Source of the DNA: Nitrosopumilaceae archaeon
GTDB taxonomy: Archaea > Thermoproteota > Nitrososphaeria > Nitrososphaerales > Nitrosopumilaceae
Assembly: GCA_965207375.1 (NCBI GenBank)
Contig: OZ242274.1
Span: 64,001-128,000, forward strand
Reading direction: 5' to 3'
DNA: 64,000 nt
Numbering within the stretch: the first letter of the stretch is position 1; every line of letters begins with the position of its first letter. Both the position numbers and the translations under genes were made by a program. Below are positions 1 through 64,000 of the stretch, piece after piece. The notes under the pieces were generated by a model. The model did no database searches and was not told where the DNA came from. It saw only the letters and a list, made by a program, of their open reading frames with translations.

Positions 1-295
1 TGTAACGAATTGATTTCATATTCAGAATTTTTCCTTTGGAAATTTGCAATCCCTCCCTGCAAAGCATGTTTTCTTTAATGTCAGTACCATATGCATAGCC
101 CCCTAAATTACCGTCAGATTTTACCACCCTGTGACAGGGAACAATTGCAGGATACGGATTGCGGTTCATGATTTTGCCTATTGCGCGCTGGGCATTTTTT
201 AATCCTACCGCCTTTGCCAAATCACCATATGTTGTAATCTGACCCTGTGGTACCTCAAGCAGTTTTTTGTAGACAAGCTCGTTTAGAGTTTTATT
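1..295 (-). CDS. ogt: O6-methylguanine-DNA methyltransferase (MGMT) family protein; 3' end runs off the window, start codon not resolved
   Basis: Manual translation of the minus strand gives ...VPQGQITTYGDLAKAVG...AIGKIMNRNPYPAIVPCHRVVKSDGNLGGYAYG, with the PCHRV active-site motif. Not in the ORF track. Confidence 0.9.
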
Positions 296-1059
296 ATTTT
301 GAGATTTGTTTTTTCTGCTAGTTCCATGATCTGGTGTTTGTGAGATCCCAATCCTGTCCAATCTAAAAGAATAGTAGTTGCGGTACTATTTCTGTATAGT
401 ATATGATCAAATAGTTGCTGATCTAGGTGTTCAAGTGCATGCTTTGGCACTACAGTACCCAATCCCAATCTGCCGTAAAGTACTTCGCGAGTAAACTTTG
501 TAGGATAGTGCGTACCACCAAAACATATGGCAGATTGGACATCTTTTCTGTCAGTTTTCATAGTGTCTAAGACAATTTTTGCAACACGATTACAAAGTTT
601 TACATCACTCCATTGCTTGTGAGTAGTTCCAATTTCTATAAAGATGCAGGGCTTATCTAGCGCACTAGGTCCGTGATGTGTGGCCTCTATGGTTATCTCA
701 AAATCTAAAAACTGTTCCCTGTTCTCTGACAATCTTTGCAGATATTGTTTTTGCAAGGAAGGATTTGGTATTGCAACTTGTCTGTGGTTTCCCCCAAATT
801 CTGCCTTTGAGAAATTGCCTGTACTGTGACAGGTAAGTGCCAAAACCCCAGATTCTGCTGCATGTTTTGAAAGAAATACAAAAGAGTCATAGTCGTATTT
901 TCCCTCCAACCAGTCAGCACAGATTGCAGGTGTGGGAATAATTAACAGATCAAAAAATTGTCCGCGGTAAAGATCCCCGTCTTGTACCATATCAGATGCA
1001 AGAAATTTTGCCATATTGTATCCTGCCGGATCATCCCTATAGGCGACTAGCAAATCCAT
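283..1059 (-). CDS. dtdA: D-aminoacyl-tRNA deacylase (archaeal DTD2)
   Basis: Motifs SKH, CHSTGN, EATHHGP, FIEIG and FGGTHY. Start moved to internal Met36 of ORF 283..1164. Confidence 0.9.
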   Translation of the reverse strand: MDLLVAYRDDPAGYNMAKFLASDMVQDGDLYRGQFFDLLIIPTPAICADWLEGKYDYDSFVFLSKHAAESGVLALTCHSTGNFSKAEFGGNHRQVAIPNPSLQKQYLQRLSENREQFLDFEITIEATHHGPSALDKPCIFIEIGTTHKQWSDVKLCNRVAKIVLDTMKTDRKDVQSAICFGGTHYPTKFTREVLYGRLGLGTVVPKHALEHLDQQLFDHILYRNSTATTILLDWTGLGSHKHQIMELAEKTNLKIIKL

Positions 1060-1099
1060 GAGATAAAAGATATAAGGACACCATATTAAGTTCCAGCAT

Positions 1100-1273
1100 A
1101 TGAATCCAAAACAGACCTTCAAAAACATGGCCAACACCATGAAAATGGCTAGAAAGTCAGACAAGGAGGACTATATGCAGCATCTCCGATTGGTTTTGCT
1201 AGGAATCGGGGCAGTTGGAACGATTGGATTTATAATTCAGTTTGTGTTTGGTGTATTTACCTATCAGGGATAA
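1100..1273 (+). CDS. secE: Protein translocase SecE/Sec61-gamma
   Basis: Manual translation MNPKQTFKNMANTMKMARKSDKEDYMQHLRLVLLGIGAVGTIGFIIQFVF...; one TM helix; directly upstream of spt5. Confidence 0.9.
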   Translation: MNPKQTFKNMANTMKMARKSDKEDYMQHLRLVLLGIGAVGTIGFIIQFVFGVFTYQG

Positions 1274-1275
1274 AA

Positions 1276-1734
1276 TTGTCAGAAGAAATCAAAACTCATC
1301 TCTTTGCAATCAGGACTACAGGAGGTCAAGAAAAAATGGTAATGAATTTGCTAGAAGCCAAGGCAAAGATGAACAAAATAGATATCCAGTCAGTATTGCT
1401 AGTTGACAATTTGAAAGGATATGTTGTAATGGAGGCAGTCAGTCCAAGCTCTGCATTTGCAGCAATAGAGGGGATCAGACACATCAGGGGTCAGTTAAGA
1501 GGGGAATTGGAATTTAAGGATATTGAAAGTTATCTAGTTAAAAAATCAACAGTTACACAACTTGCAGTGGACAATGTTGTTGAAATTACCGGAGGTCCGT
1601 TTAAGGGAATGAAGGCAACAATTACACGAGTTGATCACGAAAAAGAGGAGGCAACAGTCGTATTATTGGATGCATCCTATCAATTGCCGGTAACAGTAGA
1701 TGCCAACTATCTAAAACTCTCAAGCGAGTCTTAG
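1276..1734 (+). CDS. spt5: Transcription elongation factor Spt5 (NusG)
   Basis: NGN domain (TTGGQE, KGYV) and KOW motif (VEITGGPFKG); conserved gene order. Confidence 0.95.
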   Translation: MSEEIKTHLFAIRTTGGQEKMVMNLLEAKAKMNKIDIQSVLLVDNLKGYVVMEAVSPSSAFAAIEGIRHIRGQLRGELEFKDIESYLVKKSTVTQLAVDNVVEITGGPFKGMKATITRVDHEKEEATVVLLDASYQLPVTVDANYLKLSSES

Positions 1735-1769
1735 TAACGAATAAATTTTTGGAGAAGATGGATAATACA

Positions 1770-2252
1770 ATGGGCAAACCACAAAAAATATCATCATTGG
1801 TTACAGGCGGCAAGGCATCAGCAGGACCTCCACTAGGTCCGGCATTGGGACCGCTAGGAGTAAACATCATGGAGGTAATCAATGCAATCAACGAGAAAAC
1901 CAAGGATTTTGAAGGAATGAAAGTGCCAGTTACGGTTTCAGTCGATACAGATACAAAAAAATACGACATTGAGATTGGAATTCCGTCTGCTGCAGCGTTG
2001 TTAATGAAGGAGGCAGGAATCCAAAAGGGCTCTGGCACATCAGGTACCGACTGGGCAGGCGATATCACCATTGATTCAGTCATCAAGGTTGCAAATGCCA
2101 AGCTAGAAACATCATATGCCTCATCGATAAAAGAAGTGTCAAAAACCATCATCGGCACATGTGTTCCATTGGGACTAAAGATAGAAGGAAAGACACCAAA
2201 AGAGATGACTGCTGAGATCAACGATGGAAAATGGGATCAAAAATTCCAATAG
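1770..2252 (+). CDS. rpl11: 50S ribosomal protein L11
   Basis: GGKASAGPPLGPALGPLG motif. Confidence 0.97.
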   Translation: MGKPQKISSLVTGGKASAGPPLGPALGPLGVNIMEVINAINEKTKDFEGMKVPVTVSVDTDTKKYDIEIGIPSAAALLMKEAGIQKGSGTSGTDWAGDITIDSVIKVANAKLETSYASSIKEVSKTIIGTCVPLGLKIEGKTPKEMTAEINDGKWDQKFQ

Positions 2253-2254
2253 TT

Positions 2255-2713
2255 TTATTTCTTGATTAAATATACAGGATCCTTGTCGGTTTTTTGCAGC
2301 TCAACGAAGGTTTCAGTGTTCTGAATGCCTTCTATTTTGCCAATTTTTTTTATAACTACAGAGTGAAGTTCCTCTAGATTCTCTGCATAGACTTTTATCA
2401 TAATGTCAAACCTGCCTGTAACCTCAGATATTGAGGCCACCTCGGGGGTATCCATCATCTTTTTGTGAATGGAATCCTTGAATTTGGGATCACGGTTGAT
2501 TCCAACAGAGGCCTTGACGCCGATTCCCAGCAAAGAGTCATCAATTACAATGGTAAATTTTTTGATTAGTTTTTTCTTGACTAGTCGCTTAATTCTACTA
2601 TACAACACAGAGGCGTTGATTCCAAGTTTCTTAGACAGTGCAGGAACAGAAACGGATCCATCCTTTGTTAATTCAAATAACAATTTCATGTCTAGTTCGT
2701 CAAATCTATGCAA
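2255..2713 (-). CDS. Lrp/AsnC family transcriptional regulator
   Basis: N-terminal HTH (DELDMKLL...SRIKRL) and RAM domain (VTGRFDI). Confidence 0.9.
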   Translation of the reverse strand: MHRFDELDMKLLFELTKDGSVSVPALSKKLGINASVLYSRIKRLVKKKLIKKFTIVIDDSLLGIGVKASVGINRDPKFKDSIHKKMMDTPEVASISEVTGRFDIMIKVYAENLEELHSVVIKKIGKIEGIQNTETFVELQKTDKDPVYLIKK

Positions 2714-2884
2714 GTCGTTTGAAAAATATCTGGCTCGAATTAATAAATGTAAGTTTTTTTAATTTTATTTGGAGTTAATTATAAAATTTAGGAGGAAAAT
2801 TCAAAAAACTTGTAATTTGCATAATATTTTGTGCCGTGGAATCTCTAAACGATTTTAAGTAGGCAATGGGCAAAATGACTCATA

Positions 2885-3535
2885 ATGGTTACAGAAACAG
2901 AGTTATCTGAGATTATAGTAGAGGCAAAGGAGGGTACAAAAAAACGCAATTTCACGCAAGCCCTAGAACTAATTATGGTGTTCAAAGATATTGATGTAAA
3001 AAAAGGATTTGCAATTAATGAAACAGTACAGCTTCCAAAAACAAATGCTCCTGCTTCAGTATGTATCATGGCAACAGGGGACATGGGCATAAAGGCAAAG
3101 GCAGCAAATGCAGACAGAGTAATTGATGCAGCCGAACTAGAGCAGTTAAGTTCCAACAAAAGGGAATCTAGAAAATTAATCAACAAATATGATTTCTTTT
3201 TGGCAGATACACAAATTATGCCAACAGTCGGCAAGACGCTGGGTCAGTTATTGGGACCTAGGGGAAAAATGCCAACGCCTGTTCCATTTAATGCACCAAT
3301 AGAGTCATTTTTGGAAAGATTTAGATCCTCAATCAAGATAAGAGTCAGGGGTTCGCTGTCATTGTCATGTAAAATCGGAACCGAGCAAATGCAAGACTCT
3401 GAACTAGCAGCAAATGCAAATGCGGTGATCAACATGATAAAAACCAAGCTTCCAAACGGCGAGAAGAACATCAAAAAAATTATGGTAAAAACAACTATGG
3501 GCAAAGTAATCAAACAAAAAGAGAGTAAAAAATAA
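2885..3535 (+). CDS. rpl1: 50S ribosomal protein L1
   Basis: KRNFTQ and LGPRGKMP motifs. Confidence 0.97.
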   Translation: MVTETELSEIIVEAKEGTKKRNFTQALELIMVFKDIDVKKGFAINETVQLPKTNAPASVCIMATGDMGIKAKAANADRVIDAAELEQLSSNKRESRKLINKYDFFLADTQIMPTVGKTLGQLLGPRGKMPTPVPFNAPIESFLERFRSSIKIRVRGSLSLSCKIGTEQMQDSELAANANAVINMIKTKLPNGEKNIKKIMVKTTMGKVIKQKESKK

Positions 3536-3536
3536 A

Positions 3537-4403
3537 ATGTACAAAGACAGGACAACATATCCAAAAAGAAAAACACAGATGCATACACAGCTTCAGGAAC
3601 TTCCAAAAAAATACAAGGTAATGGCACTAGTAAAAATGGACAAGGTCAGAGCATCACAAATTTTACCATTAAGAAAAAAGCTGCGGGGTCAGGTTGAATT
3701 TTTCAGTGTCAAAGACAAGGTTGCACAAAAGGCACTAGAGTTGCTAGACATTGAAGGAATTAAAAAAATTGCAGAGCAGTTAAGGGGTCAGTGCATGTTT
3801 ATGTTCACAGACATGTCACCGTTCAAACTAAACGTGCTTTTGGCAAAAAATTCCATCATGATGGCAGCAAGGGCAGGCGATATTGCAAGCATAGATGTCA
3901 TAGTGCCTGCAATAAATACAGGCGTGGCACCAGGACCTATGCTGACAGAGTTCAAAGAGGCAGGAATTCCGACAAAAATTGATCAGGGCACAATTTGGAT
4001 TACAAAGGAAACCATTCCTGCAAAGAAGGGGGAGCCAATATCTGAAAAACTAGCACCACTGTTAGGCAAGCTAGACATCAAACCAATAGAGGCAGGAATC
4101 GCATTGGAATCTGCACTTGAGGAGGGACTAGCATATGCAAGAGATGAAATGATAATCGATATAGATGCAATAAGGGATGAATTTGCAATTGCCCACCAAG
4201 AAGCAGTCACATTAACCATTGAGGCAGGATACATAACTCCAGACAATATAGAACAGATTCTCTCAAAGGCTGCAGCTTCAGCAAGAGCAGTCTCAATAGA
4301 ATCAGGATTCATGACAGATGAGACCAAGGAGCAGATACTTCAAAAGGCAGACAGTCAGGCACGAACCCTGGCAGAAAAGGCAGAAAATTACACTCCTGCA
4401 TAA
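3537..4403 (+). CDS. rpl10: 50S ribosomal protein L10 (P0)
   Basis: ARAGDIA, TGVAPGP and KLDIKP motifs; follows rpl1. Confidence 0.95.
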   Translation: MYKDRTTYPKRKTQMHTQLQELPKKYKVMALVKMDKVRASQILPLRKKLRGQVEFFSVKDKVAQKALELLDIEGIKKIAEQLRGQCMFMFTDMSPFKLNVLLAKNSIMMAARAGDIASIDVIVPAINTGVAPGPMLTEFKEAGIPTKIDQGTIWITKETIPAKKGEPISEKLAPLLGKLDIKPIEAGIALESALEEGLAYARDEMIIDIDAIRDEFAIAHQEAVTLTIEAGYITPDNIEQILSKAAASARAVSIESGFMTDETKEQILQKADSQARTLAEKAENYTPA

Positions 4404-5036
4404 TCAGATACCCTTTACACGTGGCAGATTCCAGTTGTATTTCATGGCAATTAACCTAAGCCCCGTAGTCAATGCAACAGCTACGGCTGTTGCAACATAC
4501 AAATCTAGGCCGGATAAAAGAATCAGATAAAAAGCGACAACACCTGCAAAGCTTGCAGAAGCATACATTTCCTTTACAAATACCATAGGAACCTGATTTA
4601 CAGACACGTCACGTAAGATGCCTCCACCTACTGCAGTCAGGACGCCTGCCAGAGACATTACTAAAAAATCCAAACCAAAAAGAGTGTAAGCAAATGTGGC
4701 ACCAATTACGGTAAACACACCTAGCCCGAGCGCGTCAAACTTGAGAAAGATGTTCAGGTGTAGTATCATTCGTTTGTACAAAAAAAAGATTGCAATTGCC
4801 GTAACTATTGTAATTACAACATATAACGGATCAGAGAGAGAGCTAGGCAGGGATGGGCTGAAAATTACATCACGTATCGTGCCGCCTGCAACGCCGGTCA
4901 TCGTTGCAAGAACTACAATGCCAAAAATATCTGCCTTGTGCTCTATGGCTTTGAAGGCGCCTGTAACTGCAAAGACCATGGTTCCAAATAGATCCAAAAC
5001 GTAGATGAACAGTTCGGGGGAGGGAAAATCTACCAA
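4404..5036 (-). CDS. Trimeric intracellular cation channel family (UPF0126) membrane protein
   Basis: Duplicated GGTIRD / GGGILRD motifs; multiple TM helices. Confidence 0.9.
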   Translation of the reverse strand: MVDFPSPELFIYVLDLFGTMVFAVTGAFKAIEHKADIFGIVVLATMTGVAGGTIRDVIFSPSLPSSLSDPLYVVITIVTAIAIFFLYKRMILHLNIFLKFDALGLGVFTVIGATFAYTLFGLDFLVMSLAGVLTAVGGGILRDVSVNQVPMVFVKEMYASASFAGVVAFYLILLSGLDLYVATAVAVALTTGLRLIAMKYNWNLPRVKGI

Positions 5037-5091
5037 GTCAGAGATGTATTGATTTTTGTAGCAATTAAACTAACAGGAAAAAATTTTTGAT

Positions 5092-5400
5092 CTATCCAAA
5101 GAGAGAGGATAGTCCTTCCATGGCAGCTTCCTCAGTTTTGCCTTCGTCCTTCTTTTCTTCCTTCTTTTCCTCTCCACCTGCTGCAGCATCACCTGCGGCA
5201 GCTGCCGGAGCGGCTGCGACTGCTACTGGGGCGGCTTTAACTGCCTCGTCGATATTAACATCTGCTAGGGCTGCCACCAATGCTTTTACCTGTGCATCAT
5301 TGACTTCGGCACCAGATGCCTTTACTACTGAGGCAATGTTTTCCTCATTGACATCCTTTTGTAATTTGTGAAGCAATAATGCAGCGTAAACATATTCCAT
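5092..5400 (-). CDS. rpl12: 50S ribosomal protein L12 (P1)
   Basis: [11 protein letters not shown] start, Ala-rich hinge, acidic tail ending GLSSLFG. Confidence 0.97.
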
Positions 5401-5497
5401 TGTATCCGGACTTGACGCTGAGGACAATATAAAACTATGGCGAGGTTTGAGGTAAGAGGTTTAGCCATAAACTCGAGTATTTTTGATCATATAGATC

Positions 5498-5540
5498 GTA
5501 TCTGTTAATGTTGTTTTGAATTTATGGTAATTTTAGGTAC
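5498..5540 (+). repeat. 43-bp direct repeat, copy 1
   Basis: GTATCTGTTAATGTTGTTTTGAATTTATGGTAATTTTAGGTAC; matches 8054..8096 with 2 mismatches. Confidence 0.9.
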
Positions 5541-5703
5541 AAATTTGGGATGGTAAAGAACAGGGTGAAAGTATGATGTTAACAATTACAAATTCTGTAC
5601 TGCACGAACAAATAAACCCTGTCTAAACTAGGAAAAATTGGGTGAATTTTGTACCTAAAATTTGAGTTGTGTTACTGCTATCTAAATCGTAACATTTTTA
5701 GAA

Positions 5704-5713
5704 CCCCCCCCCC
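5704..5713 (+). repeat. C10 homopolymer between an AT-rich TATA-like box and the start codon
   Basis: ACATTTTTAGAA-CCCCCCCCCC-GTTAATTTT-GTG(5723). Confidence 0.8.
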
Positions 5714-5722
5714 GTTAATTTT

Positions 5723-7909
5723 GTGAAAACATTATACTTTGCAGTTATTATGGCAGTTTCTATATCATTATTGTTTGGTGTTCAAACACCAGAGGCATTC
5801 TCCGAACATGGATTTTGCTATTACGCAGAAAGAACACCCAAAGTGGCTCATTGTGACCCCATACCTCCGCCAGTCAATAAAATGTCTGATCAGTTTTATA
5901 CAGATGATAAGGAGATAAACAAAGCCAGAGTCACACTAAACAATCCAGCTCACGGCGATCCTCTCACAGTAACTGTAACTCTAGATGAAGCAGCAAATGG
6001 AACAATAGAATTTTGGGTCCAAATTGATGACTGTCAATTATCTCACAGTTCCAAGCCACACGGTACAGCAAATAGATGTGATAATTCCAATATGGCCACA
6101 GTAGGTGGCACTAGCAGCGACACTGAAACATTTCCAACCTACGGCAGCGATGCCGACAAGGCCTCTAACACCAATCCTACCTACCTTCCTTTCCTATTCA
6201 AAAAGATAACCATCAATGAAGGGTCAAATACAGGTAGTGCCTCATGGGGTACAAATCTAGGAAATGTTGTAAATGGTGAATCACTACTTGTCAATGTTTC
6301 ACCAATAATACAACGCACTGCAGATAACCCATACCTCCATGAGTGGATAAATCCATTCAATCCATCAAATATAATACAAAGCAGCCAACATTATTGGGAG
6401 GCGGTCATTGGAGCAAAGTATACATTGCGGTTCAATGCTGGTACTACATCGGTACTAGAGGGTGAAAGGATTGTAGCACAGTTATCTGCATCACCTAATC
6501 CACAAACAGATGGAGATACGATACAAGTAAGATATTCTGTAACCCAAACAAGAGGAGCCTATGTAGCCAGTTCAAGCATAGGTACTTTTACAATCAATCT
6601 GTCATCTTCATCTCATATTATCCAGATTCACCAGAACTCTCCAGTATCGGGGGATCAAGGCGGTGGTGAGGTTGTATTTACGTTACTTCCTGGTAACGGA
6701 TATAGCATACATGGATCGAGTAGTGAGACATTCCTAATATCTGACACTGAGAGTGGCGGTGACAGTGGCATCAAATCTGGCGTTCCAATACCAGAAAATC
6801 CGTATGATGAAATTGATCCATCAGTAATAGACGGTGCAAAGATAATGGCAGCACAAACACAGCTTGGTGCAGAACACGTTGATTTATGGAATAGGGTCTT
6901 GGCAGCATTTGGAGTGATACAACATGACAATCCTATGACTGTAGAAGAGGCTCTAGCCAATGTAGAAAAATACAGCAACGTGCCATTTTGGAATTTGGTA
7001 TATGAAGAATTAAAGAAATTAGAGGCTGCAAGGGATACTGCGTCACAGCAACAACAGCAGCAGCAGCAAAATGCAACACAAAACACACCACAGCAAAACC
7101 AAACACAACCAGTACCGACACAAAACGAACAATTCTGCATCTTTGGTACTTGTTATGAAGAGCCAAAGAAACAAGACTCACCACAGCAACAGCCACAGGA
7201 AATACACGTACCACAAATTAATCATACATCAAATATCGCACAAGATACACCGATAATTGTACCAGAATCTATACCAATACCTACAGCTGACCCAGAACTA
7301 ATTGAGGACATAAAGTACCTTGCAAGTCAAGTACATCACGGTTTTAATCACGTTGACAGATGGAATAGAGCACTTGCAGCATTTGGAGTGATACAACATG
7401 ATAATCCACTTACTGCAACAGAGGCTCTGGCAAATACAAAGAAATACTCTAGTCCTTTATGGGTCAAGATTGCAAATATCTTACAAGAGCGTGAGGCTGC
7501 AATTGCACAACAACAACAGCAACAGCAACAGCAACAACAACAGCAGCAGCAGCAGCAAAATGCAACACAAAATACACCACCGCAAGAACCACAGGAAATA
7601 CACGTACCACAGGTTAACCAAACATCAGCCGTTGCTCAAGATTCACCACAGGTTGAACCAGTACCTACAGTTGAGCCAACACCTACAGTAGAACCAGTAC
7701 CTGAACCAACATATACGATAAATGCAACTCTGATTGAAGCTGTAAAAGAACAAGCTGATTTATGGAATAGAACACTTGCAGCATTTAACATTACAGAACA
7801 TGATAATCCTATGACTGCAGCTGAAGCCCAAAACAATACCCAAAAATATTCTAATCCACTATGGCAACATATAGCTGATGCCTTGAAGAAATTAGAGGCT
7901 ACAAAGTAA
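5723..7909 (+). CDS. Secreted/surface protein with a Calx-beta/Ig-like domain, three helical repeats and poly-Q linkers
   Basis: Signal peptide; beta-sandwich segment (SVLEGERIVAQLSASPNP...GNGYSI); three copies of WNRxLAAF...HDNP(M/L)TxxEAxxNxxKYS..W; Q8 at 7046-7069 and Q17 at 7508-7558; VEPxPT repeats. Confidence 0.8.
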   Translation: MKTLYFAVIMAVSISLLFGVQTPEAFSEHGFCYYAERTPKVAHCDPIPPPVNKMSDQFYTDDKEINKARVTLNNPAHGDPLTVTVTLDEAANGTIEFWVQIDDCQLSHSSKPHGTANRCDNSNMATVGGTSSDTETFPTYGSDADKASNTNPTYLPFLFKKITINEGSNTGSASWGTNLGNVVNGESLLVNVSPIIQRTADNPYLHEWINPFNPSNIIQSSQHYWEAVIGAKYTLRFNAGTTSVLEGERIVAQLSASPNPQTDGDTIQVRYSVTQTRGAYVASSSIGTFTINLSSSSHIIQIHQNSPVSGDQGGGEVVFTLLPGNGYSIHGSSSETFLISDTESGGDSGIKSGVPIPENPYDEIDPSVIDGAKIMAAQTQLGAEHVDLWNRVLAAFGVIQHDNPMTVEEALANVEKYSNVPFWNLVYEELKKLEAARDTASQQQQQQQQNATQNTPQQNQTQPVPTQNEQFCIFGTCYEEPKKQDSPQQQPQEIHVPQINHTSNIAQDTPIIVPESIPIPTADPELIEDIKYLASQVHHGFNHVDRWNRALAAFGVIQHDNPLTATEALANTKKYSSPLWVKIANILQEREAAIAQQQQQQQQQQQQQQQQQNATQNTPPQEPQEIHVPQVNQTSAVAQDSPQVEPVPTVEPTPTVEPVPEPTYTINATLIEAVKEQADLWNRTLAAFNITEHDNPMTAAEAQNNTQKYSNPLWQHIADALKKLEATK

Positions 7910-8053
7910 ACATCTGTATCGTCTCTTTGTAACCGATGAAATCATACATAGATTCTATTCTACTTTGCAGGGGTTAACATATTTTTTTATTAAATTAAAT
8001 AGTTCAAATAATGACAAAAAAATACAGGGTTTAGATGGGACATTAACATTTTT

Positions 8054-8096
8054 GTATCTGTTAACGTTGTTTTGAATTTATAGTAATTTTAGGTAC
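8054..8096 (+). repeat. 43-bp direct repeat, copy 2
   Basis: GTATCTGTTAACGTTGTTTTGAATTTATAGTAATTTTAGGTAC. Confidence 0.9.
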
Positions 8097-8239
8097 GAAA
8101 TTACTTTGCCGTCAAAAAATAAAAATTTAGTCGTGACGTTAACACTTTAGATCCAAATCACATTAGGTACCAAATTATACCATACGATATCAGACAGTAT
8201 TTGCACATTTCACAGTTTTGCCAAAAAATCACACACAAA

Positions 8240-8758
8240 TCAGTTGAGAATCTTTAGACTCCTAGACACCGAATAAAGTGTACGTTTAAGATTCTTGTCT
8301 GTCAGAGTATCCATTCTTTGGCGTAAAACTCGTTTTGCCTGATCTCGCTCGGTGCCTGCAGGCAAAGACAGCACACTGTTGATAATTTCAGGAATTGATT
8401 CTCTAATCCATCCGTCCAAAACAGAGTATACCCTTGGAGGAATTATCAATATACGTTCCTTGTCTAGATCTATGACATCTGTAAAATTTTCATGTTCTGC
8501 ACGATACACAAGTGCCAAAATACAGTTATCAGGGGTCGGATTTTCCAAAATTTCAATCGAGCGGGGGCCTGCCTTACCTTGTTTTACCTTGTTTTTCAAA
8601 CCTACAGGATTTACAGTTATTCCGTTAATGCCTATCTTTTTGTCCTGTACACCAGAAACTATACCAAAAAAGATATTCTTAAAATCGCCATCCTGTCTAG
8701 TTCCAAAAATATGTATGCCCTCTTTTAGAACGGGTTTTTTGTTAAACAACAAAATCAT
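8240..8758 (-). CDS. Hypothetical protein
   Basis: 172-aa ORF divergent from alaS; no recognisable motif. Confidence 0.75.
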   Translation of the reverse strand: MILLFNKKPVLKEGIHIFGTRQDGDFKNIFFGIVSGVQDKKIGINGITVNPVGLKNKVKQGKAGPRSIEILENPTPDNCILALVYRAEHENFTDVIDLDKERILIIPPRVYSVLDGWIRESIPEIINSVLSLPAGTERDQAKRVLRQRMDTLTDKNLKRTLYSVSRSLKILN

Positions 8759-8827
8759 ATCACAGTATATCGTATTTATTTGATCGTAATCGACAATTCT
8801 TAATATCGGTCAATTACAGCCAAATCG

Positions 8828-11497
8828 TTGGACAAAAAAGAGATTCTAAAGGAATTTTCCTCAAAACCTGACAAACATTACAGTGTCAGACTATTCCAAG
8901 AACAAGGATTTGTAAGAAAGGCATGTATAAAGTGCAGAAGATTTTTTTGGACTCTAGATGATGGACGAAATTTGTGTCCAGATGACGGCAACGATACGTA
9001 CTCGTTTATTGGAGAGCCACCAACCTCAAAGAGATTTGACTATACACAAGCATGGAAGCAGATAGAAGAATTTTTTGTAAAAAATAACCACACATCAATA
9101 TCCCGATATCCCGTTGTTTGCCGCTGGCGGGACGACTTGTACTTTACAATAGCATCAATAGTAGATTTTCAAAGAGTGATGGGCTCAAAGGTTGTTTTTG
9201 AATTTCCTGCAAATCCGCTAATAGTTCCGCAGACATGTTTGAGATTCAAGGATTTAGAAAATGTTGGAGTCACCGGAAGGCATTTTTCAAGCTTTTGCAT
9301 GATAGGACAGCACAGTATTGCCGATACACATGGATACTGGAAGGACGAATGTGTAGATTTGGACTTTAGACTGTTAACTGATCAGTTTGGAATCAAAAAA
9401 GACGAGATAGTCTTTGTAGAGGATGTGTGGGCAGGCGGAGGCTCATTTGGACCCTCACTGGAATACTTTGTCAGAGGGCTTGAACTTGGAAACGCAGTAT
9501 TTACAGAATTTCAGGGCGAATTGGGACAACATACTACACTAGATCAGCGGGTAATCGACATGGGGGCAGGATTGGAAAGGTTTGCCTGGATTACCATGGG
9601 GACACCTACTGCCTATGACTGCTGTTTTGGTCCGATTAATCAGAAATTGTCTGAAAAAATCGGAGTCGATTCGGATTCTAAAATCCTACAGAGGTATTTT
9701 ACAGAAATTGCAAAGGCACTAGATAATTTTGAGGATCTCAATGATGTCAGACGCCATGCAATAAAGGCTACCGGTGTCACTGAATATCATCTAGACAAAA
9801 TGATAACACCCCTTGAGGGCGCATACCTGATAGCCGATCATTTACGGACACTAATCTTTGCAATTGCAGACGGCGCACTGCCAAGCAATGTCGGGGGAGG
9901 ATACAACCTAAGAATGATGGTTAGAAGAATCTATGCTACAATGGACAAATTGAATCTGAAACTAGACATTGATGAATTAATTGATGCCCACATTGATTAT
10001 CTCAAAAACACCTATCAGGAGTTAGACAGTAAAAGAGAGGATATCAAAAAAATTCTTAAAATTGAATCATCAAGATATATCGAGTCAAAAATACACATGG
10101 AGCAAAAGGCAGACAGAATCAGACAAAAAGGGACACTAGGTGTAGAGGAATTAATTACGCTTTACGAATCAGACGGAATTACGCCTGAATATCTCAAGGA
10201 AGTAAATGTAATCTCAGAGATTCCGTCATCATTTTATTCAAAATTATCTGACTTGCACCAGTCAGAGAGAGAAAAAGACACAACGGAGCTTCCACTTGGA
10301 GAGATATCAGAAACAAAAGCTCTCTTTTACAAAGATGATCCTATGGAGTTTGAGGCAAAGGTAGTAAAAGTATTTGATGATATGGTAGTGCTAGATAAAA
10401 CATCATTTTATGCAAGAGGCGGAGGTCAGGAGCCTGATCATGGAAGCATTGCAGGTTTTTATGTGTCAGATGTAAGCAAACACGCAGATATCATAGTTCA
10501 CAAGTTAGAGGGAGGAGTTCCAAACCAAGGAGATACGGTACAATGCAAAATAGATGTCACTAGGCGCTCTGAGATTACCAAAAATCACACTAGTACACAC
10601 ATCATAAATGCAGCATCTAGAAGTGTATTAGGATCATGGATATGGCAGCATTCGGCATTCAAAGATGATAATCATGCACGTTTGGACATTACACATCATT
10701 CCTCACTGACAAAGCAGCAGGTACAGCACATTGAGGATGCAGCAAATAATATAATAAAACAAAATCTTTTGGTAAATATAGAATATTTTGATCGTAGAAC
10801 TGCAGAACAAAAATATGGTTTTAGAATTTATCAGGGAGGCGTAGTTCCGGTAAAATCGGTAAGAATAGTCTCAATAGGAGATATAGATGTTGAGGCGTGT
10901 GGAGGAACGCATGTAAAAAGAACCGGAGACATTGAGCTGATAAAAATTACCAAAACCAAAAGGATTCAAGACGGCGTAGTCCGTTTGGAGTTTGTTTCAG
11001 GGCACCGTGCATACGATTATGTAAAAAGACTATACAAGAACACAATACAGCAGGAAGAAATTGACAAAAAAAGGGAAAAAATTCTGCAAGAGCGAGAAAC
11101 TAAAAGAGAGATAGCCCTAGAGAAAACGCCAAAACTTTTAGAGCAAATTATCTCAGGACAGTCAGGCACACTTGACGAAATAGAGGTAAGAGAAAAAAGA
11201 TGTTTTACCACAAGTAAACAATACAGTCAACGCTTTCACGTCGATTTTGGCAAAAAGTTAACCTTCAAGGAACCAAAGGCTGCATATTGTGGCATATTTG
11301 AGGCAGGTTCGACCATCAGAATAATAGTGTACTGCGGTGCAGAATCGGGGAAAAATGCAGAGCAGATTGCCAGAGAAATTGCTGCAATTCTTGGAGGCTC
11401 AAGCGGAGGAGATAGTAGATTTGCCCAAGGAGGAGCAAAGGACACACCTAAAAAAGACGAGGCAATATCAAAGGCAAAATCAATGATTTTAGAATGA
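8828..11497 (+). CDS. alaS: Alanine--tRNA ligase
   Basis: FTIASI, GLELGN, DMGAGLER, DHLRT; editing motifs HTSTH and EACGGTHV; GGSSGG in C-Ala. Confidence 0.97.
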   Translation: MDKKEILKEFSSKPDKHYSVRLFQEQGFVRKACIKCRRFFWTLDDGRNLCPDDGNDTYSFIGEPPTSKRFDYTQAWKQIEEFFVKNNHTSISRYPVVCRWRDDLYFTIASIVDFQRVMGSKVVFEFPANPLIVPQTCLRFKDLENVGVTGRHFSSFCMIGQHSIADTHGYWKDECVDLDFRLLTDQFGIKKDEIVFVEDVWAGGGSFGPSLEYFVRGLELGNAVFTEFQGELGQHTTLDQRVIDMGAGLERFAWITMGTPTAYDCCFGPINQKLSEKIGVDSDSKILQRYFTEIAKALDNFEDLNDVRRHAIKATGVTEYHLDKMITPLEGAYLIADHLRTLIFAIADGALPSNVGGGYNLRMMVRRIYATMDKLNLKLDIDELIDAHIDYLKNTYQELDSKREDIKKILKIESSRYIESKIHMEQKADRIRQKGTLGVEELITLYESDGITPEYLKEVNVISEIPSSFYSKLSDLHQSEREKDTTELPLGEISETKALFYKDDPMEFEAKVVKVFDDMVVLDKTSFYARGGGQEPDHGSIAGFYVSDVSKHADIIVHKLEGGVPNQGDTVQCKIDVTRRSEITKNHTSTHIINAASRSVLGSWIWQHSAFKDDNHARLDITHHSSLTKQQVQHIEDAANNIIKQNLLVNIEYFDRRTAEQKYGFRIYQGGVVPVKSVRIVSIGDIDVEACGGTHVKRTGDIELIKITKTKRIQDGVVRLEFVSGHRAYDYVKRLYKNTIQQEEIDKKREKILQERETKREIALEKTPKLLEQIISGQSGTLDEIEVREKRCFTTSKQYSQRFHVDFGKKLTFKEPKAAYCGIFEAGSTIRIIVYCGAESGKNAEQIAREIAAILGGSSGGDSRFAQGGAKDTPKKDEAISKAKSMILE

Positions 11498-11506
11498 GTG
11501 ATGATT

Positions 11507-14371
11507 ATGGAGATTGACTGGAATGCAATTGAGTGTAAGTGGAGGAGTAAATGGGCACAGGACAAGGATTTTGAGACGAATCCAAATGAAAAGCCAAAAA
11601 AATTCATCACAGTGGCATATCCATATCCAAACTCCCCGCAACACATAGGACACGGAAGAACATACACTCTAGCAGACGTTCATGCAAGATTTTACAGAAT
11701 GCAGGGATACAATGTACTGTTTCCAATGGGATTTCATTATACAGGAACACCAATACTTGGAATGGCAAAGAGAATTCAGGCAGGAGAAAGAGATATCCTT
11801 GATGGGTTGAAAAATATTTATCACGTACCTGAAGATGCAATCAAGACCTTTGTTGAGCCGATAAAGATTGCAGACTATTTTCACGAGGAGATAAAGTCTG
11901 GCATGATTGAGATGGGATATTCCATTGATTGGCGAAGAGAATTTACCACCGTGTCTCCGGGTTATCAAAAGTTTATCGAGTGGCAGATTACGGTCCTAAA
12001 GGAGAGAGGTAAAATCATACAGGGCTCGCATCCGGTAGGATGGTGTCCCGTTGATCAAAACCCAGTATCACAGCACGATACAATGGGCGACGTAGAACCC
12101 AAGATTGACGATAAAAATTTCCTGATCAAGTTTGGTTTTGAAGAATTTGTTTTTCCAGTTACAACGCTTCGGCCTGAAACAATTTTTGGAATAACTAATC
12201 TTTGGGTCAATCCAAATACCACATATAAAAAAATCAAGGCAGATGACCAAAGGTGGATAGTTTCAAAAGAATGTGCAAAAAAAATGGAATTTCTTGGAAA
12301 GAGGATCTCAATTGAGGGAGACATTGCAGGAACAGAACTGGCAGGAAAATACGCAGTGGCGCCTCACAACAGCCAAAAAATTCCAATTTTGGAGGCAGAC
12401 TTTGTAGAACCTGACATTGGGACGGGTCTGGTCATGTCTGTGCCTGCCCATGCGCCAAAAGACTATCAGGCATTAATGGATTTGAAGGCAAAAAATCACG
12501 AATTGGCATCAAAAATCGAGCCCATTGCAATCATTGCTACAAAAGGATACAGTCTGATTCCGGCAAAAGATATCTGTGACAGGCTTGGCATAACGGATCA
12601 AGCAGATAAAAGATTGGAAGAGGCAACAAACGAGCTGTACCTCAAAGAGTTTACCGGCGGAAGGCTAAATGAAAGATGCGGAAAATTTCAAAATATCGGA
12701 GTAAAGTTTGGACGAGATAAGGTAAGAGACTGGCTAGTTGAGAACAAACACCTAGAAGGATTTCCTGTACTTGAAAACGGTCCAATCAGATGCAGATGTG
12801 GGGCCCAATGCGTGGTAAAAATACTAAACAATCAATGGTTCCTAAATTATGGAGATGCTCAATGGAAGGATTTGGCGAGAAGTTGTTTTGACCAAATGAG
12901 TATTTTGCCTGGAAAAATCAAAACGGAATTTGCAGATGTAATTGATTGGCTTCACGAACGTGCATGCGCAAGGCAGCAGGGTCTTGGAACAAAGCTGCCA
13001 TGGGACAAAGACTGGATTGTCGAGAGCCTCTCAGACAGTGTAATTTACATGGCATACTATACGATATCAAGATTTGTAAATGATGCAACTATACTACCAG
13101 AAAATCTCACAAGGGAATTCTTTGATTATGTCTTTTTAGACAAGGGAGACGTTAATTTAGCAGCGAGTACGTCAAAGATTACAAAAGATACAATCGATAC
13201 GATAAAGAGAGAATTTTCATATTTTTATCCAGTAGACTCTAGGCATTCAGGAAGAGATTTGGTTCAAAATCATCTGTCGTTTTTTGTCTTAAATCATGTG
13301 GTAATATTTGACAAAAAACTGTGGCCCCAACAGATCGTAGTCAACGGTTCGGTCATGATGAAGGGGGCTAAAATGTCAAAAAGTATGGGAAATATCATTG
13401 CACTGCGAACCGCCATCCAAAACCATGGGGCAGATCCAATCAGATTGGCAATAATATCATCAGCGGAGCTGTTACAGGATGCCGATTTTAACATGGAATC
13501 AGTTTCAGCAATGCAGGCAAAACTAGAGTCGCTGCTAGAACAGTGCAAGGCACAGTCAGGCAAAATTGACAATTTGGAGGCAGAGGACAGATGGATTTTA
13601 TCCAAAACACATAACATGATAGCAGCAGTCACAGAATCCGTTGAAAAGATGAGACTTCGTGAGGCCTTGCACGATGTCCTGTTTGCCTTTGAGTCTGACT
13701 TGAACTGGTATACAAAAAGGGTAAAGGCCAAAAAAAGAGAGGATGTTTTTGCAATATTGCATCAGATTAATTCAGTAAGAGTTGCAATGTTGTCCCCGTT
13801 TGCACCGCACATAGCAGAAGAGATGTGGGAAAGGCTGGGATACTCGGAGATGGTATCAAAGTCTGGGTGGCCCCAATATGCCAAGGAGAATGTAGATACA
13901 GTCTCAATTCAGTCAGAGGAGCTGTTAAAAAATACAATTGAGGATATCGCAAATATTCTCAAAGTTACAAAAATTACACCACAAAAAATTGTAATTTATG
14001 TAAATTCAGACCAATTCAAGTACAAATTGTATCGCAGAGTATTAGAAATTATGACAGGAGGTCAGAGCAACATGGGGTCAATAATGAGGGAACTGATTGC
14101 AGACGCCGATACCGCAGATGCTAAAAAGATGCCTGAATACATTCAAAAAATAATAAAGGATCTGCACTCAGAATCAGAAAATATCAAGCAGATGAAACTA
14201 GAATCAGAATTTGATGAAAAAGAGTTTCTCTCAAGTGAGCTTGTCAAAATCGGCAGGTGTGAGTTTGGAGTAGATATCACAGTATATTCAGAATCAGACG
14301 AGAACATTTATGATCCAAAAGCAAAGGCAAAACATGCAAGGCCCTTCAAGCCTGCAATTTTGATTGAATGA
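11507..14371 (+). CDS. leuS: Leucine--tRNA ligase (archaeal type)
   Basis: YPYPN..HIGH, TTLRPET, GTGLVMSVPAHAP and KMSKS motifs. Confidence 0.97.
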   Translation: MEIDWNAIECKWRSKWAQDKDFETNPNEKPKKFITVAYPYPNSPQHIGHGRTYTLADVHARFYRMQGYNVLFPMGFHYTGTPILGMAKRIQAGERDILDGLKNIYHVPEDAIKTFVEPIKIADYFHEEIKSGMIEMGYSIDWRREFTTVSPGYQKFIEWQITVLKERGKIIQGSHPVGWCPVDQNPVSQHDTMGDVEPKIDDKNFLIKFGFEEFVFPVTTLRPETIFGITNLWVNPNTTYKKIKADDQRWIVSKECAKKMEFLGKRISIEGDIAGTELAGKYAVAPHNSQKIPILEADFVEPDIGTGLVMSVPAHAPKDYQALMDLKAKNHELASKIEPIAIIATKGYSLIPAKDICDRLGITDQADKRLEEATNELYLKEFTGGRLNERCGKFQNIGVKFGRDKVRDWLVENKHLEGFPVLENGPIRCRCGAQCVVKILNNQWFLNYGDAQWKDLARSCFDQMSILPGKIKTEFADVIDWLHERACARQQGLGTKLPWDKDWIVESLSDSVIYMAYYTISRFVNDATILPENLTREFFDYVFLDKGDVNLAASTSKITKDTIDTIKREFSYFYPVDSRHSGRDLVQNHLSFFVLNHVVIFDKKLWPQQIVVNGSVMMKGAKMSKSMGNIIALRTAIQNHGADPIRLAIISSAELLQDADFNMESVSAMQAKLESLLEQCKAQSGKIDNLEAEDRWILSKTHNMIAAVTESVEKMRLREALHDVLFAFESDLNWYTKRVKAKKREDVFAILHQINSVRVAMLSPFAPHIAEEMWERLGYSEMVSKSGWPQYAKENVDTVSIQSEELLKNTIEDIANILKVTKITPQKIVIYVNSDQFKYKLYRRVLEIMTGGQSNMGSIMRELIADADTADAKKMPEYIQKIIKDLHSESENIKQMKLESEFDEKEFLSSELVKIGRCEFGVDITVYSESDENIYDPKAKAKHARPFKPAILIE

Positions 14372-15084
14372 ATCAGATTTTGTCATGTCCGAAGAGATGA
14401 CTATATGAACTGTACTTGTTCACGTAAGAGTTAATTTGTGTCTAAATATTATATAATGATTGAAAAATTAGGTATGAAATAAACAAGTATGCCGAATTCA
14501 TTATCTATTTAATCGTGCATTATTCAAACAATTACGAAATCCAATTTTAGAATTTCTGAGCAAACATGATTATACAATATCCGATGTTATTTTTGAATGT
14601 GATAGTGATTGTAAATTTTACCAAGGATATCAGTTTACCATTTACTAACAAAGGAAAGATTCACATGATATCGGATATTGTTACATGGGCTAACAATAAA
14701 AACATCGAATCAGAGGGCGTAATACAACTTGATCTTAGAAATAAAATTTCCACTATATTACAAAACATGTGAATAAATCAAATGCACAATAATCACATGA
14801 GCCCACGGTTCGCCAACGCAATGTTGGCCCGCAGGATTCGATTACGTGCAAATAATAAAACATTATTCTTAGATATTAAATTATTGTTTGTTTTTCAGAA
14901 AATTCATTAATACATTTAAAATATTTCTAATGTTTCAGCTAAGCGAAATGTGACCTAAATTCTTACCCCACCCATATTGTTCTATTTGCATTTAGGAATA
15001 GATTTTAGCCTATTTTATCCACATTTCGTTTAGCTGACTGTTTCAGAAAGTGTATTTATTAGGTCATGTGAGCCCAAAATCATC

Positions 15085-16098
15085 TTGAATATTGCAGTGA
15101 TGGGAATGGGAGTTGCAGGTTCGTATCTAATGGCAAGACTCGCAGATTCAGAACACACAGTTGTAGGGTATGAAAGAAATACCAAAGAAAGACACGACTC
15201 GATTTGTGCATGGGGAACAATCAAGCCGGTACTAGCAGAATTTTGTAAAAAGACGGGCAGAAATTTTGACGACTTTATGATTCATGACGGAAAAAGCATG
15301 CATGTCAAAATGAACAGTAACGTAAAATTCGACATTGGGTTGCACGGGTTGTGTACCTATGATAAATTAGGATTAATCAAGGATTTCATCAAGGATTCAA
15401 AAATAATTTATGGCAAATCCCCATCACTAGAAAAGTTGGAAGAAGAGTACGACATTATAGTAGACTGTACAGGATTTTCCAGAAGCTATTTGCCAAAGTT
15501 AAAGGAGGATTTTTTCCTGCCAACATATGAATACAAGGTAGAATATGAAAACGGGGTTCCCTATGATGACTTTTACATAGAACCGTTTCCTGGAATGTCA
15601 GGATACTTTTGGTACTTTCCATTGGGTAAAAACTGGGCGCATATAGGGGCAGGAGATTACAACAAGAATCACATAAAGGCAACAGATGAATTTTTAAAAA
15701 AACACGGAGGCCGCGTCCTAAAAACTAAGGGCCGCCCCATAAGACTTGCAACACCAGACAGGTGCAAGCCATTTTACAAGGGCAAAGTGGTAGGCGTAGG
15801 TGAGTCGATAGGTACAGTTTATGCCCTGCTAGGGGAGGGAATCATACCTAGCATGCAATGTGTCGATATTTTCCTAGAAAACATGCATGACTTTGCAAAA
15901 TACGAAAGGGAAGTAGACAAACACTATAGAGTGTATGCCAAGGTTTTCAAGTTTGTCAGGGCAAAAATCCACAAGGATTTTTCGTTTATAAGATCACTGC
16001 CTGACTTTATGACAATATTTCGATACATGAAGAAAAATGAGGACAGATTTGGCATGGATATCAAAATGGCAGACCTGATAAAGGTCGCAAAGGCCTAA
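15085..16098 (+). CDS. FAD-dependent oxidoreductase (geranylgeranyl-reductase-like)
   Basis: GMGVAG Rossmann motif, GYFWYFP, VGES...GEGI. Confidence 0.85.
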   Translation: MNIAVMGMGVAGSYLMARLADSEHTVVGYERNTKERHDSICAWGTIKPVLAEFCKKTGRNFDDFMIHDGKSMHVKMNSNVKFDIGLHGLCTYDKLGLIKDFIKDSKIIYGKSPSLEKLEEEYDIIVDCTGFSRSYLPKLKEDFFLPTYEYKVEYENGVPYDDFYIEPFPGMSGYFWYFPLGKNWAHIGAGDYNKNHIKATDEFLKKHGGRVLKTKGRPIRLATPDRCKPFYKGKVVGVGESIGTVYALLGEGIIPSMQCVDIFLENMHDFAKYEREVDKHYRVYAKVFKFVRAKIHKDFSFIRSLPDFMTIFRYMKKNEDRFGMDIKMADLIKVAKA

Positions 16099-16796
16099 CC
16101 AAAAGACATGCTGCTAAAATTTTTGCGCATCGTACCGTTTGATTTCATGGTATAGTCATAAATTATACTACAATATTGTTCAAACTCATCGCGCATTGGA
16201 TCTAGCGAATCTGCAAGATAGAATCCCGGACAGTCGCCGGTAAACTGATAGGTTGCATGTACACGGGCAAGTCCCTTTTCATTTTCAAGCCAAGAGGAAA
16301 ACGGATACAGATAGCATACGCCGGGGCGGTCCGGATGCATGCTACAGCCACCCTTTTCATCCAAAAACCTGCACGAAATGTGGGTGCCGTCTTCGGACTC
16401 TGTTTCACCTTTTTTGCGTTTCAGATTTATTGTAGTCATAGTCATTTGGCTTGAGGGGCCAGGTTGTCGGTACGTTACAATATTGGTCTCATTTTTTATA
16501 AAATCAGACGTCCTTTGATACTTTAATCCCTTGCCTATTGTTATCAGATCATCAGAGGTCAAAGGCAGTCTGCCCTGTCTGTCACAGCAATTATGGCAGT
16601 CAGGCCAAAAGCACTTCCACAAGACGTACTTTTGTTGCACAACAAGATACGGAATATGAAAAATCATGCCCTTGATTTTGAGTGTATGGTCTCGGACATT
16701 GCCGATTTTGCCAAGCATAAAATCATAAATTATCGGATCAACATCCCAGTCTTTTTGCAAAAGGTTCAAGGATTCCTGAATTTCTTTTTGGGACAA
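16095..16796 (-). CDS. YkgJ family (CxxCxxCC) cysteine-cluster protein
   Basis: CFWPDCHNCC and CRFL...CSMHPDRPGVCYLYPF. Confidence 0.88.
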   Translation of the reverse strand: MSQKEIQESLNLLQKDWDVDPIIYDFMLGKIGNVRDHTLKIKGMIFHIPYLVVQQKYVLWKCFWPDCHNCCDRQGRLPLTSDDLITIGKGLKYQRTSDFIKNETNIVTYRQPGPSSQMTMTTINLKRKKGETESEDGTHISCRFLDEKGGCSMHPDRPGVCYLYPFSSWLENEKGLARVHATYQFTGDCPGFYLADSLDPMRDEFEQYCSIIYDYTMKSNGTMRKNFSSMSFG

Positions 16797-16831
16797 CTAT
16801 TCAGTTATAACTAAATGTACAGATGTTATTA

Positions 16832-17152
16832 ATGTTGAGTGAAAAGGGAAAATATGCAACTGCCACAGAGAACAGAAGGTTTGTGTGGAGTTATATCATC
16901 TGGCCCCTGATTTTAGAGATAAATGACGTCATGTTTACATTAAAACAATATCAAAAAAAGCGAGACCAGATATGTATGGAAAAAAACATCAGCATTACTG
17001 TCACATCACGCGGACTTGCATCATTGTTACAAAAGGAAATGATACGAAAGGAGGGCGAGGTATATTCCATTCATTACAGGTTGATTCCATACATGAGGTT
17101 AAAGGCAGACTGCGATTATGCAACTGCAATCCATGAGACCAAAATCAAATAG
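16832..17152 (+). CDS. Hypothetical protein (possible winged helix)
   Basis: About 106 aa; helix-wing pattern SRGLASLLQKEMIRKEGEVYSI. Confidence 0.7.
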   Translation: MLSEKGKYATATENRRFVWSYIIWPLILEINDVMFTLKQYQKKRDQICMEKNISITVTSRGLASLLQKEMIRKEGEVYSIHYRLIPYMRLKADCDYATAIHETKIK

Positions 17153-17429
17153 TTTCATTTACGTATCTTACGAATTAAACCTAGGTAAATCTCTGGTCAT
17201 AACCCTAACTCAATTTCAACATGCAGATTTTTGCAAAGTTGCGTACGTAAAAACCCAAATGTGTGGTTTTTGCATGATTCAGGCATGACATCTCATAAAT
17301 TTGATCTATTACAACCAATTACCTATACTTTTGGCATGCAAAATACCAATGAAAAAAAAAATAAACTTTAGCACGCCATACAAAACATCTGCAAATAATT
17401 ATATGCCAATCAAATAAACTCTATCTAGT

Positions 17430-17534
17430 AGCCCGATAGTCTAGCGGTCAAATAACATTTTAGATCAAGGATTCTGCCCTCTGGATCTCAGGAGAGGATA
17501 GGCAGAGACGGCAGTTCGAATCTGCCTCGGGCTA
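17430..17534 (+). tRNA. tRNA-Gln(CTG) with two introns (D-loop and canonical 37/38)
   Basis: Acceptor stem AGCCCGA/TCGGGCT, anticodon arm CTGCC-CT-CTG-G...A-GGCAG, T-arm GGCAG-TTCGAAT-CTGCC. About 17 nt extra in the D-loop and about 15 nt extra after position 37. Confidence 0.9.
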
Positions 17535-17543
17535 CTTGTAAAT

Positions 17544-18143
17544 TTAACGTGATGCTTGTGCGATTCTTTCTAATTCGTTCTTTTTCTTTACAGAAGGAGA
17601 TGAAGGATCATTTGATGCTGCCACAATGAGTTGTTCTGCTAGATGCTCTTCAATTGCCTTTGGGTTTGAAAAGGTTGCCTCCTTTACGCCGTCGGCAATG
17701 AATCTTAATGCCAAATCGACACGCCTGATTGGTGCAACATCTACAGATACGTGATAAACGGTTCCACCATAAACAATTCTTGTAGTATCCTCGTTTGGTG
17801 CAGAGTTTTCAATTGCCCTGACTAGAACCTCTACTGGGTTTTTACCAGTCTTCAAATGGATTATTTCAAATGCAGCCTTTACAGTATTGTAAATATTCAT
17901 CTTTTTGCCAGTCATTCTTCCCGTGTTTTTGGCATATCGTTTTCCAAAATGCATTAGCTTGTTTGCTAGTCTTTCAACAATGTTTACATCTGCCTTGTTG
18001 AATCGTTTTAATGCAGAACGGCCAAAGGTCAAAGGTACAATCATTTTTCGCAGAGAAATTGCAGTCTTTAATCCAGGATCATTTATTTCAATGTCAGACA
18101 AATCCCATTTTCTAAACAATAACAAGTTCTGCGTTTGTACCAT
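17544..18143 (-). CDS. rps7: 30S ribosomal protein S7
   Basis: IVERL, AIENSAPNED, ELERIAQASR. Confidence 0.97.
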   Translation of the reverse strand: MVQTQNLLLFRKWDLSDIEINDPGLKTAISLRKMIVPLTFGRSALKRFNKADVNIVERLANKLMHFGKRYAKNTGRMTGKKMNIYNTVKAAFEIIHLKTGKNPVEVLVRAIENSAPNEDTTRIVYGGTVYHVSVDVAPIRRVDLALRFIADGVKEATFSNPKAIEEHLAEQLIVAASNDPSSPSVKKKNELERIAQASR

Positions 18144-18144
18144 T

Positions 18145-18582
18145 TTATCTCCTCGGCTTTTCCTTTTTTCCAATTACCAGCTCATGCAGAGAGGTACCGT
18201 TTACTTTGAACACCTTAAAGCGGACACCTGGAATATCACCCATTGCACCGCCCTGTGTTGCACCCATGCCTTCTACATGAACCTCATCATGCTCGTCAAT
18301 AAAGTTCATTGCACCGTCCCGTGGCAAAAATGCAGTCACTGCCTTGCCATTTTTAATCAGTTGTACTCTGACACATTTTCTAACAGCAGAGTTTGGTTGT
18401 TTTGCAGCAATGCCTACCTTTTCTAAGACGATTCCCCGTCCCTGAGGGGCACCTCCCAAAGGATCTGCCTTTTTGTCAATTCCAAGTTCCCGTCGTTTAT
18501 AGGTGGAAATTGCCCAGCGTTGCTCTTTGCGTTTTGACTTTAAAACTCTGCCTGCAAATAATCCCAAAGGTGACTTTGTCAT
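18145..18582 (-). CDS. rps12: 30S ribosomal protein S12
   Basis: [10 protein letters not shown] and [10 protein letters not shown]. Confidence 0.98.
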
Positions 18583-18584
18583 AG

Positions 18585-19049
18585 TTACAGCTCCAGTGTG
18601 GCCCGCTCTGGGCTGTTAATCAAAACGCTAGTAATATCAAAATATCGTTTGGCCAAAAGGCGCGCCTTTTCTGCATTTCTTCCCTCACGGCCCACTACAA
18701 TTCCCTTTTTTCTTGCATCTACCATTACTATTGCCTGCTGTGTTCCATCTGCTCGTGTATTTAATTTTACTTCAGAAATCAGTTTTCCATTAAGCATATT
18801 TTTTAAAAATTTGGCAGGATCCTCATTATACTCTACTAGTTCTACATTTCTCTTGACGATATTTTGCAATGATTTTATGTGGGCTCCTCCCTTGCCAATA
18901 GCCAAGCCCATCTTTCCTGTATTGACAACAAAAATTACACGATTTTGTTTTTCATCTTCTACACAATCACGTGCAGTAGCACCGGTTACGTTTTGAAACA
19001 GCGACATGAGTCGCATTTGATCAGTTGTAAGTTTTATTGCCTGTGTCAT
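18585..19049 (-). CDS. nusA: Archaeal NusA-like transcription factor
   Basis: KH motifs AIGKGG and VVGREG; operon position. Confidence 0.93.
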
Positions 19050-19119
19050 AACCATTCCTTTTTTACTTCGGCAATTTCTGTCTCATTTAAACCTTGATTA
19101 AAAAAGTCTGGAATTGATT

Positions 19120-19431
19120 TCATTGTACAGATTCAGACTCTTTGATGATTGATGTGATTGTAGCCTCTGTCATTGAGTTAAAGGCAATAGTTGAAATTCT
19201 AAATTGTAAACCGCACAGTTTTCCTAATGCGATAGATGTTCCCTCGAATTTTACGGTAGGTACTTTGTTTTTTTGTGCAGTTTCGGTGATTTTTTTCGAG
19301 GCTTCGTTGGTTAGTGATTGAGATACAACGATTAACTTTGAATTATTTGAGTTAATCACTTCCTTTGTTCCAAAGGTGCACTTGTTTTCCTTAATGCTAT
19401 CCTTTAGTGCCTTTTCTAATATCTTACTCAT
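19120..19431 (-). CDS. rpl30e: Ribosomal protein L30e (L7Ae/L30e family)
   Basis: FGTKEV and GTSIALGKLCG; position between rpoA and nusA. Confidence 0.9.
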   Translation of the reverse strand: MSKILEKALKDSIKENKCTFGTKEVINSNNSKLIVVSQSLTNEASKKITETAQKNKVPTVKFEGTSIALGKLCGLQFRISTIAFNSMTEATITSIIKESESVQ

Positions 19432-19640
19432 TGTATTCTCGTAATGTCGATCCTTTATTAGACCTTTATAGGTTTATTGACCAAAAAATGTAGTTTATTT
19501 CTGTAGTTAAAATGCAGATGTACAGTTTGTGCACACTAGATCCATAATACAACAGGTCCAAGCTCCAATTATACGTCATAAAAAAATCAAAATTCACACC
19601 TTTGAAATGGCACGTGTCAAAAAAAATCAAAATTTCCTTT

Positions 19641-20810
19641 TCATTTTACCGTTACTTTAATACTAGATGAATTCGACAAGGGACTCATAGAAGATATAGA
19701 ATCCCAAACAAATGATTCAATGATATAGGTTCCGCGCTCTTTGGGCAGCCAAGATTGTGATACATCTAAACGTCCATCAGGTTGCAAGGAACCTGAAAGC
19801 CAAGCAAGTTTTACCAATGTATCATTGTCATTTTTAATTTGTATAAGATATACAAAGGATTGTGCAAAGTTTTGATTGTTTTGTATGCTTCCCACAATCT
19901 GAATTTGTTGGTTGGATACTATATTAGAAATATTATTTCCAAAACCATCAGAAAGTCGTATAGGATTAATTGTGGCCCTAGCAGTAGGCGATACATCTGA
20001 AACAAAATCTGTTTGTGCAACAATATCTAATTGATCAAATGTTCCATATGGCGATGGCAGTGTCCTGTCCTCGTATTTGGCAATTATTTGATCCCCTGGT
20101 TTTAAAAATAATCTATTCCCGCTAGAACCATCATGACTAAACAGTACATCTGTTTCAAAGATGCCAGAATCCTTGCGTGTTTCAATGACATCAACTTTCA
20201 AGCCCACAATATCAGTATCTGAAAAGACATCAACTGTAACTGTATCAATACCTTCAGGGTTAAGATTCATGTCTGCATCTACAAGACGGATTGTAACTGT
20301 GTCATTTATGGTACGATTATTTTCAAAAAATTGCAGTGTTGCAACATTCCAAGATATTGGAACAGACTCTGTAACTATGACGCCGTCTGCAAACTCAAAT
20401 GAGATTGTAATGGCCGAATCATGTTTGGTTTCTAAAAACCCGTTTGTAGGTCCGCTGCCAGATGTTTTTGGAACAGTATCAAAATCGCCGTCGCCGTCTG
20501 CATCATGTAAAAATCCAGTCAAGATTACCTCTCCGGTAAAAATTCCATTATTGACATCAGTTTCAGTTAGCCTGTAGGGCTCTAGTGAGAAATCACGAGT
20601 AGAGATTTTGATATGATGACCAGAATCTGCACCTATATCATCAATCAAGTATCTGTCTGCATTCCAGCTAGGAGCCAAAACGGTAATTTTGACCTTGTCA
20701 GTCCAGCTGTAAATTGACTTGTCTGTAATAATTGGAGAATATGGATTATAGTAATCTGGGATCGGTTCAGCATATACAAAAGGTATTAGAAAAAGCAACA
20801 GCCAAAACAA
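19641..20810 (-). CDS. Secreted S-layer-like beta-rich protein
   Basis: Signal peptide; repeated ETxxxxGIF motif; DADMNLNP..D; Ig-like C-terminus. Confidence 0.75.
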   Translation of the reverse strand: MFWLLLFLIPFVYAEPIPDYYNPYSPIITDKSIYSWTDKVKITVLAPSWNADRYLIDDIGADSGHHIKISTRDFSLEPYRLTETDVNNGIFTGEVILTGFLHDADGDGDFDTVPKTSGSGPTNGFLETKHDSAITISFEFADGVIVTESVPISWNVATLQFFENNRTINDTVTIRLVDADMNLNPEGIDTVTVDVFSDTDIVGLKVDVIETRKDSGIFETDVLFSHDGSSGNRLFLKPGDQIIAKYEDRTLPSPYGTFDQLDIVAQTDFVSDVSPTARATINPIRLSDGFGNNISNIVSNQQIQIVGSIQNNQNFAQSFVYLIQIKNDNDTLVKLAWLSGSLQPDGRLDVSQSWLPKERGTYIIESFVWDSISSMSPLSNSSSIKVTVK

Positions 20811-20853
20811 TTCTACATACTGTATGGCATCATCATTAATCTAGTTTGTCAGA

Positions 20854-23800
20854 TTATTGTTTCTTTTTAGATACCTGCATGTACAGGTCTACTGTTCCGC
20901 TTCCGATTGGAATATTGCTGCCGACAATGACGTTTTCGGTAATGCCTTTGAGCTGTTCAATTTCGCCGCCTAGTGCCGCATGCGCTATTGTTGGAACCGT
21001 GATTTCAAAGGCGGCCCTTGCAAGAACGCTGTCCTTGGTACCTGCAATGCCGTGTCTGCCTATTTGCTGCATGTATCCACGGGAGCACATCAAATCCGAT
21101 ACTAGCATAATATACCTCAAATCGACCTCAAGACCCTGATCCTCTAGCGTATTGCTTAACTCGTTGATCAATGCATTGCGTGCTGCCTCTATTCCAAGGG
21201 TGCCTGCAATTTCAAACACATTGTTTGTTCTAACCTGTGTCCTGTCAATTCCCTGTACCTCCAAGACCTTTGGAAGGTTCGAACCCGTTGTCTGAATCAC
21301 CCACTGTTCATCCTTTTGAACAAGGGTTACACGTTCAACGTCAGGTACGCCCTTTACAGTTGTGTTTAGAACCTTGTTTCTAATTGTAATTACTGTAGGA
21401 GCATCAGATTCCTCAACGAGTTTTAGTACTATGACGTTTCTCAATGTTTCTGCCTTGAATTTCTTGTTTGAGAGCAATGCTGCCTCTACATCCTCAACTG
21501 TGCAGCCCCTCTCGCCAAGTCTTTTCTCACTCAGATTAAGTTTGATTTCTGTTGCATAATCTGTGTCGGTGCCTGTAACTAACGCACTTACCTTGGTCTG
21601 TAGCACATTTCGTGCAATCTCGATTGCCTTTTCGCGCGAGGTTTTGGATTCGGCATCAAGATAAATGTCCATGGTTGGAGTTACCGGTTTCTTTCTTGCA
21701 TCTACTAGTTCAATCAATCTTGGCAGGCCAAGTGTCACGTTTCGCTCCCTAATACCTGCAAAGTGAAATGTTCTCAAAGTCATCTGTGTACCTGGTTCGC
21801 CAATTGATTGTGCGGTAATGATTCCCACTGCCTGACCTGGTTCTACCTTGGCCTTGTCGTACAGTGCAAGACCCTTTTTCCCAACCTTTTCAACTCCTGC
21901 CTTGCTTAGCTGTGAGTTGGTCAGGGCATCAGTTACGATCTGCTGTAGTCGAGGATTAAACGTTTTTGTGTATTTTTTGGCAATGGTTGTAATCTCACCC
22001 TTGGATGCCTTGGCACCAGAATCAATAATTTTCTCAGATTCAATCAATCTTTCTGCATTAAAGGCCTCACCATGGTCGCTTTTTGCAACATCAATGCCGT
22101 CCTCTCCGTACAAGAACTGGACGATATGTCCGTGAGGATCCCTTACTGTTCCGTCATACTCTAGTCTGATGTGTTCAAGTGCATTAATCAGTCTGCGCTG
22201 CATGTAACCGCTTTGTTGCGTCCTGACTGCAGTATCTACTAGTCCTTCCCTACCACCCATTGCATGAAAGAAAAATTCCAAGGCGGTAAGTCCCTCCCTG
22301 TAATTTGTCTTGACAAAGCCGTGCGCATCAGGGTCATCGTCATGTTCCTTGTAATGTGGCAATGCCCTATTGTTATAACCGGTAAGAAGTCGCTGTCCAC
22401 GTCTTGACTGCTGGCCCAAGGCGCCTGCCATCTGGCCAATGTTTAGTGCAGAGCCCCTTGCCCCCGTGGTGGCCATGATTCTTGCAGAGTTTGTCTCATC
22501 TAGGGCCTGATCTGCTGCATTTCCTGCCTTGTCTCTTGCCTTGGAGAGCTCATTTACAATATAGGCCTCTAGTGCCTCCTCAGATGAAAGACCTCGGGTC
22601 AGCTTTAGTGTACCTTTTTTTGCCTGTGAAACCAGATCATCTACTGTATCATAACTTTTCTGAATGTCACTTAGGATTCCCTGTTTAGTTTTATCGCTTA
22701 GTTCTAGATCACCATATCCGTAACTGAATCCATAATGAGTTATGAACTGTTTTGCCACAATCAGGACAGAATTTAGAAACGTCTTTGCCTTTGCATTGCC
22801 GTAATCCTTGGCAATTCTGTGAAGTACGCTTTCTGGTTCTTCGGCACCTATTGAAGATTTGTCAATTACGCCGCTCATTAGCTGTCCGTTTTTAATTACG
22901 ACATCCTTTGGTTTTCCGGAGGTGCCCTTGGACCACTTTGAGGTGATTATATAATTGAAATCCTCTGGCAAAAATATCGAGAACAGTTGTTTGCCTGTGT
23001 ACATTGAGCCCTTTGCATCAGGTTCTGGCAATTTGCCTGTATAGCCCCCAAGCATTGCCAGATTGGAAAACTCTTGAACGGTCAGCCGTGTATCATCTTT
23101 GGTTAGCAAATAAGAGCCGGTAATAAAGTCACGAAGGCCGCCTATGATTGGTCCTCCGTATCTTGGAGAGATCAGCTGATCCTGAACTCTCATCAGCAAA
23201 ATTGCCTCTGCACGTGCCTCCTCGCTTTGAGGAACGTGTAGATTCATCTCGTCACCATCAAAGTCTGCATTGTACGGTGGACAGACTGATGGATGTAGTC
23301 TGAATGTCTTGCCTGGCAATACCCTGACATAATGTGCCATAATGGACATTTGATGTAGTGATGGCTGTCTGTTAAACATTACAATATCGCCGTTTGCAAG
23401 ATGGCGTTCAATAAGATATCCTATTTCCAAGGTTTCTGCAATAGTTGATCTGTCCTCTACAAAGTCTAGCCTAATTTTGACACCATCGGGTCTCATGATA
23501 TAATTGACTCCAGGAAACTGGCTCGGCCCGTTAATTACAAGTTTTTTCATTCTTTCAATGTTCCATTCTGTAACAATTTCTGGAATTGTAAGCTTCATTG
23601 CAACAGTTTCAGGAACACCTACCTCTGACAGATCCAAGTTTGGATCAGGTGAAATTACTGTCCTGCTAGAAAAGTCAACTCTTTTGCCCGAAAGCGAGCC
23701 TCGGAATCTTCCCTCCTTTCCCTTCAGTCTCTGTGTCAGGGTTTTAAGCGGTCTTCCGGATCTGTGGTGTGCCTGTGGAATCCCTGACACCTCGTTGTCA

Positions 23801-24639
23801 AAGTAGGTGGTAGTATGATACTGTAATAGATCAACTAGATCTTGGACAATAAGCGGCGGGGTGCCTGCCTCCTTGCTTTCCTTGAGTCTCTGATTTACAC
23901 GAATTATATCCACCATCTTGTGGGTCAGATCGTCCTCTGAACGAATACCGGTTTCCAAAATTATGGATGGTCTTACAGTTACAGGTGGAACAGGAAGTGC
24001 CTGAAGTATAAACCATTCAGGTCTTGCCGTGTTAAAGTCATATGAAAGCAAAACTAGGTCTTCGTCAAGAATCTGTGAAAAGCGCTCCCTGATTGTAATT
24101 GGCAACAGGCGGTGTTCACCTATTTCGGTCTTTTCTACAAAGATGGTAGGCTTTGTAAAGATTAGCTCGTATTGTGTCTTTCCACAGTGTGGACATTCCT
24201 TTGCCTTTTTTGCCTTTTCAAGAATCTGTTCTGGAATCCGCTTTTGTGAAATTATAGTATATGCTGCCTCGCGTTTTTTGATTTTTGCAAACTCGCTTAA
24301 ATCCTCCTGTGGAACCTTTAATCTAGAGCAGGATCTGCATGTTGCCAAAAGCAGTTTGTAGATGTTGTCAATAAATGCAATGTGCAGTACAGGTTCTGCC
24401 AGCTCAATGTGTCCAAAGTGGCCAGGACATCTTGCCGCAGTGTTTCCACACGTAAGACATTTTTGTCCAGGTTCTAGTGTTCCAAGACGTCCGTCCATCA
24501 AGCCTCCCTGTACGGACATTCCATCCTCATCATATGTTTCTGGGGCAGTTATTTCGGCAACAGAATACTTTCTGATTTCGCTTGGAGACCAGACAGAAAA
24601 CCGTATGCCGTCAATTGATTTTATTGCCTGAATTGACAT
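20854..24639 (-). CDS. rpoA: DNA-directed RNA polymerase largest subunit, unsplit A'/A'' (Rpo1)
   Basis: NADFDGD catalytic motif and the A'' motif AQSIGEPGTQMTLRTFH in one 1261-aa ORF. Confidence 0.98.
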   Translation of the reverse strand: MSIQAIKSIDGIRFSVWSPSEIRKYSVAEITAPETYDEDGMSVQGGLMDGRLGTLEPGQKCLTCGNTAARCPGHFGHIELAEPVLHIAFIDNIYKLLLATCRSCSRLKVPQEDLSEFAKIKKREAAYTIISQKRIPEQILEKAKKAKECPHCGKTQYELIFTKPTIFVEKTEIGEHRLLPITIRERFSQILDEDLVLLSYDFNTARPEWFILQALPVPPVTVRPSIILETGIRSEDDLTHKMVDIIRVNQRLKESKEAGTPPLIVQDLVDLLQYHTTTYFDNEVSGIPQAHHRSGRPLKTLTQRLKGKEGRFRGSLSGKRVDFSSRTVISPDPNLDLSEVGVPETVAMKLTIPEIVTEWNIERMKKLVINGPSQFPGVNYIMRPDGVKIRLDFVEDRSTIAETLEIGYLIERHLANGDIVMFNRQPSLHQMSIMAHYVRVLPGKTFRLHPSVCPPYNADFDGDEMNLHVPQSEEARAEAILLMRVQDQLISPRYGGPIIGGLRDFITGSYLLTKDDTRLTVQEFSNLAMLGGYTGKLPEPDAKGSMYTGKQLFSIFLPEDFNYIITSKWSKGTSGKPKDVVIKNGQLMSGVIDKSSIGAEEPESVLHRIAKDYGNAKAKTFLNSVLIVAKQFITHYGFSYGYGDLELSDKTKQGILSDIQKSYDTVDDLVSQAKKGTLKLTRGLSSEEALEAYIVNELSKARDKAGNAADQALDETNSARIMATTGARGSALNIGQMAGALGQQSRRGQRLLTGYNNRALPHYKEHDDDPDAHGFVKTNYREGLTALEFFFHAMGGREGLVDTAVRTQQSGYMQRRLINALEHIRLEYDGTVRDPHGHIVQFLYGEDGIDVAKSDHGEAFNAERLIESEKIIDSGAKASKGEITTIAKKYTKTFNPRLQQIVTDALTNSQLSKAGVEKVGKKGLALYDKAKVEPGQAVGIITAQSIGEPGTQMTLRTFHFAGIRERNVTLGLPRLIELVDARKKPVTPTMDIYLDAESKTSREKAIEIARNVLQTKVSALVTGTDTDYATEIKLNLSEKRLGERGCTVEDVEAALLSNKKFKAETLRNVIVLKLVEESDAPTVITIRNKVLNTTVKGVPDVERVTLVQKDEQWVIQTTGSNLPKVLEVQGIDRTQVRTNNVFEIAGTLGIEAARNALINELSNTLEDQGLEVDLRYIMLVSDLMCSRGYMQQIGRHGIAGTKDSVLARAAFEITVPTIAHAALGGEIEQLKGITENVIVGSNIPIGSGTVDLYMQVSKKKQ

Positions 24640-24640
24640 T

Positions 24641-27600
24641 TCATATCTTCTCCTTTATCAGCAATCTGGGTGCAACATTGAGGCTTTGCATTTCCTGTAG
24701 TAACAGCTTGAATGCATATGCAACAGAAACAGATGAAACCTTGGCCTTGTCACCACATACCCGACAGACATATTTTCTTTGTTTAACATCATGATACGCC
24801 ACAAGTCCGCATCTTTCACAGACAAATACATCTGACTTGTCAGACTCGTCTAACAGTCTGTCTTTGAGAATCATTGATGCACCATATGCAATAAGGCAGT
24901 CCCGCTCCATTTCACCAAATCTTAATCCTCCACCGCGTGCCCTGCCCTCTGTGGGCTGTTTGGTCAGCATTTGTACCTGTCCGCGTGCCCTAGCATGGAT
25001 TTTATCGGCAACCATGTGATGTAATTTTTGATAGTATACAACACCGATAAAGACCTCAACTGGAAATGATTTTCCAGTTCGTCCGTCATACATTATTTCC
25101 TTGCCAGAATACTCAAAGCCGTGTGCGTTCATGACCTGCTTGACCTCGTCCATTTTTTCACCTACAAAGGCTGAGCCGTCAAATTTTTTGCCGCGCAGTG
25201 CAGCTGCCTTTCCACATACGGATTCCATAAACATTCCCACAGTCATTCGGGATGGAAACGCGTGTGGGTTAATCAAAACATCTGGAGAGATTCCATCTTC
25301 AGTATATGGAAGATCTTCGTTTTTTGCCAAGATACCCAAGACACCCTTTTGTCCGTGTCTTGATGCAAACTTGTCGCCAATTTCGGGAATTCTTACATCC
25401 CTGACTCTGATCTTGTACATTTTTCCACCCTCGTTGGACTGTGTCATGACTACTGTATCAACAACGCCCGTTTCTGAGGGTCTCACACCAATTGAGGTGT
25501 CGCGTCTGTACGGACCAGATGATTCAAACTCGCGATACTCTTCCATGAATCTTGGAGGACTAGTTTTTCCAATCAGAATGTCGCCGCCCAAAACCGAGGA
25601 TTCGGTTGCAATAACTCCATCCTCCTCTAGTAATCGGTATGCCTTTTCCCCCTTGTAACCACGAATATTATCATCGGCGTTGGGAATTTCGAAACTGTCT
25701 CGCATGCCACCGGGATACTGCTTTGCCTCTGCATCATATATCCTATAGAAAAATGTCCTGCCAAGTCCACGGTCTACTGATGCCTTGCTAAGTACGATTG
25801 CATCCTCAATGTTGTAACCATCAAACGGCAATACGGCAACTACACAGTTCTGACCTGCAGGCCTATCTTCTAGTCCAAGCAGATTCATTGCCTTTGTGTT
25901 GACAATCGGGGTTTGTGGATACAGCATGAAATGCTGTCGGACATATGTGCTGGTATTCATCATCGGAGTTGAAAATCCTAGACTTTGTTTTGCCATGGCA
26001 GACTCGTATGTATTTCTTGGAGACTGGTTGTGTTCAGGATACGGAATGATTGATGCACCTGCGCCAAGTATTGCAGGCGGAAAGATTTCTAGGTGTGTAT
26101 GTTTTTTGGTGTCTTTTTCATCAAGTGTGACATAACAGTTTTCCTCCTCATTTGCATCAATAAGCTCAATTACTCCCATTCTAAGCAGGTCATTCCAGGA
26201 AAGCAGTTTCTTGGAAATTTTTTCCAACAGTTCGGCTGTCAGTAGAGACTTGCCGTCTGTAATAATAATGAGTGGGCGTAAAACTCTACCGGCATTGCAG
26301 TTGATGTAAATTCGTTTTGTCGTACCCTCCTGTTCTGACTTGTGAAACGAGACACCCACATGTGGGTGAATTTTTGAGTTTCTTCGAAGCTCACGCAGTG
26401 AATCTGCAAGTTGTTCTCCAACCTTATAGTATCCGATAAACTTGCCGTCAACAAAAACTCGCGTACCATCACTTTTGATATCCTCCTTTGCCTCTGAGAA
26501 ATGAACTGCTCCCAAGTCATACAGTTTTTCAACGATTTCCTCAGACGGCACATTTACCGAAATAATTGCAGACAGAGCCAGATTTTTGACTAGACCACAG
26601 TTTGAGCCCTCCGGAGTCTCACTTGGACAAATTCTGCCAAAGTGAGTTGCATGTAAATCTCTTGCCTCAAAGTTTGGCTGTGTTCTGCTAAGCGGGGACT
26701 GGATTCTTCTCAAATGACTGATGGTTGACAGATAGTTGGTTCTATCCAACAGTTGGGTAACTCCTACCCTGCCTCTGCCCCAGTTTCCTGTAGCAATGGC
26801 ATTGTTTAGCTTGTCTGTAATAATGCCTGGCCTTATGGCTGCAGCTACTGCATTTATTCCACGTTTTTGACCTGAACGCTCCAGTTGGTACTTCATATCA
26901 CGTACAAGGTTTCTAAAGGCAGTTCTGAAAAGATCTGCCAACATCTGCCCTGCAAATTTAATGACCTTGTTGCCGTAATGATCCTTGTCATCAGGCGTAA
27001 TCCAGCCAAGTTTTAGTTCCAATAATTTGCATGCAGCTTCTCCTAGAAACTGTGCCTTTTCTTTTCTGTTTTCAGGATGTTTTCCAAGGTGTGGTAACAG
27101 ACCCCAATCCAAAAGCGTTTCTGCCCGTTTGATCTGAAATTCCTCCAACATTCCTGGTGCAATTCTCTTGCTGATGTACACTATGGCATCCTTTGAGGTT
27201 GGCACATCACCTGCCTTTTCAAAAGAGCCTTCCAATTCATCTTGGATTTGTTCCACAAGAGATACAGCAGCTGCTATTTCCCTGTCAGATTCTAGACCGA
27301 GTGCACGCATAAGTGTTACAACCGGAATATCCACAGGAGATCCAGGAATTCTTGCAACAATTAATCCGTCATTTTTCATAACAAGTTCTAGTTTTGCACG
27401 ATAGCCAACAATTGACGAGTACACCTTTGCTTTGAAAACAATGTTTCCGCCGACAGTCTCTCTGTCAACAATAATTTTGTTGTAGGAAAGATCCTCCAAC
27501 CCGACAACCACTCTTTCGGATCCATTGATGATAAAGTAACCGCCGGGATCATTTGGATCCTCTCCATGTTCAACCAGTTTTTGGTTGGTGAAATTATTCA

Positions 27601-27988
27601 AGATGCACGCATTTGATTTTGCCATTACCGGTACATCTCCAATGTGAACAAATCTAGATTCTAGTGTTTTTCCGTCTTCAACTACACTTGCATCCATCAT
27701 GACGGGGGCAGAATAAGAAACGTTTCGAAGTCTAGCCTCTGCAGGAGTGACGTGTGTAATTGAACCGTCAAGCTCCATCATTCTTGGCTTTTGAAGTTTG
27801 ATTTTTCCAAGTTGAATTTTGTATGGATATTCTGCGTTTTCGATTTCAATCTGTGCAACCTCATCAATGATACTTTGCAGTCCACGTTCTAGAAATTCGT
27901 CAAATGAATTAAGGTGCTGTCTTGCAATGCCCTCACGTTTGAGAATATCCTGAATGATTGGCCAGCGTTTGATTGAAGGATCTGTCAT
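24641..27988 (-). CDS. rpoB: DNA-directed RNA polymerase subunit B (Rpo2)
   Basis: GDKFASRHGQKG and GGLRFGEMERD. Confidence 0.98.
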   Translation of the reverse strand: MTDPSIKRWPIIQDILKREGIARQHLNSFDEFLERGLQSIIDEVAQIEIENAEYPYKIQLGKIKLQKPRMMELDGSITHVTPAEARLRNVSYSAPVMMDASVVEDGKTLESRFVHIGDVPVMAKSNACILNNFTNQKLVEHGEDPNDPGGYFIINGSERVVVGLEDLSYNKIIVDRETVGGNIVFKAKVYSSIVGYRAKLELVMKNDGLIVARIPGSPVDIPVVTLMRALGLESDREIAAAVSLVEQIQDELEGSFEKAGDVPTSKDAIVYISKRIAPGMLEEFQIKRAETLLDWGLLPHLGKHPENRKEKAQFLGEAACKLLELKLGWITPDDKDHYGNKVIKFAGQMLADLFRTAFRNLVRDMKYQLERSGQKRGINAVAAAIRPGIITDKLNNAIATGNWGRGRVGVTQLLDRTNYLSTISHLRRIQSPLSRTQPNFEARDLHATHFGRICPSETPEGSNCGLVKNLALSAIISVNVPSEEIVEKLYDLGAVHFSEAKEDIKSDGTRVFVDGKFIGYYKVGEQLADSLRELRRNSKIHPHVGVSFHKSEQEGTTKRIYINCNAGRVLRPLIIITDGKSLLTAELLEKISKKLLSWNDLLRMGVIELIDANEEENCYVTLDEKDTKKHTHLEIFPPAILGAGASIIPYPEHNQSPRNTYESAMAKQSLGFSTPMMNTSTYVRQHFMLYPQTPIVNTKAMNLLGLEDRPAGQNCVVAVLPFDGYNIEDAIVLSKASVDRGLGRTFFYRIYDAEAKQYPGGMRDSFEIPNADDNIRGYKGEKAYRLLEEDGVIATESSVLGGDILIGKTSPPRFMEEYREFESSGPYRRDTSIGVRPSETGVVDTVVMTQSNEGGKMYKIRVRDVRIPEIGDKFASRHGQKGVLGILAKNEDLPYTEDGISPDVLINPHAFPSRMTVGMFMESVCGKAAALRGKKFDGSAFVGEKMDEVKQVMNAHGFEYSGKEIMYDGRTGKSFPVEVFIGVVYYQKLHHMVADKIHARARGQVQMLTKQPTEGRARGGGLRFGEMERDCLIAYGASMILKDRLLDESDKSDVFVCERCGLVAYHDVKQRKYVCRVCGDKAKVSSVSVAYAFKLLLQEMQSLNVAPRLLIKEKI

Positions 27989-28240
27989 CTAGACTTCCAC
28001 CACGTATCTGTAATAATCAGAGGTCCCAGCAGTTGCACTCTTTCTAGTAATCTTTATCATGTCACCCGGCTTTACACCAAGTCCCAAAATTGCAGGATCA
28101 TTTGCAAAAATTAACGGTAGTTCTGTGGGCTGACAGTTGAATTTCTTGAGAACATCAGCAGCTGCCTCCTTTGGCATAATTTCATGTTTTGGAACATAAA
28201 CGTGATCGGGTACCAAAATGGGGTTTTTCTTAGTTACCAT
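27989..28240 (-). CDS. rpoH: DNA-directed RNA polymerase subunit H (Rpo5)
   Basis: HVYVPKHE, LP.I...DP, RKSATAG...YRYV. Confidence 0.96.
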   Translation of the reverse strand: MVTKKNPILVPDHVYVPKHEIMPKEAAADVLKKFNCQPTELPLIFANDPAILGLGVKPGDMIKITRKSATAGTSDYYRYVVEV

Positions 28241-28398
28241 AAAGGCCTACCTCTCAAAATAACATTAGATGTAGAGAAAAATAATACTGACAAACTGTCA
28301 ACGATTCTCCGAGAGGTTAATATATATCTAATCTGGAAAATTTTATTTTTTTTTGCTATTTGTCAATTAAAATTTTCTTAACCTTAAATAGTATTATT

Positions 28399-29271
28399 AT
28401 GAGCGTAAATTCGATGAATACTCATCTATCGGTGTTATTTTTATCTGCAATACTAATTGCAAGCGTAGGATTAACACCATCTTATGCACAAGTCGCCGAG
28501 CCAATCATGGTTACCACCGACAAAGAGTCTTACTCTGATGGAGAAACCATAATGGTTTCTGGCGAAGTACGAGATATGTTGTCAGGTATTCCTGTCACTT
28601 TGAGAGTACTAGCTCCAAATGGCAACCTAGTTGCCGTGGAACAACTAACCATTGGATCTGATAAAAAATACAGTGTGGACCTTGTCGCAGGCGGTACTTC
28701 ATGGAGAGCTGCAGGTGAATACACCATAAGTGTAGTATACGGATCTCAAACCAGAGTGGCAGATACGACATTTGACTTTGGCGGGTCTACAGGCATAATA
28801 CCAAAAGACGATACAAGTCCGATATCTAGTTCTGATACGTTTAGTCTAGAGGTTGAGGGATTAGATCCTGTCAGCATAGGCTATTTGATAACAGGTGGTA
28901 GCGTCAACGGTATGACCGTAAGCGATGAATCAGCATCATTGATCGTTTCAATAGATGCAACAGATGACGGCGAACTGACCCTGACACTGCCAAGAGCTGT
29001 GATCGATGCCAAAATGAATGGTTGTGAAGGTGATGACGACGTTTTCTATATACTAGTGGACTTGGAAGAAGTAGACTTTGAGCAAACAAAGACTGACATG
29101 GATAGAACAGTAACTATTCCATTCTTTGCAGGAGCCGAGGAGATCGAAATAGTAGGTACTTGTGCAATTCCAGAATTTGGCACTATTGCAGCTTTGATTC
29201 TAGCAGTGGCAATTGTATCAATAATTGCAGTATCTGCAAGATCCAGACTCAGCATAATGCCAAAATACTAG
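28399..29271 (+). CDS. PEFG-CTERM sorting-domain surface protein 1
   Basis: Signal peptide; C-terminal IPEFG + TM helix + basic tail. Start approximate. Confidence 0.92.
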   Translation: MSVNSMNTHLSVLFLSAILIASVGLTPSYAQVAEPIMVTTDKESYSDGETIMVSGEVRDMLSGIPVTLRVLAPNGNLVAVEQLTIGSDKKYSVDLVAGGTSWRAAGEYTISVVYGSQTRVADTTFDFGGSTGIIPKDDTSPISSSDTFSLEVEGLDPVSIGYLITGGSVNGMTVSDESASLIVSIDATDDGELTLTLPRAVIDAKMNGCEGDDDVFYILVDLEEVDFEQTKTDMDRTVTIPFFAGAEEIEIVGTCAIPEFGTIAALILAVAIVSIIAVSARSRLSIMPKY

Positions 29272-29334
29272 ACTTTTCAACCTTTTTTCTTATTTTTCAA
29301 ATATATAAATAATAATGAATATTTGTACAAGTAG

Positions 29335-30180
29335 ATGGTTTTACAAAAAAAGACATCAATTTCACTGATGCTTGTAGCAGTTTCAGTAATCGTAATGAGT
29401 TCTATGGGAGCATCATATGCTCAACAAACCGGAATGTCAATTACAGCAACTGCACAAGATGGTTCCAATACCATAAAAGTGACTGTCAATACAGTATCCA
29501 AAGCAAACGATGTCACCATACTAGTAGAATCACCAACCAAAAATGTGATCGAGGTCGCACAGTATAGTCCGGGCGAATCTGGAATGATTGAAGAAATGAT
29601 CAGAACTGATGGCATATTCTGGAACCAGGATGGTTTCTACACCATTACAGCACAACAGGGTGATGCTTCATTAAACAAACTATCAGTCAGGGTGCAAGTA
29701 GTTGGTGGCACAACCTTTGAAACTATGGTTACCCAATCAACATTTGAAAACACCATGATAGGAGGCAGCAACAATGTGGTCTCAATGGACGGACTTGAAA
29801 TAACAGCCGATGCGATGGAAGGTTCTGACACAATCACAATAATTGGCAAGACAGACAGAATGCAATTCCCAATTACATTGGAGGTTATTGCACCAAATGG
29901 AAACATCATCTCCGTTGATCAAGTCTCACCAACTACAGATGGCACCTTTTTAGTTGACATTATGGTAGGAGGCTCACTTTGGAGTCAAGATGGTGACTAT
30001 ACAATCACAGCTCAACAGGGAGAAAATCCAAATTACAAAGATTCAGTGCAGGTTGAAATACTAGATGGACTGGTAGTTCCAGAATTTGGTACTATTGCAG
30101 CTTTGATTCTAGCAGTGGCAATTGTATCAATAATTGCAGTATCTGCAAGATCCAGACTCAGTATAATGCCAAAATACTAG
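29335..30180 (+). CDS. PEFG-CTERM sorting-domain surface protein 2
   Basis: Two tandem Ig-like repeats (ITA.A..GS.TI...W.QDG.YTITAQQG); VPEFG tail. Confidence 0.92.
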   Translation: MVLQKKTSISLMLVAVSVIVMSSMGASYAQQTGMSITATAQDGSNTIKVTVNTVSKANDVTILVESPTKNVIEVAQYSPGESGMIEEMIRTDGIFWNQDGFYTITAQQGDASLNKLSVRVQVVGGTTFETMVTQSTFENTMIGGSNNVVSMDGLEITADAMEGSDTITIIGKTDRMQFPITLEVIAPNGNIISVDQVSPTTDGTFLVDIMVGGSLWSQDGDYTITAQQGENPNYKDSVQVEILDGLVVPEFGTIAALILAVAIVSIIAVSARSRLSIMPKY

Positions 30181-30238
30181 ACTTTTTTTCTTTTTTTAAT
30201 ATATACATAAATAGAGATATTGAATACTCGCAAACAAG

Positions 30239-31105
30239 ATGAACATCCGTACGTCGTACATGCTAGCAGCAGTTCTATCCGTAGTAGGGGCATTTGCATT
30301 ATCTCCAGCTTTTGCATTAGAACAATCATGTCCAGACTGTATTGAATCCGATTCAGCAATAGCTACAAAGGCGTTGTTAAATGATATACCGGTTTCAGTA
30401 TGGACAGATGCAGAAGTTTACAGTCATGATGCTACCATCATGGTAGATGGAATGGTGGCAAATGTGAGACATATGATTCCAGTAACTATTACTGTGATCA
30501 GTCCAACAAACAACGTTGTCACAATCGACCAAGTTGACCCAAACAGTGATGGCACATATTCTACCACACTAAATACTGCAGGAGCACTGTGGAAATATGA
30601 CGGCACATATACAATCAGAGTCCAATACGGTTCTCAGGATATTAACAACAAAGTCTTAGTTGAATTAACTGGCGGAGTTCCAACAAATATCCAACCAATG
30701 ACACCACCAATGGATTGCACAGGTAATGAATTATCTATAGATGATCATTGCATACCCTTTAGCATCACAGGCGGTTCAGTAACAGGTGGACAGATCAATG
30801 CAGGTACATCAATTGTTGTCAGAATCAGCTCAACAGAGTCAGGCATGATAACACTTAGTCCGGCACCAAGTGTGTTCCGAGGTTTGGAATTAACATTTGT
30901 TGATGGCGAACAATGGGACGATGTAAAAGTTGATGGAAATGACATTACAATATACTTCCCGGCAGGAGCCGAGGAGGTTGAGATCGTAGGCAAGTTCGTA
31001 GTTCCAGAATTTGGTACTATAGCAGCTTTGATTCTAGCAGTAGCAATTGTATCAATAATTGCAGTATCTGCAAGATCCAGACTCAGTATAATGCCAAAAT
31101 ACTAG
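30239..31105 (+). CDS. PEFG-CTERM sorting-domain surface protein 3
   Basis: Signal peptide, CPDC motif, VPEFG tail. Confidence 0.92.
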   Translation: MNIRTSYMLAAVLSVVGAFALSPAFALEQSCPDCIESDSAIATKALLNDIPVSVWTDAEVYSHDATIMVDGMVANVRHMIPVTITVISPTNNVVTIDQVDPNSDGTYSTTLNTAGALWKYDGTYTIRVQYGSQDINNKVLVELTGGVPTNIQPMTPPMDCTGNELSIDDHCIPFSITGGSVTGGQINAGTSIVVRISSTESGMITLSPAPSVFRGLELTFVDGEQWDDVKVDGNDITIYFPAGAEEVEIVGKFVVPEFGTIAALILAVAIVSIIAVSARSRLSIMPKY

Positions 31106-31186
31106 ACTTTTTTTCTTTTTTTGTTTTTTCAGAATTTTACTAGTATCAATAGCAAAGGAAATATACAATTATCATGGAAAAAAAAT

Positions 31187-31996
31187 GTGCGACTAGAATT
31201 TTTCTTGATAACAACATTGATTTTATCATTGACGGTTCCGGCATTTGCACAGGATACACCCTCACCACTGCTATCAGTAAAGGTTGCAAAGGACACATAC
31301 AGTGAGGGGGAAACAATAGTAATTTCAGGAAATGTGAGAACGGTAATTGCAGATACCCCAATAATCATACAGATAATTTACAAAGGCAATTTCATAGAGG
31401 TGGCACAAATCGCCCCCGCACAGGACGGAAGCTTTACTAGCACAGTACTTGCACAGGGTCCACTATGGCAAAATGCCGGAGAATACACAATCAAGGCATC
31501 ATACAGCACAGATGCAGCATCTGAGGCAACATTTAACTTTTTGACAGAGCAGGAAAAACCAGAAGTCAAAGATATTTTTGAAGTAGAAGCAGGAGATTCA
31601 GGAACATTTGATGTCGGATATACAATTCAGGGAGGAAAGGTATCTGATATTATAATTGATCCAGAATCACTGTCATTGATTACAACAATTGATTCATCAG
31701 ATCATGGCAGTATAATATTGGAATTGCCCAGAAAATTCATAGATGCCAAGACCAACGGCTGTGAGGGAATTGATGACAACTATATCGTCCAGATAGATGG
31801 AAACCAGGTATCATATCAGCAGAGACAGGCAGACCTAGACCGCATCTTAACAATAGAGTTTCAAGAGGGAGACGGTAAAATTACAGTTATTGGAACCTGC
31901 ATAATTCCTGAATTTGGCAGCATAGCAATGGTAATTTTAGCAATAGCTACGGTGACAGGTATAGTAATGTCAAAAAGGGCCACGAATAGAATTTAA
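31187..31996 (+). CDS. PEFG-CTERM sorting-domain surface protein 4
   Basis: IPEFGSIAMVIL tail, diverged from the other three. Start approximate (GTG). Confidence 0.9.
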   Translation: MRLEFFLITTLILSLTVPAFAQDTPSPLLSVKVAKDTYSEGETIVISGNVRTVIADTPIIIQIIYKGNFIEVAQIAPAQDGSFTSTVLAQGPLWQNAGEYTIKASYSTDAASEATFNFLTEQEKPEVKDIFEVEAGDSGTFDVGYTIQGGKVSDIIIDPESLSLITTIDSSDHGSIILELPRKFIDAKTNGCEGIDDNYIVQIDGNQVSYQQRQADLDRILTIEFQEGDGKITVIGTCIIPEFGSIAMVILAIATVTGIVMSKRATNRI

Positions 31997-33150
31997 AAAT
32001 CATATTTTTCCTTAAAGGCAGAAAATTGCCGCAGTTCATTTACCGCCTTTATGATAACTTGAATTGCATCATCGATTTCTTCTTCGGTGTTGTGTATGCC
32101 CAGTGTTAGTCTCAAAGAACCACTAGTTTGTTCGTGAGAAAAACCCATGGCCTGCAGCACATGAGATGCCTTTTGTGTGTTTACCGAGCAGGCAGAACCG
32201 GTAGATGCTGCAATTCCGTACTCGTCTAATTTTATTATCAAATCCTCCCCATTAATGCCCAAAAAGGTAAGATGAATATTGTTTGGAATTCTTTTGGTCT
32301 GGTGTCCGTTAAATGTTGTATGAGTCAGCTCAGAGGTAACGGCTGCAACCAGCTTTTGTTGCATCTTTTGGTAATGTTGTGTGTTACAGGATAGATTCTC
32401 ATTACATAGAGAGCATGCCTTGCCAAAACCAACAATGCCTGCCACATTTTCAGTACCAGAACGCAGTCCGTTTTCCTGACCGCCCCCCAAGATCATAGAG
32501 TCAACAGATATGCCATTTCTAATAAACATGGCACCTACCCCTTTTGGCCCGTTGATTTTGTGAGAGGAGATGGACAGCAAATCAACATCTAAATCTCTGA
32601 CATCCACAGGTATCTTGCCTACTGCCTGCACTGCATCAGTATGAAAGATTACATTATTTTGGTGACAGATTTGTGCTAATTCTTTGATGGGTTGAACGGT
32701 ACCCACCTCATTGTTTGCAAACATTATACTTGCCAAACACGTATCATCGGTAATTTTAGAACGCAGTTCAGCAGGATCAATTAGACCAAATTCATCGACT
32801 GAAAGATACGTCACCTCTACTCCCTGCTTTTCTAATTTGCGACAAGGTTCCAAGATGGCATCATGCTCTATCTGTGAAGTAATCACGTGTCTGCCATCAA
32901 GGGATTTTACTATGCCGTAAAGCGCAGTATTGTTGGATTCGGTGCCGCCAGAGGTTAGTAAAATTTCAGAGGGTTCTGCATTAATCAAACCTGCTATGTT
33001 TTTTCTTGCCTTGTGTACTGCCTTAGAGGCCAGTCTACCGTATCTGTGAATAGATGAGGGATTGCCGTATTGTTCTGTGAGATATGGCATCATTTCAGAA
33101 ACTATTCGTTTGTCAACTGGAGTAGATGCTGCATTATCTAGATAAATCAA
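31993..33150 (-). CDS. iscS: Cysteine desulfurase (IscS/NifS group I)
   Basis: YLDNAAS, TSGGTES, HTDAVQ, SSHKINGPKG, STGSAC. Confidence 0.95.
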   Translation of the reverse strand: MIYLDNAASTPVDKRIVSEMMPYLTEQYGNPSSIHRYGRLASKAVHKARKNIAGLINAEPSEILLTSGGTESNNTALYGIVKSLDGRHVITSQIEHDAILEPCRKLEKQGVEVTYLSVDEFGLIDPAELRSKITDDTCLASIMFANNEVGTVQPIKELAQICHQNNVIFHTDAVQAVGKIPVDVRDLDVDLLSISSHKINGPKGVGAMFIRNGISVDSMILGGGQENGLRSGTENVAGIVGFGKACSLCNENLSCNTQHYQKMQQKLVAAVTSELTHTTFNGHQTKRIPNNIHLTFLGINGEDLIIKLDEYGIAASTGSACSVNTQKASHVLQAMGFSHEQTSGSLRLTLGIHNTEEEIDDAIQVIIKAVNELRQFSAFKEKYDF

Positions 33151-33941
33151 TCTGCAATCACATTAAGTTTCCCTGGAGAATAGCCGTCAGGATCAATTTC
33201 TAGCGATGAAAATCCAATCAATTTGAATTGGGAAAGAATCTGCTGCTGATATTTTTGAACTAGTGATATATCAGGTACAGGTACCTCAATGCGGGCAGTG
33301 TTGCCAATACTCCTTACACGAATTTGTTCAATATCTAGCATCTGCTTGACAAATTTTTCGGCAAGATCAATTCGAGTTAAATTCTCAGCAGTGATCATCT
33401 GGCCCCATGGAACCCTAGATGCAAGACATGAGTTAGATGGCTTGTCATAAATTGAAATTCCCAAATCTTTTGCAGTGCTGCGGACATCGTGTTTTGTAAA
33501 GGCTGCATCTAGTAGCGGACTCTTTATGCCGCCGTCTTGCAAAGCTGCAATGCCTGGACGGTAATCGCCCAAATCATCTAGATTCGTACCATCTACAATA
33601 GTGTCTATGTTTTGTGAATTTGCAATGGCCAGCAGATGTTGTGATAGCTCAGACCGACAGTGAAAACAGCGGTTTTGATCATTTTTGACAAAATCAGGAT
33701 TATCCAATTCACTGTAAGTGATTATCTGGTGTCGTATTCCAATCTCCCTTGCTACCTGTTTTGCCGAATCTAGCTCATCAGAGGACAGTGTTTTGTAATC
33801 TGCAGTTACTGCAAGTGCTCTATTTCCAAGTGTGACAAAAGCAGCCTTTGCCACAAGTGCACTATCTACGCCCCCCGAAAGCGCAACAATTGCGCCTTTT
33901 TTATCATCAAACCAAGAATATAGTTGTTCTAGTTTTTCCAT
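33147..33941 (-). CDS. larE: Nickel-pincer cofactor sulfur transferase LarE
   Basis: PP-loop SGGVDS, RCFHC, DGTNLDD..DYRPG, CLASR. Confidence 0.93.
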   Translation of the reverse strand: MEKLEQLYSWFDDKKGAIVALSGGVDSALVAKAAFVTLGNRALAVTADYKTLSSDELDSAKQVAREIGIRHQIITYSELDNPDFVKNDQNRCFHCRSELSQHLLAIANSQNIDTIVDGTNLDDLGDYRPGIAALQDGGIKSPLLDAAFTKHDVRSTAKDLGISIYDKPSNSCLASRVPWGQMITAENLTRIDLAEKFVKQMLDIEQIRVRSIGNTARIEVPVPDISLVQKYQQQILSQFKLIGFSSLEIDPDGYSPGKLNVIAD

Positions 33942-33945
33942 GTAC

Positions 33946-35154
33946 TTATCCACAGTTAATCTGTTTTATCATTAAATCTTGTGCATCACGGAAAGATATG
34001 CAAAGTGTGTCAGAGACATTTTTGATGTCATCAAATTCAATTTTGAGAATTTTGTTAGAATCAGGGTTGATTTTGTATCTGACTAGGAACTGTTTTTGAC
34101 CAATTACTATGGTGGCAGTTTTGATGGTTCTAGGCCAAATAAATCGGTCAGAGCGCCTGACCCGTATTCCCAGAGTACCTGTCTCATCAGTCAAAATGTC
34201 AGTCATGGCAGTCAGCGAATCGTCATCACACAAAACGGTGATCAGGTTTGTGGGTCTGTTCTTTTTAGTTATTGCAGGGGAAACGGTAACATCTTTTGCA
34301 CCGTTACGAATAAGTTTGTCAATCAAGTGTCCAAGTATCTCTCCTGAAACATCATCTACGTTGGTTTCTAGGACAAGAATTGAATCCATGTGTGTATTGT
34401 CGTATCCCTTGACAATCTTTAGCACGTTTGCAAAAGGTTCAAAGTCTTTGCTGCCTCCACCGTATCCAACGGATTCAACCTTAAATGACGGATAAAACTG
34501 TCTGCTGTACTTTGCTAGATTCACCAAAAGGCATGCACCTGTAGGAGTGGTCAGCTCCTCAGATATTATGCCTCCGTGAATGATAATGTCAGAATTTTTA
34601 AATATTTCCAGAATGGCAGAGGCAGGATTTGATGTAACACCGTGTGAAAAATCAATTGTGCCGCCGCCAACTGCCACATGGGTGCTAATTATTATGTCAT
34701 CAAAAAATCCCAAATCATCTAATGCAATGGCAGAACCTAGTATATCAATTACAGTATCAATGCTAGAAGATTCATGAAAATGAACAGAGTCTGTTGGGAC
34801 GCCGTGTATTTGAGATTCGGCCAAAATCAGCGTATCGATACAAGAAATTACAAATGCGTTTGCCTTGTCGCAAAGAGACAACTCCGAAATGGATTTTTCC
34901 AAGCATCTTTTGATTTCTGTGCCGTGTCTTTGACTCACATCCTCAGAAACATCCAGATTTAGGCAGGTGGCACTGATGCCGTGCTTTTTTTTCTTGACAA
35001 ATTCAATTGTGTTGATTTGACTATTAGAAAGATGCCGTTTAGCTATGTTGATGCCGTCAAATATTTTAGATTCATCTGCACCCAAATCCACCAGCGAGCA
35101 CAGCAACATATCACCAGAGATCCCAGCTATTTGAGAATCTATTACAACGACCAT
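33946..35154 (-). CDS. larC: Nickel-pincer cofactor nickel insertase LarC
   Basis: GISGDM, VHFHE, ELTTPTGA, LETNVDD, ETGTLGIR. Confidence 0.95.
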   Translation of the reverse strand: MVVVIDSQIAGISGDMLLCSLVDLGADESKIFDGINIAKRHLSNSQINTIEFVKKKKHGISATCLNLDVSEDVSQRHGTEIKRCLEKSISELSLCDKANAFVISCIDTLILAESQIHGVPTDSVHFHESSSIDTVIDILGSAIALDDLGFFDDIIISTHVAVGGGTIDFSHGVTSNPASAILEIFKNSDIIIHGGIISEELTTPTGACLLVNLAKYSRQFYPSFKVESVGYGGGSKDFEPFANVLKIVKGYDNTHMDSILVLETNVDDVSGEILGHLIDKLIRNGAKDVTVSPAITKKNRPTNLITVLCDDDSLTAMTDILTDETGTLGIRVRRSDRFIWPRTIKTATIVIGQKQFLVRYKINPDSNKILKIEFDDIKNVSDTLCISFRDAQDLMIKQINCG

Positions 35155-35402
35155 AAAAACAAAATATTAAAAATGCATATAAATTCTGTCCAAAGGCTGA
35201 AATTCTCCCAGTAATGAAAACTGTAAAGTTCTTGGTCGTAACTTGTCAAAATTTACGCATTTTATACACAGCACAGGTACACTAGAGGTTTTTGCTAGAG
35301 TGCAAAGATTATTTTAGGAAATAAAAACAAAAAAAATATGCTCAAAAAGGAACCGCCAAAAGTGTTAGTTGCATGTGGTCTCCAGTATACAAATTGACAC
35401 GA

Positions 35403-36230
35403 ATGCTAAAAAAGGCACTGCAGGGAATTCTCACAGAACAGGAAAGCAGTGAATTGTTTTCAGCCTTTGATCAGATAGGCCGAATCATAGTTGTTAGAAT
35501 CCCAGATTCGCTATTAGAAAAAAAGAAAGTCATCGGGGAGACTCTTTTAGATCAGGTAAAAACTGCCGAATCAGTTTTTTACCAGTCCTCCAATGTAGAA
35601 GGTGATTTTAGAACACGTAACCTAGAGCTGCTTGCAGGTGTGGACTCTACAGAAACAGAATACAAAGAACACGGATGCAGATTTTTCGTAGATGTCAAAA
35701 AGGCGTTTTTTTCACCAAGACTATCCACCGAACGGCTTCGAATTGCAAATTTGACACTAGACTCAGACGTCATAGTAAACATGTTTGCAGGTGTCGGAAT
35801 GTTTTCAATTGTGGCTGCTAAAAACAAAAAATGCACCGTATACAGCATAGATATCAACTCTGAAGCATCAAGGCTTTGCAAAAAAAACATTTCAATTAAC
35901 AAGCTTGCAGGAAATGTGATTTCAATTAATGGTGAGGCAGCAGAGACAATCAAAGAAAGATTTGAGAATACTGCCACAAGGACACTGATGCTTTTGCCTG
36001 AAAGGTCAGACGAGTTTTTGGATTCTGCAATAAAATGCACAAAAAATAACGGCACCATACACTATTACGCGCACACCCGTTCTGAAAAGAAATTACAGGC
36101 GCCTGCGGCTGCACAAAGACACTTTGCAAAAATTTGTCCCGTAAAACATTTGATTCTGGGTTCAAAAAACGTCAGAGCTGTGGGACCAAGATACTATCAA
36201 ACAGTAGTGGATGCACAAATTTTCAAGTAA
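35403..36230 (+). CDS. trm5: Trm5/TYW2-family SAM-dependent tRNA methyltransferase
   Basis: FFSPRLSTER, NMFAGVG.F, IDIN. Confidence 0.85.
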   Translation: MLKKALQGILTEQESSELFSAFDQIGRIIVVRIPDSLLEKKKVIGETLLDQVKTAESVFYQSSNVEGDFRTRNLELLAGVDSTETEYKEHGCRFFVDVKKAFFSPRLSTERLRIANLTLDSDVIVNMFAGVGMFSIVAAKNKKCTVYSIDINSEASRLCKKNISINKLAGNVISINGEAAETIKERFENTATRTLMLLPERSDEFLDSAIKCTKNNGTIHYYAHTRSEKKLQAPAAAQRHFAKICPVKHLILGSKNVRAVGPRYYQTVVDAQIFK

Positions 36231-36231
36231 G

Positions 36232-36450
36232 CTAATCGTCTGTATCAATGGAAGACGGAACAGGTTTTGTTGTTGCCATGGTGTAGCCTATCCAGGCCAC
36301 TGTTCCTAGGACAGCCCCTACAATCATCAAAACAGACAACTCTAAAACAATTTTTCCCCATTCAGACAGCATTACTAGATATGCATATGTAAAAAAACCG
36401 ACTATACACAGACAAAATATTGTAATTCCCATTGATTTTCGTTTGTCCAT
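36232..36450 (-). CDS. Small two-TM membrane protein
   Basis: 72 aa with two hydrophobic helices and WIGYTMATT. Confidence 0.75.
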   Translation of the reverse strand: MDKRKSMGITIFCLCIVGFFTYAYLVMLSEWGKIVLELSVLMIVGAVLGTVAWIGYTMATTKPVPSSIDTDD

Positions 36451-36463
36451 CTGTGTCAATCTC

Positions 36464-36973
36464 CTATTTGTCAACATACTCAAATTCACGAGACATGAGA
36501 AACGCATCTTCGCCGTCTCGGTAATACATATTGAGCCGCTGTTTAATTACAAATCCTAGTTTTTCATAAAGATTGATTGCCTCGTTGTTGCTACAGCGAA
36601 CCTCTAGATAAAATTCATCGCATCTTCGAATCCGAACACCTGTGATGGATTCTTCGACTATTGCCTTGCCGATTCCCTTACCGCGGTACTCTGGCAGGAC
36701 TGCCACAGATACCATGTGTGCTTTTTTAACAAAGCCTAGTTTTTTAAAATTTGAAAATCCAAACTCGGATTTACACATTATATATCCGACACGCCTTGCT
36801 CCAATTTCAGCAACTAAAAAGGCCTCTGGCATTTCTGCAAGTAAACTTTCATAAAAATAATCAGAATAATGCTCTGGAAGTGTTTTAAGATTAATCTCCA
36901 TTATTGGAATAAGATCGCCTAATTCGGCCCTGCGTATTATACAGTCGTCTAATTGACGTAAGAGTACCTGCAT
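36464..36973 (-). CDS. N-terminal acetyltransferase (Ard1/RimI, GNAT)
   Basis: LPEHY, SVAVLPEYRGKGIG, LEVR.SN..A..LYEKLGF, YYRDGEDA. Confidence 0.92.
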   Translation of the reverse strand: MQVLLRQLDDCIIRRAELGDLIPIMEINLKTLPEHYSDYFYESLLAEMPEAFLVAEIGARRVGYIMCKSEFGFSNFKKLGFVKKAHMVSVAVLPEYRGKGIGKAIVEESITGVRIRRCDEFYLEVRCSNNEAINLYEKLGFVIKQRLNMYYRDGEDAFLMSREFEYVDK

Positions 36974-37104
36974 GAAATTATTACCATATTGCAAATATTT
37001 AATGTTAGGCTAAACCATGAAAGGTACAGATTCTCACATAGACACAATAATACTGGCATTGCGCTGCGAAAACCATTAATGCCCAAAACAAAAACCCCTA
37101 GACA

Positions 37105-38223
37105 TTGAGTCAACCCACAGATGAGTATATTATATCGCTTGTAAAAGCAACATTTGATGTTGCTGAACCTGTGGAGAACTCAGAGGTATTACAGTTTAAA
37201 ATAAAATCAAGTGACTTTAAAGATAGATTTGTAAAACTGGCACAAAGTCTGGAGGTGCAAAATGTTGCATGCAAAATTCAAAACAAAAAAGACGGATTAC
37301 ATCTGATTATAACACATATCGAGTTTAAAAAACGAGGCAGACTTTATTCATCATGGCTGCCAAGAATTTTGTTTGCAGTTGTTATTTTATTTGTCATGGT
37401 AGACGGATACTATAGAACCGCTGGCAGTAATACCATCATCTGGATTGGGGAACCCCTAGAAATGGCAGTCATATACACAGTTGCATTGCTTGGAATATTG
37501 GGAGTTCACGAATTGGGACATTTGATTGCATCAAAGGTTCACAAGATAAACACCACCTGGCCGTATTTCATACCTGGTCTGCCAATAATTGGTATTCCAA
37601 CATTTGGAGCACTAATTATGGCAAAGGGACTTATGATTAACAGGGAAAAAACATTTGATGTGGCCATTGCAGGCCCCATTGCAGGACTTGTAATTGCAAT
37701 GATTGTTTCAGTATATGCTGCATCTGTTGCACCCATGATAGATCCGATTTTACTAGATCAGCTGCATGAGACCGGCCAAGTATCAAACTGGATGTTTGGC
37801 GAGCCGTTACTGATGACTGCAAGTCTAGCACTGTTTGAAAAGACCCAACAACACGGAGACGTACTGATGACGCCACTATTGTTTGCATCATGGATTGGAT
37901 TTTTCCTGACTTTTGCAAATCTTATGCCTGCAGGACAGCTAGATGGGGGACACATGATGAGGACTGTGTTTGGAAAAAAGACACTTCGAATCTTCACATA
38001 TGCAAGTGCGGCAATATTGTTTTTGATGAATTTCTGGTTTGTTGCATTATTTATTTTGTTTATGAGTGGAAAAAACACAGGAATAAACATCATGGATGAC
38101 GTCACACCACTGTCATTTAAAAGAAAAGTCTCCTATGGAGTAATCATGATTTTGGCGGTTTTATGTGCACCAATACCTAGTAATTTTACCGTAATAGAAC
38201 CCTTGCTCCATCTGATACAATAG
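37105..38223 (+). CDS. Site-2 protease (M50) family metalloprotease
   Basis: HELGH, AIAGP, NLMPAGQLDGGH. Confidence 0.93.
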   Translation: MSQPTDEYIISLVKATFDVAEPVENSEVLQFKIKSSDFKDRFVKLAQSLEVQNVACKIQNKKDGLHLIITHIEFKKRGRLYSSWLPRILFAVVILFVMVDGYYRTAGSNTIIWIGEPLEMAVIYTVALLGILGVHELGHLIASKVHKINTTWPYFIPGLPIIGIPTFGALIMAKGLMINREKTFDVAIAGPIAGLVIAMIVSVYAASVAPMIDPILLDQLHETGQVSNWMFGEPLLMTASLALFEKTQQHGDVLMTPLLFASWIGFFLTFANLMPAGQLDGGHMMRTVFGKKTLRIFTYASAAILFLMNFWFVALFILFMSGKNTGINIMDDVTPLSFKRKVSYGVIMILAVLCAPIPSNFTVIEPLLHLIQ

Positions 38224-39268
38224 TTACCTTCTGTCTTGCACCCTGTGTTTTTAAGACATAATCAAGACCGTGCTTTGCACCGTTGAGCGGTATCATGTTT
38301 AGTTTTTTGATGTAAAATTCTGGCAGAACCGAAACAATGCCTATCTGAAAGGTTTTTTGAACCTCTGTCAAATAGAAAAGATTCTCCATACCGTCAACAT
38401 ATTGTGTGGGGTTTGCCAACCTGTCAAGACCCATTCTACCGTCAATAAAATATTGGAACGCATCAGAACCCAATCCGCCTTTAGATTCGCCCAAAAGAAC
38501 TGCTAGACCTGCAGACCGTACCCCACCGTAACAGTTCCAAAGCGACGACAGTGATTTGCTCAAAGTGTCATTGCTTGCATCCTTGCCGGTGCTAATTATC
38601 AGGGCTTTGTGCTGTCCAGTATCCTTGATTGCGACAGATTCAAATGTTTTTGATATTTCCATGGTTTTAGCAGGATGGTCCACTAAAACATCCACGATTC
38701 CCCGAGAATTGGCAAGAATTTCAATTCCAATTATCTCAAAATTATCCACAAATTTTTTGGCCTCTTCGATGCTTTTGGTAGACTGCCCAGGAGATGGAAG
38801 GTTGCCTTTTCTTTTTGCATAGGCTACAAGCATGTTTTCCTGTCCAAACTGTCTGAGCAATCTGGTAGATATGGTTTCAAATCCAAACAGGCCGTCTAGT
38901 TCAATTTCACTCATAAAGACAAGATTGGAATTAGACAGGTTTGCATCGCCGAATTCAGAAATAGTGCTTCCTTCTGGAAGGCCGAATTTTACCTGATTTA
39001 GTATTTTTTTATCGGCAAGTATTTTTGGAAATGGTAGTGATTTTTGTTCACAAATTGTAAATAGTGTGGAAATGACTTTTTGCGTGTTTTGAGAGTTGTG
39101 TAGTATCACTAGTTCCATGGGTTTTAAAAGATCTAATTTAGCTAGTTTTTCGGATAGCTCAGAATCGGTGATATTTGTTCCCTCAGAGTCGATATTTTGT
39201 TCCAAATTCTCGGCTTTAATATCCAAGACCACCTCGGACATACCATAATTTAACCAGATTTCAGGCAC
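38186..39268 (-). CDS. Divergent LarA-like (lactate racemase-domain) protein
   Basis: N-terminal W/LxYG; C-terminal ES..GLGS and V..DG pattern of LarA-like proteins; larC/larE nearby. Confidence 0.55.
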   Translation of the reverse strand: MPEIWLNYGMSEVVLDIKAENLEQNIDSEGTNITDSELSEKLAKLDLLKPMELVILHNSQNTQKVISTLFTICEQKSLPFPKILADKKILNQVKFGLPEGSTISEFGDANLSNSNLVFMSEIELDGLFGFETISTRLLRQFGQENMLVAYAKRKGNLPSPGQSTKSIEEAKKFVDNFEIIGIEILANSRGIVDVLVDHPAKTMEISKTFESVAIKDTGQHKALIISTGKDASNDTLSKSLSSLWNCYGGVRSAGLAVLLGESKGGLGSDAFQYFIDGRMGLDRLANPTQYVDGMENLFYLTEVQKTFQIGIVSVLPEFYIKKLNMIPLNGAKHGLDYVLKTQGARQKVTIVSDGARVLLR

Positions 39269-39319
39269 AACAAGACTAAAACACAAACCAAAATAAATCA
39301 AGTGTGGTGAAAACATGAT

Positions 39320-39928
39320 ATGGAATTTGTAAAGGAATTTGCATTATTTTTACACAAAAACGGCATCATAAAGTTTGGAGATTTTACCCTGGCTAGTGGA
39401 AAAAAGAGTTCCTATTACATAGATGCTAGACTAGTGGCAAGCTATCCAATTGAGTTTAGAAAAATGATAAAGGCTCTGCAAGGCATGATTTCAGATGAAA
39501 TTGGACTAGACAAATTTGATGCTATAGTATCGGTACCTACCGGAGGACTCGTAATTGCATCGGCACTTGCAATGGAGATCGTAAAGCCTGTAATTTATGT
39601 AAGAGACAAACCAAAAGACCACGGTACTGCAAGACGAATTGAAGGCAAGGTCAGTGAAGGAATGCAGGTTTTGATGATTGACGATGTGGTAACTACGGGA
39701 GGCTCGGTAATTCAGGGAATCAAGGCACTCAAAGAATCTGGTGTGGAAATTTCAGATGCATATGTCATAGTAGATAGGTTGCAGGGAGCAGCTGCTGCAT
39801 TGCAGTCAGAAGGGGTAAAAATGCACAGCCTGATGAATGTTTTGCAGATAGCACAGCTTTTACATAAAGAAAAAATGATCTCCACAGAGACATTAGAAGA
39901 GGTAAAAACACAGATCAATACAGATTAA
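39320..39928 (+). CDS. pyrE: Orotate phosphoribosyltransferase
   Basis: FGDFTLASGKKS, KDHG, PRPP motif MIDDVVTTGGS. Confidence 0.96.
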   Translation: MEFVKEFALFLHKNGIIKFGDFTLASGKKSSYYIDARLVASYPIEFRKMIKALQGMISDEIGLDKFDAIVSVPTGGLVIASALAMEIVKPVIYVRDKPKDHGTARRIEGKVSEGMQVLMIDDVVTTGGSVIQGIKALKESGVEISDAYVIVDRLQGAAAALQSEGVKMHSLMNVLQIAQLLHKEKMISTETLEEVKTQINTD

Positions 39929-40063
39929 GGCCAGCTCAGTCAAATGCCTTCACATCATTAATCAGGTATAACTCTGATTCCTCATTGCGGCCGATTCAGT
40001 TTAGGATACAGTTGTTTTAAAACTAACTGAAATGAGGTGTTTTTGATTAACAGATAAAGACGA

Positions 40064-40652
40064 TTTTTATGATGAAAAGCGAAAATATGCAAATATCATG
40101 TGGACTGGTATGAGATGAAAGATCCACGCTTTACAGGCATGAATCTAGTCACATATCTTGATGATGCCTCAAGATGTATAACAGGTGCTGCACTATTTCA
40201 ACATGCAACATCTGAGAATGCCGTACTGGCACTAAGACTTGCAATAAAGCGGTTTGGCGCACCTGCATCCATACTGTCTGATAACGGTGCGTGTCGTATA
40301 GGACAAAACGATAGAAAGAAAAAGAAAACAAGGACTCCCACCCTCTTTGAGGAGGAGCTCCTGCAAGGAGACATCATACGGATAAACTCTAGACCGTATC
40401 ATCCCCAGACCAACGGCAAGCTGGAACGATTCCACCGCAGCATAGATGAGGAGATACGGTACTATGAGAATCTGAGAGTATGTTGATTATTACAATGAGC
40501 GTAGACTGCACTTTTCACTAGACATTGAGCACCGTGAGTTCCATTGCAGGCGTTTAAAAACAAAAAAGTGCCTGATGCGATCAGAAAAAGTGATCCAGAA
40601 TAGATGGTGAGTGATACTGATGATTCAGCGGACCTACTTTTGATATAATACA
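40064..40652 (+). pseudogene. IS481-family transposase remnant
   Basis: Integrase core YLDDASR, ILSDNG, PYHPQTNGKLERFHR; frameshifts at both ends; ends in ...TAATACA (TGT-type terminus). Confidence 0.8.
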
Positions 40653-40692
40653 GTCTTTAAACAATTATAAACAATCTAAAAATTGTTAATAT

Positions 40693-40851
40693 ATGTCAAA
40701 CAATCCTGCTTGTGGTCTTTGGACAAAGAATGAGACAAACTGGTCACAAGATGATACTGATTTTATCCAAGAATCTCTTGGGCAATTAAACAATGAATCT
40801 TCAACCTCATATGAGGAGTTAGAGCAACAAAACGACGCAAAACTAAAGTAA
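40693..40851 (+). CDS. Small acidic ORF (52 aa), possible antitoxin
   Basis: Manual translation MSNNPACGLW...FIQESLGQLNNESSTSYEELEQ...; 16 bp upstream of an 88-aa ORF. Confidence 0.35.
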   Translation: MSNNPACGLWTKNETNWSQDDTDFIQESLGQLNNESSTSYEELEQQNDAKLK

Positions 40852-40867
40852 GGGATTTTGTTTTCTA

Positions 40868-41134
40868 GTGAACATCAAAGGTAAATTACCAATATTTACT
40901 GCAAAGTTCGCTATTGAACCATATGCTCGTGGTGCAATTGTATTACTTTGCATAAATAACATTTGTAATGCATCTAATACTCTGTCAATGAAAAATATAT
41001 CCACATGCGATATGAGAATAGGAGATAACGTGTATTTTACATATACTGCAGTTTGTAAATTATACTTTAAACATCATCCTGCTGATAACAGTGTAACATT
41101 AATGGACTATCAATTCAAAACCCATAATTTTTAG
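40868..41134 (+). CDS. Hypothetical protein, weakly RelE/ParE-like
   Basis: 88 aa; MRIGD followed by beta-strands; pairs with the upstream acidic ORF. Confidence 0.35.
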   Translation: MNIKGKLPIFTAKFAIEPYARGAIVLLCINNICNASNTLSMKNISTCDMRIGDNVYFTYTAVCKLYFKHHPADNSVTLMDYQFKTHNF

Positions 41135-41248
41135 CGGAACTAGCAAGTTATCGGTAGTAATTCTCTGTGGAAAGTGTCGGTAGACCAGGCTAGATGTGAC
41201 TTTGAGACATTCTGAATCAACGTCTTCTACTCGTTATCGCCCTTTATT

Positions 41249-41338
41249 CTAATTCCTGCCTTTTTGATGATCAAAGTGATATACTAAAGTTGCTAAAAAC
41301 TGAATTAATTCAATTGATGAAACTTTAGTTTTTGCCAC
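41249..41338 (-). pseudogene. Truncated HicA-like toxin
   Basis: Manual translation VAKTKVSSIELIQFLATLVYHFDHQKGRN*, matching the HicA N-terminus but stopping at the GSH motif. Confidence 0.55.
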
Positions 41339-41343
41339 AAATA

Positions 41344-41502
41344 TTATTCAGATGTAATCAACATAAACGCTTTCTTAGTACCCATTGATTCCAACATAGA
41401 TTCTATTGCTTCATGAACATTATCTAATGCTTCATCTTCGGTTGCTCCATCGGAGATCACCCCAGATAATTCATCAACTGTAGCTACAAAACGTCCTTCC
41501 TG
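41344..41502 (-). pseudogene. HicB-like antitoxin, 5'-truncated by IS66
   Basis: Manual translation QEGRFVATVDELSGVISDGATEDEALDNVHEAIESMLE...; abuts the IS66 left end. Confidence 0.75.
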
Positions 41503-43135
41503 GTAACACTTCGACTTTCTGAAGTTTTCTTATAAAGCCAAATAGCAAAATATATTGATCACGTAATCATAACATAAATCGTTGATTTCGGGATTTGAGA
41601 TTACCGATATTGATTGGAATAACCCAGATGTTATCAAAATACTAGAATTTTTCAACAAAAGATTTGATGCTGTAGAAAAGGAAAACACACAACTAAAAGA
41701 CAAAATAAAACAGCTAGAAGATGAGAATTTAAAACTAAAGACCAAACGGCACAAATCAGGCCAGGTCACGTAGCTATAACAAAAGAGAGTTCAAGGAATA
41801 TCCACATACAGAAACCAGACCTGAGAGAAAGACAACATATGAGACCAGTCCAGATATCAGAAAAAAGACAGTAGACATGCCGCACTGTACAAACTGCGGC
41901 AATATACTGTCTGAATCTGCAAATTCGTACACCAGAACCATTGAGGATGTTGTAGATGGAAGATGGTGCAGTACCCAATGGACGATCCTGCGTCGTTACT
42001 GCAAAAACTGTAAATCTCAACAATCTGCACACGTGCCTGAGGTACTCTCAAACGAGCACTATGGCAATAACATAATGGCCATGGTCGTAGTGTTACGAAA
42101 CATGTCAATATCATTTGAAAAGATACGTCTCATCATATCTATGATGTATGGAAAACACATACCTGATTCAACCCTAGTCAAAATGTGTCACAAGGTATCT
42201 GATATGTGCAGACCCCTGTATGATTCTCTGCTTGAGGATCTAATCAAGGCAGGCGTGATATACGGAGACGAGACGGGTTGGCACCTTGACGAGAAAAGGT
42301 TCTGGGTGTGGGTATTTGCATCTCAATACATTCGATTATTCCACATAGCACCTACACGCAGCAAGCTGGTAGCAGAGGCAATACTGGGCGAATTTGACGG
42401 AATTACGAATTCAGATTCTTATCCGGGAGGGAACGATCTAGGTAAAGAGCAGCAGAGATGTCTGTTACATTATCATCGCGACATGTATCGCACCAAAGAC
42501 GGCACTGATAGTGACGAGTTTAAGAAATTATTTGAAGAGTTGCACAACATATTCAAGAGTGCACAGGATGCATGGGATGAAAAGGACATATCATCAGAGC
42601 TGATAGATTCGTTACAGAACAGAATAGATACGCTTGCAGAGCAGCAATATTCTGACAAGGATTGTAAGCGATATGCCAAGCGGCTCAAGAGAGAAAGAAA
42701 TCAACTACTTACATTCCTGCGTCATCCTAATGTTGAATATCACAATAATACCAGCGAGAGGGCGCTACGAGGTGTGGCTCTGATGCGCAAAATACTGTAC
42801 GGAAATATATCTAAGAGAGACCTAGAAACTACAGAAACGCTTGCCACAATCTATGCCGCCTGCAATGTACGCAGAATCAATCCGTATCGATTCTTTAAGG
42901 ATTTTCTTGATGGCAAGGTTACTGACATACCAATGCCTGTGGCATGTCTTCCCGTGTGTGTAAAACCACAACTGCCGGTACTAGCAGCTGCTGCCTAGAT
43001 ATTTCCTTATAGTAAAAGATACTGTTTCATCTGATGTTTTGATACGGGTACAATACCCAGACATATTGACATGTCAGTAATAATTTCTGCTGTCAAATTG
43101 ATTTTCCAGACAACTTCAGAAAGTCGATCTGTTAC
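41503..43135 (+). mobile_element. IS66-family element A (frameshifted transposase: 41582..41773 + 41877..42998)
   Basis: 24-bp TIRs GTAACACTTCGACTTTCTGAAGTT / AACTTCAGAAAGTCGATCTGTTAC (2 mismatches); motifs GDETGW, SDSY, QRC..H, NN.SERALR; no TSD. Confidence 0.88.
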
Positions 43136-43349
43136 AATTATTTTTTATGTGCATCCATTACCGTTTTGATTCCGTGTTTCTGTCAGGTTGGTAAATCTGA
43201 GGATATTGCACCGGCTGGGACAGGTAACTTGCACACGATGTCATTTATTTTGTCATGCTGTATCAGTAGATTTCTGTACACATCACCTATGATATGCCAT
43301 GTCTTGACCCCACGTTGGCGTGCTCTACGTAGACACGTATCCTCGAGTG
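43136..43349 (-). pseudogene. IS5/ISL2-type (DDE_Tnp_4-like) transposase remnant, interrupted by IS66 element B
   Basis: Joining across element B gives RIHSRIRVYVEHA / GVKTWHIIGDVYRN...DKINDIVC; homologous to 53806..54046. Confidence 0.7.
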
Positions 43350-44844
43350 GTACTTGTTCACGTGGTGTCTACAATTTCACCATTTGTTCAAATTTTGATC
43401 ACCATCAGATCTAAATCATTCTGACTCACAAGTTGTATAATGAGTACCATCAACTGGAAAAGTGCATACAAAAAGGAACACCGAAAAGTCCTTCTTCTTG
43501 AATCTCTAGTATCAAGTTTACAAAAAATCATATTACAAAAAGATGACCTCCTACTACAAAAAGATAAAAAAATTCAAGAGCTTACCAAACGTGACAACTA
43601 TCATGACAATTCCAATACTCCTCCATCTAAGGATTCCATTACACGCAAGCAGGACCGCAAAATACGTGCAGAGAACAAAAAATCTACTGGAAAAAAACAG
43701 GGAGGACAACCTGGTCGCACAGGTGTAGCCCGCAAGGTCAAAGTAGATGAAGAAAAAGAGCACAAATTAGACACGTGTACCAAGTGTGGTTCTCAAGACA
43801 TACACCATACAGACACCAAAATCAGGATAATAACTGATATTGTGAAAACTCCTCCTCCACATACTTGCAAGCACAAGATTCATGGGTATCATTGCAACTG
43901 CTGTGGAGCTACTGACATTACACCCGAGGTTGACATTCCAAAAAAGGGTCAGTTTGGAAATGAAGTGATAAAGGAGATAATGGATAATCACATACATCGC
44001 ATGCCGGTACGTATGAACAAGGAGGCCATGAAAAGACGTGGAATCGAAATATCTGAAGGAGGTATTCAAAACATCATAGATACAGTCTCTGATGCGTTAT
44101 TTGTGCCTGCAAATGAGATAAAAGAAAAGATACAGGAAGCCGAGATTCTGATAGCAGATGAGACATCAGAGCGACTGCATGGAAAGACTATATGGTTGTG
44201 GACGTTTCATAATCCAATTACAAGTGAGAATTTCTATATAATTAATCCCAGCAGGGGAGCAAACGTACTCAAGGAAATAATAGGTGACTCACAAGATATA
44301 ATCATAACCTGTGACGGATGGCCTCCATACCGCAGATATATCATCCAGAGATGTAACGCGCACCTAATACGTGAAATCAAAACAATATCACAAAAGAATC
44401 CAGATTCTAAAATTGCAAAAAATACACTGCAATGCCTACAAAAGATATACCATGACGGCAAACATGTCCTAGACAAACCACCTGATTACCGAAAATCATA
44501 TGCTGTACAATTGGAAAAAAGAACACGTAACCTTGTCAAAAGGTATGCCAATGATGAAATTGTGGGTAAATTTGTAGCAAAACTGTCACGGGCCATACCT
44601 GACATGTTCCGGTTTGTCATAGACCCTCGTATACCATCTACAAGCAATCTTGCAGAGCAGAGCCTGCGTGAGTATGTTGTGTGCAGGAGAATACGTGGAT
44701 GTCTCAGATCTGAAAAAAGTATGGAGCGTAGAGGCAATCTGTATACGTGTGTTACTACCTGGAAGAATCTGGGACAGGATTATCTAGCAGAGCTGGTTCG
44801 GTACATTTAGGGCCAAAAATGCTCAAAAATAGGTGAACAAGTAC
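43350..44844 (+). mobile_element. IS66-family element B (single-ORF ISBst12-like), apparently intact
   Basis: Perfect 12-bp TIRs GTACTTGTTCAC / GTGAACAAGTAC; 8-bp TSD CTCGAGTG at 43342-43349 and 44845-44852. Confidence 0.95.
43440..44810 (+). CDS. IS66-family transposase
   Basis: NSNTPPS, GGQPG, zinc finger, ADET, CDGW, QRCNAHLIRE, TSNLAEQSLR. Confidence 0.93.
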   Translation: MSTINWKSAYKKEHRKVLLLESLVSSLQKIILQKDDLLLQKDKKIQELTKRDNYHDNSNTPPSKDSITRKQDRKIRAENKKSTGKKQGGQPGRTGVARKVKVDEEKEHKLDTCTKCGSQDIHHTDTKIRIITDIVKTPPPHTCKHKIHGYHCNCCGATDITPEVDIPKKGQFGNEVIKEIMDNHIHRMPVRMNKEAMKRRGIEISEGGIQNIIDTVSDALFVPANEIKEKIQEAEILIADETSERLHGKTIWLWTFHNPITSENFYIINPSRGANVLKEIIGDSQDIIITCDGWPPYRRYIIQRCNAHLIREIKTISQKNPDSKIAKNTLQCLQKIYHDGKHVLDKPPDYRKSYAVQLEKRTRNLVKRYANDEIVGKFVAKLSRAIPDMFRFVIDPRIPSTSNLAEQSLREYVVCRRIRGCLRSEKSMERRGNLYTCVTTWKNLGQDYLAELVRYI

Positions 44845-44970
44845 CTCGAGTGTATCCTCTGATTTTTGACATGTTTTCTGATTTCTGCAAATTACCATCT
44901 TTTTCGTGCCCAAAAGGCATACCGCAAGTCAATATCAATTTTAATATAATGAAGGCACGTAGGGTATGCA

Positions 44971-46167
44971 ATGACAACAAAAAACGCAAAGACAGTTCTG
45001 TTTGCTTCTTTGATTGCTGCAATGATTCTACCATTATCATCTACAGATATGGCGTCAGCAGAAGTATCATCTGATATTGAAATTAAAGAATACGAACAAA
45101 AAGCTCTAAGAGATAATGAGGTATCCGCTGATAAACTACTCAAAAGAGTAGGAGATAAATGGTTATCAAGTTACAAAGACACACGACATTTTAACACATC
45201 TGAGGAAGCTGTAAACAAATTTGTTGAAAGAAATAGTATGAAAGAAGGTTTGAATAAAGAAAATGCAAAACTTATTTCTAAAATTCACAACTTTGAAACA
45301 ATTACAGAATCTGTTGGAAGTGGCCATGAAATTGTTTTATTAATAGCTGAACTACAAAAAGCTAAAGGTAAATACAATCCTAGTGAACCAGTTTCCAAAT
45401 ACCATGATTGGATTGCAAATCAATATACAGTACCTACAACCAAACAGGGAATTAAAGACAGATTAACAGAGATTCTCGGCGATGAAAAATTTGTTAACTT
45501 GGCAAAAAAACATGCTAAAAATTTTAACAAATTATCTGAACTCGGCAGTGTTCCATTAGATCTAGTCATCTCAGATGAAGATTATTGGGGTGAAATTGGT
45601 CACATAGCACAATGTGAACGAGATGTAAATTGTGATGTTAATCTCTTAAAGCACCAACCAGGAGCAACAGCAGAAGAAATTGAAAAAATACAACAACTTG
45701 AAGCTCAAGTCAACGATGTATCATTTGATCTATGGGATCTAATTTTACCTAATGCACATGCAACATGGAAACAGACGTTCGTAAGTTCTAATCTTTATGC
45801 AAAAATACAGTTGGAATCATGTTACTATCAGAATTGTGTAGAAACATGGCAAGAATATCCATCAGGACCACAAGTAATTGATCATGATAGTTATGGTTCT
45901 CCTAACTTGGAGCATGTTTACAGAGATTCCTCCATGTATTTCTATGGAAGAAATTGTGACGCCTATAGTGGCTCACAAGCCATTATCAATAAAGTTACAA
46001 CAACCCCATATCTCGCACAAGTTTTGAAAACAAACTTGAGTGATAGTGATACAAAGATCAATACATGTGCAGTAGGTTACCATTATGATTCTTCATCAAG
46101 TCATGATTGGATGGTTGGAATCAAAGTAGACACACCTGGTTCATACTATTGGGTTTGGATCCCATAA
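44971..46167 (+). CDS. Exported hypothetical protein
   Basis: Signal peptide MTTKNAKTVLFASLIAAMILP, typical of thaumarchaeal exported proteins; paired Cys; internal LILPNAHA motif. Confidence 0.8.
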   Translation: MTTKNAKTVLFASLIAAMILPLSSTDMASAEVSSDIEIKEYEQKALRDNEVSADKLLKRVGDKWLSSYKDTRHFNTSEEAVNKFVERNSMKEGLNKENAKLISKIHNFETITESVGSGHEIVLLIAELQKAKGKYNPSEPVSKYHDWIANQYTVPTTKQGIKDRLTEILGDEKFVNLAKKHAKNFNKLSELGSVPLDLVISDEDYWGEIGHIAQCERDVNCDVNLLKHQPGATAEEIEKIQQLEAQVNDVSFDLWDLILPNAHATWKQTFVSSNLYAKIQLESCYYQNCVETWQEYPSGPQVIDHDSYGSPNLEHVYRDSSMYFYGRNCDAYSGSQAIINKVTTTPYLAQVLKTNLSDSDTKINTCAVGYHYDSSSSHDWMVGIKVDTPGSYYWVWIP

Positions 46168-46185
46168 TCTTTTCTTTTTTTAGAA

Positions 46186-46836
46186 ATGACTGTTAAATAT
46201 ACTCTAAACAAGAAAAAGTACATTATGAAAACAAACAAGGTTCTCAGCCTAATAGCAATTGGAGTGATTGTGCCCATATTTACTATAACTGGATTAATTC
46301 CCATGTATTTGCATAGTCTAGATAATGATCTTCCAATAGTAGAGTATGTTTGTATAACTGGATTTTATCCAACAGATTTTGCGGGTTGGAAAAGTTACGA
46401 TAATGACACTCATTATATTGATATGGACGACTGTAGATGGATACCCTACCATGAGAGGCATATACAACGAGTGACAGAAATGGAACATGACATTATAGGT
46501 AATGGAAAATATGTAGAGGTAGAATTTGATTATGAAATATCAAGTGGCAGTGTAGATTCCATGCATTATAATTTAAAAAATAATTCTTATGATATTAGAA
46601 TTACCACAACAAAGGCAGGGTTATTTAGTGTGGATATTCCTACAGATCAGAATGCACTTATGTTTGATGAGTGTGAGCCAAATATTCAAAAATATTTTAT
46701 TTTTATTGGTGGCAATTTAACACAATATGAATTAATTGAAATCTCACCAAATTTGGAAAATATAAAATTCAATTATTCTTCAAATGCACACGATATTGGA
46801 ATTTTTTTGAATTGTCAACCACAGACAGATACATAA
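46186..46836 (+). CDS. Membrane-anchored hypothetical protein with a PEFG-protein-like beta domain
   Basis: N-terminal TM helix; YEISSGSV...GLFSVDIP segment resembles the domain preceding the PEFG tails at 28-32 kb, but has no PEFG tail. Confidence 0.7.
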   Translation: MTVKYTLNKKKYIMKTNKVLSLIAIGVIVPIFTITGLIPMYLHSLDNDLPIVEYVCITGFYPTDFAGWKSYDNDTHYIDMDDCRWIPYHERHIQRVTEMEHDIIGNGKYVEVEFDYEISSGSVDSMHYNLKNNSYDIRITTTKAGLFSVDIPTDQNALMFDECEPNIQKYFIFIGGNLTQYELIEISPNLENIKFNYSSNAHDIGIFLNCQPQTDT

Positions 46837-46875
46837 TTTATGAGAAAATAACCACTAAAATTCTTTCATGTATTT

Positions 46876-47160
46876 TGGAGTGGACCCCTTGTTTTAGTAC
46901 CACTTTTTGCATGATTTTACATGCACCTTCTGTCATTTATCTTTCGCCCTCCACTGTGCAACGAACTCGTCCGGTGTGAGATATCCTATGGATGAATGGA
47001 TTCTTTCAGAGTTGTAATCTACAAACGCATCTTCCAGAACCTGTGCGGCTTCCTAGTAGCTGGCAAACTCGTGCGGCCAGACATACTCTTTTTTGAGGGT
47101 CTTGTGGAATGACTCCACATGGCCGTTCTGCTCTGGCGTGTTCTTCCAGATGAACTCATG
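46876..47160 (-). pseudogene. IS3-family transposase 3' remnant
   Basis: Manual translation TPEQNGHVESFHKTLK / ...YNSERIHSSIGYLTP with a frameshift and a stop; terminus TGGAGTGGACCCC. Confidence 0.8.
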
Positions 47161-47563
47161 GTAAGTGTTAACGTCGTTTTTACCCATCTAGAGGTATTTT
47201 ACCATCTCTTCTAGATAATTTAGTCCGGCATTTCTAAGTCATCACACATGAAAACAGATTGCCCAACGTCTCCATACTTTTCTCAGATCTGATCCCACCT
47301 CGTATTTTTCTGTGTACAACAATCTCACGCAGTGCACGTTCTGCTGTATTGTTGGTAGGAGGTATGGTAGGGTCCAGTACAAATCTGAATAAGTTTGGCA
47401 AGGCTCGCCCCAGCTTTCCCATGAATCTTTTGAGATTGTGCAGTGGAGTGCATGTATCGATAATCCTCTTTACACGACGATACAGATTGTGCCGTATTTT
47501 TTTACGCCGTTTTGGAGTGATCCCCTCTCTTTGATACCACTTTTTGCAATAATTTATGCACAC
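47161..47563 (-). pseudogene. IS66 3' remnant abutting the IS3 remnant
   Basis: PPTNNTAERALREIVVHRKIRGGIRSE; GTAA terminus at 47161. Confidence 0.85.
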
Positions 47564-47684
47564 TTTTCACCTCCAATTATCTGTTTGGTATCGCCTGTCT
47601 CTCTATAGTCCCAAAAGTAGTTCACCCCCTCCGGTTTTGACTGTGCCAATCTAGACTGCAACAATCACATTGCGTCCATATACT

Positions 47685-47781
47685 AGATCTTATGCATAAT
47701 CAAATCTTGAATTAAAAATGCTTAATTTTTAGCCTTTATTTGAAAATTTTATTTTGAATTGATCAATTGTGCATGAGGTCT
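47685..47781 (+). mobile_element. 97-bp MITE, copy 1
   Basis: Ends AGATCTTATGCATAAT / ATTGTGCATGAGGTCT; 3-bp TSD ACT. Confidence 0.88.
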
Positions 47782-48177
47782 ACTGTTGCAGACACCAATG
47801 TCGCAGAGCGTCTGATTGTACAGTACGGTTGGGTTGTACGCAGGCACGCTGCCAAACGGCAAAGTGGTGTTGCATTAGCCACAGCAGCGGCAGTCAAAAA
47901 AGAGTTCACCCCAAGTGTAGTAGTGGGCCCGAAGGGATTCTATGTATTTTGCTTCAAAATTCTGTCCCATGACAGGCACCAATACGTGTTCTAAAAAAAC
48001 TGATTCCAAATCCAGCGTTTCATTACCATGTGCTCTGTCAAATAACTCCCTACGATTTGATCCGAGTATCGAGTCGCAGAGAGTTATGCAACAGAGTATG
48101 CAGAAGACTCATACAACAGTATCTGTTATGCAAAAGAATGAGACGTCATAGTTTAGTTCTAGATAGAGAATGATCAT

Positions 48178-50085
48178 ATGATATTAAAATTAATTCAAGT
48201 GAAGAATTTTCGTTCCATAAAAGATGAGGTTTTAGTCTGTGACAATCTGACTGCTCTTGTGGGTGTAAACGGTTCGGGAAAGTCTTCTTTTTTGCACGCA
48301 ATTGAGTTATTTCAAAGCAAGTCACCGCGAGTAGATGAAGAAGATTACTATGATAGGAACACTATAGAGGACATCGTAATAGCTATAACATTCAAAGATC
48401 TGTCGGAATCGGCAAAAAACCGGTTTGCAAAATACATACAAAACGATGAACTAACAGTGGAAATGGTCATAACATGGAATGATGGTAACTCAGCCCGAAG
48501 ATTTCATGGTTCGATACTACAGAATCCGGATTTTAGTGAAATTATCCGCGAAGACAAGGCAGAAAATGCAAAGAAAATATACAATGAGTTAAGAAAGAAT
48601 GAAGATTACAAACACTTTCCAAATTGGTCAAGTTTCTTAAAAGCAAAAAAATATCTCGAGGATTGGGAAACCGAAAATTCCAGCAAGTGCGACAAAATAC
48701 GTGATGATGGGCAATTCTTTGGTTTAAATGTACAAAGACATCTTGAAAGATTTGTAAGATTTTTGTACATACCATCAGTACGTGATGCCGCCGATGATGC
48801 ACAAGAAGGAAGAGATTCTGTCCTGACCAAACTGATGAATTTAGTTATAAGAAAAAATCTGGAAGAAGAAGAAGATATTAAAAAATTTCTGGAAGACACC
48901 AAAAAAAGATATGTCAAGATGATGGACACATCAAAGTTGGAGGAACTAGAACACCTAGAAGAAAAGATGACTAAGACTCTTCAGAATTTTGTGCCCGATG
49001 CCAAAATAAATCTAGCATGGCAGTCTCAGGAACCAGGAATTAAATTCCCAGATGCGGTAGCGAATGTGGTAGAAGATGACTATCAAACAACGGTAGCTAG
49101 GACTGGTCATGGACTTCAAAGAGCTTTCATAATGACTATGTTACAGCATCTATCAATTGCACAAGCCGACAGTACAAAAGAGGAAGCATCATCTTCTGAC
49201 GAATCATCTACACTCATACTTGTGATAGAGGAGCCAGAACTTTACCAACACCCTAGCAGACAACGTCATCTTGCAGAGGTATTCCTTTCGTTAGCAAAAG
49301 GGACGATGCAGGGAGTTTCTGGAAACACACAAATTATTTACAGCACACATTCTCCCCATTTTGTTGGCATTGACAGGATAAATCAAATCAGACTATTGCG
49401 AAAAATAAAGACCGATGCTAAAAAACCAAGAACAACCAGGATATTCAGTACTAATCTGAACGAAGTTGCCACCGAATTATCAAAAGTATGGCAACAATCT
49501 GGATTTACTGCCAATACTCTAGCACCACGCCTTCAAAGGATCATGACGCCGTGGATGAATGAAGGGTTTTTTTCAGATGTTGTTGTTTTGGTTGAAGGTG
49601 AGGATGATCGGGCGGCCATTATTGGTACAGCAGAATCACTCGGTTATAAATTTGAAAGTATGGGAATTTCTGTAATTCCATGTTTTGGAAAGACCAATGT
49701 GGATAAACCCGCGATAATATTTAGAAAATTTAACATTCCTGTTTATATCATATGGGATGGAGATAAAGGGAAAAGAGATGCGGTTGCACAAGAAAATCAC
49801 CGTCTTTTGTCATTGATGGACCAAGATAAGGAAGATTGGCCATCGAACATAACCGATACTTTTGCATGTTTTGAAACAAATATGCAAGATTTCATGAAGA
49901 GTGAAATTGGTGAAACTCTGTTTGAACGTTACATGAATGATTGTAACACAGATTTTTACATGAAAAGGGACCAAGCCCTGAAAAACCCAGCCGTTATTTC
50001 TACAATTATAAAAAGAGCAAAACAAGAGGGTCAATCATGCAAAAAGTTTGAGACAATTGTGAAGAAGATAATAGGTTTGAAGTGA
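48178..50085 (+). CDS. OLD-family ATP-dependent nuclease (ABC ATPase + TOPRIM)
   Basis: KNFRSI, Walker A GVNGSGKS, IEEPELYQHP, STHSP, TOPRIM VEGEDD and WDGD. Confidence 0.92.
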   Translation: MILKLIQVKNFRSIKDEVLVCDNLTALVGVNGSGKSSFLHAIELFQSKSPRVDEEDYYDRNTIEDIVIAITFKDLSESAKNRFAKYIQNDELTVEMVITWNDGNSARRFHGSILQNPDFSEIIREDKAENAKKIYNELRKNEDYKHFPNWSSFLKAKKYLEDWETENSSKCDKIRDDGQFFGLNVQRHLERFVRFLYIPSVRDAADDAQEGRDSVLTKLMNLVIRKNLEEEEDIKKFLEDTKKRYVKMMDTSKLEELEHLEEKMTKTLQNFVPDAKINLAWQSQEPGIKFPDAVANVVEDDYQTTVARTGHGLQRAFIMTMLQHLSIAQADSTKEEASSSDESSTLILVIEEPELYQHPSRQRHLAEVFLSLAKGTMQGVSGNTQIIYSTHSPHFVGIDRINQIRLLRKIKTDAKKPRTTRIFSTNLNEVATELSKVWQQSGFTANTLAPRLQRIMTPWMNEGFFSDVVVLVEGEDDRAAIIGTAESLGYKFESMGISVIPCFGKTNVDKPAIIFRKFNIPVYIIWDGDKGKRDAVAQENHRLLSLMDQDKEDWPSNITDTFACFETNMQDFMKSEIGETLFERYMNDCNTDFYMKRDQALKNPAVISTIIKRAKQEGQSCKKFETIVKKIIGLK

Positions 50086-50115
50086 TAACCATCTAAGCGA
50101 AATGTGGCCAAAATT

Positions 50116-50370
50116 CTACTCTGGCGGTAGCTTGGACTGACGTATCAACTTAAAATCCATTTGTACTTTGAAAACTAACATGGTCATAATACTCTGACTT
50201 TGTGTATCATCACAAAGAATGCCTTGATAATTATCCACTCGTTGTACAGTATCAGCAAATAATAAAAACACAACATTCTTGAATCGTGTCTTGGTCCTGC
50301 ATTCCTCTATCTTGCCGTATCCGGATTCTATCCCCAATCTACTTGTATATTCTGTAACATCTACAAGTAA
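50116..50370 (-). pseudogene. ISH3/IS4-like transposase 3' remnant
   Basis: EYTSRLGIESGY (compare YxxRWGIETGY); after a frameshift CFYYLLILYNEW. Confidence 0.6.
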
Positions 50371-50445
50371 TCATATGTGCCCCGATCAAGGAAATTATCT
50401 GATAAAGTCATAAAGGAATTTTTGGTTCATTTCATACCTAAAAAA

Positions 50446-50613
50446 TCAGTTTGTAATCCTTGCTAATTTCTTTAATTCGTCTTTTGTCAAGGCAAGTCTG
50501 AATAAAACTGCATCTGGATTCTTTGCATTTTTGGCCTGTGGATAAAAACTGATGACGTACTTTGAGCCGTCTTTTTTGATATCATATGGACGGCCGCCAA
50601 TGGTATCTCGCAT
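50446..50613 (-). CDS. Small basic hypothetical protein
   Basis: 55 aa MRDTIGGRPYDIKKDG...LTKDELKKLA; co-oriented downstream of the DUF262 gene. Confidence 0.6.
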   Translation of the reverse strand: MRDTIGGRPYDIKKDGSKYVISFYPQAKNAKNPDAVLFRLALTKDELKKLARITN

Positions 50614-50704
50614 AATATTTGATAAAATCGGTAGTTTATAGAGTTGTCGAAATCCATCCAAATGTGTGTTGCATACAAGTTATAATTTACATACACGATA
50701 TGAA

Positions 50705-52582
50705 TTAATTTAAATTCCAAATCTGGTCAGCGTATTTTGCAAAATTATCTTCTCGCTGTTTGATTATATTTGCAGTCCATTCATCATAATTGCATACTGT
50801 CTGCTGGTTAATTTCAAGCTTAGAACCTACATATCCAATCTGAACTCCATTGCTGTCTTTTTGAAATTTTTTGATAGAAAATGGAAGATTGGAATTATTT
50901 GTGTTCACAACCTTGTGTAATAAGGTAAGATTTCCTAGTCGATTCTTGAATTCATCAATTTTGGACTCTCCATCATATCCTGCAAAAAATGCTTTCATAT
51001 CCCATTTCTCAGAGTTTTGTGGAAGTATGTGTTCTAGGGTAAGATCATCTATAGGTCTTACGTCATCATATTTGGTACCAAGATGTATAGAAATTTGTTG
51101 TAGTATGTATTTTACTGCATCTTTCTTAGGATCCTCCATGAATTTTTTAAAGTTGTAAACAAAATCTTCATGGTCATCATACTTTTTGAGTTTATCAATA
51201 ACTGCCTGATAAGAATCGCCAGAGTTAATCATTCCAACTATTACATCAATTATTTTTTTGATATCGCCAGGGTGTTCCTTCCGTATGACTCTCACTTTAA
51301 AGAAAAACTTGACCAAAAATTGTACTAGCTTAGAATAGTCATTTGGTTTTTGAACATACCACTGACGATATGCTGCAAGTAATGGAACACGTATGAATTT
51401 TGCCTTAAGTATTTTGATTACATGTACATCATCTTTACTGTCTTCGTCAAAGTATTGGGAAGGATCAGATAATCCTGATAGATATTCAGCATCTGTTTCT
51501 AGTTCCTTTATAAAGTCCTCACATGATTTTTCGTCAGTTACAATCTTTTTGATAATCTTATACAGATTCTTCTTTGACATAGAAAGTTTTGGTTCCGAGT
51601 TATCAGATTGATCATATTTGAGACGAAGTGAATTACGTTCTTTATGTCGCGAATAATAAGATTCCATAATAAATTCATCATCTTGTTGATTGTTGCCTAT
51701 AACCTTATCGAAGATATTGTTCCAACGATCACTTTGCTTCTTTTGCATATCTAATGTCTTAATTTTGTTCAAGATGTGGTTTTTAATCAAATTTGATTTG
51801 GATAGTGTTTGTCCCCTTTCATTTAATGTCTCAAATATTTGAAATGCAGTATTATCATCATCAACCATGATCAAAACAACATAATTGTAGTCACATACAA
51901 AATCAATAAAATAGCTCATTAAAGGAATGTTATGCTCCATGTGTTTTGTCTCACGATGTTCATCATAATCTTTAGAAGTTGAATTTGAAGTATTTGGAGC
52001 AAAATCATTAGCAAGACATAACAATAATTTTTCGTGTAATAAATTATAATTTTCAACAAGCAGCTTATTAGATTTTGTTTTAAATTTTTTATTTTTAAAA
52101 CGCACCGCTTGGGATTCTTTATCATGTTCATATTTTTGTATTTCATTGAATAGATCCTTATCAGTATCATTAAGTTCTAATTTCCATCCAAGTTCTTGGC
52201 CCATACTTTTGTTGAGAAGAAGATTATCAATCTTGTTTACGCCCTCAATTTGATTGTACTCATACATTATATCTCGCACAACACAAAACAACATCGTGAG
52301 TGTAGCTAATCTTTGCTGCCCATCTATTACAAGGAATTCCTGTTCTTCTTTACTAGTAACAAGTACCATAGGTCCAAACAGATATTGTGCATCAGGTACA
52401 GGTTCAGCTCGGTTTTTGACAAGATCAAAACTTTCCAAGAGATCGGTCAATAATGCTCCTACTTTTTCTTTGTCCCAATCGTAGTTGCGTTGAAATCTTG
52501 GAACTTTAAGCAGCTGTTTTTGGGACAATAATTGGCCAATAGATACAGCTTTTGTATTTGCAAATTTATTATTAAACGCCAA
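50705..52582 (-). CDS. DUF262 + DUF1524 (HNH) protein, GmrSD / SspE-like
   Basis: VPRFQRNYDW, IDGQQR, FETLNERG; C-terminal TLEHILPQ...LGNLTLL..N. Confidence 0.92.
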   Translation of the reverse strand: MAFNNKFANTKAVSIGQLLSQKQLLKVPRFQRNYDWDKEKVGALLTDLLESFDLVKNRAEPVPDAQYLFGPMVLVTSKEEQEFLVIDGQQRLATLTMLFCVVRDIMYEYNQIEGVNKIDNLLLNKSMGQELGWKLELNDTDKDLFNEIQKYEHDKESQAVRFKNKKFKTKSNKLLVENYNLLHEKLLLCLANDFAPNTSNSTSKDYDEHRETKHMEHNIPLMSYFIDFVCDYNYVVLIMVDDDNTAFQIFETLNERGQTLSKSNLIKNHILNKIKTLDMQKKQSDRWNNIFDKVIGNNQQDDEFIMESYYSRHKERNSLRLKYDQSDNSEPKLSMSKKNLYKIIKKIVTDEKSCEDFIKELETDAEYLSGLSDPSQYFDEDSKDDVHVIKILKAKFIRVPLLAAYRQWYVQKPNDYSKLVQFLVKFFFKVRVIRKEHPGDIKKIIDVIVGMINSGDSYQAVIDKLKKYDDHEDFVYNFKKFMEDPKKDAVKYILQQISIHLGTKYDDVRPIDDLTLEHILPQNSEKWDMKAFFAGYDGESKIDEFKNRLGNLTLLHKVVNTNNSNLPFSIKKFQKDSNGVQIGYVGSKLEINQQTVCNYDEWTANIIKQREDNFAKYADQIWNLN

Positions 52583-52607
52583 TATGTCTAATCCAACTTA
52601 CAGCAAT

Positions 52608-53354
52608 TTATGTTTTAAAATGATCCAGTACATAAGTATAAAACTCTCTGTGTGTTGAAAGCATTTTTTTACTGCCACCTTGCCTTATGTAAAAATCATC
52701 GAGAACACGTTCATGTTTTTCTGTATCATTTGATGAAATTACGAATTTGAGAGGTTTGTTAGCTTTATTCAAATTACGAAAAAACCAAGGTTTGGTACTA
52801 GATTTTATTTTAATTTCTATGATCTGTACCTCTAACACATATACAAACCTAATGTTAACGAGTGAACCAAGTGCAGTATCTGAATCTAGATATTTATCAA
52901 GAGCGTCCATTATTTTTCTTTCCAATTCGTCACATAATGTGTAATTTGATTTGTTCTTATGATCTGTAATATGGCTAAAATCATAATCAAGACCAATCAG
53001 ACGTTCCGTCAAGGTACCCGTATCACCTACTCCTATATACAAATAACCTCCATCAGAGTTCAGAAATGATTGTACTGTCTTTGGTATCACCATGGTGGAC
53101 ATTACTTTTTCTGAAAAATTTGCCTTGTTTTCTGTATATTGATCTTCATACATGATCCTTTCTTCGATTATTTTTTCGGAATTCATGATTTGAATCACAC
53201 GTCCCTTGTCGCCATTATCTAAAAGTACAGTAATTTTGTTACTGGTAGGATCTACAAGTATATGAGATACTCGACCCGTAGAGGTTTTCCTAGGATCTGA
53301 TAATAGTATTATTTCAACATAATCCCCTACATTGACGTTAAGCTTTGAACTCAC
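52608..53354 (-). CDS. YwbE(DUF2196)-like domain fused to a Schlafen/AlbA_2 domain
   Basis: N-terminal VGDYVEI...GRVSHIL...VLLDNGDKGRV; core EDQYTENK, FLNSDGGYLYIGV.D, FYIRQG. Confidence 0.78.
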   Translation of the reverse strand: MSSKLNVNVGDYVEIILLSDPRKTSTGRVSHILVDPTSNKITVLLDNGDKGRVIQIMNSEKIIEERIMYEDQYTENKANFSEKVMSTMVIPKTVQSFLNSDGGYLYIGVGDTGTLTERLIGLDYDFSHITDHKNKSNYTLCDELERKIMDALDKYLDSDTALGSLVNIRFVYVLEVQIIEIKIKSSTKPWFFRNLNKANKPLKFVISSNDTEKHERVLDDFYIRQGGSKKMLSTHREFYTYVLDHFKT

Positions 53355-53426
53355 ATAAAATCATATTCGTAGCTAGTTATTCAATGTCGTGTTTTGATTC
53401 TAGACGCATTGAATTTTACTTTTATC

Positions 53427-53800
53427 ATACTTGTTCACGTTATGACTAATTTCACAATTTGTTCAAATTATGATCACCATTAGATCTAAATCATTCTGAC
53501 TCACAAGTTGTATGGTGTGTGAGCCATCAACTACAAAAATACATAAGATCTCATGCACAATTGATCAATTCAAAATAAAATTTTCAATTTAAGGCTAAAA
53601 ATTAAGCATTTTTAATTCAAAATTTGATTATGCATAAGGTCTATACAAAAAGGAACACCGAAAAGTCATTTGTCTTGAATCCAAAGTATCAACTTTACAA
53701 AAAATTATATTACAAAAAGATGACCTTCTACTGCAAAAAGATAACAAAATTCAAGAGATGTCCAAACGTGACAATTATCATGATAATTCCAATACTCCTA
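53427..53800 (+). pseudogene. Degenerate 5' part of an IS66 element-B relative
   Basis: TACTTGTTCACGT end and DNA similarity to 43351-43622; frameshifted; interrupted by a MITE. Confidence 0.88.
53546..53642 (-). mobile_element. 97-bp MITE, copy 2 (inverted)
   Basis: Near reverse complement of copy 1; 3-bp TSD ATA. The empty site is visible in intact element B (GCATACAAAAAGG). Confidence 0.9.
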
Positions 53801-53805
53801 GTGGA

Positions 53806-54046
53806 TACTGTGCACCCCAATCAAAAAGAAAAATAGCGTAAAGCTCACAGCGGAGTAAAAAGAATACAACAAAATTCACTCACAGATTCGTGTATATGTA
53901 GAACATGCAATACGCATGGTCAAGACATGGCATATCATGGGAAACGTATACAAAAATCCACTCATAAAATACGATCGGATCAATGATAAGATGTGCGGTT
54001 TGGTAAACCGCAACGTATTGTGGCGGTTGGATCAGATGGCCTGACT
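53806..54046 (+). pseudogene. IS5/ISL2-type transposase 3' remnant
   Basis: Manual translation PIKKKNSVKLTAE*KEYNKIHSQIRVYVEHAIRMVKTWHIM...; internal stop. Confidence 0.75.
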
Positions 54047-54118
54047 GAAACAAGGCATTGGAATGGCAACAGATGCGCATAAAAAAATAATTACGGAACA
54101 CTTCTATGGTAAATACTG

Positions 54119-55669
54119 ATGAAGAACTATTCAGAATTAGAATACGCGGAACTCTTCAAAAAATTTTTTGATATTGGTGGACTTCAAGGGCCGCACAAAT
54201 GTATCTTTCTACATGCTCTTACAGACATAGGTCTGATTGATAACAACGATCTGATCGGAAAAGAATGGATTTCACAAGATGGACCCAATGTAATACTAAA
54301 TCTGAATTTTATGGCAGTCAGATTTGCGAAGGCATATCACGGCATATTGAGCTTGAATATTAAACACAGTCCTGCACACAAGAATCAACCCTCGATACTT
54401 GCTACATTTAAAGACTACACGGGGTCTGATTTTCCAACTCTGGCATACCTTGCCTCTGGAAAAATGAAATTTTTTCGAAGCAAAATAATTCGACGCGATA
54501 TAGTACTTGAGGTTTTACCCAATCTCGTAGAGCAAACCAACAAGAAAAAACCACCAGATTTTCCTGGAATGTATGATTGGGCCCGTAGAACCGACACCAT
54601 TGTATTCAAAAGAAGCTTGGTTGATTTTATGAAATCAAAACGGAGCTATCTGAGATATGAATTAGGAAAAAAACTAAAGAATTATTTGGAGGAATTGAAT
54701 CCCGGTAAAGAAATCTCGAGAACTTTTGTGGATACTGACAACCCGTTCTATCAGTATGTGATGGGACAACAAAGAGTGTTTTTGGCAGGTGTTGAGCGTG
54801 AGACGGAAGTGCGACGGTTTGAGCAGTTTATGGAGACTGATGTAAAGATGGAGCATGTGACCTGTGTTGACTCGCCGGTGCGAGTGTGGGGGCTACGATC
54901 TACCCGTGACAACAAAGAGGTGTGGAAAAAAATCAGGTACGGGGATATCATTTTATTCTCAAACAACAATCAATGTTTTGCCAAGGGGAGGGTCCTACAG
55001 ACTATGCAAAATGCTGATGAGGCAGAACGTTTGTGGGGTAAGGATGATAAACCCATCCGTGATCTTTTAATCATGTTCGAGAATGTTGCTGCCATGCAAT
55101 TGAATTTGGTAGACTCTCGTACACGACTAGTCAAACCTACAATGCCTGACGAGTACAACTTTCCAATCATTCAAGTAGATGAAGGGCTTGTGGCTGAGCT
55201 GATTTCTGCTTATCATGACATCGAGACAGCAATGGATAATGTATCCGAGCCAATAGAGGATGATATTCACAATGTGTCCGTTTCATTGATGGAGAGAAAG
55301 ACCAAGGTACGGAGGGGACAGGGTGCATTCAGAGCAGAAGTATTGAAGAACTATGACAAGAGATGCGTCGTATGCGACATAAACGAAAAGGACTTGCTAG
55401 AGGCAAGCCATATACTTCCTGTTAGAAACCTCGAGTCTGCTGGCAATATCAAAAACGGAATATGTCTATGTGTTCTACATCACAAAATGTTTGATCAACG
55501 ATACATGTATTTTGACACCGACTATGCCTTGAAATTTATGAGTAAAACGTCACAATATCTGCAAGATACTTGCACTAAGATGAAAATCACCGAATCAATG
55601 TGCCGTGAAATGCCATCCAAGGAATACCTAGAAAAATCATCCCGTCTCGTTAGGTGCCAAGAATCATGA
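54119..55669 (+). CDS. Multi-domain HNH endonuclease (possible SBD-like + PUA/EVE-like + HNH)
   Basis: C-terminal RRGQGAFR..V...Y..RCVVC...LEASHILP...NGICLCVLHHKMFD; central VWG...W..IRYGDIILF; N-terminal PHK.IFL.AL. Confidence 0.85.
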   Translation: MKNYSELEYAELFKKFFDIGGLQGPHKCIFLHALTDIGLIDNNDLIGKEWISQDGPNVILNLNFMAVRFAKAYHGILSLNIKHSPAHKNQPSILATFKDYTGSDFPTLAYLASGKMKFFRSKIIRRDIVLEVLPNLVEQTNKKKPPDFPGMYDWARRTDTIVFKRSLVDFMKSKRSYLRYELGKKLKNYLEELNPGKEISRTFVDTDNPFYQYVMGQQRVFLAGVERETEVRRFEQFMETDVKMEHVTCVDSPVRVWGLRSTRDNKEVWKKIRYGDIILFSNNNQCFAKGRVLQTMQNADEAERLWGKDDKPIRDLLIMFENVAAMQLNLVDSRTRLVKPTMPDEYNFPIIQVDEGLVAELISAYHDIETAMDNVSEPIEDDIHNVSVSLMERKTKVRRGQGAFRAEVLKNYDKRCVVCDINEKDLLEASHILPVRNLESAGNIKNGICLCVLHHKMFDQRYMYFDTDYALKFMSKTSQYLQDTCTKMKITESMCREMPSKEYLEKSSRLVRCQES

Positions 55670-55691
55670 TATGTAAGGGCAGACACTAGAC

Positions 55692-57806
55692 ATGACACTA
55701 AACATGCCTGACTGGCCAAAATCCAGATATGACTCTAGACTAAACAACATAGCTACGGAATTTTTCATTCGGGCACTGCAAAACTCCACCACCTATAGGC
55801 GACTGGGAGGGTTTTTTTCTTCCACAAGCCTTGCATTGGCCGCACGTGGAATAAAGGAACTGATTAAGAACGAGGGCAAGATGCAGCTCGTGGTCAGTCC
55901 CATACTCACGAAGGAGGATTCATACATGCTAAATGATTGCACGTCAGAGCAACGGGATGACATCATTAACAAATCACTCCTTGAAGAATTTGATCTTGCA
56001 GACGAATTTGAGAAGAATCATGTTGCCGCCCTAGCATACCTGCTGAAAAAAGAGTTCTTGGAGATAAGAATAGACATTCCAAAGGACATTGAAGGCAGAT
56101 GTCTTGACTATGATTCCATGATGCAGAAAAACATGCTTGATGAAAAGCTTGGGATCTTCCAAGATCGAGAGGGTAATGCAATTTCCTTTAGGGGACCAGT
56201 GAATGAAAACAGGCAGAGCTGGGAACATGGTGTGTTCTCTATAACAGTAGATGTGGATTGGATCGACGGACAAAAGTCCCACGTCCTTGACGACATTGAC
56301 CGATTTGAGAAAAAATGGAACGACAATAACATATTGAGACTGCCCCAGAAGACGCACGACAGCATAGTAGCCAATGCACCAAGCGACGTGCAAGAGATCG
56401 ACTTGGACAAGTTCAACGTCCCTCCATGGGCCATGCTGTCAAACGGAAACATACTATGGGATCACCAGATACGAGCAGTCAACTCTTGGACGAATTCAGA
56501 TTATCGCGGAGTATTGAGCATGGCAACCGGCGGAGGCAAGACCCTGTCGGCGCTAGTATCGGCAAGCCTTGTGCCTGTAGATTCATTAGTATTGATACTG
56601 GTTCCGACCAAGGTACTGATAGACCAATGGGAAAAAGAGATACGCCTGTTTGAACCCGACGCAGATCTGATTTTATGTGACAGCACCCATGCCACGTGGA
56701 ATACAATCCTGTCAGGTAAGTTGATTCCATATGTGACAGGAAACCCCAAACGAGACAAACCACTATTCGTTTTATCCACCATGAACACCGCTTCAGGCGA
56801 AAAATTCAGGAGGAGTTTTGAACACATCAAAAAAGAATTTATCACCATGATTTCAGATGAGGTGCACCATCTTGGAGCTCCCGAATATAGCAAGATCTTC
56901 GAGATCAATGCGCAAAGAAGACTCGGGCTTAGCGCAACGTTTACACGGGATTGGGACGAAATTGGAACGCGCAGAATACTGGATTACTTTGGCCATCAGC
57001 TTGACGGGGAGTATACCATCTCAGATGGGATACGTGATCGGAAACTTAGTCGTTATGAATATCATCCCTTTTTGGCATATTTGGATGAATCAGAGTATGA
57101 TGAATATGCAGGATATTCAGTCAGCATAGGAATGCTGTATGCCAGATTGAGTAACACAAAAGATCCAGTCATACGGTTCGAACTTGAGAAAAAATATCAC
57201 AAACTCCTAAGGGACAGGGCCGAGATAATCAAGAAAACCAAAGACAAGCTACGCGCATATTCCGAGATACTCCTAACGTCGCCAAAAAAACCCTACATTG
57301 TATTTGCAGATGACCACGATCAAGTGGCAAAGCTAAAGAAGGTTCACAAGGACACCATACGCCAGATTAATCTACAGAGATCAGATGACTTGGAGAAAGA
57401 TGACATAATGACGTTTTCTGGCAAGTTAAACGATATCGAACGGCTAAAAATACTCAAAGAGTCTAAATCCAACAAAACACCCCTGTTTGCAATGTATTGC
57501 CTAGACGAGGGAGTGGACGTTCCAGAGTTTCAGTCTGCTATACTGGTGTCTAGTTCCACCAGCAAGAGGCAGTACATACAGAGACGCGGGCGGATTCTCC
57601 GGACTGGCAGGCAGAAGGTGGCACATCTGTATGACATAATAGCCCTACCAAACCCCCATTCATATCACGTCGACCCAGACGATGCCAAGACCATAGTAAG
57701 GAAAGAAAAGGATAGAGTGAACGAGCTTGCGCGAGATGCAGTTAACAAATGGGTGGCAATAGGAAAAATAGACGAAAGTCTCCGCGATCTCGGTTTCCTA
57801 TCATAA
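55692..57806 (+). CDS. pbeA: PbeA-like PLD-domain SF2 helicase (phosphorothioation-associated)
   Basis: Y.R..GFFSS, degenerate PLD motif LDEKLGIFQD...FRGPVNE, MATGGGKT, DEVHH, GLSAT, CLDEGVDVP, QYIQRRGRILR. Confidence 0.82.
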   Translation: MTLNMPDWPKSRYDSRLNNIATEFFIRALQNSTTYRRLGGFFSSTSLALAARGIKELIKNEGKMQLVVSPILTKEDSYMLNDCTSEQRDDIINKSLLEEFDLADEFEKNHVAALAYLLKKEFLEIRIDIPKDIEGRCLDYDSMMQKNMLDEKLGIFQDREGNAISFRGPVNENRQSWEHGVFSITVDVDWIDGQKSHVLDDIDRFEKKWNDNNILRLPQKTHDSIVANAPSDVQEIDLDKFNVPPWAMLSNGNILWDHQIRAVNSWTNSDYRGVLSMATGGGKTLSALVSASLVPVDSLVLILVPTKVLIDQWEKEIRLFEPDADLILCDSTHATWNTILSGKLIPYVTGNPKRDKPLFVLSTMNTASGEKFRRSFEHIKKEFITMISDEVHHLGAPEYSKIFEINAQRRLGLSATFTRDWDEIGTRRILDYFGHQLDGEYTISDGIRDRKLSRYEYHPFLAYLDESEYDEYAGYSVSIGMLYARLSNTKDPVIRFELEKKYHKLLRDRAEIIKKTKDKLRAYSEILLTSPKKPYIVFADDHDQVAKLKKVHKDTIRQINLQRSDDLEKDDIMTFSGKLNDIERLKILKESKSNKTPLFAMYCLDEGVDVPEFQSAILVSSSTSKRQYIQRRGRILRTGRQKVAHLYDIIALPNPHSYHVDPDDAKTIVRKEKDRVNELARDAVNKWVAIGKIDESLRDLGFLS

Positions 57807-57840
57807 ACAAGTTTAAAAAAACCACTACCAAGCAGATATT

Positions 57841-58026
57841 ATGCCTGATGCCTATGATGAGATAATAAAGATCCTAACGGACGTGGAAGCCGAAAACAAG
57901 ATTCCCGCTGGAACACTGAAAAGCATCTACGAGACGGAGAAGGCAGTAGTGCATCTAAGGGTGCGGGATAACATACACGACCATCTACAGGGCTTAGTGT
58001 CTGATGCTGCAGGGAAGATGAACTAG
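57841..58026 (+). CDS. pbeB: PbeB-like small protein
   Basis: 61 aa between the helicase and the SMC-like ATPase (1-bp gap); assigned by position. Confidence 0.6.
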   Translation: MPDAYDEIIKILTDVEAENKIPAGTLKSIYETEKAVVHLRVRDNIHDHLQGLVSDAAGKMN

Positions 58027-58027
58027 G

Positions 58028-59974
58028 ATGTTGTTTAGAGGCATAGAGATTTGCAATTTTGGCAGATATGCTGGAACCAATTTTTTTGACACCACTGTGA
58101 CTGACGACAGGAATGTAATACTGGTCAAGGCCAACAACGACCGTGGCAAGACCACACTGTTCCAGGCAATCAAGTTTGCCATGTACGGCGATGAGGGAAT
58201 ACGTCCCAAATCCACAAGTGACTGGATAAATCTCCAAAAGGCTTCAGAGGGGGACGGTGAGATGCACGTGGAAATAAAATTCGATCACGAAGGATACGCG
58301 TACAGGCTAAGACGCCTTGTCAAGTTTAGAAAAACCGAAAGAGGAAAGGAGATTGCAACTGTGGGTAATCCGTCGGTGGAGATCTTTAAGAATGATAACC
58401 CCCATATGACTGGAGACTCCGACTCTAACAAGAGGGACTGGATAGATACGATTCTGCCAAAGGACGCAAGCCAGTTTTTCTTTTTTGATGGTGAAGAGAT
58501 TCAAAAGTACATACATCATGAGGAGTCCCACGTAAAACAGGCCATAGAGAAGGTCCTCGGAATTAAGGAATTGCTCAACGCCAAAGAGGACATGTATGAG
58601 ATTTTTGAACGCTTTCAGACAGAATACGACAGAAACATCCGAAAACATGCAAAGGACGAAAAATCCCGAAACGAACTGGAGAGGATAAAAAACGAATTGA
58701 AAAACGCCGATGAATTCATCGAAGCTCAACAAAGGTTCCAAAACGGTGCAGAGGCAGAAAAAAACAGACTGGACAAGGAACAAAAAAAATATGAGAACAT
58801 AAAAGTAACCGTAGATGCACGCGACACGGCAGAGAGAGAGTTGGAAAATCAGAAAAAACTACTGCACGCCAACAAGAAGGAACTTACTGCGACTAGGGGA
58901 AACACCAGTCTTATTCTGTTATCCCCGCTCCTTGAGATCATCCACAGGACCGAGGAGGATCCGCCATCAGTGGATCGGTGGCAGTCAGAGACAATTAGGT
59001 ACATACTTAGCAACTTTGACCAATGCGTGTGTGACAGGCCGATCGATCAACATGTGCGAGATGTATTCAATACCAAGATTCTGGATATAAAACCATCAAA
59101 AACATCAATTATCAAAAAATCGGTAAACAACATGCTCATCGAGCACGAACCTGCCGCAAAATGGGTACGGCTCCAAGAAAACCTAGAAAAGGCGGCTGAC
59201 ATAATGCAGGAAATCGACAAACAAAAAAGCACAATCAAAGACCTGAACAGGCAGATCCGGAACAATGAAAGCACCCAGGCCATAAAGGAATTACAACAGA
59301 AGTACGAGGAAATCGTTAAAGATATCGGCGTGTCAGAAAAGAAACTCGAACAGTACAAAGCTACAAAATCAAAACTGGAAAATCAGAAAAAAACCATAGA
59401 CGCACGCATAAACGCCAGTGTAGTAGATACTCAGCTGACCTTGGCCACACGAAGAAAAGACACCTGCCAAACAGTGATGGAATGTATACATCAAAGCATA
59501 GAAAAGTTCTACGAGATAAGAAAACCAGATCTTGAAGCGCACATATCGAAGATCTTCTCTTCCCTCACCAACAATCCCGATATGTACAAGGGATTGAAAA
59601 TAGACAGGAACTTTAACATGAGGGTGATAAGAAACGACGGTACGGAGCTTCCCACATTCAAGTACAGCCCCAGCGCTGGTGCATCGCAGATAGTTGCCAC
59701 GTCTATGATTGGAGGACTGAACAAATTTGCCACGCGTGACGCCCCAGTCGTCATAGACACTCCCATGGGACGGCTTGATCCAGAACACAGAAAGAACCTG
59801 ATAAGTTATTACTCCAAAATGAGCAAGCAGATAATTATACTGTATCAGCCAAGTGAATTGGAAGATGAAGACATACAAAACATCAATGACAGCCTTGCGT
59901 CAGAGTGGGAGATAGACTCGCAACCAGATCATCCGGACTTGTCATGCATACACAGAGCGAGGTCACACATATGA
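58028..59974 (+). CDS. pbeC: PbeC-like SMC/Rad50-type ATPase (DndD paralogue)
   Basis: NFGRY, ANNDRGKTT, FFFFDGEEI, coiled coil with CVC hook, SAGASQ, IDTPMGRLD. Confidence 0.8.
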   Translation: MLFRGIEICNFGRYAGTNFFDTTVTDDRNVILVKANNDRGKTTLFQAIKFAMYGDEGIRPKSTSDWINLQKASEGDGEMHVEIKFDHEGYAYRLRRLVKFRKTERGKEIATVGNPSVEIFKNDNPHMTGDSDSNKRDWIDTILPKDASQFFFFDGEEIQKYIHHEESHVKQAIEKVLGIKELLNAKEDMYEIFERFQTEYDRNIRKHAKDEKSRNELERIKNELKNADEFIEAQQRFQNGAEAEKNRLDKEQKKYENIKVTVDARDTAERELENQKKLLHANKKELTATRGNTSLILLSPLLEIIHRTEEDPPSVDRWQSETIRYILSNFDQCVCDRPIDQHVRDVFNTKILDIKPSKTSIIKKSVNNMLIEHEPAAKWVRLQENLEKAADIMQEIDKQKSTIKDLNRQIRNNESTQAIKELQQKYEEIVKDIGVSEKKLEQYKATKSKLENQKKTIDARINASVVDTQLTLATRRKDTCQTVMECIHQSIEKFYEIRKPDLEAHISKIFSSLTNNPDMYKGLKIDRNFNMRVIRNDGTELPTFKYSPSAGASQIVATSMIGGLNKFATRDAPVVIDTPMGRLDPEHRKNLISYYSKMSKQIIILYQPSELEDEDIQNINDSLASEWEIDSQPDHPDLSCIHRARSHI

Positions 59975-60423
59975 GTGGCGACTCACCCGATGAATCTTGG
60001 TGTATCTCGGGCGATCCGTTGGAGATAAAGTCCGCCCTAAAGGAGGTGTATGACGACCTAGTAGAGGGTGAAGGATTATTCCCCAACAACTATTCCCTGT
60101 TCTGTGTTGGCCTAGTGTATGGGGTGTTGTACAAAAAACGACACGAGGTAAGGCCGACGGCCTCATTCATCAAGCTCTTCGCGATAACCGATCCTGTGAG
60201 CAAGGACGTGATCGACTTGATCTACCGCCTTCTCGACGATGGACAGTGTGACAAAAACGAGATCTGGCAGGAGATGCTCTCGATTGCAGACGGTGGAGTC
60301 TTGGCACTAAATGACATATACAAGGCAAACAAGAACTTTACCATCCCACATCTGCTTGAGGAGGCAAGAAAACTGTGGCAATCCAGAACCAAAGATCTTC
60401 ACAACTTGAACCTCCGTGCATGA
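59971..60423 (+). CDS. pbeD: PbeD-like protein
   Basis: ATGA overlap with the pbeC stop; last gene of the operon; assigned by position. Confidence 0.6.
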   Translation: MSGDSPDESWCISGDPLEIKSALKEVYDDLVEGEGLFPNNYSLFCVGLVYGVLYKKRHEVRPTASFIKLFAITDPVSKDVIDLIYRLLDDGQCDKNEIWQEMLSIADGGVLALNDIYKANKNFTIPHLLEEARKLWQSRTKDLHNLNLRA

Positions 60424-60477
60424 TCGCAGACTACTTTTTAGTAGACGGACAGTAGCGCGACCTTGCCTAAACTGGTG

Positions 60478-60547
60478 AAAAATGCGATAAATTTTATGCC
60501 TTAAATTGAAAATTTTATTTCGAATTGATCAATGGTGCATGAGGTCT
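60478..60547 (+). mobile_element. MITE copy 3 (partial, right end)
   Basis: GCCTTAAATTGAAAATTTTATTTCGAATTGATCAATGGTGCATGAGGTCT followed by ACTGTT, as in copy 1. Confidence 0.75.
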
Positions 60548-60629
60548 ACTGTTTCAATCTATATCAAATATAAAATTGCACAATAAACAATTCGAAAATC
60601 AATGTGATTGACTATAGAATTTTTCACTG

Positions 60630-61004
60630 TCATTTTTTGTTGTTTAATTGATAACTAACACAATGTTCATTAAATTTTTTTTCTGTCAGACTAATTACCA
60701 TGTCTTTTAGATCTTCATATTTTTGTCTGGAAATTTCTAATATGAATGAATTTTCTGATGGTGTCGGCATTCGGTTAAATTCTTCTAAAAATCGAGTAAA
60801 AAGTATACCCTCCAAACATCCTAGATAATAATGTAAATATGCCAGTTCATATGAAACCTTGTTATTTTTAATTAAAACTAGACTTTGAGCAATATTTGGA
60901 TAAGACTCCCCTTCAATGGCATTCATCCGTTCAACTGTTTTATCATAAGCGAAATCCAAAAGAATTTCAATTTTCATTTTTGTATCTAAATCAGGCATAA
61001 ACAC
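60630..61004 (-). CDS. Hypothetical helical protein downstream of dndA
   Basis: 124 aa; 4-bp gap after the dndA stop. Confidence 0.7.
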   Translation of the reverse strand: MFMPDLDTKMKIEILLDFAYDKTVERMNAIEGESYPNIAQSLVLIKNNKVSYELAYLHYYLGCLEGILFTRFLEEFNRMPTPSENSFILEISRQKYEDLKDMVISLTEKKFNEHCVSYQLNNKK

Positions 61005-61008
61005 AACC

Positions 61009-62169
61009 TCATGTTACCATACTCATTAGTGATTGTATCACTTTAGATATAGTCTTAATACAGTAATTAACATCTTCTTTACTATTGAATCGCCCTAATC
61101 CGATACGTATTGAAGAATGTACATGCGCCTCATTATATCCAAGAGAAAGTAACACGTATGACGGTTCCACCATCTGAGTAGTACATGCAGAACCAGCAGA
61201 TATGGCAATCTCTTTTGATACTGAATTAATTATTGCCTTGCTCTCCACATCTGGAAAATACATATTAAGATTATGAGCTAGTCGGTTTGTTGGATGACCA
61301 TTTAATTTTCCACCAATCTTTTCAAATTCAGTTAGCATCAAATCTGACCATTCTTTGAATCGTTTATTTTCTGAATCCATCTCTTTTTGTGCAATTTCAG
61401 ATGCCTTGCCAAAACCAACAATTCCCGGAACATTCAAAGTACCAGAGCGGATATTTCTCTCCTGTCCTCCTCCAAACATTATAGAATCAGGCCTTACTCG
61501 TGGTTTTATTCCGCGCACATAAAGGGCACCTACACCCTTGGGACCATACATCTTGTGTGCAGAAAAGGACATCAGATCTATATTCATCTTCTCAACATTA
61601 ATTGGAATATGTCCTACTGCCTGTGCTGCATCTGTATGAAAAATAACATTGTTCTCATGGGCTATCTTTCCGATGGCAGTCACATCTGCAATCGTACCAA
61701 TCTCATTGTTTGCAGTCATTATGCTAATCATTACCGTATCATCAGTAATTGCAGATTCGAGTTCCTCAAGATTGATTTGGCCATACGAATTTACCGGCAA
61801 ATAGGTCACTTTTTTCCCAATAGCCTCCAAATGTCTTGCCGTATCAAGTACTGCCTTGTGTTCTGTTACACAGGTAATCAGATGATTACCTCGATTTTCA
61901 TATTTTTCCATGGTTCCAATTAATGCAATATTGTTTGATTCAGTAGCACCTGATGTGAATATAATCTCATCATGTCTTGCCCCAACTGCATTTGCTATTG
62001 TCTCCCTTGCAGATTCGACTGCCACAGATGCCTCATATCCAAAAGGATGATCCAAGCTTGAGGCATTACCGAATTTTTCTGTAAGGTATGGCATCATGGC
62101 ATCTAATACGCGCCGATCAAGTGGCGTGGTTGCATGATGATCAAGGTATATGACCTTAGAACCAGACAT
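61009..62169 (-). CDS. dndA: Cysteine desulfurase DndA
   Basis: YLDHHATTP, TSGATES, SAHKMYGPKG, SAGSACT; directly after dndE. Confidence 0.9.
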   Translation of the reverse strand: MSGSKVIYLDHHATTPLDRRVLDAMMPYLTEKFGNASSLDHPFGYEASVAVESARETIANAVGARHDEIIFTSGATESNNIALIGTMEKYENRGNHLITCVTEHKAVLDTARHLEAIGKKVTYLPVNSYGQINLEELESAITDDTVMISIMTANNEIGTIADVTAIGKIAHENNVIFHTDAAQAVGHIPINVEKMNIDLMSFSAHKMYGPKGVGALYVRGIKPRVRPDSIMFGGGQERNIRSGTLNVPGIVGFGKASEIAQKEMDSENKRFKEWSDLMLTEFEKIGGKLNGHPTNRLAHNLNMYFPDVESKAIINSVSKEIAISAGSACTTQMVEPSYVLLSLGYNEAHVHSSIRIGLGRFNSKEDVNYCIKTISKVIQSLMSMVT

Positions 62170-62170
62170 A

Positions 62171-62560
62171 TTATACAGTCTCCTTGCCTTTCATGTATGA
62201 TTTCAAAAGATTTCCAAAGTCTCCAATTTCATCTATACGTGGAAAAAGCATTCCGGCACCGCGATTAAGATGTGCACGGATCATTCGGTCTGCATACGTC
62301 TCATAGTCCAACCTATCCTCAGAAAGCCGTTGCTGAAACAATAATGAAAACACAAGCTCGTTTTTCCCATACAGTATGTGTGGGAGCAGCTCCATTCCCT
62401 TTTCATCATACATGTCAGAATTGGGGATACTTGGGTCATTAAGAGACAAACATATTCCAAACCTGGCAAGTACGTTTATTGAAACTCCTGTCTTGTGCTT
62501 GAGCTGTCCCAGATGATTCTGTGATCTTATTGAAAGACGCACCTTATCTAATCTGTGCAA
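62171..62560 (-). CDS. dndE: DNA sulfur modification protein DndE
   Basis: VRLS...L..LK.KTG...NVLARFGICLSL, GMEL, RAHLNRG; TTG start overlaps the dndD end. Confidence 0.9.
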   Translation of the reverse strand: MHRLDKVRLSIRSQNHLGQLKHKTGVSINVLARFGICLSLNDPSIPNSDMYDEKGMELLPHILYGKNELVFSLLFQQRLSEDRLDYETYADRMIRAHLNRGAGMLFPRIDEIGDFGNLLKSYMKGKETV

Positions 62561-64000
62561 GTTCTCCCTCCAGGAAATAGCCGGGCTCAACTGTAGTAAC
62601 AGATTTTCTCTTATCACATGTAATCTTGTATGATCTGGTAACATATTTTGACATCATATCATATTCCTTTGGAGATATTTCTCTGTCAGTTGATAATAGT
62701 ACAATCTGATGTGATGCAAATGGATAAAACTTTTCAACAAGGTTTGTCAGATGTTGACCATCTAGTCTTCCAAGCGGAGTGTCAATTACAAATGGCAATG
62801 ATCTTCCACACATCCTTGCAATTGCCCAAAGCAGTGCAGTACCCACAATCTGTCGTTCCCCCATTGATAAAAAGTCACCAGGAATCTGATCCTCGTTGTT
62901 CTCAAATACCTTAACCTCAAACGTATCTCTGTCTATCTCTATCTTTCGTATTGATTCCTTGTGCAAAAGCATTCTTGCAGTATACAGCAGATTTGATTCA
63001 AGTTCTCTTATCTTTCTCTCTTTGAGAGCAGAATAGTACGTATCTAAGACATCTTGCATCTTAGATGCAAGCTGCATGCCTGTGGATGCCGTCTTGTTGT
63101 TGTATATCGAGGTCAGCATTGCTTTTAGCTTTCCCTGTAGTATTTTCCTGTATGATGACTTTGATGATATCTGTTGATCCAAGTGTGTTAGTTCTCCCTT
63201 GAGAATTCCCATCTCTTGGTGCATTTCATTGATTTCAGTTATGCGTGGTCCAAGCTCATCGTCTTTTGGAATCCTTGCAATATCTGATTCAACAGTTTCA
63301 GCCCTTTCCTGTATTTTTACAAGATTGGTAGATATCTGAACCATATCATCAGAACCTGCATCAATTCTTTTAATCATTTCAGAAAAATATTGTACATCAG
63401 CAGGTGACAGATCAAAGTGAACCTTATCTTTTCCTGAATTGCCAAGTTCCCTAAATGCCTCAAGCATCCGTTTGGTTGCAGCTGCTGCATTAACACCTGA
63501 TGGCCAAAACTGCGAGTCAGACATCATTTTTTCTAGTCCCTGTACAAACCCTGCATTCATGTTTGCCATCATACCATACATGGTCTTTGAATCGTTTTGG
63601 ATCTTGTCATGTATTTTGTGTAACATCGATGAAACTAGATAGAATGGAGCATCTCCGGATAATTCTTCCTGGAGCTGTTTTGTCTGTACACGTACCTTTT
63701 CTTCTAAAACTGCCTTTTGTGTCAGTAGATCGCCTCGCATGTCTGCATAACCTCCCCCGATTCCAGATATTGCAGATTCCTTTAGTGCTATCTTTTTTAC
63801 CATCTCATCAATCATAGATGTAATCTTTTCTCGTTCCTGATTCAGTTCTTTTACCTCATGTATTAGTTGGTTTTTTTCTTCTGTCAGTTTTTCATAATCT
63901 TTGAGTAATGTGTTGTTTTTGTTACCACTTTTTCTTAATACGTACAAATTCAAATCTGCACGTAATCTGTGCACTAGTTCGGCCCCTATCAACGTCTCAA
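62544..64000 (-). CDS. dndD: DNA sulfur modification protein DndD (5' part outside the window)
   Basis: Coiled coil; LSMGERQ, LLWAIAR, PFVIDTPLGRLD..H, FYPFASHQIVLLSTD.EI. Confidence 0.93.
   Translation of the reverse strand, partial: ETLIGAELVHRLRADLNLYVLRKSGNKNNTLLKDYEKLTEEKNQLIHEVKELNQEREKITSMIDEMVKKIALKESAISGIGGGYADMRGDLLTQKAVLEEKVRVQTKQLQEELSGDAPFYLVSSMLHKIHDKIQNDSKTMYGMMANMNAGFVQGLEKMMSDSQFWPSGVNAAAATKRMLEAFRELGNSGKDKVHFDLSPADVQYFSEMIKRIDAGSDDMVQISTNLVKIQERAETVESDIARIPKDDELGPRITEINEMHQEMGILKGELTHLDQQISSKSSYRKILQGKLKAMLTSIYNNKTASTGMQLASKMQDVLDTYYSALKERKIRELESNLLYTARMLLHKESIRKIEIDRDTFEVKVFENNEDQIPGDFLSMGERQIVGTALLWAIARMCGRSLPFVIDTPLGRLDGQHLTNLVEKFYPFASHQIVLLSTDREISPKEYDMMSKYVTRSYKITCDKRKSVTTVEPGYFLEGELAQIR

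Follow-up and report, generated by a model that had tools for sequence, protein, structure and literature searches.

The 64,000-nt window analyzed here (positions 64,001-128,000 of the forward strand of contig OZ242274.1, assembly GCA_965207375.1) originates from a Nitrosopumilaceae archaeon, for which the label "ammonia-oxidising archaeon" is justified because archaeal amoA is encoded in the same genome. In the region between positions 54,119 and 64,000 of the window, five genes on the plus strand converge on dndD-dndE-dndA-orf124 on the minus strand. The plus-strand operon is headed by the gene for an HNH protein (54119..55669; a single ORF of 516 aa), which is followed after 22 bp by pbeA (55692..57806; 704 aa; PADLOC PbeA, 2e-164), encoding a degenerate HKD domain and an SF2 helicase. 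A gap of 34 bp leads to pbeB (57841..58026), the product of which is a small protein of 61 aa (PADLOC PbeB, 4e-5), and another of 1 bp to pbeC (58028..59974; 648 aa; PADLOC PbeC, 4.6e-103), which encodes a CxC-type ABC ATPase. The end of pbeC is overlapped by 4 bp by the start of pbeD, which encodes a DndE-like protein (59971..60423; 150 aa from the ATG at 59971; PADLOC PbeD, 5.6e-18). This gene order and the spacing between the genes were as originally predicted when the ORFs were checked. On the minus strand, the 3' part of dndD occupies 62544..64000 and runs past the window end (PADLOC DndD, 1.5e-100 for the part inside the window), and is followed by dndE (62171..62644; PADLOC DndE, 4.5e-32; Pfam DndE, 3.4e-18), the cysteine desulfurase gene dndA (61009..62169; PADLOC DndA, 1.2e-161; Aminotran_5, 1e-83), and orf124 (60630..61004). 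All four Pbe proteins as well as DndA, DndE, and DndD were called by PADLOC.

The modification operon was found to be intact when it was followed past position 64000, where dndC had been expected. Just beyond the window, dndC (472 aa, 8.4e-188) and dndB (341 aa, 8.7e-131) are both intact, and the complete dndD encodes 662 aa; the five genes dndB-C-D-E-A lie in one cluster, are full-length against their profiles, and contain no stops. A second HNH gene (319 aa) is located upstream of dndB, at the head of the dnd operon, and its product carries a paralogue of the N-terminal domain of the 516-aa protein. Regarding orf124, which the original prediction presented as an extra gene trailing dndA, the gene itself is real and conserved, with 27 homologues at 48-64% identity and no family match. 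Its membership in the system is unsupported because none of these homologues occurred in any other Dnd/Pbe locus fetched, and it was rejected as a component.

The PbeA protein matched ResIII (1.2e-21), Helicase_C (1.4e-9), and also DEAD in Pfam, and its SF2 helicase motifs are kept, with GGGKT and DEVH readable in the sequence; the match to TIGR04095 (5.1e-89) was below the cut-off. The HKD motif, which spans D150-N173 (56139..56210, plus strand), is degenerate. Alignments with 29 PbeA of the family and 6 plasmid-borne PbeA showed that the H-x-K...G-S-x-N-E of relatives reads L-D-E-K-L-G-I-F...F-R-G-P-V-N-E-N in this protein, with Asp in place of His and GP in place of GS. The loss of the catalytic His of the PLD/HKD site, suspected from the sequence at the outset, was borne out by the presence of DEK in place of H-x-K, and no Pfam PLDc match was obtained in PbeA at E <= 0.01. 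An orthologue of pbeB that is 63% identical occupies the same position in locus L079, and orthologues were also present on two metagenome contigs (L024 and L026). The PbeC protein carries C-V-C at aa 333-335 of 648, which corresponds to a CxC Zn-hook, together with a GKT Walker A motif.

The AF2 model of the 516-aa protein (mean pLDDT 83.8) has three domains and is, as modelled, a winged helix that resembles sulfur-binding domains (SBDs), a PUA-like reader of the EVE/YTH type, and an HNH nuclease closest to VcaM4I, in this order. In a Foldseek search with the whole model, the EVE-HNH endonuclease VcaM4I (6yex, 1.1e-8) and the N-domain of Thermococcus gammatolerans McrB (6p0f, 1.1e-4) were followed by the EVE proteins PH1033 and MJECL36 and then by YTH domains. 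The reader domain lies at approximately aa 215-372 (54761..55234); no Pfam EVE match was found in the protein. The HNH domain (aa 395-516; 55301..55669) matched Pfam HNH_2 at 5.3e-11 over aa 416-466, and VcaM4I (1e-8) and TagI (1e-3) in a PDB profile search. Its catalytic residues are intact: C416, C419, H431, N446, H454, and H455 do not vary among 28 homologues, and neither do W257, W269, and W306 of the reader domain. The NCBIfam family PT-DNA_restrict (NF045808; PT, phosphorothioation) was matched at 7.1e-13 with 48.3 bits, which is below the cut-off of 180, and the alignment covered aa 376-473 only, namely, the HNH part. The 516-aa protein has 36 full-length homologues. A scan of genome contigs with this family returned nine loci, with one partial and no full-length relative, a scan of metagenome contigs returned 25 loci, three of which were useful, and matches in a phylum-level search were confined to 5 of 401 genomes.

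The N-terminal domain (aa 1-205; 54119..54733) was assigned by structure comparison. When modelled alone (pLDDT 86, pTM 0.84) and compared with 48,161 chains by VIA-align, its matches included the SBD of Hga (8h0l, Z 7.1), that of SprMcrA (7ccd, Z 6.9), and that of ScoMcrA (5zmo/5zmn/5zmm, Z 6.1-6.2), values of 6-7 being middling by the tool's own scale. We tentatively put forward, as a reading that is rather doubtful at present, that the domain may represent a new and highly divergent archaeal family of PT-sensing SBDs, that the Pbe effector may be a dual reader of the backbone sulfur and a flipped base, and that an HNH cutting subunit may have replaced the HKD site. A generic winged-helix DNA-binding domain that is no PT sensor and shares only its fold with SBDs has a chance slightly short of even. 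It would be consistent with the middling Z values and with the winged helices of Cdc6/ORC, which are interleaved with the SBDs at Z 6.8-6.2, as well as with the lack of a Foldseek match to the domain alone at E <= 0.001 and of anything relevant in Pfam (E <= 10) and NCBIfam (E <= 1); the nearest named cluster in the ESM atlas was PF26340, at only 0.80. However, SBDs from three different proteins account for five of the top seven matches among the 48,161 chains, and fusions of the domain to HNH nucleases of several kinds were observed, just as 94% of SBD homologues are fused to HNH nucleases according to a previous study (PMC10602919). The genomic distribution of the domain bears on both sides. 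Of 391 genomes, 71 contained the domain, 62 contained dndC, and 42 contained both (odds ratio 21.7, uncorrected for phylogeny), and the domain adjoins dndB or pbeA in 8 of the best 30 loci, which argues against a generic role, whereas 29 of the 71 genomes were without dndC with the query used. Most of the best 30 loci had no dnd gene within 1.5 kb, and the domain, which is present in approximately one-fifth of the sampled Nitrosopumilaceae genomes, reached up to eight scored matches in a single genome.

The relationship between the HNH gene and the loss of the HKD His was examined in 401 Nitrosopumilaceae genomes and two metagenome contigs, with plasmid-borne PbeA from two haloarchaea, one cyanobacterium, two alphaproteobacteria, and one Lactiplantibacillus as a comparison. 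Among the 29 PbeA loci of the family, 13 retained the His and 16 did not. A PUA-HNH gene was located directly upstream of all 16 His-less pbeA and of both His-less pbeA on the metagenome contigs L024 and L026, the PbeA of which are 45-47% identical to that in the window, and, thus, of all 18 intact His-less genes. No such gene was directly upstream of the His-bearing pbeA of the family (0/13) or on plasmids (0/6); all six plasmid PbeA retain H-x-K...GS.N, and their genes are preceded by neither a PUA nor an HNH gene. The original prediction that homologues of the HNH gene would be linked to pbe in other genomes was confirmed, and the co-occurrence that it raised between the loss of the PLD His and an upstream HNH gene was complete in the loci examined (18/18 versus 0/19). 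The spacing between the HNH gene and pbeA in the 16 His-less family loci ranged between a 14-bp overlap and a 22-bp gap, with 4-bp overlaps in many loci. In the reverse direction, the profile of the short PUA-HNH protein had 15 full-length matches in the 401 genomes; each of them adjoined a pbeA match and none was free-standing, and both three-domain HNH genes with a known context adjoined pbeA. An arrangement that speaks against the subunit model described below was observed at locus L100, in which a His-bearing PbeA is also accompanied by an upstream HNH gene, of the N-domain plus HNH_4 type.

The distance matrices of PUA-HNH and PbeA were strongly correlated over 17 loci (r = 0.96, a value reached by 0 of 2000 Mantel permutations), and also when the 13-member clade of short PUA-HNH was considered alone (r = 0.93). 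Such co-diversification would be expected of neighbouring genes in general when they are inherited as a unit. The PbeA tree needs two His changes, and the first tree was read as two independent losses. This reading was not upheld: a single His-less clade was not rejected (AU p = 0.27), and in the tree without the long-branch row L098, the His-less genes formed one side of a branch with a support of 80. The His-less PbeA may have a single origin, and the perfect correlation described above may, therefore, reflect one event that was faithfully retained.

Considering the gene content and these co-occurrences, the locus probably represents a complete PT operon, dndBCDEA, that converges on a PbeABCD variant of five genes, in which a separate subunit has taken over the nuclease role of PbeA; the activity of the nuclease, the modification of DNA with PT, and the defence are all inferred from sequence. 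The HNH protein would work as one of the subunits of the Pbe machinery and may dock on the inactive HKD domain. PbeC and PbeD may find or loop DNA, along which PbeA would translocate, and the HNH domain would nick or cut DNA that does not carry the host PT mark. The N-domain may read PT and, in doing so, either keep the nuclease off host DNA or position it there, and the PUA pocket may read a flipped, possibly modified, base.

Two other explanations of the HNH gene need to be weighed against this subunit model. The 516-aa protein may be an autonomous type IV modification-dependent enzyme, belonging to the EVE-HNH or SBD-HNH class, that is directed against modified phage DNA and merely travels with pbe in a defence island, which we regard as unlikely. 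Its best structural and sequence relatives, VcaM4I, TagI, and ScoMcrA, are enzymes that stand alone, an observation that also speaks against the subunit model, the surrounding island carries GmrSD, OLD, and Schlafen/AlbA_2 genes as well, and genes for the N-domain plus HNH are often far from dnd or pbe. On the other hand, an autonomous enzyme does not account for the complete co-occurrence with His loss, the adjacency of every full-length PUA-HNH match to pbeA, or the frequent 4-bp overlaps, and loss or shuffling would be expected over a divergence of PbeA that reaches 26-31% identity. The second explanation, which appears quite improbable to us, accepts the HNH gene as a member of the operon without any replacement of the HKD site: Pbe would need no cleavage, and the HNH protein would act as a back-up or suicide effector or as a regulator that senses modified DNA. 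The study by Xiong et al. (2019; PMC6459918) is in line with this, as no degradation of viral DNA was reported and pbeBCD was partly active without pbeA, and suicide effectors were proposed in such neighbourhoods by Rakesh et al. (2024; PMC10853773). Nevertheless, the presence of the HNH gene is exactly coupled with the loss of the HKD His, which is most simply regarded as compensation, and the catalytic residues of the HNH domain are invariant in both the three-domain and the short PUA-HNH clades.

Two reports differ on how Pbe arrests viruses: DNA cleavage was not observed in the first study of the system (PMC6459918), and a later reappraisal held that the HKD nuclease of PbeA must cut (PMC10853773). 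The existence of a natural lineage whose PbeA has lost the HKD His, and in which an HNH nuclease is always adjacent, suggests that Pbe needs a nuclease. If the dual-reader model with HNH replacement is correct, Pbe systems do need DNA cutting, contrary to the first report, and if the N-domain binds PT, SBDs would extend to a divergent archaeal family in a host that writes PT rather than attacks it. The two-protein arrangement would make the translocase and the nuclease separable at the bench, and the hosts are marine ammonia oxidisers, the virus defences of which have been little studied. No description of an HNH-headed pbe variant was found in the literature searched, and the neighbourhoods in Supplementary Data S1 of PMC10853773 may already list the arrangement; neither a PUA/EVE/YTH-HNH gene at the start of a CxC/Pbe operon nor an HKD-dead PbeA is mentioned in the available part of the text of Rakesh et al. 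(2024).

The genes for wHTH, SAD(SRA), and HNH in Dnd neighbourhoods, which were proposed as an alternative restriction component by Rakesh et al. (2024; PMC10853773), resemble the present gene in that a reader and an HNH domain are encoded with dnd genes; as described there, they differ in that they are located downstream of the modification genes and use an SRA reader. The EVE-HNH endonucleases VcaM4I and TspA15I similarly have a PUA-like domain followed by HNH, and VcaM4I gave the best match in structure (1.1e-8) and in HNH sequence (1e-8); they act alone on 5mC/5hmC DNA, whereas the present gene shares an operon with pbeA in every case and its product lacks a Pfam EVE match. The succession of a putatively SBD-like winged helix, a flipped-base reader, and an HNH_2-type nuclease recalls the PT-dependent type IV enzymes ScoMcrA (SBD-SRA-HNH) and SprMcrA (SBD-HNH), as does the best NCBIfam match of the HNH domain to a PT-DNA restriction family. 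Unlike in these enzymes, the N-domain has no sequence-level SBD match and the whole protein scored 48 bits where 180 are required by the cut-off; moreover, the reader is EVE/YTH-like and not the SRA of ScoMcrA, and the gene is part of a pbe operon next to a system that writes PT, whereas the target of ScoMcrA is PT-DNA of foreign origin. The DndCDEA-PbeABCD system described in Haloterrigena jeotgali (Xiong et al.) shares with the present locus an HKD-like and SF2 helicase PbeA, a small PbeB, a CxC ABC ATPase PbeC with a mid-length C-V-C, a DndE-like PbeD, and an adjoining dnd modification operon. It differs in that the PbeA described here lacks the HKD catalytic His, dndB is also present, and a fifth gene, which encodes a PUA-like reader and HNH with an added SBD-like winged helix, heads the operon. 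Taken together, the locus is, as judged from its sequence, a variant of the known PbeABCD system, the new elements of which are an HKD-dead PbeA and an upstream reader-HNH gene.

Regarding the pbe operon, inspection of the open reading frames agreed with the original prediction in strands and spacings: a gene for a 516-aa HNH protein (54119-55669), pbeA (55692-57806), pbeB (57841-58026), pbeC (58028-59974), and pbeD (ATG at 59971, end at 60423) follow one another on the + strand with gaps of 22, 34, and 1 bp and a final 4-bp overlap, and converge with orf124, dndA, dndE, and dndD on the - strand. The window spans G000:C1:64001-128000. Every Pbe and Dnd gene identity was confirmed by PADLOC profiles, with Pfam and NCBIfam concordant, and the 19 kb past the window hold the remainder of dndD, intact dndB (341 aa), and the dndC anticipated beyond position 64000, which is intact (472 aa). 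A second HNH gene (319 aa) lies upstream of dndB. The genome carries archaeal amoA, as expected of the ammonia-oxidising archaeon that had been supposed. The small ORF beside dndA, orf124, which had been counted as an extra gene of the system, is a conserved small gene whose 27 homologues all lie outside the other Dnd/Pbe loci fetched, and its membership of the system is not supported.

The PbeA protein of the window has intact helicase motifs, and its HKD motif reads D-E-K...G-P-V-N-E-N. The His of this motif is the nucleophile in HKD nucleases (PLD superfamily), and it is missing here, D-E-K standing in place of H-x-K as proposed. A PbeA search of 401 Nitrosopumilaceae genomes matched 71 of them, with about 29 full-length loci, and approximately 20 kb were fetched around 28 PbeA places (27 full-length and one with a broken pbeA) and annotated by BLAST and HMM. 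Among the 29 intact family PbeA proteins aligned, the canonical H-x-K...G-S-x-N-E is present in 13 and the His is missing in 16. The co-occurrence of His loss with an upstream HNH gene had been set as a test beforehand: a gene for a PUA-like domain plus HNH (PUA-HNH) lies directly upstream on the same strand in 16/16 His-less pbeA genes and in 0/13 His-bearing genes. Its spacing to pbeA varies between a 14-bp overlap and a 22-bp gap, 4-bp overlaps being common. Two of the 16 upstream genes encode three domains (the window and locus L079) and fourteen are short (281-350 aa), HNH being confirmed by Pfam in the 13 short proteins submitted; one short gene (L091) is cut at a contig end and another (L106) was found by a separate search. 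Three of the 13 His-bearing pbeA genes are preceded by a different gene with the N-terminal domain (N-domain) of the 516-aa protein, without HNH in L022 and L083 and with HNH_4 in L100. Left out of these counts were a 1.5-kb contig (L025) and L105, in which pbeA is broken and the PUA-HNH gene is present. In the latter locus (G437:C2:1380600-1400500), from the same genus, the PUA-HNH gene is intact and the adjoining pbeA is split in two, its matches being separated by a TGA and a gap of ~870 bp.

The association extends beyond these loci. On each of two metagenome contigs (L024 and L026), a short PUA-HNH gene is paired with a His-less PbeA that is 45-47% identical to that of the window, followed by pbeB, pbeC, and pbeD convergent with dndA. 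All six plasmid-borne PbeA proteins (two haloarchaeal, one cyanobacterial, two alphaproteobacterial, and one from a Lactiplantibacillus) keep the His, with a PUA or HNH gene upstream in 0/6. A reverse search of the 401 genomes with a profile of 13 short PUA-HNH proteins gave 39 matches: the 15 full-length ones all adjoin a pbeA match, which bears out the predicted pbe linkage of HNH homologues in other genomes, two are the three-domain genes, and 22 are partial matches (HNH or PUA part only) in other proteins. The short family had 73 matches at 1e-10 in a large protein database, Nitrosopumilaceae being the sole organism name.

Considering the number of origins, the maximum-likelihood tree of the 29 PbeA proteins requires two changes of His state, the window's clade grouping with a long-branch row (L098). 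A constraint uniting all His-less rows costs 6 log-likelihood units (AU p = 0.27), and once L098 is removed a single branch (support 80) separates the His-less rows from all others; a single origin of His loss is therefore compatible with the data, and the perfect correlation with PUA-HNH may represent one event retained since. Pairwise distances of PUA-HNH and PbeA across 17 loci are correlated (r = 0.96; 0 of 2000 permutations as high), also within the short clade alone (r = 0.93), and flanking genes and dnd orientation differ between the loci. By these protein distances, PUA-HNH and PbeA have been co-inherited without swapping partners.

A search of 5.8 billion clustered proteins gave 36 full-length homologues of the 516-aa protein; almost all are metagenomic, and a Cenarchaeum sponge symbiont is the named source of one. 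Its AlphaFold model, built on 28 homologues, shows three domains (mean pLDDT 83.8), and the top Foldseek match of the whole model was the EVE-HNH endonuclease VcaM4I (1.1e-8), followed by the YTH-like, m5C-reading N-domain of Thermococcus McrB (1.1e-4) and, more weakly, EVE proteins and YTH domains. A family profile search of PDB sequences matched VcaM4I (1e-8) and TagI (1e-3) in the HNH part only. An alignment of 28 homologues shows no variation at the HNH Cys pairs, H431, N446, H454, and H455, or at three Trp residues in the PUA-like domain.

The N-domain was recognised by no Pfam or NCBIfam sequence profile. The first 205 residues modelled alone (pLDDT 86, pTM 0.84) gave zero Foldseek matches at E <= 0.001, and a language-model atlas gave a weak lead only, to the ScoMcrA SBD family. 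In a structural search of 48,161 chains, PT-DNA sulfur-binding domains (SBDs) ranked on top (Hga, Z 7.1; SprMcrA, Z 6.9; three ScoMcrA entries, Z 6.1-6.2), intermixed with Cdc6/ORC winged helices (Z 6.8-6.2), values of 6-7 being middling on the tool's own scale. The modelled N-domain is thus probably, not certainly, an SBD-like winged helix. It is shared with the 319-aa gene (L002:5173-6132, - strand, equal to G000:C1:131173-132132, just past the window), whose HNH differs in kind, being Cas9/IscB-like. N-domain genes (38-67% identical) also stand upstream of dndB in G036, G642, G686, G444, and G459, the match being limited to the N-terminal ~200 residues in the last three; in several other genomes N-domain genes lie far from dnd. 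An N-domain profile matched 71 of 391 family genomes (at most 8 scored matches per genome, 6 in that of the window), and dndC occurs in 62 of these 391; both are present in 42, the domain only in 29 (including two unpublished genomes), dndC only in 20, and neither in 300, an odds ratio of 21.7 without correction for relatedness. Of the best 30 N-domain loci, five adjoin dndB and three adjoin pbeA; no dnd genes were seen within the 1.5-kb flanks of the others.

The locus is a piece of a defence island, since Pfam and PADLOC identified upstream an OLD-family nuclease (AAA_15 plus OLD-like TOPRIM; 48178-50085, + strand; PADLOC Old 3e-61) at the island edge, and a Schlafen/AlbA_2 gene (248 aa) then a GmrSD-type enzyme (625 aa; HEC-06, 4.7e-81) at 50705-53354 on the - strand. 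Two copies of the latter pair stand beside Dnd/Pbe in L084, and a Schlafen-like gene directly precedes PUA-HNH in L024 and L026. Within 50001-60000, G+C is 0.32-0.33 at 50-54 kb and 0.42-0.45 across the HNH-pbe operon, against ~0.39 elsewhere, which hints at separate acquisitions. Beside the 319-aa gene (L002:6228-8347, - strand) are a 397-aa ORF with weak metallopeptidase (Matrixin-like) matches and a 303-aa ORF with no family match. The genome (4.3 Mb, 4 contigs, completeness 99.95, contamination 0.06; other listed family genomes 0.8-3.9 Mb) has a second Pbe operon at C1:1505895-1519990 (L088), with a short PUA-HNH (290 aa), a His-less PbeA (700 aa), and PbeC; two N-domain-bearing HNH genes precede it divergently, and a second dndB and dndC follow.

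In the accessible parts of the literature on PbeABCD, PT-linked HNH/EVE, and archaeal SBDs, no description of a PUA-HNH-headed Pbe operon was found. Dnd genes were already noted in sponge-associated and free-living Thaumarchaeota (PMC7848895), EVE-HNH fusions were listed without Dnd context (Bell et al., 2020; PMC7641849), and SBDs are widespread in bacteria, 94% joined to HNH (2023 survey; PMC10602919). Rakesh et al. (2024; PMC10853773) treated Pbe as a CxC ABC-ATPase system with an HKD-SF2 protein in the vast majority. They counted HNH as one of the nucleases in these neighbourhoods and described wHTH(SBD)+SRA+HNH genes located downstream of dnd; their main text contains none of the words PUA, YTH, Thaumarchaeota, or Nitrososphaer*, the EVE domain is not named there, and ASCH occurs once (REase fusion, ORC/Cdc6 neighbourhood). 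We infer binding, cutting, PT modification, and defence by the window's Dnd-Pbe system, in which the HNH protein would be a subunit of the Pbe effector. The Pbe module of Xiong et al. (2019; PMC6459918) has four genes and a PLD domain in PbeA, HNH being unmentioned in the sections available; the proposal of a five-gene effector is borne out by the comparison across PbeA loci, and the arrangement is clade-specific, an HNH protein with a base-reader domain accompanying a PbeA with a dead HKD site and, in the window form, carrying a probable added PT-reading winged helix.

Follow-up and report, generated by a model that had tools for sequence, protein, structure and literature searches.

A reader-HNH nuclease gene accompanies loss of the PbeA HKD histidine in a Dnd-Pbe island of an ammonia-oxidising archaeon

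The window, the 64,000-nucleotide stretch of DNA analysed here, ends within a phosphorothioation (PT) island in which PbeA has lost the catalytic histidine of its HKD domain and a gene for a three-domain HNH protein, HNH516, stands directly in front of pbeA. The reading that we favour, at somewhat better than even probability, is that the DndBCDEA-PbeABCD island is complete and its Pbe module a variant one, in which HNH516 cuts in place of the HKD domain of PbeA. The stretch under study covers positions 54119-64000, and the neighbouring genes beyond the window end were also examined. The genome encodes an archaeal AmoA (8.9e-115); therefore, the earlier assignment of the host to the ammonia-oxidising archaea holds.

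The HNH516 gene is positioned 22 bp upstream of pbeA, apparently in the same operon, and the two are presumably co-transcribed. The following spacings are 34 bp between pbeA and pbeB and 1 bp between pbeB and pbeC, and the ATG of pbeD overlaps the stop codon of pbeC by 4 bp. The start of pbeD at 59971 corresponds to Met residue 23 of an open reading frame from 59905. These plus-strand genes converge on orf124, dndA, dndE and dndD on the minus strand. The open reading frame list bears out this arrangement, which had been proposed in an earlier note on this DNA, and the names given there to pbeA-pbeD, dndA, dndE and dndD were all matched by PADLOC. The GC content of the HNH516 gene is 0.41 and that of pbeA-pbeD 0.44-0.49, both above the 0.37-0.38 of the genome. 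A scan for sigma-70 promoters and terminators, a model that is not applicable to archaea, returned counts close to the shuffled expectation. An A/T-rich, TATA-like stretch can be read by eye 24-39 nt 5' of the HNH516 start codon.

Table 1 Genes and domains of the island in window positions.
Feature	Position	Strand	Description and evidence
GmrSD-like protein	50705-52582		Relative of SspE-type DUF262/DUF1524 proteins
Schlafen AlbA_2 domain gene	52608..53354	-	Pfam SLFN_AlbA_2 2.5e-13
HNH516 gene	54119..55669	+	516 aa; predicted three-domain reader-nuclease; Pfam HNH_2 5.3e-11
N-terminal domain (NTD) of HNH516	54119..54733	+	Residues 1-205; winged-helix fold, sulfur-binding-domain (SBD)-like; weak fold matches
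PUA-superfamily (EVE/YTH-like) domain of HNH516	54770..55258	+	Residues 218-380; VIA-align fold matches
HNH nuclease domain of HNH516	55304..55669	+	Residues 396-516 and stop codon; Pfam HNH_2 5.3e-11; TagI HNH Z 11.9
pbeA	55692..57806	+	704 aa; PADLOC PbeA 2e-164; Pfam ResIII and Helicase_C
pbeB	57841..58026	+	Small protein, 61 aa; PADLOC PbeB 4e-05
pbeC	58028..59974	+	CxC-type ABC ATPase, 648 aa; PADLOC PbeC 4.6e-103
pbeD	59971..60423	+	DndE-like partner of PbeC; PADLOC PbeD 5.6e-18
orf124	60630..61004	-	Small protein without a named function, 124 aa; conserved family
dndA	61009..62169	-	Cysteine desulfurase, 386 aa; PADLOC DndA 1.2e-161; Pfam Aminotran_5 1e-83
dndE	62171..62644	-	157 aa; PADLOC DndE 4.5e-32; Pfam DndE 3.4e-18
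dndD	62544..64000	-	C-terminal 484 codons in window; PADLOC DndD 1.5e-100 (window part)

The modification genes continue past the window. The dndD gene runs on to window-equivalent position 64532, and its whole 662-residue open reading frame matches PADLOC DndD at 2.1e-162. The earlier note had advised looking for dndC beyond 64000; it was found there, intact, at G000:C1:128613-129905 (window-equivalent 64613-65905; 532 bits against a cut-off of 290), and is followed by dndB (PADLOC 8.7e-131). With dndC and dndB intact just past the window, and full-length open reading frames for all Dnd genes according to PADLOC and NCBIfam, the PT module is complete. The DndE match begins at residue 31; therefore, the true start of dndE is probably a later Met. 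A scan for the DndF and DndH families (TIGR03236 and TIGR03238), whose controls matched in no genome either, gave no match in this genome.

PbeA combines an SF2 helicase with an HKD/PLD-like domain at its N terminus. In the HKD column it reads D-E-K as opposed to the canonical H-x-K, so that the histidine is replaced by aspartate, and the GSxN motif reads GPVN; the domain still aligns with those of its relatives, and Pfam PLDc does not match the protein even at E<=5. The seeming loss of the PLD histidine reported earlier is thus genuine. In an alignment of 29 PbeA sequences, 13 lack the histidine (the window protein, 11 close relatives and the PbeA from a second locus in the same genome), whereas 16 retain H-x-K...D...GSxN. 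A tree of 37 PbeA rows, obtained by a quick IQ-TREE search and midpoint-rooted, requires two changes of the His-less label, and its starred branches force at least two. The His-less sequences form two separate clades of 14 and 3 rows, each with an SH-aLRT support of 100.

The loss of the histidine coincides with the presence of the nuclease gene. In all six His-less loci with known context, pbeA is immediately preceded by a PUA-HNH gene in the same orientation, as opposed to none of the 11 His-bearing loci, an association that represents two independent evolutionary events and few loci. The co-occurrence that the earlier note had suggested checking is thus present. The six loci are that of the window, the second locus of the same genome, those of two other genomes (G281 and G341), and those on metagenome contigs L032 and L034; the spacing between the PUA-HNH gene and pbeA ranges from an overlap of 20 bp to a gap of 36 bp. 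Four of the His-bearing loci come from the same phylum, and seven were found in 401 Actinomycetota genomes. In the four same-phylum loci, the gene upstream of pbeA is dndA, an IS element, a DNA methylase, and a protein consisting of the NTD only. The second locus of the host genome is a complete dnd-pbe locus in its own right, with a His-less PbeA and an upstream PUA-HNH gene. Furthermore, 15 of the 35 full-length homologues of HNH516 are located on contigs of exactly the same size as the contig of a close PbeA homologue, which implies that the two genes share a contig. The linkage together with the second locus leads us to infer, rather than to prove, that HNH516 is probably an integrated fifth component of Pbe replacing the lost nuclease.

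The AlphaFold2 model of HNH516 (pLDDT 84.2, pTM 0.82) consists of three domains. Residues 218-516 best match the EVE-HNH enzyme VcaM4I (PDB 6yex; Foldseek E 3.5e-07, VIA-align Z 12.4), which is also the best sequence match of HNH516 (phmmer 1.2e-05). The middle domain aligns with EVE, YTH, and ASCH members at Z 8-12; the VIA-align matches include the N-terminal domain of T. gammatolerans McrB on m5C DNA (Z 11.9, rmsd 3.3, 143 residues aligned), PH1033 EVE (Z 10.5), and YTH and THYN1 (Z 8-9), whereas the SRA-HNH protein TagI aligns through its HNH domain alone. Residues W257, W269, F280, and W306 of the PUA domain are invariant in 32 homologues, and the domain is predicted from its modelled fold to read flipped modified bases. 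The catalytic and zinc-binding residues of the HNH domain (C416, C419, H431, N446, C449, C451, H454, and H455) are identical in all 32 homologues compared, and judging by its sequence the domain is intact and looks active. The NCBIfam family PT-DNA_restrict matches the HNH part of HNH516 only. A profile scan of genome contigs with the HNH516 alignment returned 20 loci, 19 of which match in the HNH domain only, as do the two loci from viral contigs.

The NTD was modelled separately with a pLDDT of 86.4. Its top fold match is the SBD of Hga (Z 6.9, rmsd 3.2, 117 of 146 residues aligned), followed by the SBDs of ScoMcrA (PDB 5zmm and 5zmo; Z 6.5, rmsd 3.6, 126 of 158 residues aligned) and SprMcrA (Z 6.5). 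The three solved SBDs lead the list, although these matches are weak and a Cdc6/ORC winged helix ties with the lower of them at Z 6.5. A Foldseek search with the NTD model produced no match, and the NTD profile found none among PDB sequences at E<=10. The ESM Atlas gives a weak lead to an SBD-containing cluster (score 0.84; SBD family in 30% of the members). A Pfam scan of 55 NTD homologues, with a library that lacks the SBD model PF26340, identified no SBD family. Where helix 2 of the NTD begins, an H26-K27 pair parallels H25-K26 of SBD-Hga (PMC10602919); the consensus of the NTD family is Y-K. The NTD recurs, at 34% identity, in a 319-residue HNH protein that is encoded beyond the window next to dndB. 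It is possible, but a tentative idea, that the NTD represents a new family of DNA readers, distinct in sequence, that sense PT and are common to at least two types of HNH protein that bracket the island. Host PT would then license or restrain the HNH nuclease that replaces the dead HKD domain of PbeA, the swap would have arisen at least twice, and one archaeon would run two such five-part systems of different specificity next to each other.

HNH516 could instead be an autonomous type IV modification-dependent endonuclease resembling VcaM4I or ScoMcrA, which cuts modified bases or foreign PT of invaders and stands beside Pbe through island clustering, with the loss of the PbeA histidine being unrelated. 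We consider this unlikely, even though several observations speak for it. The folds match those of stand-alone enzymes (VcaM4I and TagI, with the Z scores given above), and a fused NTD-PUA-HNH homologue in another genome (G140, 561-residue open reading frame) lacks dnd and pbe genes within 10 kb. The island around the locus also contains the GmrSD-like type IV enzyme and an OLD-family nuclease, and on L032 an EVE-McrBC system adjoins the HNH-pbe module; the adjacency of HNH516 and pbeA could therefore reflect the clustering of nucleases. However, the immediate same-strand position upstream of pbeA in both His-less clades, its absence from the His-bearing loci, and the coincidences of contig size argue against an unrelated enzyme. 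A Schlafen AlbA_2 gene is another recurrent neighbour of the module: its homologues lie beside the PUA-HNH gene on both L032 and L034, and in the second locus come after dndA.

That the HNH proteins are partners of the Dnd modification module, and not of Pbe, appears improbable. A PT-sensing restriction role has been proposed for wHTH+SAD+HNH nucleases (PMC10853773), the NTD recurs in the HNH protein encoded directly upstream of dndB, and in one genome (G036) an NTD-HNH gene of the same type precedes dndBCDEA with no pbe gene found in the 30 kb examined. By contrast, the PUA-HNH gene always adjoins pbeA and not the dnd genes, and whether it is present follows the state of the HKD domain in PbeA.

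If HNH516 is the fifth component of Pbe, DndBCDEA would mark the host DNA with PT, and the CxC ABC ATPase PbeC together with the DndE-like PbeD would scan DNA. PbeA would translocate along the DNA, and HNH516, presumably in physical association with the Pbe proteins, would cut where the HKD domain no longer can, its reader domains distinguishing host-marked from invader DNA. It counts against this proposal that a PT-binding nuclease inside a PT-modified host faces the problem of self-cleavage, and that the architecture of HNH516 is that of autonomous type IV restriction enzymes.

DndCDEA-PbeABCD has been described in Haloterrigena jeotgali (Xiong et al. 2019, PMC6459918). The two systems share the Dnd modification genes, the order pbeA-pbeB-pbeC-pbeD, a PbeA with ResIII and helicase-C domains, and a PbeC that is an AAA_23 ATPase. 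They differ in that the published description of PbeA from H. jeotgali includes a Pfam PLD domain (pfam13091; PMC6459918), which is not detected in the window protein with its replaced histidine, and in that the window system has the additional reader-HNH gene heading the operon, dndB, and an ammonia-oxidising host. PbeABCD has since been re-read as a CxC ABC-ATPase system (PMC10853773). The window fits this class: PbeC contains a C-V-C motif at residues 333-335, which has no counterpart in DndD, and has PbeD as its DndE-like partner.

The earlier note knew of no description of this architecture. Nucleases of the composition wHTH(SBD)+SAD(SRA)+HNH are, however, already in print from Dnd loci of 698 taxa (PMC10853773). 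They resemble HNH516 in the three-domain reader-reader-HNH order and the Dnd neighbourhood, but they have an SRA domain where HNH516 matches EVE/YTH, and their genes are located downstream of the modification genes and not upstream of pbeA. The main text of PMC10853773, as far as it was available, does not mention a link between HNH genes and HKD inactivation. The pairing of a reader-HNH gene with HKD decay was not found in the literature searched.

The PT-dependent type IV enzyme ScoMcrA (SBD-SRA-HNH) has the same order of backbone reader, base reader, and HNH domain as that predicted for HNH516, although its SBD has no detectable sequence similarity to the NTD. The host of ScoMcrA reportedly lacks dnd, unlike the window host with its two dnd systems. 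As in the EVE/PUA-HNH enzymes of the VcaM4I type, the PUA-superfamily reader of HNH516 precedes an HNH domain whose catalytic residues are intact. VcaM4I, a stand-alone 5hmC-dependent endonuclease, lacks the 205-residue NTD. A nuclease effector that requires PT in the DNA of its host has a precedent in SspE, the PT-sensing effector of SspABCD-SspE (PMC9646914); however, with its DUF262/DUF1524 domains SspE is unrelated to HNH516.

The gene trailing dndA, orf124, had also been put forward as an extra part of the system. Its conservation marks it as a genuine small gene, with 28 homologous clusters at 48-64% identity, and in the ESM Atlas it matches only unnamed Nitrososphaerota clusters. A search of 60 genomes from the same family gave no homologue, and a profile scan of viral contigs yielded no loci. 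As a sixth gene of the system it was rejected, because it is absent from all other dnd-pbe loci examined and its GC content is 0.285, as opposed to 0.39-0.49 for the neighbouring genes; it is probably not part of the defence system.

The literature has not settled how Pbe keeps viruses out. No degradation of DNA was seen in the original study (according to the summaries in PMC7461809 and PMC10853773); a later comparative study argues that the HKD nuclease of PbeA must cut DNA (PMC10853773). A natural clade of Pbe modules whose HKD domain is dead, and in which an active-looking reader-HNH gene is a constant partner, allows this question to be put to the test. Either cutting is required and another protein has taken it over, or the HKD domain plays a non-catalytic part. 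As a candidate PT reader, the NTD falls outside the SBD family known so far. The island extends Dnd-Pbe systems to marine ammonia oxidisers, whose defences against viruses have been little studied.

The 516-residue protein HNH516 of the window consists of an N-terminal winged-helix domain (residues 1-205), a PUA/EVE-like reader, and an HNH nuclease. The layout of its gene, pbeABCD and the minus-strand dnd genes read in the earlier note matches the ORF map exactly, and the PADLOC names of the pbe and dnd genes agree with Pfam and NCBIfam. In genome coordinates, the window spans G000:C1:64001-128000. The dndC gene, which the note proposed to look for past position 64000, is present just outside the window (532 bits; cut-off 290), followed by dndB and a gene for a 319-residue HNH protein, all on the minus strand. 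The source genome encodes archaeal AmoA; it has 4.3 Mb in 4 contigs, with 99.95% completeness and 0.06% contamination, and is unusually large for its group, as listed genomes of the family are 0.8-3.2 Mb long. Phosphorothioation (PT) genes were reportedly noted in a marine thaumarchaeon by Ahlgren et al. in 2017.

Features of the two dnd-pbe loci of the genome and of a metagenome contig
Locus	Feature	Position	Strand	Remarks
Window	Two adjoining IS66-family transposase genes	41877-44810
Window	Defence island	48178-53354		Upstream of HNH-pbe module
Window	OLD-family nuclease	48178-50085		In island
Window	GmrSD-like DUF262/DUF1524 protein	50705-52582		In island; matches PADLOC HEC-06 and Dnd-group model 'Orf5', SspE matches weaker
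Window	Schlafen AlbA_2 gene	52608-53354		In island
Window	HNH516 gene	54119-55669	+	516 aa
Window	pbeA	55692-57806	+	704 aa; PADLOC PbeA 2e-164
Window	pbeB	57841-58026	+	61 aa; PADLOC PbeB 4e-05
Window	pbeC	58028-59974	+	648 aa; PADLOC PbeC 4.6e-103
Window	pbeD	59971 (ATG)-60423	+	4-bp overlap with pbeC stop; PADLOC PbeD 5.6e-18
Window	orf124	60630-61004	-	124 aa
Window	dndA	Next after orf124	-	386 aa; PADLOC DndA 1.2e-161
Window	dndE	After dndA	-	157 aa; PADLOC DndE 4.5e-32
Window	dndD	Extends past window end	-	PADLOC DndD 1.5e-100
Second locus	Two HNH genes		-	471 and 329 aa
Second locus	HNH gene, pbeA, small ORF, pbeC, pbeD-like gene, 737-aa gene	In this order	+	HNH protein 290 aa
Second locus	302-aa gene		-
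Second locus	dndB-C-D-E-A and Schlafen AlbA_2 gene
Contig L032	EVE-domain McrB, McrC and Schlafen AlbA_2 genes	112-4326		Directly upstream of PUA-HNH-pbeABCD

A second dndC match in the genome belongs to a second complete dnd-pbe island at 1.505-1.525 Mb (G000:C1:1505000-1525000, L004). Paralogues from the two loci share 29-66% identity, and therefore the loci represent two distinct systems rather than a recent duplication. The reader and nuclease part of HNH516 is related to the 290-residue protein encoded directly upstream of the second pbeA. The N-terminal domains of HNH516 and of the 319-residue HNH protein adjoining dndB share 34% identity; the latter protein is in turn related to the second-locus HNH proteins of 329 and 471 residues. 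The 737-residue protein encoded after the second pbeD has an N-terminal C2H2 zinc finger and is conserved, being found also in genomes G281 and G341.

The canonical HKD motif of PbeA, F-H-x-K-x-G-I-x-x-D...S-F-S-G-S-x-N-E, is present in 16 of 29 aligned homologues. In PbeA of the window and 11 close relatives, aspartate, serine, alanine, or asparagine replaces the histidine, and G-P replaces G-S. The motif of the second-locus PbeA is fully degenerate, with its His, Lys, Asp, and Asn all gone. Neither PbeA of the genome gave a PLD match in Pfam searches, even at E ≤ 5. The alignment bears out the loss of the catalytic histidine, which the earlier note had presupposed. A precomputed PLDc_2 match exists for just 3 of the 120 PbeA homologues listed. 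Many genomes of the family without full PbeA encode stand-alone proteins of about 220-230 residues whose similarity to PbeA is confined to its N-terminal PLD-like part (profile positions 1-235, with E of about 1e-36 to 1e-44), for example at G001:C1:1187299-1187937.

Eight loci, in 7 of the 401 genomes from the phylum, encode full-length PbeA, and it is encoded also in 7 of 401 Actinomycetota genomes; helicase-only matches were not taken as PbeA. A PUA-HNH gene, related to the reader and nuclease part of HNH516, adjoins pbeA on three metagenome contigs. L033, in which PUA-HNH precedes pbeA, was left out of the counts because the contig stops before the HKD motif. In all six His-less loci with context, the PUA-HNH gene lies directly upstream of pbeA on the same strand, with spacings of 22 bp (window), 1 bp (second locus), 0 bp (G281), 36 bp (L032), and 17 bp (L034), and with a 20-bp overlap in G341. 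By contrast, it precedes pbeA in none of 11 His-bearing loci, so that the co-occurrence of histidine loss with an upstream HNH gene, suggested earlier as a test, is complete in this sample. The positions upstream of His-bearing pbeA are occupied by dndA (G366), an insertion sequence (G251), a DNA methylase gene (G264), or a gene for a 305-residue protein that has the N-terminal domain without HNH (G161); Pfam and tblastn searches found no HNH at the seven actinobacterial His-bearing loci. In an IQ-TREE phylogeny of 37 PbeA rows, the His-less proteins form two separate clades, the larger with 14 rows and the smaller with 3 (SH-aLRT 100 each), with stems of 0.79 and 1.11, which forces at least two changes; because the tree is midpoint-rooted and comes from a quick search, the independent events are put at two at most. 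Fifteen of 35 representatives of the HNH516 family are on contigs of exactly the same size as that of a close PbeA representative, which supports the linkage indirectly.

HNH516 has about 35 full-length relatives with 32-86% identity, nearly all metagenomic, and one recorded as from a Cenarchaeum sponge symbiont. Its AlphaFold2 model, built with 32 homologues, has a pLDDT of 84.2 and a pTM of 0.82. Residues 218-516 resemble the EVE-HNH endonuclease VcaM4I (phmmer 1.2e-05, Foldseek 3.5e-07, VIA Z 12.4). The reader part (residues 218-380) is similar to the N-terminal domain with which Thermococcus gammatolerans McrB binds m5C (Z 11.9, rmsd 3.3, 143 aligned residues), to PH1033, an EVE protein (Z 10.5), and to YTH, ASCH, and THYN1 domains (Z 8-9), and the HNH part to TagI (Z 11.9). 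The catalytic and zinc-binding residues of the HNH part and the reader aromatics W257, W269, F280, and W306 are invariant in 32 of 32 homologues.

The N-terminal domain modelled alone has a pLDDT of 86.4. Its top fold matches among 48,161 chains are three solved sulfur-binding domains (SBDs), those of Hga (Z 6.9, rmsd 3.2, 117 of 146 residues aligned), ScoMcrA (Z 6.5), and SprMcrA (Z 6.5), tied with a Cdc6 winged-helix domain at Z 6.5. A Foldseek search with the model gave no match, the domain profile matched no PDB sequence at E ≤ 10, and the NCBIfam model for PT-binding restriction enzymes covers only the HNH part. In its modelled fold and in its position the domain resembles an SBD, and it may belong to the SBD family. 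HNH516 has His26-Lys27 at the start of helix 2, where the family consensus is Tyr-Lys; the sulfur pocket of SBD-Hga is described as partly formed by His25 and Lys26 of helix A2 (PMC10602919). The family is small, with 64 representatives among 1.84 billion proteins. Its fusion partners, identified with Pfam in 55 newly retrieved representatives, are HNH domains, an McrB-like AAA_5 ATPase, and Mrr_N-containing proteins. Such a range of partners fits a DNA-reading module of type IV restriction enzymes and suggests that the domain is portable among these systems. In P0216, P0214, P0219, and P0223, it is fused to an McrB-like AAA_5 ATPase or occurs together with Mrr_N and DUF7669 domains. In G036 (C1:1308000-1320000, L094), a 358-residue N-terminal domain-HNH gene precedes dndBCDEA and two more follow 2.5 kb downstream; no pbe genes were found in the 30 kb fetched.

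The start of orf124 is 4-10 bp past the dndA stop, and 28 homologous clusters with 48-64% identity indicate that it is a real gene. Searches of Pfam, PADLOC, NCBIfam, and the ESM Atlas gave no family or fold lead. It was found neither in 60 genomes of the family nor in the other dnd-pbe loci fetched, and its GC content (0.285) is much lower than that of the adjoining genes. Its proposed membership of the system was therefore rejected.

The five-gene Pbe idea of the earlier note survives the checks on the presence of dndC, the histidine loss, and the HNH co-occurrence. On balance, the HNH reader-nuclease is slightly more likely than not an integral fifth component of a variant Pbe system, in which it would replace the decayed HKD nuclease. 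The main rival, that HNH516 is an autonomous type IV enzyme sitting in a defence island, is rather unlikely given the pairing with His-less pbeA; it draws on the architecture of HNH516, which autonomous type IV enzymes share, and on a fused homologue in G140 with neither dnd nor pbe genes closer than 10 kb. It is also favoured by the IS66 transposases, OLD-family nuclease, GmrSD-like enzyme, and Schlafen AlbA_2 gene near the window module, and by the EVE-McrBC system adjoining the module on L032. A mobile or variable region containing the defence island may have its edge at the IS66 pair.

PbeABCD was originally presented as a four-gene module with a PLD domain in PbeA (PMC6459918), and has been reinterpreted as a CxC ABC-ATPase system in a study which argues that the HKD domain must cleave DNA (PMC10853773). 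The same study counts 698 taxa whose Dnd loci encode wHTH(SBD)+SAD(SRA)+HNH nucleases, and SBD-HNH enzymes near dnd clusters are put at <3.6% of cases (PMC7461809). The architecture is thus not wholly undescribed; what was not found in the PbeABCD, PbeA/HNH, and SBD literature is the pairing of His-less PbeA with an upstream PUA-HNH gene, although the supplementary datasets of PMC10853773 may list such neighbourhoods. HNH-paired His-less Pbe is of interest chiefly because it opens the contested part played by DNA cleavage in Pbe to direct testing.
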